Below, piece after piece: positions 1 through 26,627 of a stretch of 26,627 nt of DNA. A program made the position numbers and the translations under genes. The stretch comes from an uncultured virus (IMG/VR IMGVR_UViG_2778261562_000001) (Duplodnaviria; Heunggongvirae; Uroviricota; Caudoviricetes). The stretch lies in IMG/VR virus record IMGVR_UViG_2778261562_000001; one strand, given 5' to 3'. Under the pieces are notes generated by a model. That model ran no database searches and was not told where the DNA came from. It worked only from the letters and a program-made list of their open reading frames with translations. Within the stretch, counting starts at the first letter, position 1. Each line of letters opens with the position of its first letter.

Positions 1-427
1 AAACACCTGTACAATCAACATGATAATGAATACCACTTTCATTATTAAGTTCACAATACTTCTTTAATAGAAGACTGACTTGATATAAACATTGTAAACC
101 ATTAATACCTGAAGGTATTCTAATACGTTGTTCATCATTTGTGTTTATATCTACATCTATAATATGAGGTATAGCTAAAAACTCTTGTTTAATTTGAAAA
201 GCTTCTTTATAAGTTCTTTCTCTTTCTAAACCTGTTTCAGAGTCTATAACATAGGCCAACCTTGATTCCCATTCAATACCAATGCTATAAGGCAGAAGAT
301 AATCTCCTGCCTCTATAACATCTTTATCAGTTGCATCTAAAGCAATAGGTATAGTGGAACAATAATGATTAATGCTCCCCTCTATACCTACGTGTTGGAG
401 GAGCTTGTTTAGTAACTGTGTATCCAT
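1..427 (-). CDS. Putative amidoligase (COOH-NH2 ligase)-like protein, truncated by the window edge; not in the ORF track
   Basis: Manual translation from ATG 427 is open to base 1: MDTQLLNKLLQHVG...YSIGIEWES...NNESGIHYHVDCTGV. GxExE and SGxHxHV motifs fit the amidoligase family. Overlaps the upstream ORF by 59 nt. Confidence 0.65.
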   Translation of the reverse strand, partial: MDTQLLNKLLQHVGIEGSINHYCSTIPIALDATDKDVIEAGDYLLPYSIGIEWESRLAYVIDSETGLERERTYKEAFQIKQEFLAIPHIIDVDINTNDEQRIRIPSGINGLQCLYQVSLLLKKYCELNNESGIHYHVDCTGV

Positions 428-797
428 CTTTAATTAAAAGTTCTTTAGCTTTAGCTAATTCTTCTTCCTTAGTAAGTTTTTTAGTCTTAGGAGCTTTTTT
501 AGCTTTTTCTTTAACTTTTTCTACAGTAGCTTCAGCTGCTTGTTTTCTACTAGTTTCAGTAGTTTTATTAGCCTGAATTTGCTCAATAATCTCTTTCTCT
601 TTTTTAACAGAGTTACGAGTATTGTAAGCTTTAACTAAATCTTTTAAAGCTTCTCTTTCATTCTTGTCTGGAAACCTTTTACTATAAGATTCCCCATCAA
701 TAACTAAGATAAGGTTTTGGCCATACTGTTTTAGACCGATTTCTTTCTTAGCGGATTTAGAAGTACTTTTAGTACCTTTTTTAGACTTTGTTGCCAT
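369..797 (-). CDS. Lysine-rich hypothetical protein
   Basis: 142-aa ORF, A-rich leader before ATG, same strand as neighbours, very basic. Confidence 0.75.
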   Translation of the reverse strand: MATKSKKGTKSTSKSAKKEIGLKQYGQNLILVIDGESYSKRFPDKNEREALKDLVKAYNTRNSVKKEKEIIEQIQANKTTETSRKQAAEATVEKVKEKAKKAPKTKKLTKEEELAKAKELLIKDGYTVTKQAPPTRRYRGEH

Positions 798-829
798 AAT
801 TAAATGTTTAAATTAAATTAAAAAAATGA

Positions 830-3124
830 TTAAAAATACCAAAGGTCATTATCAGAATCTTCATCTTCAGACTCTTCAAAATCTACCTCTTCAATACTGT
901 CTTCGATAACTTCTTCTTTAACAACTGGCATAAGAGTATTTTTACCAGTATTATAATGAATAGCGTCTAAACCTCTAATTTGAAGTTTTTTAAGTAGAAA
1001 TGCCAAATACTCTTTAGGCATAGAATTAGTAGTAATGTAGTCAAATATTTTATAAACATCTACTACACTTACAAGCTCTTTAAGCTCTCTTTCATATAAA
1101 AACTCTTTACGATTTTTAGTAATTTTCAAACCATTTATATGGTCTTTAAAATAAGTTACTAAATCTACAGAATAATTGAGTTTTTCACCCCCTTTTTCTT
1201 TAATGTTAATATACCTACTTTTATAGTCATTTTTATTATAAAGTTTAGCAACTTTATTAAAAGTATCTCTATAATACGAACTAAGTTTAAAACGTTCGTA
1301 ATTTCCATAAAGGTTTTCATTGTATAACTTATAAAGCCTAAGTCTTAGAAAATGATTATTTAGACTTTTAGCTTTAATCATATTTTCACAATGAATAACA
1401 TTATTATTTCTAGCTAATTGATTAATGTTACTTTTACTAACAATAAGAAAAGTAGATTTTCTATTGAAAAGAGGGTTAATCTTACGATATGTATTATAAA
1501 GATGATAATAATGAAGTATATCAACATTGTCTTCATCTCTACAAATATAAAAAATAAAACGATACGTATCAATAAGATTAGCAAGATTAGAAACTTCTCT
1601 TTTACCTTCAATAGTATAATGAGTAATTTCTCCTTTAACCTTCTCTTTTTTACTAGCTAACTCTTCTTTTTTCTGTTTTATCCAATGATCAGGAGCAACT
1701 CCATTATAACTTTGAATTTTAGAATCAAGGTATTTAACCATGTATCTATAAGTTTCAAGAACTTTCTTAGCAGTACCGGGAGCATAGATTCTATGAGTTT
1801 TATTAGACTTATAATCACTAGAATCTATAAGCTTTAAAGCATGAGCATATCTATTATAAATAGACCTGTTAAATTCTCTAAACTTAAAAACATATCCATT
1901 GTTAATATACAAAGTGTCAAAATAATTTAACTTACCATGATTAATATAACAAAGATGTTGATTATTATAAAGATAATGATTAAAACCAGATTCTGTACCT
2001 TTATCAAATTTCCTACCATTTTTAATAACGATAAGAGTAAAGATATTCATAAGGTCTCTAACATCATAATAAGATAAAAGAGTATTTCCAAAAGGCTTAA
2101 AATAAAGATTATGTTTTCCCTGCATAGGTATTGACACATCTTCTATTTTTAAAGGGGGTAAATCCTTATCCTTAGCCATTTTAATAAACTTGAACAAATC
2201 ATCTATATTACGTTGCTTTTTATAACGTTCAGTAAGTTCATGTTTAACTATCTCAATCTTATCTGCAATAGCCTTTTTAGTAGAGCTATTATAATTAATC
2301 TGTTCTCTACTGGCAGTAACATCTAAATCACCTGTTTCAAATTTAACAGCTACAGGTATATTGATTTGTTCCATTTTAAGAATGTTCCAATCAATAGGAT
2401 AAGTAACTTGCCCAAGACAAATATGCATAGCATCTCCAAAAGGAGATGCATTGTTACGAACTTTAAAGTTATCTGCTTCGTAAATCTTAAAGTTGTTATC
2501 ATAATAGTAATTCTCATGTTTAACATAAACACTATTAAAATAACAAAGTTGATTTCTTAATTCAGTAATCACTTTAAATTTATCCTCTTCTGCATATTCG
2601 ATTCTAATAGTAGTACCATTAGATTCTTCTGTAGGATATTGATTAATTAAATCTGCTTGAGGTAAATCCTCTCCTTTACTATAGACATACTCATATTTAA
2701 TACCATTAGAAACAGTAATAATTTCAAAGTAATCTACATAAGCTAAAGGAGATTTACTACCAATACCAAATCCACCTATCTTTTTATTAGTGGCTCTTTT
2801 ATCGGAACTAAACCATTGCATGTATATCTTATTAAAGACTTCAGGGCTCATTCCAGTACCTTTATCTTTAAACTCAATATAATTACTACCGTCATCTTCA
2901 TAAACATGAATCATTACCGGAGTGTCCTCATCAACATCTACGTGAGCATCTACAGCATTAGATGTTAATTCTCTAATAAAAGAACCAATAGGATTAGAGT
3001 AGAGACTCTCTGATACTACTTTAAAGACGATAGCAATATTTTCAGCATCTATTCCAGACTTAGTAGAATTGTCTTGACCACCTATGCTATCCTTTTCTAA
3101 TAAATTATGATTTTGAAGTTTCAT
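830..3124 (-). CDS. rIIA: rIIA-like protein with N-terminal GHKL/HSP90-type ATPase domain
   Basis: SLYSNPIGSFIRELTSNAVDAH, DKGTGMS, IGGFGIGSKSPLAY, NGTTI and LDVTASREQI motifs typical of phage rIIA; acidic tail. Confidence 0.8.
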   Translation of the reverse strand: MKLQNHNLLEKDSIGGQDNSTKSGIDAENIAIVFKVVSESLYSNPIGSFIRELTSNAVDAHVDVDEDTPVMIHVYEDDGSNYIEFKDKGTGMSPEVFNKIYMQWFSSDKRATNKKIGGFGIGSKSPLAYVDYFEIITVSNGIKYEYVYSKGEDLPQADLINQYPTEESNGTTIRIEYAEEDKFKVITELRNQLCYFNSVYVKHENYYYDNNFKIYEADNFKVRNNASPFGDAMHICLGQVTYPIDWNILKMEQINIPVAVKFETGDLDVTASREQINYNSSTKKAIADKIEIVKHELTERYKKQRNIDDLFKFIKMAKDKDLPPLKIEDVSIPMQGKHNLYFKPFGNTLLSYYDVRDLMNIFTLIVIKNGRKFDKGTESGFNHYLYNNQHLCYINHGKLNYFDTLYINNGYVFKFREFNRSIYNRYAHALKLIDSSDYKSNKTHRIYAPGTAKKVLETYRYMVKYLDSKIQSYNGVAPDHWIKQKKEELASKKEKVKGEITHYTIEGKREVSNLANLIDTYRFIFYICRDEDNVDILHYYHLYNTYRKINPLFNRKSTFLIVSKSNINQLARNNNVIHCENMIKAKSLNNHFLRLRLYKLYNENLYGNYERFKLSSYYRDTFNKVAKLYNKNDYKSRYINIKEKGGEKLNYSVDLVTYFKDHINGLKITKNRKEFLYERELKELVSVVDVYKIFDYITTNSMPKEYLAFLLKKLQIRGLDAIHYNTGKNTLMPVVKEEVIEDSIEEVDFEESEDEDSDNDLWYF

Positions 3125-3134
3125 TAATTCTGTT

Positions 3135-3416
3135 TTAAGTAAATTCTCTGTATTCTAGTGAAGTTTTTCTATCAGCTAATAATTTAGCTTTATCCTTCTT
3201 ATATTGTTCTAATAATGTAACAACCTTAACAAGTTGTGTAAAACTTAGATGTTTATAAGCAGGTTTATCTATTATATTATCCCATCGACCGCCTAAAGCG
3301 TTGTCTAATGCAATAGTTAAATAATAGTATTCATCCCAAACTAAATCAGGATAAGTTCGTTTAAGTGCCTTAGCATTGCTAAAGTAATGTTGTACTAAAG
3401 TGTTTCTATTTGCCAT
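3135..3416 (-). CDS. Conserved small hypothetical protein
   Basis: 93 aa. IALDNALGGRW...KPAYKHLS...SLEYR resembles a small uncharacterised bacterial family (from memory, unverified). Confidence 0.7.
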   Translation of the reverse strand: MANRNTLVQHYFSNAKALKRTYPDLVWDEYYYLTIALDNALGGRWDNIIDKPAYKHLSFTQLVKVVTLLEQYKKDKAKLLADRKTSLEYREFT

Positions 3417-3426
3417 CGATTATTCT

Positions 3427-4698
3427 TTATTCATAATCTCTAATAGTATTATTAAGAACATGAAAAGGTAGATTATCTCTAGTCCATTCATAGAAATCAA
3501 CGGTTAAGTTTTTCCCTATAATAGAGGAACGTGAGTCAAGAACTTCTCGCTTAAATGCTTCTGTACCTTTAGGAGTTACTTTAAATCGTTTTCCTTCATT
3601 AGTAGTACAAACATAAAGTCCTTGAGTAGGGTCTACATCTTGAGGTATAACATCTACAATTTTAAATTCTCTACTAATACATCTTTTAAGTTTAGTAATA
3701 GTAGTAGGTCTTCCACCAAAACTGTATTTGTTAGTAAATTGCCTAAAGATAGAACCTTCATAACCTTCCTTAATAAATAAGTCAGTTATAGATTGTGCTT
3801 GAGCATCATTCATAACCTTAAAAGCTCTAATCAATTGTATAGGACAATTAATGGTCTGGTCAAAATGAGCTTTATACTCTTTAAGCATATTCCATCTAAC
3901 TTCTTGACGTATATCAGGAATAGCTAAATCAAACAGTATAAAAACAACTCTTTGAGTCATTAGACTAACCTTTTTAACAGCACTACCAATATCTTGAAGT
4001 AATTCTCCATGAATATAAAGTTCACCATCAAATACAATATTGAAATCTTCACCTTCAGGATTATCTACTTCAAACATATCTATATTCATGTTAAAATAAT
4101 CAAGAATATGAGGAATATTATATTCCTTACCTTCTTTACTAAGTATTTTAACTTTACCTTCAATAAGTTGAATAGTAGCTCTAACTCCATTTATCTTAGG
4201 TTGCCCTATACATGGAAATTTAGTAATAATAGCACCATCTTCTTTATCAGCATAAGGATTAGCTAAATAGAAGTACTTGCGATCATCCCACAATTGGCCT
4301 GTAGGGTCAACCCAATTCTTTTTAGAACGGTAATATTGTTGGCATTTCATTGGTTTCGTGGCTCCTGACGCATCCGTTTTGATGAAGGGTACATTTTCCT
4401 GCAAGTACTCAAAAGAGGGCGTCTCAAACTCTGAAAATTGCACGTAGCCTTGGTCAATTCTGCGATTTACCATGCTCTCTGCCATTCTTTGAGCTTGCTC
4501 AAAAGGATAAGTCTCATTAGATTTACCAATGTTTTTACCTTTAATATCTCTTTTCCATTTTAAAGCTAGAGCACCATTAAACTCACCATAAGACATTTTA
4601 ATATCTACTTGAGTACCGGTATTATTAACTTCAACATTCCAAACTAGAATTTTACCTTTACTATCTCTTGAAAATAAAGGTGGATAAGTTACTGTCAT
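3427..4698 (-). CDS. lig: ATP-dependent DNA ligase
   Basis: Motif I QPKINGVRA, III FDGELY, IIIa FILFDL, IV EGSIFR, V KLK; C-terminal OB-fold-like segment. Confidence 0.92.
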   Translation of the reverse strand: MTVTYPPLFSRDSKGKILVWNVEVNNTGTQVDIKMSYGEFNGALALKWKRDIKGKNIGKSNETYPFEQAQRMAESMVNRRIDQGYVQFSEFETPSFEYLQENVPFIKTDASGATKPMKCQQYYRSKKNWVDPTGQLWDDRKYFYLANPYADKEDGAIITKFPCIGQPKINGVRATIQLIEGKVKILSKEGKEYNIPHILDYFNMNIDMFEVDNPEGEDFNIVFDGELYIHGELLQDIGSAVKKVSLMTQRVVFILFDLAIPDIRQEVRWNMLKEYKAHFDQTINCPIQLIRAFKVMNDAQAQSITDLFIKEGYEGSIFRQFTNKYSFGGRPTTITKLKRCISREFKIVDVIPQDVDPTQGLYVCTTNEGKRFKVTPKGTEAFKREVLDSRSSIIGKNLTVDFYEWTRDNLPFHVLNNTIRDYE

Positions 4699-4708
4699 AT
4701 TAATAGTT

Positions 4709-5578
4709 TTATTGTTTGTAATTTTCCCAAATTTGTCTTTCGTCTTGATAAAAATGAAATTTTAAACATCTAACTTCAAGTTCATCAATAGGAGTAAATA
4801 TACTAGCATCACCCATAACAATAAGTCTATGGTCATCTTCTAGTACAGGTTGTTGTAGAATATTACCGTTTTCATCAGTATATCCTCTAACTAAAAAATC
4901 TTTAAAAGTTTTTAAATAAGGTAAAGCTCTGTTATCAACATCCCAAGGTCTACCTATATTATCTTTAGAATTATCATTCCAAGCTTTAACAGTATCTTGA
5001 ATTTCAAGAATAATCCAAATAGGTTGAAACTTATTAAACTTAGAAATAATAGATTCAATATCTATAGGTCTAAGACGTTTAAACTTATTTAAATAAGATT
5101 CCATTAACTTAGATACAATTAAATTTTGAGTATGAATACCATAATATCCTTTTTGACCAGTAATAACATTTGTATTAGGTTTACCAGCTTGAGTAGGATT
5201 AGCAATAACTCTTTCTAAAGTATCTTCATGTATAACTACTTTTTTAGGCTTCTTTTTATAATCAGTTTTAGTTATATTAGCAACTATAACTAAAGTTTTA
5301 GTAGTTTTATTATACATATAACAACACTTAGAACCGTAGAATACACCTATAGTAAATCCATCAGCTAATTGGTCAGGACTAACTCTACGTGAAGAACCGT
5401 TACCTACTTCAGTATGATACTTAGGATTAATAAGTTTTTTCCATAAAGGCTTATTTTTAGCTTTAATATTTCCTTCTTTATATTCAAAGTATTTAGGAAG
5501 TTGTTTTTTACTAGTTTCAACTTCTCTAAGATAATAAGGAATAGAAATTGTAAGGAATTTACTAAAATGTTCTAACAT
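4709..5578 (-). CDS. RusA-like Holliday junction resolvase (C-terminal domain) with long N-terminal extension
   Basis: WDVDN...K..KDFL...LEDD matches the RusA DxDN...K...D...DD pattern. Start is either 5596 (track) or ATG 5578. Confidence 0.6.
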   Translation of the reverse strand: MLEHFSKFLTISIPYYLREVETSKKQLPKYFEYKEGNIKAKNKPLWKKLINPKYHTEVGNGSSRRVSPDQLADGFTIGVFYGSKCCYMYNKTTKTLVIVANITKTDYKKKPKKVVIHEDTLERVIANPTQAGKPNTNVITGQKGYYGIHTQNLIVSKLMESYLNKFKRLRPIDIESIISKFNKFQPIWIILEIQDTVKAWNDNSKDNIGRPWDVDNRALPYLKTFKDFLVRGYTDENGNILQQPVLEDDHRLIVMGDASIFTPIDELEVRCLKFHFYQDERQIWENYKQ

Positions 5579-5973
5579 AGTATTTGTTTTTTCCAAACTA
5601 TACAGTAAGGTTGTTTAAGACGTAGTAAAACAGTTTTCCAACTAACTTCAGGGGTTTCACACACATTAATAAGCCAAGCAGATTTTTTCTGCTCTTTTAA
5701 AGTTTTAGTATAATCTCTATAATGAGTTTGATACTCACCTTTAGTATTACACTTAAAAGATTCAAGAACTTCTCTAACTTCTTTAATAACAGTATCACCT
5801 GAAGTATCATAACCTATAGTAATAACATCTTTAACAGGTATATTGAAACGTTCTTCAAACCTTTTTAAAGATTTAGTATTAATACAGCTATTAATAAATT
5901 CAAGTTCAGCAGGATTAATACCAGTAACAAAATACTGAAACAACCCCTTTTTAGATAAAGTTAGATGGTTCAT
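5572..5973 (-). CDS. Hypothetical protein
   Basis: 133-aa ORF overlapping both neighbouring genes by a few bases. Confidence 0.7.
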   Translation of the reverse strand: MNHLTLSKKGLFQYFVTGINPAELEFINSCINTKSLKRFEERFNIPVKDVITIGYDTSGDTVIKEVREVLESFKCNTKGEYQTHYRDYTKTLKEQKKSAWLINVCETPEVSWKTVLLRLKQPYCIVWKKQILC

Positions 5974-7082
5974 TTAATGTGTTTTAAAGCGTTATAATAA
6001 TATTTATCTAGGTCAATAAAGTCTTGTACGTATTGTTCATAAACACCATGCACAATAGCTTTAGTATTATCAATACCGACAATAGTCATATTATCAGTAA
6101 GGTCTTTAGCTCCAAAATCTTTGGAACCATATAACCCATTAGTAAACATGATAGGTTCAATTCTATAAGTCTTTCTAAGAAATTGGGCCATTCTCATACC
6201 TGCTCTATCATAATCCATACAACTAAAAAGATAATCAAATTTAGTACGCATGAACCAATATTCTTCAGGAGTAATAGGAGTAGATTCACCAGTAGGAGCA
6301 ACACTTTGAACACCTAGTGAAAGAAAAGAAAGTACATCTTTATAGGATTTAGTAATACCTCCAAATCTACCACAAGTAATAAGATGTCTCCCCTGTAGAA
6401 AAGAAGAGTTCGACAGAAACCCGTTCTCACCGATTTTCTTTCTATAGGGAAAATAGATTTTCCATTGGTCAACACCATTTTCAAACTTACCACCATAATA
6501 ACAATAAGCAGGGTCTTTAACAGTATAACTATAAACTTTTATAAAAGGTAGATTATTCTTAGAAATATATATTTCTTGAGCAAAGTAAACTCTACCATAA
6601 TTAAGAAGTTTTTCATTAACGTTAATGTTACCCCAATAAAGCTTATCATAACCATTAATCTTTCTAGGAGTGATTTTAATGATTGTAGGATATTTTTTCT
6701 TTCTGGTTGCAGTAAATGCTTCAAATAGTTTATCATAATTTGCTACTTCATTAGAATCAGTATATTTATGTATTCTAAAATCTTTAGCAATAGTATGTAG
6801 AATTACTTGAAAATGTCTTTTATTATTTGAATTAAGTTTAAGTCTAAAAGCAACTAAGTCAAAACAATCACCCCAAAAGTGCCCTGAAAGGTCTCTCATT
6901 CTAAGACGACCATGAACATTATAATAAAGACCACAAGTAGGATTATGGTCAATCCTTAAAGGAGAACAAAATTGATTATCAAAATCTAATGGTATTCCTA
7001 GATATTTTTCCATAATTTGTTCTTGACTAATTCTCTCTAGTATATAAGTCTTAGTCAATTTAGGATAAATACCGTAATGCAT
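5970..7082 (-). CDS. dnaG: DNA primase (crAss-type, TOPRIM)
   Basis: FCSPLRIDHNPTC...WGDCFD zinc-binding-domain-like region; ITKSYKDV, MDYDRAG and KDLTD TOPRIM motifs. Start moved to ATG 7082 because the track ATG (7106) lies inside a terminator stem. Confidence 0.88.
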   Translation of the reverse strand: MHYGIYPKLTKTYILERISQEQIMEKYLGIPLDFDNQFCSPLRIDHNPTCGLYYNVHGRLRMRDLSGHFWGDCFDLVAFRLKLNSNNKRHFQVILHTIAKDFRIHKYTDSNEVANYDKLFEAFTATRKKKYPTIIKITPRKINGYDKLYWGNINVNEKLLNYGRVYFAQEIYISKNNLPFIKVYSYTVKDPAYCYYGGKFENGVDQWKIYFPYRKKIGENGFLSNSSFLQGRHLITCGRFGGITKSYKDVLSFLSLGVQSVAPTGESTPITPEEYWFMRTKFDYLFSCMDYDRAGMRMAQFLRKTYRIEPIMFTNGLYGSKDFGAKDLTDNMTIVGIDNTKAIVHGVYEQYVQDFIDLDKYYYNALKHIK

Positions 7083-7095
7083 AATTCTTGAGATA

Positions 7096-7126
7096 AAAAA
7101 AGCCATAGGAATCCCTATGGCTTTTT
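7096..7126. terminator. Intrinsic terminator, bidirectional-type
   Basis: AAAAAAGCCATAGG-AATC-CCTATGGCTTTTT; perfect stem flanked by A/T tracts, downstream of the 7151 ORF. Confidence 0.85.
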
Positions 7127-7150
7127 AATTATATATATTTATAGCTTATT

Positions 7151-7864
7151 TTAGTTGAACCCTCCATTGAAATCAGGTAAATCACCATCAGGAACACCAC
7201 CACTCATACCAGGCACATTAGGTGCAGGAGCTTTAGTAGCTTCTAGTTTATCGTAAGCAGTGTTAACATCTAGGTTAATACAAGGTGAATTATCAGCAGC
7301 CTTTCTTTCAATGAAATTCGGCCCAAGAGGAAAAGTTACATTTGCATTAAAATAAGTAAGCTTGATATAATAACTATGCTTAGCATAAAGTTTTTTACCA
7401 TCAGCATCAACTTTCTCATTAAATGCTTTTCCAATGAGTTCAAAATATTCTGAGAAATTAGAAGCACCGGCTCCTAATTTAACTTCAGGAGTAATAGGCC
7501 CAATAGCTTGTTCATATATATGAGCAATACGAGTATTGAAACCATCATACTTACTTTGGAACTTTTCATCTGTTTGGTCAGGAGCAAATTCAAAATGGGT
7601 ATAACCACTATTTTTGCCCGACTTAAACACAAACTGCAAAATTGGAACTTTACTACCGTCTTTCTTTTCAAAAGCAGGATTAAAAACTACATTAACAAGT
7701 TTAGCAGTAGGAAACTGCCAACCTCTAGGAAACATAGCATTACGTTCAATTTGTTTAGGAACAGAAATAGGTAGTAAGTTACTACTCTTAGTTTCAGATG
7801 TAATTCCAAATATTACACCACCTGTTCCAGCAGCTTTTTGTTCAGTGTTCGCTTCTTCAGCCAT
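7151..7864 (-). CDS. Probable single-stranded DNA-binding protein
   Basis: Position next to primase; beta-rich core; Gly/Pro linker ending DGDLPDFNGGFN, similar to the SSB DDLPF tail. Confidence 0.55.
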   Translation of the reverse strand: MAEEANTEQKAAGTGGVIFGITSETKSSNLLPISVPKQIERNAMFPRGWQFPTAKLVNVVFNPAFEKKDGSKVPILQFVFKSGKNSGYTHFEFAPDQTDEKFQSKYDGFNTRIAHIYEQAIGPITPEVKLGAGASNFSEYFELIGKAFNEKVDADGKKLYAKHSYYIKLTYFNANVTFPLGPNFIERKAADNSPCINLDVNTAYDKLEATKAPAPNVPGMSGGVPDGDLPDFNGGFN

Positions 7865-7909
7865 AATAATAGAAAATTTTAGATATTAATAACGTTAAAT
7901 TAAAAGGAT

Positions 7910-7942
7910 AAAAAAGCAGCTATAAGGGATATAGCTGCTTTT
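7910..7942. terminator. Intrinsic terminator
   Basis: AAAAAAGCAGCTATA-AGGGA-TATAGCTGCTTTT downstream of the 7960 ORF. Confidence 0.85.
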
Positions 7943-7959
7943 AAAATACTAGATACTAA

Positions 7960-8517
7960 TTAAAGTTCGTCAAGATTGACAGAAGCAGGGTTATTCCCTG
8001 GAAGGTCAGCACCGGCAGGGGCAGGAGCATCAGCTGTATTAGCATCAGCTTCTTGAGCAGATTCACCAGATTCAGCTTTCTCAGTCTTTTCTACAGTTTC
8101 AACTTCAGCAGAACCAAGTTTAATGTATTTGTTACCTGATTCATCTTCTTCTACTTCATCAGTAAGAGGATAAGTAACAATAGCATCTTCTTGACCTACC
8201 ATAGTCCAAGCACCGGCACTAGAGAAACCAAAATAAGAACCATTTTTAGAAAGTTTGCTACCGTTCTTTTCTACAGTTTTAGTAGAAGTACTACCGTCTT
8301 CTTCTGTAACTTCTTTAGTTTTGATAAAACCTTTACCAACATAGAATACACCTGCTTGTTCAGGATGCTCTGCAATGTCTACATAATCTCCATCAGTCAA
8401 TCCAAGGGCTCTAGCAGCAGCATCACTAATTTTAAGTGAACCTTTAGCAGAATTTGCTACAAGTACTGAACCTACTTCTTTAACTGGTCTTGTGTTTGTT
8501 AAACTTCTAAATTTCAT
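7960..8517 (-). CDS. Hypothetical protein, possible AbrB-like/beta-barrel nucleic-acid binder with acidic tail
   Basis: LKISDAAARALGLTDGDYVDI resembles the AbrB/SpoVT LGL..GD.V signature; N-terminus MKFRSLTN. Confidence 0.7.
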   Translation of the reverse strand: MKFRSLTNTRPVKEVGSVLVANSAKGSLKISDAAARALGLTDGDYVDIAEHPEQAGVFYVGKGFIKTKEVTEEDGSTSTKTVEKNGSKLSKNGSYFGFSSAGAWTMVGQEDAIVTYPLTDEVEEDESGNKYIKLGSAEVETVEKTEKAESGESAQEADANTADAPAPAGADLPGNNPASVNLDEL

Positions 8518-8600
8518 AATAAAAAAATTAAGGATTAATAAATAATGAATAAATGTTTAAAAATGTTTGTCTTTGATAAATAGGTTAAGACTAATAAGAT

Positions 8601-9494
8601 TTAGGATACTTCTTCGTGAGTAATATCTTCTATAACTTCTGTACCATCTTCTGTATAAGAAGAGTTAGCACCAAGTTCAGAAGGTGTCATTACACCGTTA
8701 ATTAAATCATCTGCAATCTCTCTTGCACCAATCATATATGCTCTAGCATCAAGCATTCTTTTAGGATGCTTTTTATAATTGGCTTTTTCCATAAGACCAG
8801 CTTGTACAGCTTCACTTATAGTAAAAGAACTTGTAGTAGTGATTTCTTTATAATTCCCATCAATACGTTTAACAAGACGGCTAAACTTATAAGTAGTTCT
8901 AGTGTCTATAGGACGTTTAGCACTATTCATAGGTTGTTCAGCTAAAGTACCTTTATGAATAACTTCATACTGTTTTTGACCTGCTACTTCTGAAACAACA
9001 GGTCTACCTGCTTCATCCGTTTTAACGTATTCATAAATAGTAACATAATCTTCTGTTCTTTCAGCTATAATACCTTCTCTTAAAAGAATAGCTCTAACTA
9101 AATGAACACCCAAAGAAGGTTTACCATCTATAGCATAAATTTGAGATAGACTAGCACTTAAAGGTAATTTAAGTTCTTGACCCATCATCATGGCTACAGT
9201 AAAATCTTCTTTAGTTTTATGAATACAAAGTTTACTTCCTACCATAATCTCACCTAATGCAAGCATCCTAGCAGGAGTACTAAAATCTTTGTAATCAAGA
9301 GCACTAATATCAGCTTTAGAAAGACTTTTAAATTCTTCTTTAGCTACAGCAACTTTATTAGAGGGTTTAGAATCTTTAATAGAAGAAGAAGCCTTAGTTT
9401 CGCTATTAGTGTTAGCTTTACTTTCAGCTTCTTCTTTACTTCCATTCCCTTTAACGTTACTTAAATCTGTCATTTTCTCGTTTTCTTCTGACAT
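8601..9494 (-). CDS. recT: RecT/Red-beta-like single-strand annealing protein
   Basis: IYAIDGKPSL and AGL....YKKHPKRMLDARA....ARE...D...G..TPSEL motifs; acidic tail. Likely start is ATG 9494 (MSEENEK) rather than TTG 9569. Confidence 0.72.
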   Translation of the reverse strand: MSEENEKMTDLSNVKGNGSKEEAESKANTNSETKASSSIKDSKPSNKVAVAKEEFKSLSKADISALDYKDFSTPARMLALGEIMVGSKLCIHKTKEDFTVAMMMGQELKLPLSASLSQIYAIDGKPSLGVHLVRAILLREGIIAERTEDYVTIYEYVKTDEAGRPVVSEVAGQKQYEVIHKGTLAEQPMNSAKRPIDTRTTYKFSRLVKRIDGNYKEITTTSSFTISEAVQAGLMEKANYKKHPKRMLDARAYMIGAREIADDLINGVMTPSELGANSSYTEDGTEVIEDITHEEVS

Positions 9495-9554
9495 TATTAG
9501 TATTTTGTTATTAGTTATACAAATCTCTGTTGTATTGCCGTGTCTAATAACACC

Positions 9555-9566
9555 GTAAATATACAA
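9555..9566 (-). promoter_or_regulatory. Candidate promoter element TTGTATATTTAC, a variant of the Bacteroidota -7 box TAnnTTTG
   Basis: Intergenic, upstream of the recT-like gene; 11/12 identical to the element at 15194-15205. Confidence 0.45.
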
Positions 9567-9628
9567 CAAAATTCTCTTTTACTACTATATAGAGAATAAA
9601 AAATGTGCTTTTTAACACAAAAAACGCT

Positions 9629-10735
9629 CTATATTTCACTTAATGCTTCATCCTCATCGAAATTATCAGCGATTTCCTTAGATGCCTGATTAAAATCGTA
9701 AGGAATGATGCTACCTTGTGAAAGATTGTTCAAAAACCATATTGAACCAATATTACCATGCCTAGCTTTTAACAAAAGCAAATGCATAACTCTTAATGGT
9801 CTTCCTTCATGCATCACAATAGTAGGAAGTTTATTAGGCCCATATTGTTCTAATTGCAATAAAGCAGGTTGAGTAAGAACAAAAACAGAATCACAAGCAT
9901 TATACAATTGTCCTTGAGCATAAATATCAGATTTTTTAGGAAACTGTAAAGAAGGAGTTAAAAGACGCTTAGGGTCTTCAATATTATTGTTAAGTTGACC
10001 TACAAGATTAACCATAGCTTCACAACGTTTTCTAATAGCAATAACTACTTTACCAACGTTAGCCATTAAACTCATAACATCTTTCTCTTCCAACTTCTCT
10101 ATTAATAGAGTATGGTCAATATTTACTATGATTCTAACTTTAGGATTAATATACCTTTTATGTTTATCCATTTTACAACCTTGATTATAATGATTATAAA
10201 GTTGTAGAACAGTATTATAGATAACTACCATATTAGTAGGTATCTCATAAAAGATAATATTCTTATTAGAATAATACTCCATCCATGCATCTACTTGAGC
10301 AAGTTCTTCATCAGTAAGAGTATTATATTCTCCTGTAGCTTTATTGTACTCACTACTTAACAAATAGTTATAGCTAAGACCTAAATCCTTAGCACATACT
10401 CTAAGAACTTCATTATGACTAGACATTTCAAAGCAAAAATGAGCAATTAAAACACCAAAATTAACACCACTATTAATTTTAGGATTTATAAAATCATCAC
10501 TAAGAAGACCAAGAAGATAAGACTTACCACTACCTGATAATCCAGCCCAAAGATTTACATTATTAAATCTAAAGTACTTTCTCATAGCAATGTTAAGACT
10601 ATCAAACTTAGATTTTACTCCAAGTTGTTCTCCTGACCTTTCTTCTTCTATCATTTGTCTAGCTACTTTAACAGCTTCTCTAGCTGAAATAGGTGTAGCT
10701 ACAATCGGTTGTTCCTTCTCTAAATTGTCTGCCAT
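9629..10735 (-). CDS. dnaB: DnaB-like replicative helicase (SF4)
   Basis: Walker A GLSGSGKS, FEMS, IDHTLL, GQLN and KARHG motifs. Confidence 0.9.
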   Translation of the reverse strand: MADNLEKEQPIVATPISAREAVKVARQMIEEERSGEQLGVKSKFDSLNIAMRKYFRFNNVNLWAGLSGSGKSYLLGLLSDDFINPKINSGVNFGVLIAHFCFEMSSHNEVLRVCAKDLGLSYNYLLSSEYNKATGEYNTLTDEELAQVDAWMEYYSNKNIIFYEIPTNMVVIYNTVLQLYNHYNQGCKMDKHKRYINPKVRIIVNIDHTLLIEKLEEKDVMSLMANVGKVVIAIRKRCEAMVNLVGQLNNNIEDPKRLLTPSLQFPKKSDIYAQGQLYNACDSVFVLTQPALLQLEQYGPNKLPTIVMHEGRPLRVMHLLLLKARHGNIGSIWFLNNLSQGSIIPYDFNQASKEIADNFDEDEALSEI

Positions 10736-10738
10736 TAT

Positions 10739-11290
10739 TTAAAAATCTGTATAAGTATTACTAGTAATTGCAGTTGACTCACTTTCCTTTCTTAAAGGGC
10801 GAAAGGCTTTCCATTGTTCNGATTGCAGAAACTTAGTAAGACCTATAGTAATTAAATCCTCTTTAATAGCGAATTTAATATCTTTAAGAACTTCATTGTG
10901 NTCATCAATACTTCCATTAATTTTACCAATATAAATATTAGCAAATTCAATCCTATCCATAGCAGTTAAAGGAATATTGACACCATTACTTATAATAAAA
11001 GATGGATATATATTATATATTTCATCTGTAATAGTATGCTTATTAGCATACGCTTCTACAAACTTCTTACCTAATTTATATCCATTAGTAGTTTTAACCA
11101 TAAAATTTCTATTAATAAGGTCATCTACTAAGTATTGAGGTATCATACTACCATCTTCTGTAGGAAAGGCATTTTTGTACTCTTTAATCAAATCCACTCT
11201 ACTCTTATAAATAAGATGTAATAGTAAGAATTGGGTTTGTGTAAGTCTATGTTTAATCATAAACTTTACATAAGGCTCTTCTGTAATCAT
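10739..11290 (-). CDS. Hypothetical protein, possible winged-helix initiator or helicase loader
   Basis: LTQTQFLLLHLI...DDLINRNFM...GYKL is wHTH-like; EIYNIYP segment; directly upstream of dnaB. Start is 11305 or 11290. Confidence 0.65.
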   Translation of the reverse strand: MITEEPYVKFMIKHRLTQTQFLLLHLIYKSRVDLIKEYKNAFPTEDGSMIPQYLVDDLINRNFMVKTTNGYKLGKKFVEAYANKHTITDEIYNIYPSFIISNGVNIPLTAMDRIEFANIYIGKINGSIDXHNEVLKDIKFAIKEDLITIGLTKFLQXEQWKAFRPLRKESESTAITSNTYTDF

Positions 11291-11291
11291 G

Positions 11292-12734
11292 TCATAAAAC
11301 GTCATTTAAGTTAAACTCTTCTTTTAATTTAGCATTGAAGTCAATTTCATCTACACTATCAACCCAAAACATAGGATTAGTAGATTTAGACTGTCTTGTA
11401 TGTAGCCATTTCTCATCAACTGTATCTTTAATATAAATATTAATGATAAGCTTTTGACCATCTTTAATAAAAGCATCTTTAGGTTTACGTTTAATCCTAC
11501 CACTTCGTTGACGTTGTTTATTAAAGTTAGAAGTACTACTAATAATAATACCAATAACAATATCATCAACATCAAAACCAGTATCTAAAGAAGAGCCTGT
11601 AGCTATTACTTTAGATATACCTGTTTTAATACGATTNATAGCACGTTTTTTAAGTCTAGTAGAACCAAACTTAATAAGTTTACCAGTCTTAGGACTAGGA
11701 AGTAATTGAGTAGGAAGATTAGAGTGATAAGCAACACAATAACCCGGTATTTGTTTATTAAGAAANTCTTCTACTAAATCAGCAGCTTTAGTCTTTTCAG
11801 CAAATACCATAGTTTTAACTCCTTTATATTTCTCAATAATATCTAAAGTAGCTTGTACNTTAGATTCNGAAACATAAAGCATATCTTTCCTAAGTCTAAT
11901 AGCTTTCATCAAAGTAACAGCATAATTCATAATNTTATTAGGATTCCAAAGCTCTTCAATTTGAGCTTCATTAGAATTACGCATATCTAAATTACTTCTC
12001 CATCCTTTATACTTAGCCCAACCAAAAAGAAAGTGAGCAGCTTCATATTGTTTACCTTTGTATGTACCACCGTTTAAACAACTAGTAGCTAAATCAAGGT
12101 TACGATCGAATTTGTTAAGATGTGTTTTAATAACATCTGAATATTTATCATAAAGCTGCTTTTCTTTCTCATTTAGTTCTATACCTAAATTAAACTCTTT
12201 ATAATCAGATATAAAACCTTTTTCAATAGCTTCCTTTTCAGATATAGTATCTATTACAGGATAGAGGTCTTTATAAACTTTATGACGACCTTTAGGGTCT
12301 TCATAAGTTGCGGTTAAAGCTAAATGATTAGTAGCTCTAATTAATTCGCCATTAATAGTAGTGATAAGACCTTCACCTAAAAATAAATGAAGCTCATCTA
12401 CAACTAATGTATTAGTAGATGCTTTTATCTGATTTTGTAGAACATAAAAAGCACTGAATACAGTTACCCGTTTTAAATCTTTAACAGGTAACTGTTTTCT
12501 TAACTCATCTTCCCATTGTTTAATAAGAGCTTCTAAAGGAACAAGAACTATAATATTATGAAGAGGCTCTTGTAAAAGTCTTTTCATAATAAGAACAGCN
12601 GTATAAGTCTTACCTACACCAGTAGCATANTTTATNCAACCTTTNCTATCTTTATCAGCACCGTATTGNGAACTNTTGAACCACTTATCAGAACCTATAA
12701 GTTGCCTTTCAAGTTTAAGAGCATCTACTTTCAT
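11292..12734 (-). CDS. Superfamily 2 DExH helicase
   Basis: ATGVGKT, VVDELH, LTAT, TGFDV and QRSGRIKR motifs. Confidence 0.9.
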   Translation of the reverse strand: MKVDALKLERQLIGSDKWFXSXQYGADKDXKGXIXYATGVGKTYXAVLIMKRLLQEPLHNIIVLVPLEALIKQWEDELRKQLPVKDLKRVTVFSAFYVLQNQIKASTNTLVVDELHLFLGEGLITTINGELIRATNHLALTATYEDPKGRHKVYKDLYPVIDTISEKEAIEKGFISDYKEFNLGIELNEKEKQLYDKYSDVIKTHLNKFDRNLDLATSCLNGGTYKGKQYEAAHFLFGWAKYKGWRSNLDMRNSNEAQIEELWNPNXIMNYAVTLMKAIRLRKDMLYVXESXVQATLDIIEKYKGVKTMVFAEKTKAADLVEXFLNKQIPGYCVAYHSNLPTQLLPSPKTGKLIKFGSTRLKKRAXNRIKTGISKVIATGSSLDTGFDVDDIVIGIIISSTSNFNKQRQRSGRIKRKPKDAFIKDGQKLIINIYIKDTVDEKWLHTRQSKSTNPMFWVDSVDEIDFNAKLKEEFNLNDVL

Positions 12735-12743
12735 AATGTATTA

Positions 12744-13187
12744 TTAATCTTCTCTATTAAAAGTTCTACCACCTCTACAAGTAGGCCCCATACCAAACTC
12801 TATAGATGTTAAATCTGTTAGAGTTCTATTACATTTCATACATTTACCTGTATGACTAAGTTCAACAACTTCAAGAAGTTTATCTATCTGATTAGTGTAG
12901 ATTAAATTAAGAATCATAGCACCACCTTTATGAGAATCTTTAGTAAGATTAATCTTNTTAATGTTATCATCAAAGATATAATAAAAACCTTTAAAAGTTT
13001 GATACATACCTTCAATAGCAATGCCTACAATCCTAGTTTTCCTTTTAGTATCTGCAAAGATTTTATAAGTATAATCAACGCCTGTTCTAATAGATTTACA
13101 AACTATTACACAACTTACAGATTCTTCACGATTTCTAAGATGTTCAGATAGAAGTTCAATAGCTTCTTTACTAATTTGTTTTCTCAT
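12744..13187 (-). CDS. DUF6011-like zinc-binding protein
   Basis: C-terminal GKCMKCNRTLTDLTSIEFGMGPTC; SIRTGVDYTYKI near the N-terminus. Confidence 0.75.
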   Translation of the reverse strand: MRKQISKEAIELLSEHLRNREESVSCVIVCKSIRTGVDYTYKIFADTKRKTRIVGIAIEGMYQTFKGFYYIFDDNIXKINLTKDSHKGGAMILNLIYTNQIDKLLEVVELSHTGKCMKCNRTLTDLTSIEFGMGPTCRGGRTFNRED

Positions 13188-13488
13188 GCTCTACTTTTTT
13201 AAAATGTTCAGCTAAATAAGGGTTACGAATCGACACCTCTACTCCTTCTATCGGGGATAGGTAAAGTACCTCTACTATCATATCTCCTAAGTCAGCTTCA
13301 TAACACTTTTCTACTTTAATCTTTTTCCCTTTAATAAGAGAATGTGAGTTATTGTACCTTACATGATTTTCATCTAAGGTAACAGTATCGCCTACATTAA
13401 AAGTAGGAACATAAACAACAGCATCAGCACTTTGTTCAGGTTTTTCTTTAGTCTCTTCTTTAGAAGAGGTTAAACTTTTTAATTTCAT
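13171..13488 (-). CDS. Hypothetical protein, possible SH3/KOW-like fold
   Basis: FNVGDTVTL motif; N-terminus MKLKSLTS. Confidence 0.7.
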   Translation of the reverse strand: MKLKSLTSSKEETKEKPEQSADAVVYVPTFNVGDTVTLDENHVRYNNSHSLIKGKKIKVEKCYEADLGDMIVEVLYLSPIEGVEVSIRNPYLAEHFKKVEHEKTN

Positions 13489-13504
13489 AATTATTTATTT
13501 AAAA

Positions 13505-14129
13505 TCACTTCGTCCAAAACGGCTCAACACTATAATCAACATCAATAGTTACACCATCTAAATACCTATTAAAAGTATTTATCATTAATAAACGTTTAAC
13601 TTCAGGAAATGACAATCCTGAAGTAGTTTCTCCTGAATCATTAGTAAAAGATAATCCTTTAGGATTAGCAGCAATCCATTTTTTCCATTCTTCACTTTTA
13701 CCATCTAAATACTTCTTATGTTTATCGACAATTTCATCGTGTACCCATTTAAGTATTACTGCTGGTATATTATGCTTTTTAATATAGTTATATAAGTCAA
13801 TAGTAGCTTCTTTAATAGCATCAGCTTGAGTACCTTGAATACGTATATTTCTTGCTTCGTTTTGTTCTTTACTTACAGCTCTAAAGTTTTCTNTNTAATT
13901 AAGTTTACCTTTAATAACTGANATAATAAGAGGAAACCAAGCTCTAGAATTAGTACGTTTATTCAATATAACATAACCATTAGCACTAGCAAAGTTAGCA
14001 GCATCTTCAACCATTTTAAATACTTTAGGAAACAATGCCTTAATAGTATCTATAACAATTTGACCTTCTTCTTTACTTACTCTTAGAGACTTACCAGCTT
14101 TAGATGCATACATACCATATATTGTACCA
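13505..14129 (-). CDS. polA: DNA polymerase family A, exon 2
   Basis: (F)GTIYGM end of motif B, RNIRIQGTQAD and motif C WVHDEIV. Joins exon 1 in frame, giving 804 aa spliced. Confidence 0.92.
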
Positions 14130-14368
14130 CAGTTTGTTAACGTAAAGGCTCTTTATCCTTTACTTCTTATACTTTACCATTGTATAAGCTCGGACTATAT
14201 CATCATCCCATAAGGATGTCCTGCGCTCGTGGGTATTTACCAACTTCAACATTACTTGTTAAGTCTCCATTACCTAGTCTCTGAACCTTACTAATATTTC
14301 TATTAGTCTTGGATGCTGATTGTCCTTTAGGCGGATTTCCAGCAATTCACAGGATTGTCATATTTACA

Positions 14369-15172
14369 TTACTGTAAATAGCGTCTGATTTGTTCTTCTT
14401 TTCTATTTAAATATAAATTAGTATTATTATAAAAATTATTATAGATAAGTTTAATAGTTGGTTTACCTCCTAAAAAATAAAAATCAATTGTTGTACTATT
14501 AGTAGCTTTATATTTAGCAGAAAATTTAATATTTTTTTCCCTACAAAAATCAGCTAATTGTTTAGCTAAATTATACGAACCTGTAGTTATTTTAAATCGT
14601 TCTTGACTAAAACTACCATCAGCATCGAATAAACCTCTCAATATATTCCAATTAATAGGTTGAGTAAACATTAAAGTTTTTGATTTTTTAGTTGTTAAAC
14701 CTCTATAATATAAATAATTATAAGCACCTTTATGTGAAAATGTAGCTACATAATGTATAGCTGTAATTCTTTCTACTTTAGTAATAGATACACCTTCTCC
14801 AATAAAGTTCTTAAAATTTTCTATAATTTCTAAATCATTACTACCAATTTGAATTTGTTTTTTAGTAGGATGTAAATAACCGTCTCCTGCAATAAAACCT
14901 ACCCAATAGTCAATTTCAGATTTATCCTTATTTATAAAAGGATTTTTAAATACTTTTTGAGTTGCATAACCTCTTCCTTTAGTTTTCAAATTATTAGCTT
15001 TAAAAACTCTAGCAACAGTTTTTTCGTGTAAATTAAATTTATTTGCAACAGCTTTAATAGTATGTAATTCTAAATAAGAATTATACATTTCTTTAACAGG
15101 ATAATCAATATTTGAAAACTGATTCTTTCCTTCTGAATTTTTGACTTGATTTGTTAATGATTTCATTTTCAT
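14369..15172 (-). CDS. Intron-encoded double-motif LAGLIDADG homing endonuclease with N-terminal HTH
   Basis: YWVGFIAGDG and ILRGLFDADG motifs; TIKAVANKFNLHEKTVARVF is HTH-like. Confidence 0.9.
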   Translation of the reverse strand: MKMKSLTNQVKNSEGKNQFSNIDYPVKEMYNSYLELHTIKAVANKFNLHEKTVARVFKANNLKTKGRGYATQKVFKNPFINKDKSEIDYWVGFIAGDGYLHPTKKQIQIGSNDLEIIENFKNFIGEGVSITKVERITAIHYVATFSHKGAYNYLYYRGLTTKKSKTLMFTQPINWNILRGLFDADGSFSQERFKITTGSYNLAKQLADFCREKNIKFSAKYKATNSTTIDFYFLGGKPTIKLIYNNFYNNTNLYLNRKEEQIRRYLQ

Positions 15173-15193
15173 AATATTACGTTTAATTTAATT

Positions 15194-15205
15194 GTAAAGA
15201 TACAA
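15194..15205 (-). promoter_or_regulatory. Candidate intron-internal promoter for the endonuclease (TTGTATCTTTAC)
   Basis: Ends 21 nt before ATG 15172; near-identical to 9555-9566; resembles the Bacteroidota -7 box. Confidence 0.45.
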
Positions 15206-15216
15206 ATTTTTCTTTA

Positions 15217-17006
15217 AACGTCATTGGTTTGAAGTCAGTTCTTACTTTACCTCCTTCAGTCAATTTATTAACAATATATGATTGTGATAAAAGTATAAGG
15301 TCATTGATAGCATCATTACAATCTTTGATACTATCTTTATTACTTAATCCATTTCCTTTTGTTTTTAAATGTTCTAATTGTTTTTTCTTGTTCTTAGCTC
15401 TATAAGCATAGATATTTCTCCAACATGCTTGAGCCACATAACTATGCATATCACCTTTAGATATTTCTAAAAGTTTCATATCTTTAGATAGAGAACTCAT
15501 TACTATAAGTTCTGCACCACTATAATCATGTGTACCAATACTCCAACCTTCAGGAGCAATAAAACAGTTACGCATAGCTTTAGCCCAAGAAGCTTTACTA
15601 GGTATATTTTGAGCATTGATTTTATCAGGCTCTTTTTTACCTCCACCAGATTGCATACGACCAGTATCAGCAGCAGCTTGTCTATAAATAGAATGCAGTT
15701 TACCTGTAATAGGGTTTATCTTATTAATAACATTAGCACCAAAAGTACTAATGGCAGTAGATAAAGACCTATGGTCTAACAACATATCTATAAATGGTAT
15801 CATTATAGAGTTAGGTAGCATACTTTTATAAAGAATAAAATACTCTTCTTTAGTAGTATAACTATAATCTCTATTAAGTTTACCATTCTTTTTAAACTGT
15901 GGTATAAGTAGATTTTCAGAACTATCCATAACAGGTTCTTCCAATCTACCAAACAGTTCTAAGATTTGAGTATCACTAGAGTAATTAATATTATTAGGAG
16001 AATCTTTAATCTTAACAGTAGTTTTAGCTTTACTACCTAGATAAGTATTAGTCTTCATAGGTTCTCCAAATAGATTTAAACTATTTACAGTACCATCATC
16101 ATTAAATAAATCATATTCAGGATTATGAATACGTTTATTATCCCATTTACCCCCTTTAAGATAAACACTTTTATCAGGTTCATTCTTAAACTTAGTATCC
16201 CTAAGTCTACGAACCTCTTCATCCATCTTACATTCTAACTCAAATCTATCTGCTTTATTTTTATCATAAACTTTAAGCCAACCTTCCTTATCAAAATCCC
16301 AACCTTCAACTTCAGCTTCAGCTATAATAGGTATAAGTGGAAATTCTATACGACTTAATAGATTAACCATCTTATACCTATTTAAATGATGTATCTGTCT
16401 ATTCTTAATATGGAACAGCTTATCAATATCACCTATAGTATAATAGATGTGTCTAGGTAAAACTTTAAATTTATGAACATCACAACCTATAAATTCTTCT
16501 CTAATACTTTTATCACTTTGTTCAGGATAAACATTAAGATAACGTTGAAATAAATCACTAAGAGCAAAACCTATACCGGACTTCATATAAAGTCTTTGTT
16601 CAGCAATCATAGTATCATATACATACGACAAAGCCGTAGCATCCTCTGTGAGCGTGAATTTTAGGTCAAACTTGATATTATGGCCTAGAAATCTAAAGAA
16701 CTGCTGTGCATAGCGTATGTACTTACGGAAGGTACAATAAGGAGTATGAAAAAGGAATTGAGTATGTTGGTCACCAAGTACTTTTAAAATAGTACTATTC
16801 ATCCAAGCATCAAGGCCATTAGATTCAACATCATAACCAATATACTTACAATCATTATTACTCTCTTGTTCAAAAGAACGTTTAGCAGCCCAATTCTTAA
16901 ATAGTTTAAAAGTACTATCATTATCAGGCAAAACAGTAACATCAGGACATATATTTTTAGTGTAATATTCCAAATGATAAGGACAATTAGTTATAAAGTA
17001 AATCAT
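15217..17006 (-). CDS. polA: DNA polymerase family A, exon 1 (3'-5' exonuclease and polymerase motif A)
   Basis: ExoI YDVESNG, ExoII GHNIKFD, ExoIII YTIGDI, TGRMQS, NAQNIP, motif A DYSGAEL, DMHS, start of motif B RTDFKPMTF. Unspliced, it reads on to TAA at 15183. Confidence 0.93.
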
Positions 17007-17009
17007 ATA

Positions 17010-17258
17010 TTAAAAATTTGTAGTAGATTCTGAAAATTCAACATCTATAAAAGTAAGACCTTTACTTTTTTGGTCTTTTAAATAAGTTATAAAATTATCA
17101 CAACCTGAAGCTTTTTTAAAATAGATAGTTCCAGTCTTGTTTACAAAACTAATTCTAACACAACTTTTAGAAGGAGTATTATCAAACATAGCACAAGCAT
17201 TATCTGTTACAAAAGTTCTTATAGATACAACCTTATCAAGGTTAATATAATTAGCCAT
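17010..17258 (-). CDS. Hypothetical protein
   Basis: 82-aa ORF, tightly packed in the operon. Confidence 0.7.
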   Translation of the reverse strand: MANYINLDKVVSIRTFVTDNACAMFDNTPSKSCVRISFVNKTGTIYFKKASGCDNFITYLKDQKSKGLTFIDVEFSESTTNF

Positions 17259-17260
17259 AA

Positions 17261-17566
17261 TTAAAAAGGTATATAGTTAGTAGTTCTTTTATTCTCAAGT
17301 CTATGAAATTCCATTAGAATCATATAAGTGAGTAGAGTATCATAATCAATCTTAGTAGGATAAAGAATATTATAATATGCAATAGCATCTACAATAGGAA
17401 CTTCTTTATACTCTAAGAATTTGATAAGTATGGGTATCTTAAAAGTAACAGGATAAGTCATAAATTGTTTAAACTTATTCACATCTTTTTTAAGATACAC
17501 ATACAACCATTCTCTAAACTCCTTAAACGTATTGGAACTTTTGGGTAGGGTTTCGTTCAAATTCAT
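17261..17566 (-). CDS. Hypothetical protein
   Basis: 101-aa ORF ending in IPF. Confidence 0.7.
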   Translation of the reverse strand: MNLNETLPKSSNTFKEFREWLYVYLKKDVNKFKQFMTYPVTFKIPILIKFLEYKEVPIVDAIAYYNILYPTKIDYDTLLTYMILMEFHRLENKRTTNYIPF

Positions 17567-17843
17567 CTATAAGGAAATTTATCTCTTCTTTAACAGGTTT
17601 ATCAAATGTTTTATATTCCTCCATGTGAGCATAAAAGTCTTCTTCACCTCTAGTATTAGTTTCTTCTAATCTTTCCGCATAGTTCATTGCAAAGATTCTT
17701 AAACCTCTTTCACCTTGGTCATATTTGATATAGTCTTCTAAACTATCACCAGCAATAACAGTTACAAATGTATCTACAACAGTAGACCATACAAGATAAT
17801 ATTTTTTATCATCTTTAGTTGTTTTAATAATTATGTGAGCCAT
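17523..17843 (-). CDS. Hypothetical protein
   Basis: 106 aa; contains YLVWSTVVD; abuts the upstream stop codon. Confidence 0.7.
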   Translation of the reverse strand: MAHIIIKTTKDDKKYYLVWSTVVDTFVTVIAGDSLEDYIKYDQGERGLRIFAMNYAERLEETNTRGEEDFYAHMEEYKTFDKPVKEEINFLIDEFERNPTQKFQYV

Positions 17844-18149
17844 TTAAGTACGTTTTAAGTGATTAATTATAGCTTGTTCAATTGCTTCTTCATTAGTAGT
17901 AGAATCTATCTTCATAAACTCTTCTAAAGTAAGACCATAAGCTATACCTTCTTTTTTAAGTTTAGGTACAACTACAGGTAGAAAGTAATGATGCCATGAA
18001 GCNTCACCCCATAGCTCAAGTATATGCATCTCATATTCTCTAATACCACCTACAAATATAAATCTATTTGCAGAGTACTTATATTTAAGAATATAATAAA
18101 TACCATTATACTTATATCGAATCGTAGTAAATCTTCTTTCAAATTCCAT
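17844..18149 (-). CDS. Hypothetical protein
   Basis: ORF with likely ATG start at 18149, just after a terminator. Confidence 0.65.
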   Translation of the reverse strand: MEFERRFTTIRYKYNGIYYILKYKYSANRFIFVGGIREYEMHILELWGXASWHHYFLPVVVPKLKKEGIAYGLTLEEFMKIDSTTNEEAIEQAIINHLKRT

Positions 18150-18153
18150 AATC

Positions 18154-18204
18154 AAAAAAGCACCTCTTCACTATAAGTTCCCACAACTTACAGCTAGAGG
18201 TGCT
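18154..18204 (-). terminator. Intrinsic terminator with extended stem
   Basis: AGCACCUCU...AGAGGUGCUUUUUU with inner UAAGUU/AACUUA helix, downstream of the dda-like gene. Confidence 0.75.
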
Positions 18205-18223
18205 CTACTTAAATTACAACAAC

Positions 18224-19609
18224 CTAACCATTACGTCTTGCTAATATTATATTCTCATTAGTCATACGACTTAAAGCAACATAAGCTAGACGTTTTCTTT
18301 CTTCAATAGTAGAATTACCATAGATATTATTTAAGTTAACAGCAGAATTAACATAAGTACTACCTTGAGATTTATGAACAGTACTACCATAACCATAATA
18401 CAAATCTCTACTTGCTACAAGGTCAGAATAATACTTGGCAGTTAAACCTGTACATTGACCTTTATAGATATTATAGAGTAATAAATGATTTTCTTTAAAA
18501 GCATAGAATGCTTTAAAAAGTCTTCTGATTCTTTGAGCACTAGCTAAAAGACTATCATAAACTTTAATATACTCATGGTATTGATAAGGGTCTACAACAA
18601 ATATTTCAGTCTTAGAACCTTCAGGAGTTCTCATAGTAATATAATACCCCGGAATTTTAAAAGAAGATTCTCCTTTTACAAAACTCTCAATAACATAATC
18701 TTCACTGTTTTCAATAAGAACACCTGTCTTAGTATAAACAGTATTATGACCAATAAGNGGCTCTCCTTCAGCAAAAGGNTCTTCATTAGGAAGTTTAAAA
18801 ATATGATTCCTAATACCTTTACACCATGCTTCTACACTCTTATTAGTCCAAGCAAGATACTTAATATAATCTTTATTACTTAAGTATTCAGGGTCAGTAT
18901 ATTTGTTTAATATAGCAGAACCAAAATCTACATTATTAACAACATGATAACCCATATCAGTAGTAAGATTAGTACCTTTAGCTAATAATTTAGATAACAT
19001 TGTATCGTTACCTGTTTCAATATCCCTTCTACATAGTAATAGTAACCTAGTATTAGGATTTTCAAAAGATTGTCTAACAACAGTTTTAAGTGTAAACTTA
19101 TGCTTGACATTTACAAAGACTTTACTAACATGCTCATTAACAGGTGGCAATTGATATGAATCACCTAGAAATAATATCTTAACATTATATGCAGCAGCTC
19201 TTTTAACAATAAGGTCAAAAGCATCAGCATTGAGCATACTAGATTCATCTATAATTAATATTTTATAACTACCAATAGTCTCTTCACCCAAAGGGTCAAA
19301 TTGAGGCTTATTAATATCAAACTTTTCTAAAAGTACATTAGGTCTTAAACCTAATATTCTTTGAACAGTTTCGCTCTTAAATCCAGTAATGTTTTGTATA
19401 GTTTTCTTAGCCTTATGAGTAGGAGCAGATACACCTACACCACCAGTACCAATTTCTTTAATGAAATATCTCATTACTGTAGTCTTACCTGTTCCAGCAG
19501 GCCCTTCTAGGACTGCAAACAGGTCATTAGCGTCATCAAATGGCAAATCAATCCATTTAAATAGACCATCTAATGCTTTCTTTTGACATTCAGTATGTTC
19601 TATAGTCAT
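18224..19609 (-). CDS. dda: Dda/RecD-like SF1B helicase
   Basis: GPAGTGKT, APTHKA, IIDESSM, GDSYQLPPV, TVHKSQGST and YVALSR motifs. Confidence 0.92.
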   Translation of the reverse strand: MTIEHTECQKKALDGLFKWIDLPFDDANDLFAVLEGPAGTGKTTVMRYFIKEIGTGGVGVSAPTHKAKKTIQNITGFKSETVQRILGLRPNVLLEKFDINKPQFDPLGEETIGSYKILIIDESSMLNADAFDLIVKRAAAYNVKILFLGDSYQLPPVNEHVSKVFVNVKHKFTLKTVVRQSFENPNTRLLLLCRRDIETGNDTMLSKLLAKGTNLTTDMGYHVVNNVDFGSAILNKYTDPEYLSNKDYIKYLAWTNKSVEAWCKGIRNHIFKLPNEXPFAEGEXLIGHNTVYTKTGVLIENSEDYVIESFVKGESSFKIPGYYITMRTPEGSKTEIFVVDPYQYHEYIKVYDSLLASAQRIRRLFKAFYAFKENHLLLYNIYKGQCTGLTAKYYSDLVASRDLYYGYGSTVHKSQGSTYVNSAVNLNNIYGNSTIEERKRLAYVALSRMTNENIILARRNG

Positions 19610-19611
19610 TA

Positions 19612-19995
19612 TTATAAATATACGTTCAACATTTCTTTTTTAAAATCTTTAAGAGTTAAATGTTGTTTAGCTTTTAAACCAACAGTAACATCTTTAATAG
19701 CCAGTCTCCATCTATTATTTAAGATAAATTCACTAAAATTATGAGATACTTTAGCTTTAGTAATTTCAGTATTCTCTAATATATCTTTAATATCTTTAGG
19801 AAGACTATCAATAACTCCTAATAAATTATTACTAATACCGCCTTGGTAATTTTTACTAATAGTAGCATTAAGTGATAACGGAATGTACACAGTAGTATTA
19901 AAATTACTGTGCTTAACTTTTTTAGATTTAACCTTTTTCTTTTTAATAGGTTTATCTATTTTTCTTTTGGTGTTAGTAAGCGATTTTAGTTTCAT
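19612..19995 (-). CDS. Basic hypothetical protein
   Basis: 127 aa; starts MKLKSLTN followed by a lysine-rich tract. Confidence 0.7.
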   Translation of the reverse strand: MKLKSLTNTKRKIDKPIKKKKVKSKKVKHSNFNTTVYIPLSLNATISKNYQGGISNNLLGVIDSLPKDIKDILENTEITKAKVSHNFSEFILNNRWRLAIKDVTVGLKAKQHLTLKDFKKEMLNVYL

Positions 19996-20123
19996 GGGTA
20001 CAGGTTAAAGATTAGTATTGTGAATATTATTAAAGATATTCCTATAAATATAAAACTAAAATACAATAAAGTTTTATCAGAAGGTCTAATCTTAATATTT
20101 TTAAGTCTATTAAAATATTTCAT
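19992..20123 (-). CDS. Small single-TM protein (43 aa); not in the track
   Basis: MKIFNRLKNIKIRPSDKTLLYFSFIFIGISLIIFTILIFNLYP; ATGA overlaps at both ends. Confidence 0.7.
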   Translation of the reverse strand: MKYFNRLKNIKIRPSDKTLLYFSFIFIGISLIIFTILIFNLYP

Positions 20124-20245
20124 ATCTGTAAAAAGGGTTTTATAATATAGGAAATAATCTTGACCATAATTAATGTTATAATCAAGACTATTCCCAATAC
20201 TATTGAAATTAACAAAGACACAAGTTTATGTATAGCTTCACTCAT
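20120..20245 (-). CDS. Small single-TM protein (41 aa); not in the track
   Basis: MSEAIHKLVSLLISIVLGIVLIITLIMVKIISYIIKPFLQI; overlaps neighbours by 8 and 4 nt. Confidence 0.7.
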   Translation of the reverse strand: MSEAIHKLVSLLISIVLGIVLIITLIMVKIISYIIKPFLQI

Positions 20246-20333
20246 TAGATATTAACTTATATATGACAAAGATAATTAAAACAATGAAATAGAGGACGAT
20301 ACAATATCCTAAAATATCAACACCCTTATACAT
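20238..20333 (-). CDS. Small single-TM protein (31 aa); not in the track
   Basis: MYKGVDILGYCIVLYFIVLIIFVIYKLISNE; overlaps both neighbours by 8 nt. Confidence 0.62.
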   Translation of the reverse strand: MYKGVDILGYCIVLYFIVLIIFVIYKLISNE

Positions 20334-20526
20334 CGTGAACCTCTTGAATGATGCGTTCAGAGTTTTCAATAAAACGTCTCTTAACTTCAGCTATAATCTT
20401 TTTACCTTCAGCTAGTGTAAATTCTTTAGTAATAGTATCAGCAAAATCTCTAGCTAAATGTATTTCAGAACTTAGACCATCTGTAATAGAAGGAAGCTTT
20501 TTAAGTTTGTTTGTAATACTAGTCAT
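20326..20526 (-). CDS. Hypothetical protein
   Basis: 66-aa helical-looking ORF in the operon. Confidence 0.65.
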   Translation of the reverse strand: MTSITNKLKKLPSITDGLSSEIHLARDFADTITKEFTLAEGKKIIAEVKRRFIENSERIIQEVHDV

Positions 20527-20530
20527 AATA

Positions 20531-20878
20531 TTAATATTTACGGAGATAAGTATCCATTATTACTATTTTAACTGCTTCATCCTTAACTTCAAACTCTATA
20601 GCTTTTTTAAGAATACGTTTCCATCTACCATCATTCCATCTTAAAGTAAGACCTTTGATAGCATATTTACCATTAGGTAAATCAGTCACAAAATCGTAGA
20701 CACCATTATTCTGTTTTACAGGGAGTCCACCATAAGAGCCTTGAATATATTCAATATCAACATAATCAAAGCGTTCCGGAGTGATGATTCTAATATCAAC
20801 TCTATGCTCTAAAGATATATCATCCTTAGAGCAAGAGTTCATAACTATTAACACCACAAGAATTACTAATTGTTTCAT
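20531..20878 (-). CDS. Lipoprotein
   Basis: MKQLVILVVLIVMNS-CSKDD: signal peptide II, lipobox Cys and a K-D-D export-like motif. Confidence 0.8.
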   Translation of the reverse strand: MKQLVILVVLIVMNSCSKDDISLEHRVDIRIITPERFDYVDIEYIQGSYGGLPVKQNNGVYDFVTDLPNGKYAIKGLTLRWNDGRWKRILKKAIEFEVKDEAVKIVIMDTYLRKY

Positions 20879-20978
20879 AGTTATTTGTAATTTAAGTAGT
20901 ATTATTGAGTACTACAGTTTAATTGAAAGATTGGGCAATCTCTACAAATTCATTAAATCTATTATCAAATTGTAATAT

Positions 20979-21152
20979 TTATTCTATAATATAATTATAA
21001 GAATTTTCAATTTCGTTAATAATAGCTCTAACATCTATAAATTTATAAGGACTTCTTTCCCTATAATAAGAATAGTGGGGTCGTATGATATTGACATCGT
21101 TCATACAAAGATTACGATTCAAATGCAGCAGGAATAGTAGATAATCATCCAT
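20979..21152 (-). CDS. Hypothetical protein
   Basis: Likely start at ATG 21152 (MDDYLL), overlapping the upstream stop. Confidence 0.5.
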   Translation of the reverse strand: MDDYLLFLLHLNRNLCMNDVNIIRPHYSYYRERSPYKFIDVRAIINEIENSYNYIIE

Positions 21153-21510
21153 TTTCTTTACTATTATTATAACTAAAGTCAATTTTCATAGTTTCAAAAC
21201 CTAATTCAAGAAGTCCTTCTTTAATAATTAAAGCACATCCTTGATAAATAGGTTTAAAATAATCTTTAGGACAAGCTTTAAGTCTAACATCTACATGAAT
21301 AGCAGATTTATAACTTTTAAACACTATAACTTCAATATCAAGAAACTCTTTCACACCTTTTCTAGTAAGTGTTATAGGTTTTGGGCTATCATTAAGACCT
21401 TTAGATAGTTTACTTAATATCATAAACTCACGTAAAGGCCCGTATTTAAACTTTTTAAACTTTAGTATCAATAGATACAATTCTGATTTAAGGTATATTA
21501 GTAATCTCAT
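21145..21510 (-). CDS. Hypothetical protein
   Basis: 121 aa; ATGA overlap with the upstream gene. Confidence 0.65.
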   Translation of the reverse strand: MRLLIYLKSELYLLILKFKKFKYGPLREFMILSKLSKGLNDSPKPITLTRKGVKEFLDIEVIVFKSYKSAIHVDVRLKACPKDYFKPIYQGCALIIKEGLLELGFETMKIDFSYNNSKENG

Positions 21511-21749
21511 AAGTTTGTTCTTAATACAACGTTGTGATATGAATCTAATTCTAAAGGTTTAACAGTAACTTCAAATGTAACAAATCCAAAGGTATTCTTA
21601 TAATTATCTTTGAAAGAGTTAAAATAAGCTACAGTAGAATTTATACCTACTTTATCTTCTTTATTAAAGTAGTAATGGTCAGTAGAAACAGCAGCACCAA
21701 GATGTTCTTGTTTCTTAACCTCAACGATGACAATATTTTTAGTGTCCAT
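21507..21749 (-). CDS. Hypothetical protein
   Basis: 80 aa; coupled to neighbours. Confidence 0.65.
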   Translation of the reverse strand: MDTKNIVIVEVKKQEHLGAAVSTDHYYFNKEDKVGINSTVAYFNSFKDNYKNTFGFVTFEVTVKPLELDSYHNVVLRTNL

Positions 21750-22029
21750 TGATAGTTCTTTTAATAGCGATTAGTTCAATAAATCTTTTATAAATAGATA
21801 CAAACTGTTCAAAACTAGTAATGTTCTCTATAGGAAGTCTATTAATATTAACTTGAATATGGTCGTTATAAACATGCATATCTATGTTAACATTAATTAG
21901 AGTATCGTTAATATCTACATAAGTTTTTGTAAATTCTACTAAGATACTATGGTCACCTCGTTCTATTTCATCATAGTTTAAACCAATGACAAAATTACGA
22001 CAATCTATATAAACAGTTTCAATACTCAT
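21739..22029 (-). CDS. Hypothetical protein
   Basis: 96 aa; ATGA overlap with the upstream gene. Confidence 0.65.
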   Translation of the reverse strand: MSIETVYIDCRNFVIGLNYDEIERGDHSILVEFTKTYVDINDTLINVNIDMHVYNDHIQVNINRLPIENITSFEQFVSIYKRFIELIAIKRTINGH

Positions 22030-22313
22030 AACAAGTCTATTGTTAGTATCTTACCTTCTTTTACCCAACCTTCGACTTTATTAATAATACGAAGTTGTTT
22101 AGGTCTACCTTTCTTAGATTTACCTCTCTTAATATCTTTGTATTCTTTGATGAGGTCAAGAACAGGTTGTTCAAGTCTAAAAGGTACTTTAGGTTTAAGA
22201 GCATTAAGTTTCTTGCTATCATTAGTATTACTTTTAGGCTCTTCAACAGTACTAGCTATTAAGCCATACATTGCAGCTAAACTAGCTAATTTATAAACAT
22301 TTGATTTTTTCAT
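22026..22313 (-). CDS. Hypothetical protein with hydrophobic N-terminal segment
   Basis: 95 aa; LASLAAMYGLIA segment, basic C-terminus. Confidence 0.65.
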   Translation of the reverse strand: MKKSNVYKLASLAAMYGLIASTVEEPKSNTNDSKKLNALKPKVPFRLEQPVLDLIKEYKDIKRGKSKKGRPKQLRIINKVEGWVKEGKILTIDLL

Positions 22314-22328
22314 GGGATTAGGTGTTGT

Positions 22329-22369
22329 AATAAATACAATAGTAAGATAATAATATCCTACTATTGTAT
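22329..22369 (-). terminator. Intergenic 16-bp hairpin, probable terminator or processing site
   Basis: AUACAAUAGUAGGAUA-UUAU-UAUCUUACUAUUGUAU; the single imperfection is G.U only on the minus strand; followed by UUAUU. Confidence 0.6.
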
Positions 22370-22376
22370 CTATAGA

Positions 22377-23669
22377 TTAATAATTGGTAAAATCAGGAAT
22401 ACCATCTTCTTCAATCTCTTCTGTAATAAAAGCGATATTATCAGCAGGAGAAGGGATATTAGTACGTTTTCCTTTATAAGTAATATTTAACCACTTATAA
22501 GTACCGTCAAGTTTTTTAATCAATTCAGCATAGTGTTGATTAGACCTAAGTACTTGACCGGTTTTAAGAACAATGTGATTAACAGGTAATTTACTTTCCT
22601 CTTCAATAGTTTCACCACTATGAATATTATGAGGTTTAAGAAAGCCAGTCTGTAATAACTCTAGTACATCCTTTAAAGGGAGTAAATGATTTACTAACTC
22701 TTTCTCTCTAAATCTCATTTGATAACCTTTCTCAAATCCTAAGAATACTAATATAGCGCCTTTTTCAAGATGTCCAAAAGGCTTTTCTACTACATAACCA
22801 GTAATATCTTTAGGAAATACTATAGGATACTCAACAGCTGAACTAACTCCTTGATTGCTTACAATCTTAGTAAGATTATTTGCATGTGATTCAAAGTAAT
22901 ATACATCACCATTTAAAGTAGAAACTGTTATACCTTCACCAAGAAGACGATTGTCTTCAGTTATTAAAGCAGGAGAATTAACTCTCCAACCAGTAGCAAT
23001 TATCTTAGAATGAATATGTATTACTACATCCCCTTTAGTATAATAATTCTCAACCATAGNAGTGTTACTATTAGTATCAACAACTTTAATATCTTGCTTA
23101 ANCATTTCAGTACGAANATCTTCATAAACAGTAATAACATTNTTATCTACTTGAAATTTAAANGCATTAANACTCATAGGAAGATACTTATCACCACCCA
23201 TTTCTCTGAACATCATAAGTCTTTTNTTATAGAANTGAGAGAATCTATATCTATCATCTTTATAATATTTNACAGATTGAGTAAATTCAGGAACAGGAAC
23301 AGTAAAAGTATCATTAACTACAAATGTATGGTCTTCAGTAATAGGTATATCACTTATAGCAATACTTCCTTTTTTAATAGCTTTCATCAACTCTTTAACA
23401 TTGAGAGTATAATTAATAGTAGAGCTCTTATCTATTAGTTCTATAGCTGACATACTACTAGATGCTCTATCTACAACAAAATCAATTTTAGAAGCTTTAT
23501 GGCTTATCTTACCTGTACATCTTAGTACAAGACCAGCAGGTAAAGTAAGTTCAGGTTTAAATAAACAAGCAGTACTAACATGAATACGTATGTTAGGAAT
23601 GAAGATAAGTTCAATAGGCTTATCAGGAGTTTTAAAATATTCTTTATTAACAAAGTTTAAAGGTATCAT
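22377..23669 (-). CDS. Hypothetical protein, about 430 aa
   Basis: Long ORF; likely start at ATG 23669 (MIPLNF). No motif recognised. Confidence 0.8.
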   Translation of the reverse strand: MIPLNFVNKEYFKTPDKPIELIFIPNIRIHVSTACLFKPELTLPAGLVLRCTGKISHKASKIDFVVDRASSSMSAIELIDKSSTINYTLNVKELMKAIKKGSIAISDIPITEDHTFVVNDTFTVPVPEFTQSXKYYKDDRYRFSXFYXKRLMMFREMGGDKYLPMSXNXFKFQVDXNVITVYEDXRTEMXKQDIKVVDTNSNTXMVENYYTKGDVVIHIHSKIIATGWRVNSPALITEDNRLLGEGITVSTLNGDVYYFESHANNLTKIVSNQGVSSAVEYPIVFPKDITGYVVEKPFGHLEKGAILVFLGFEKGYQMRFREKELVNHLLPLKDVLELLQTGFLKPHNIHSGETIEEESKLPVNHIVLKTGQVLRSNQHYAELIKKLDGTYKWLNITYKGKRTNIPSPADNIAFITEEIEEDGIPDFTNY

Positions 23670-23679
23670 AATAATAAGT

Positions 23680-24087
23680 TTAAGGTCTAACGAAATGGTC
23701 GTAACACAACACATTTAAAAATGAGTTGAATAAAGGTATAAACTCTTTCAAGTTACCCGCAGTTCCAAGGTACGTTTCATTAATACGTACTTCTACTATT
23801 TCACCTGCATTAAGATTACATCTAATGTTAAGTTCATCAGTATAGTGAGAGTTCGTATAAGTATAGTAGAATAACTGTACTTTTAATATACTCTTAGGAG
23901 TATAAGTAGCGATTTCAGTATAATACTCTTGTTCAAGATAAGTCATAATATCTTGAAGAACAAAATGCTTTTTAAGTTCTTCTCTAACTTTAATAGCTTT
24001 ATTAGCAGCTTCAATAATACCTTTATCAACTTTAGTAGTATCAATGGTATCTAGCAATGCTTTAAGGATTATAATAGGTGTTGCCAT
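23680..24087 (-). CDS. Hypothetical protein
   Basis: 135-aa ORF. Confidence 0.7.
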   Translation of the reverse strand: MATPIIILKALLDTIDTTKVDKGIIEAANKAIKVREELKKHFVLQDIMTYLEQEYYTEIATYTPKSILKVQLFYYTYTNSHYTDELNIRCNLNAGEIVEVRINETYLGTAGNLKEFIPLFNSFLNVLCYDHFVRP

Positions 24088-24093
24088 AATTAA

Positions 24094-24555
24094 TTATTTT
24101 TTAGGTTTTAAAGGAGGTTTAAGAGCATAAAAAGGTATCTTAGAAGTATATCCTTTTAATGCAGCTTTAAATTCAGGTAAATTAGTAACTGTAACACATG
24201 CTCTACCATTAAATACTACAGCAACATTTTTACTGTCTTGTCTATTTTGTAATAAAAGAATACTTAAATCTCTTCTTTTAACAGCATCTGGAAAAGGTAA
24301 ATATTGTAATACAAGAGATATAGCAACATCATTAATACCAGTCTTAGCATCAATATGATGATTATCTTTGATGTAATCGATAATAGTATTAATAGTAAAC
24401 ATACCAAGTGTACCGTATTCTTCTAGTAATACTTTCTCAATTTCTTTATTAAGCTTACTGTCAAGATAAAGAGTATTAACTTCACTATATAGTCTCTTTA
24501 GTAATTCTAAAGCTTTATTTGGATTTTCCATGATATGTAATTTAAGGTCATACAT
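24094..24555 (-). CDS. Hypothetical protein
   Basis: 153-aa ORF; alternative start at MENPN. Confidence 0.7.
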   Translation of the reverse strand: MYDLKLHIMENPNKALELLKRLYSEVNTLYLDSKLNKEIEKVLLEEYGTLGMFTINTIIDYIKDNHHIDAKTGINDVAISLVLQYLPFPDAVKRRDLSILLLQNRQDSKNVAVVFNGRACVTVTNLPEFKAALKGYTSKIPFYALKPPLKPKK

Positions 24556-24977
24556 TATAGCTATTAAGTATATATTACATGATTAGTACTAGTATCACAG
24601 TCAGTAAGTTATGCTGTAATATTGTTATTATGTACATTAGTACATGGTGCAAATTGTGATTCGGTACTATATGCTATATTACTTTTATTAGCAGGTTGAG
24701 GATTATTATTTGTAGTATGAGTTTTATATACTTATTGATTAGTGGGAATGACACTATTTGGTTTTTTACTGGGAATAGTAGTAGGAACAACAGCATCAGC
24801 AGCAGCAACACCCACATCAAAAAAAAATATTAAAAAATATTAATAAATATTAGGTTATTATAAAAATAACAAGTACCTTCGCTTCGTTATCGTGTCGCGA
24901 GAACCTCGGTACAAAGATATAAGGGCAGATTGTGTCCTGTGTTATGACCGTATTGCGCCTTATTAAGTGTCATATTT

Positions 24978-25004
24978 AGTACTAGTGAATCTAGTACTTT
25001 TTTT
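24978..25004 (+). terminator. Terminator-like hairpin oriented on the plus strand
   Basis: AGTACTAG-TGAAT-CTAGTACT followed by TTTTTT. Confidence 0.45.
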
Positions 25005-25094
25005 ATGCCTATAAGTACAGGAAATGAGGTTACTAATGCTACTAATGTTGTTATGAACATATTTACAGGAAATCTAAGTAGCAGCTGTGATGAT

Positions 25095-25132
25095 AAAAGT
25101 ATCCCTGCTACTGTTGGTACAATAACAGGGAT
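25095..25132 (-). terminator. Probable intrinsic terminator
   Basis: AUCCCUGUUAUUGU-ACCA-ACAGUAGCAGGGAU (14 bp, two G.U pairs) then ACUUUU, downstream of the 25157 ORF. Confidence 0.65.
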
Positions 25133-25156
25133 TGAGTAAGTAGATGCTATGAGAGA

Positions 25157-25363
25157 CTATAGCCTACTTAGCCATTGAATAAAGCCAGCTACCTTTAAGC
25201 CTTTATATGCTGCTACAATTAGTGCAAAACCTAATAGTTTTAGTACTAAAAATCGGGGAAAGTTGTCTATTGCTGCATCACCTAGTATAAAGATGATTGC
25301 AACAAAGAACATGCATAAGCAAGAAAAGATAAAGATAGCTGATAATAGATTAGTATTTTTCAT
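25157..25363 (-). CDS. Small two-TM membrane protein
   Basis: 68 aa with two hydrophobic segments. Confidence 0.7.
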   Translation of the reverse strand: MKNTNLLSAIFIFSCLCMFFVAIIFILGDAAIDNFPRFLVLKLLGFALIVAAYKGLKVAGFIQWLSRL

Positions 25364-25381
25364 GGTAGTAAGAATTTGAGT

Positions 25382-25561
25382 TTATTTGTATGAATAGTTA
25401 AAGGTAGTAGTTCTAAGTCTACTTCTACAGTTCTTAGTAGTGTGAATATCAGTAACCTCAACCTTGGCACGAATGTTACGTGCTGTTAAATAGTTGATTA
25501 TTGCTTGACCTACATTTTGAGGTGCTTGTGTTACTATTTCTACTGGTATTGAATGTGTCAT
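25382..25561 (-). CDS. Small hypothetical protein (59 aa); not in the track
   Basis: MTHSIPVEIVTQAPQNVGQAIINYLTARNIRAKVEVTDIHTTKNCRSRLRTTTFNYSYK; A-rich leader; fills the gap between genes. Confidence 0.6.
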   Translation of the reverse strand: MTHSIPVEIVTQAPQNVGQAIINYLTARNIRAKVEVTDIHTTKNCRSRLRTTTFNYSYK

Positions 25562-25614
25562 TGTGGGTTTTATTTTTAAAGGTGGAAAACTAAGTTACAG
25601 TTGCAATGATAATA

Positions 25615-25646
25615 GGTGCATCCGTGCTGTTACACACGGACACACC
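25615..25646 (-). terminator. GC-rich hairpin after the 25662 ORF
   Basis: GGUGUGUCCGUG-8 nt-CACGGAUGCACC with G.U pairs on the minus strand; weak U tract. Confidence 0.55.
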
Positions 25647-25661
25647 ATTACCAATAGGAGA

Positions 25662-26255
25662 CTACTCTTCGGTTTCAGTAGTTACAGCAGCTTGTTCAGC
25701 CATAACTGCTTGCATAACCTCTTCAGGAATGTCGTTCTCATCGATAGCAGCACTATCATTAGAACTAGGAGCAGCAGGACTACTGAATAGACCAAGAGCA
25801 GCAGCTTGAGCAGCAGCCATTGCATCGGCATTAATCTCCAAGGTCTGTCTTACAACAGATGGCTCCATGAAGAGAAATCCTTCAACGATACAACCGTCTT
25901 TCTCACGCTTTCTCTTGTCACCAAGCTTGAACTTACCATAATCAGGATGGTTAGTATCGGTAAGAACACTACTATACTCATTGATAGTATATTCTTCACC
26001 TGCTTTAGTGAACTTGAAATCGCCCTCGATGTTACCACCTCTTAGAGCAACCTTCTGCTTAGCAAGCACAGGATGCTTAATACTGGTAATAAAGCGAGCA
26101 TCAACGCCGCCTAGTCTACCAGATTCATCAAGGTCTGTAACAAATTGCTTTAAGCCCCTAACAATAGGATTGGCATTAGCAGTTGTGTAAATTAGTGCAT
26201 AAGAAACACCATTACTTTCCAATAGAGCGATTTTAGTGATTTGAGCTCTTTTCAT
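25662..26255 (-). CDS. Hypothetical early protein with Ala-rich acidic tail
   Basis: 197 aa; first credible gene of the leftward block. Confidence 0.8.
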   Translation of the reverse strand: MKRAQITKIALLESNGVSYALIYTTANANPIVRGLKQFVTDLDESGRLGGVDARFITSIKHPVLAKQKVALRGGNIEGDFKFTKAGEEYTINEYSSVLTDTNHPDYGKFKLGDKRKREKDGCIVEGFLFMEPSVVRQTLEINADAMAAAQAAALGLFSSPAAPSSNDSAAIDENDIPEEVMQAVMAEQAAVTTETEE

Positions 26256-26397
26256 AATAAATAAGATTTAAATTCCCGACAATCAGTTAAGCGTTTGACA
26301 ACATGGACGGGGCATGTTAATCCGCAAAATTTAGCTATGGGTTTCTTTAAGGGTGGTTCTCCCATTCACACACGCACCAAAATTTCCATCATCTCCC

Positions 26398-26439
26398 ATA
26401 CCAATAATAATATTACAAGTAATACCAATAATAATATTA
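26398..26439. repeat. Two copies of 18-bp ATACCAATAATAATATTA, 24-bp period
   Basis: Exact copies at 26398-26415 and 26422-26439. Confidence 0.7.
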
Positions 26440-26627
26440 TTACTAATAACATCACCAACCACATCGCCAATATCAAAACAAGGGGGGGGGCAAATAGTAA
26501 AGGAACTATAGGTGGGGGTTGTACAGACGTTATTGGTAAAAATAATTTGTATAGTAAGGATAAACATAGTATGTTTGCTATGTCTTTAATTTGCACTTTT
26601 ACCTATTTGCCTGTAAAGGCCCTTAAT

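What the first reader, a model, noticed from the sequence alone, without database searches (positions are those of the whole stretch)
8494..19995. Four unrelated proteins share an N-terminal peptide MK[LFM][KR]SLT[NS], including the intron homing endonuclease
Seen: MKFRSLTNT (8517), MKLKSLTSS (13488), MKMKSLTNQ (15172) and MKLKSLTNT (19995). Codons differ (Ser AGT/AGT/TCA/TCG; Leu TTA/TTA/TTA/CTT; Thr ACA/ACC/ACA/ACT), so conservation is at the peptide level rather than a DNA repeat. The rest of each protein is unrelated, and each motif is followed by a polar linker. Known: T4 internal proteins use a short N-terminal capsid-targeting sequence. Inference: this may be a phage-specific address tag (capsid packaging, replisome docking or degron). 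The mobile endonuclease may have acquired it, which could deliver it to co-infecting genomes. I know no description of this motif.
Basis: partly seen in the sequence, partly recalled or inferred. Interest (0 to 1): 0.85.

Follow-up and report, generated by a model that had tools for sequence, protein, structure and literature searches.

The report
Shared start peptide on phage proteins
Four otherwise unrelated replication-region proteins of an uncultured marine crAss-like phage, one of them a selfish intron endonuclease, begin with the same eight residues, which look like copies of the conserved N-terminal arm of a large uncharacterised protein family and may act as a shared docking label.

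Summary
Four minus-strand genes start MKFRSLTN, MKLKSLTS, MKMKSLTN and MKLKSLTN, against 3e-5 expected. The similarity is in the peptide: 15 of 32 identical residues share a codon, 16.0 expected. The protein bodies are unrelated.

The motif is not a free phage-specific tag. In orf 7960-8517 it is the family's own N-terminal arm (hydrophobic-x-x-x-LTN-x-RP-x-K). The family has 281 clusters, and a related form of the arm is seen in 128 of the 150 members listed. The AlphaFold2 model is a beta-barrel with the arm confidently placed.

The other three carriers are an SH3-like protein after the polymerase, a basic protein before the Dda-like helicase, and the LAGLIDADG endonuclease of a group I intron in PolA. 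They carry look-alikes; the one modelled has its copy on a disordered linker.

In relatives the look-alikes tend to follow the local version of the arm (KFR in G001, MKLNIL in L127; permutations 2-24 of 720). The endonuclease is absent from seven relatives, and its homologues have variable N-terminal extensions.

Best reading, confidence 0.45: mimicry of a docking peptide. The partner is unknown. I found no description of the motif.

The parts
7960..8517 (-). orf8517, 185 aa. It has an N-terminal arm (MKFRSLTNTRPVK), a beta-barrel core (residues 18-141) and an acidic disordered tail. It belongs to a large uncharacterised family and is the likely original owner of the motif.
   Evidence: sequence; 281 clusters at E<=1e-3. 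N-terminal conservation; pLDDT 88.8, with residues 1-17 at 85-92; only weak fold matches (SSB OB folds, cradle-loop barrels, DPBB).
8494..8517 (-). Motif copy 1: ATG AAA TTT AGA AGT TTA ACA AAC = MKFRSLTN
13171..13488 (-). orf13488, 105 aa. It has the motif (MKLKSLTS), then a K/E-rich linker predicted to be disordered (residues 1-25), then an SH3-like beta domain. In relatives it always lies directly after the polymerase gene.
   Evidence: pLDDT 47-65 for residues 1-30 and 84-88 in the core. Z 6-6.7 to PsaE, KOW and Tudor-type SH3-like barrels.
13465..13488 (-). Motif copy 2: ATG AAA TTA AAA AGT TTA ACC TCT = MKLKSLTS
14369..15172 (-). LAGLIDADG homing endonuclease, 267 aa. Its N-terminal extension MKMKSLTNQVKNSEG precedes the conserved body.
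   Evidence: PF14528, E 1.2e-9; phrog_4645, E 1.9e-24; 14 homologues at 37-57% identity to the window protein in alignment A2, with variable N-terminal extensions.
15149..15172 (-). Motif copy 3: ATG AAA ATG AAA TCA TTA ACA AAT = MKMKSLTN
   Evidence: Contigs of three DNA runs from two studies cover this place with no listed difference.
14130..15216 (-). Group I intron in the family A DNA polymerase gene. The boundaries are inferred from the exon alignment and are good to 1-2 nt. The endonuclease ORF starts 44 nt inside the intron.
   Evidence: RF00028 at 14172-14387, 64.4 bits (gathering score 50), E 1.6e-15; exon junction ...DFKPMTF|GTIYGMYASKAGK against the uninterrupted polymerases of relatives.
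15217..17006 (-). PolA exon 1 (3'-5' exonuclease domain and the first part of the polymerase domain)
13505..14129 (-). PolA exon 2
19612..19995 (-). orf19995, 127 aa. It has the motif (MKLKSLTN), then a very basic linker (TKRKIDKPIKKKKVKSKKVKH), then a small domain. It lies directly upstream of the Dda-like helicase.
   Evidence: no homologue in the word-indexed search other than the protein itself; a homologue in relative G001 at the same position (28% identity, E 2e-13) that starts MKFRDITSKPTKK.
19972..19995 (-). Motif copy 4: ATG AAA CTA AAA TCG CTT ACT AAC = MKLKSLTN
18224..19609 (-). Dda-like SF1 helicase (context gene)
   Evidence: AAA_30, E 2e-25; phrog_325, E 1.9e-74.
8601..9494 (-). 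RecT-like annealing protein (context gene). Its start is probably the ATG at 9494, not the TTG at 9569.
   Evidence: phrog_4171 and phrog_561, E about 7e-9; starts of the orthologues.
7151..7864 (-). Conserved 237-aa protein with an acidic C-terminus (...DGDLPDFNGGFN), function unknown (context gene)
   Evidence: No Pfam, PHROG or PDB sequence match.

Best explanation
The eight-residue start is a short linear docking peptide. Its original owner is the orf8517 family. These are small beta-barrel, probably nucleic-acid-binding, proteins of marine crAss-like phages, and their extreme N-terminus (hydrophobic-x-x-x-L-T-N-x-R-P-x-K) is the best-conserved part of the family.

Three other replication-module proteins display a look-alike of this arm at their N-terminus. 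They are an SH3-like protein after the polymerase, a basic protein before the Dda-like helicase, and the intron's LAGLIDADG endonuclease. In the one I modelled, the arm sits on a disordered linker.

I infer that all four peptides fit one receptor site. That site is either on the orf8517 barrel itself or on a common replisome or recombination partner. The first option would resemble T4 gp32, whose N-terminal Lys-Arg-Lys-Ser-Thr peptide docks on the core of the neighbouring gp32. Either way the mimics would be recruited to the same nucleoprotein complex. The endonuclease would have gained the local version after invading this phage.

Shown: the motif, its peptide-level conservation, family-wide conservation in orf8517, the look-alikes and their tendency to follow the local version in relatives, and the recent arrival of the endonuclease.

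Inferred: docking, the receptor, and recruitment.
For: 1. Not chance and not a DNA repeat. Four motif starts are seen against 3e-5 expected. Codon identity among identical residues is 15 of 32 against 16.0 expected from codon usage. Ser uses both codon families.

2. In orf8517 the peptide is ancient and functional. The family has 281 clusters. Of the 150 listed, 128 have [LIVF][TS][NG] within the first 16 residues and 80 continue x-[RK]-P. The AF2 model built from 130 sequences places residues 1-17 with pLDDT 85-92 although they are coil, while the C-terminal tail scores about 63. So the arm contacts the fold, in cis or in trans.

3. The look-alikes are conserved within their own families despite low overall identity. 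The orf19995 homologue in G001 (28% identical) starts MKFRDITSKPTKK. Orf13488 orthologues start MKILTGNQ, MKIKQLNK, MEFETIKNV, MELRNINK and MENKFRNLGG.

4. The version tends to be shared within a genome:
- G001: MLKFRSLTN, MKFRDITS and MENKFRNLGG.
- L127: MKLNILTN and MKLNILNK, on a 66-aa gene.
- L125: MKFLTN and MKILTG, both two residues shorter.
- L126: FQSLTNV and FETIKNV.
Pairing the 8517 and 13488 N-termini by genome beats 718 of 720 permutations at 9-10 residues and 714 of 720 at 12. With L124 in place of G001, it beats 696-710 of 720.

5. In orf13488 the first 25 residues are predicted to be disordered before an SH3-like domain. That is the usual layout of a linear motif.

6. The endonuclease is absent from 7 relatives with intact polymerases. 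Four homologues start directly at the conserved body (MSKYE / MSIYE) and four more carry only 2-3 extra residues. Five of the six with longer extensions score in the top 0.6-11% of 332 control N-termini for likeness to 8517-family starts.

7. The published parallel for an N-terminal peptide docking on a neighbour's core is the gp32 LAST motif (passages of PMC12893549).
Against:
- The receptor is unknown, and I could not inspect model coordinates to see where the arm lies.
- The orf8517 fold has no convincing match (Foldseek E>=0.013, VIA Z<=3.7), so 'DNA-binding' rests on weak likeness and gene neighbourhood.
- Mimicry is not universal. In L124 and G002 the orf13488 orthologue lacks the extension, and G002 (79 kb, 89% complete) has no look-alike among 85 ORFs.
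- The co-variation test uses only six genomes, they are related, and I chose the test after seeing the data.
- In the per-genome scan the best look-alikes in L123, L125 and L128 reach only the top 1.5-4% of cross-genome scores.
- The scores of the endonuclease homologues are only suggestive, and their genomic contexts could not be fetched.
Confidence: 0.45

Rival explanations
1. Expression signal. The first codons, or the nascent peptide they encode, were selected for efficient translation initiation or early elongation in a Shine-Dalgarno-poor, Bacteroidota-type host. Unrelated genes then converge on one good start.
For: No Shine-Dalgarno-like sequence stands upstream of the genes. A at -3 and AT-rich leaders are common, and AAA is the second codon in all four. 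The endonuclease must be translated from inside an intron. That Bacteroidota use Kozak-like contexts is recalled, not read here.
Against: - Only 4 of 43 window ORFs use this start.
- The Ser, Leu and Thr codons differ, so an RNA-level signal is unlikely.
- In orf8517 the segment is conserved across 281 clusters together with RP-x-K and is confidently placed on the fold.
- Versions differ between related phages, with indels.
Confidence: 0.15
2. Neutral mosaicism. The first ten or so codons were copied between gene starts by illegitimate recombination or gene conversion, for example when new genes captured a resident start. They persist without a function of their own.
For: The endonuclease is a recent arrival with a variable extension. 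Word-indexed and BLAST searches found no homologue of orf19995 except one in G001. The orf13488 orthologues of L124 and G002 do without the extension. orf8517 and orf13488 share AGTTTAAC.
Against: - There is no excess of shared codons (15 of 32 against 16.0 expected).
- Ser switches between AGY and TCN, which needs selection or independent origin.
- The upstream DNA is not alike.
- The N-terminus of the orf19995 family is kept at 28% overall identity.
- Neutral copies should decay at the peptide level too.
Confidence: 0.15
3. Degron or stability tag. The N-terminal peptide is read by a host or phage protease or adaptor (ClpXP/ClpAP-type N-terminal recognition), so that a set of replication proteins is turned over, or protected, together.
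For: In three carriers the peptide is exposed at the N-terminus; in the one modelled (orf13488) it sits on a disordered linker. N-terminal ClpX recognition motifs on a phage replication protein (lambda O) are known (recalled, not read here).
Against: In orf8517 the arm is packed on the fold rather than free. The window shows no protease or adaptor. Within-genome matching between phages points to a phage-encoded reader rather than a conserved host protease, though the hosts are unknown.
Confidence: 0.1
4. DNA-contacting arm. The peptide together with the basic linker touches DNA directly, like the N-terminal arms of some repressors, and is shared because all four proteins act on DNA.
For: Three of the four carriers have a plausible or known link to DNA: an endonuclease, a very basic linker in orf19995, and a barrel weakly like AbrB, B3 and MraZ in orf8517. 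For the fourth, orf13488, the only link is its position right after the polymerase gene.
Against: The conserved core S-L-T-N is polar and uncharged and is not a known DNA-binding arm. The orf13488 linker is acidic as well as basic (KEETKEKPEQSADA). Lineage-specific versions are hard to explain by contact with generic DNA.
Confidence: 0.1
5. Capsid-targeting sequence, as in T4 internal proteins. The peptide would load the proteins into the prohead for delivery with the DNA.
For: The layout is similar: a short N-terminal peptide on diverse proteins (T4 CTS; passages of PMC3012670). crAss-like phages do package cargo proteins (recalled, not read here).
Against: All carriers lie in the replication module. 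In G001 the three look-alikes are all there, and none is on the opposite strand, which carries the large genes I took, without annotating them, to be the structural module. No T4-type [LI]-x-E cleavage site (motif recalled) follows the peptide. orf8517's arm is part of the fold.
Confidence: 0.03

Closest known systems
T4 gp32 N-terminal 'LAST' peptide (Lys-Arg-Lys-Ser-Thr, residues 3-7), which docks on the core of the adjacent gp32 (PMC12893549, abstract and passages read)
   Same: A very short basic and Ser/Thr-bearing peptide at the extreme N-terminus of a phage replication or recombination protein. The carrier likewise has a central core and, in orf8517 and in 93 of 150 family members, an acidic C-terminal tail. 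The model places the arm on the core.
   Different: There is no sequence or fold relationship: no gp32 match in the fold searches, and no zinc-binding OB core. ssDNA binding and cooperativity are untested. In T4 the peptide is not known to be copied onto other proteins; that copying is the new element here.
Hub-docking terminal peptides shared by unrelated proteins: sliding-clamp-binding tails of T4 gp43, gp55 and gp33, and bacterial QL[SD]LF clamp motifs (recalled, not read here)
   Same: One short terminal peptide, often on a flexible linker, lets unrelated proteins use one hub. Selfish and accessory proteins can acquire it.
   Different: The peptide here is N-terminal and polar (K-x-K-S-L-T-N), with none of the Q-L-x-L-F hydrophobic pattern. 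No clamp gene was seen among the 26 longer window ORFs scanned. The hub is unknown.
Capsid targeting sequence (CTS) of T-even internal proteins (PMC3012670, passages read)
   Same: A conserved N-terminal peptide of about ten residues is the only thing shared by a diverse protein set.
   Different: Carriers of the CTS are virion-internal defence proteins loaded into the scaffolding core, and the CTS is cleaved off (cleavage recalled). The carriers here are replication-module proteins, and one of them has the peptide packed on its fold.
LAGLIDADG homing endonucleases in group I introns of phage DNA polymerase genes
   Same: The endonuclease (PF14528) and the intron (RF00028) are ordinary members, inserted in a conserved polymerase motif region.
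   Different: The endonuclease carries an N-terminal extension that imitates a resident phage protein's N-terminus. I know of no such case and found none in the three literature searches.

Membership tests
T4-type capsid targeting sequence | Carriers are virion-internal proteins encoded with or expressed like head genes | tested here: not met
   All four carriers lie between the RecT-like, polymerase and helicase genes. In G001 the 3 look-alikes among 73 ORFs are all in the replication module. Virion content itself cannot be tested here.
T4-type capsid targeting sequence | Prohead-protease cleavage site ([LI]-x-E, recalled) directly after the peptide | tested here: not met
   No [LI]-x-E within residues 8-25 of the four proteins (sequences). 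The site definition is recalled, not taken from a call.
gp32-type SSB with N-terminal cooperativity peptide | N-terminal basic and Ser/Thr peptide, (K/R)3(S/T)2, at residues 3-7 | tested here: inconclusive
   The motif K2-x-[KR]4-S5-x-T7 has two basic and two hydroxyl residues but is not KRKST.
gp32-type SSB with N-terminal cooperativity peptide | Zn-containing OB-fold core homologous to gp32 | tested here: inconclusive
   No gp32 chain is listed in either fold search. The best rows are bacterial SSB OB folds at E 0.013-0.1 with TM about 0.2 and cradle-loop barrels at Z<=3.7. A missing row does not exclude the fold.
gp32-type SSB with N-terminal cooperativity peptide | Cooperative ssDNA binding that depends on the N-terminus | not testable with these tools
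   Needs gel-shift or single-molecule assays with and without residues 1-16.
Sliding-clamp-binding motif (QL[SD]LF / QLxLxL, recalled) | Q-L-x-L-[FL] hydrophobic pentapeptide or hexapeptide | tested here: not met
   None of the four N-termini has it. Some family members read Q-L-T-N-V, which lacks the second and third hydrophobic positions.
LAGLIDADG homing endonuclease (orf 14369-15172) | LAGLIDADG domain match above the curated threshold | tested here: met
   PF14528, 38.7 bits against a cut-off of 22.5, E 1.2e-9. GDG and DADG columns are invariant in 15 sequences.
Group I intron (14130-15216) | Covariance-model match above the Rfam gathering score, and an interrupted host gene whose exons join in frame | tested here: met
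   RF00028, 64.4 bits against 50. The exons rejoin to ...KPMTFGTIYGMY..., as in 5 uninterrupted relatives. Splicing itself is not shown: no RNA run holds the region.
Cradle-loop barrels (AbrB/SpoVT, B3, MraZ, DPBB) for the orf8517 core | Fold match with a clear score, or sequence-profile match | tested here: inconclusive
   VIA: Z 3.7 (FUS3 B3), 2.9 (RAV1 B3), 2.5 (SpoVT), 2.5 (MraZ-family 1n0e). PDB profile search: DPBB designs and the Cdc48 N-domain at E 0.013-0.16. All are below the level that can be trusted.

The most novel reading that the evidence does not exclude
Marine crAss-like phages may run a private, co-evolving N-terminal docking code. In this reading the arm of an SSB-like barrel protein plugs into a receptor site, on its neighbour in a nucleoprotein filament or on a replisome hub. 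Accessory proteins imitate the arm to ride on replication and recombination intermediates. So does a selfish intron endonuclease, which adapts its N-terminus to each phage lineage it invades.
Probability: 0.3. Interest if true: 0.8.

Novelty: new variant of a known kind. Interest (0 to 1): 0.62.

Why it matters
If the peptide is a docking label, it gives a handle on the replication machinery of crAss-like phages. That machinery is abundant in the sea and the gut, and almost none of it has been characterised.

It would identify a 281-cluster protein family as a likely hub. It would assign a working hypothesis to two orphan protein families. It would also show a homing endonuclease acquiring a host-specific recruitment peptide, which would be a new way for selfish elements to adapt to a host genome.

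The idea can be tested with short peptides and recombinant proteins, without culturing the phage.

Tried and rejected
- Close relatives in annotated phages: none by megablast. The polymerase finds only crAss-like phages below 28% identity. orf8517 and P0075 have no tblastn match in 'phages'.
- IMG/VR scans with single proteins found nothing. A scan with the endonuclease alignment found only hits at 34% identity or less. A second sub-clade alignment found nothing.
Thirty of the 120 translate to MK.[KR]SLT, mostly not at real gene starts. It was uninformative.
- PHROGs: 0 of 130 family members match any family. Pfam and PHROGs gave nothing for the three non-endonuclease carriers.
- Paralogy of the 8517 and 13488 families: hhalign probability 4.2%. 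Rejected as an explanation.
- ESM Atlas for orf8517: only unnamed clusters at 0.86-0.87.
No verdict.
- Whole genome of the window: not held. The contigs behind L123 and L127 are not held for whole-record search. A genome-wide count of motif genes in this phage was therefore not possible.
- Sequencing runs: no RNA holder listed. In four DNA runs no contig joins across the intron, so no intron-less form was seen, which proves nothing.
- Earlier notes of this scan: nothing for this genome or for this protein. A word search returned C-terminal tags in other genomes only.
- Literature: three full-text searches returned no description of this motif or of an endonuclease imitating a resident N-terminus. 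This is a narrow search, not proof of absence.

Full report
WHAT THE WINDOW IS

The window is 26.6 kb at 27-33% G+C, and all its long ORFs lie on the minus strand. Pfam and PHROGs mark a phage replication module:
- an RIIA-like protein
- an ATP-dependent ligase
- a primase
- a RecT-like annealing protein
- a DnaB-like helicase
- an SF2 helicase
- a DUF6011 protein
- a family A DNA polymerase in two pieces
- a Dda-like helicase

The polymerase finds only crAss-like phages, below 28% identity, among annotated phages. DNA runs that hold the stretch are labelled marine metagenome. The window carries 29 N's. No whole genome is held.

THE OBSERVATION

Four minus-strand ORFs start MKFRSLTNT (ATG 8517), MKLKSLTSS (13488), MKMKSLTNQ (15172) and MKLKSLTNT (19995). 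In a six-frame scan K.[KR]SLT occurs only at these four places. The tripeptide SLT does not occur in any other real coding frame of the window.

Chance is excluded:
- A degenerate DNA pattern gave 3 matches against 0.00 in 100 shuffles.
- Position-specific residue frequencies from 183 ORFs give 3.1e-5 expected motif starts among 43 window ORFs, against 4 seen.
- A motif-blind statistic reached the observed value in 2 of 20,000 shuffles.

The upstream DNA is not alike. Among 32 comparisons of identical residues, 15 use the same codon, against 16.0 expected from the window's codon usage. Ser uses both AGT and TCR. So the likeness is kept at the peptide level.

Without the first ten residues no pair of the four proteins is similar (best E 0.65). 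A profile comparison of two of the families gives a probability of 4.2%.

WHAT THE FOUR CARRIERS ARE

(a) The gene at 15172-14369 is a LAGLIDADG endonuclease (PF14528, E 1.2e-9). It lies inside a group I intron (RF00028, 64.4 bits) that splits the polymerase within ...KPMTF|GTIYGMY....
- The polymerase gene is uninterrupted in seven relatives: L123-L128 and L132, 768-825 aa. The intron and endonuclease are therefore a recent gain. They are seen otherwise only in an identical short contig, L122.

(b) orf13488 (105 aa) always follows the polymerase gene in relatives. Its model has a disordered N-terminus (pLDDT 47-65 over residues 1-30) and an SH3-like core (Z 6-6.7 to PsaE, KOW and Tudor barrels).

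(c) orf19995 (127 aa) precedes the Dda-like helicase and has a very basic linker.
- The word-indexed search found only the protein itself.
- The IMG/VR contig G001 has a homologue at the same position (28% identity, E 2e-13) that starts MKFRDITSKPTKK.

(d) orf8517 (185 aa) lies between the RecT-like gene and a conserved 237-aa gene.

THE KEY RESULT ON orf8517

A profile of eight orthologues found 281 clusters at E<=1e-3 in 1.84 billion representatives. Nearly all are aligned from their first residues. Of the 150 listed:
- 128 have [LIVF][TS][NG] within the first 16 residues.
- 71 have LTN.
- 80 continue x-[RK]-P.
- 93 have a strongly acidic tail.

The motif in orf8517 is therefore the family's own, ancient N-terminal arm, with consensus roughly hydrophobic-x-x-x-LTN-[VT]-RP-x-K.

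The AlphaFold2 model from 130 sequences has pLDDT 88.8. It shows a beta-barrel at residues 18-141 and a low-confidence acidic tail. The arm (residues 1-17) is coil yet scores 85-92, so it is placed against the fold.

The fold has no clear match:
- Foldseek's best rows are bacterial SSB OB folds at E 0.013-0.1 with TM about 0.2.
- The wide structural search gives Z<=3.7 to B3, SpoVT, MraZ-type and riboflavin-synthase barrels.
- The PDB sequence profile touches double-psi barrel designs at E 0.013.
- No PHROG matches any of 130 members.

I call it a probable nucleic-acid-binding barrel, but only on this weak likeness and on its neighbours.

THE LOOK-ALIKES IN RELATIVES

Orthologues of orf8517 start as follows:

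| Genome | orf8517 orthologue starts |
|---|---|
| L124 | MNFKSLTNQKP |
| L126 | MLQFQSLTNVKP |
| L123 | MKLNKLVNTRG |
| L127 | MKLNILTNSRP |
| L125 | MKFLTNVRP |
| L128 | MLFTNITGKK |
| G001 | MLKFRSLTNVRP |
| G002 | MRLKSLTNVRP |

Orthologues of orf13488 start as follows:

| Genome | orf13488 orthologue starts |
|---|---|
| L125 | MKILTGNQ |
| L123 | MKIKQLNK |
| L126 | MEFETIKNV |
| L127 | MELRNINK |
| G001 | MENKFRNLGG |
| L124, G002 | no extension |

L127 has a further 66-aa gene that starts MKLNILNK. G001 thus has three genes sharing KFR-x-[LI], all in the replication module and the only ones among 73 ORFs of the 49-kb contig. G002 (79 kb, 89% complete) has none besides the family member among 85 ORFs.

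Pairing the 8517-type and 13488-type N-termini by genome scores higher than all but 2 of 720 permutations at 9 or 10 residues, and all but 6 at 12 residues. This used the six genomes that have both; I dropped L124 and G002, which lack the extension. With L124 in place of G001, the figures are 10-24 of 720.

These tests are small, the genomes are related, and I designed the test after seeing the pattern. I count it as suggestive.

In a per-genome scan the window stands out: scores of 22-31 against a cross-genome maximum of 16. L127 and L126 have one look-alike each in the top 0.7-1.2%. L123, L125 and L128 reach only the top 1.5-4%.

THE ENDONUCLEASE

Its 14 homologues are 37-57% identical to it in alignment A2. 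They have the same body but variable starts:
- Four start directly at MSKYE or MSIYE.
- Four have two or three extra residues.
- Six have longer extensions: MKFRKLT..., MIKFRKIQ..., MLQFNNVQK..., MKTIVKKPL..., MKTEVIK... and MSDLVFQNV....

Five of those six score in the top 0.6-11% of 332 control N-termini for likeness to 8517-family starts. The unextended ones score at or below the median.

The window's extension, MKMKSLTNQ--VKNS, resembles the L124 family member MNFKSLTNQKPVKNS, yet both Ser codons differ (TCA against AGT). I could not fetch the contigs of these homologues, so I do not know whether each extension matches its own host phage.

Contigs of three DNA runs from two studies cover the endonuclease start with no listed difference.

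INTERPRETATION

The data fit a short linear docking peptide whose original is the arm of the 8517 family and whose copies sit on three other proteins (in the one modelled, on a flexible linker). The closest published mechanism is T4 gp32. Its N-terminal Lys-Arg-Lys-Ser-Thr peptide binds the core of the adjacent protein on ssDNA, and its acidic C-domain binds other replication proteins (abstract and passages of PMC12893549). orf8517 has the same three-part layout but is not related to gp32.

The receptor could equally be another replisome protein.

I give this reading 0.45. The rivals are:
- an expression signal (0.15)
- neutral sharing of gene starts (0.15)
- a degron (0.10)
- a DNA-contacting arm (0.10)
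- capsid targeting (0.03), as known for T4 internal proteins (passages of PMC3012670)

No rival is excluded by experiment.

NOVELTY

Shared terminal docking peptides are a known kind: clamp-binding tails and the T4 CTS. This motif, the family that owns it, its imitation by unrelated replication-module proteins and by an intron endonuclease, and the apparent within-genome matching are not described in anything I found.
- Three full-text searches were run. I read listings and abstracts, plus passages of two papers.
- No PHROG or Pfam family covers the three non-endonuclease carriers.

Earlier notes of this scan describe C-terminal tags in other phages. They are a parallel in concept only, and I did not check them.

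Noticed in passing
window 14130-15216 (-): A group I intron with a LAGLIDADG endonuclease splits the family A polymerase inside the conserved ...KPMTFG.IYGM... region. Seven related phages have the gene uninterrupted. Exon 1's frame runs 10 codons into the intron before a stop. The endonuclease ATG lies 44 nt inside the intron, 8 nt after an AAACGT that could pair with the exon end ACGTT(T).
   Followed up: partly
L133:611-3505 (+): In this more distant relative the polymerase is also in two ORFs (611-2008 and 2762-3505), about 750 nt apart, and the break is at a different place (query residue about 521). It may be a second, independent insertion.
   Followed up: no
L130:1836-3540 (+): The Dda-like helicase of this relative is in two ORFs (1836-2312 and 2623-3540) with a 310-nt gap. 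This could be an insertion, an intron or an assembly error.
   Followed up: no
window 15183-17006 (-) and relatives: The polymerase itself starts MIYF[IV]TN in the window and in L123-L126, L128, L130 and L131 (MIKFITN in L132). This hydrophobic-hydrophobic-T-N start faintly recalls the motif. It is probably just the first strand of the exonuclease domain.
   Followed up: no
window 20326-20526 (-): A 66-aa ORF starts MTSITNKLKK, a weak version (SITN) of the motif without the MK.K part. Its score of 15 is in the top 3.7% of cross-genome controls.
   Followed up: partly
window 7151-7864 (-): A conserved 237-aa protein next to orf8517 ends ...DGDLPDFNGGFN, reminiscent of acidic SSB tails. It has no Pfam, PHROG or PDB sequence match, and it could be the phage's real SSB.
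   Followed up: partly
window 12744-13187 (-): A DUF6011 protein (E 2.8e-10) with a C-terminal Cys-rich motif overlaps the end of orf13488 by 17 nt. An orthologue was found only in L124.
   Followed up: no
window 10820-13922, 18003-18779, 23060-23271: Twenty-nine single N's are scattered in coding sequence, giving X in several proteins. This looks like a consensus of mixed strains.
   Followed up: no
window 830-3124 (-): An RIIA-like protein (phrog_612, E 1.9e-61) with a GHKL ATPase fold match, in a crAss-like phage replication region.
   Followed up: no
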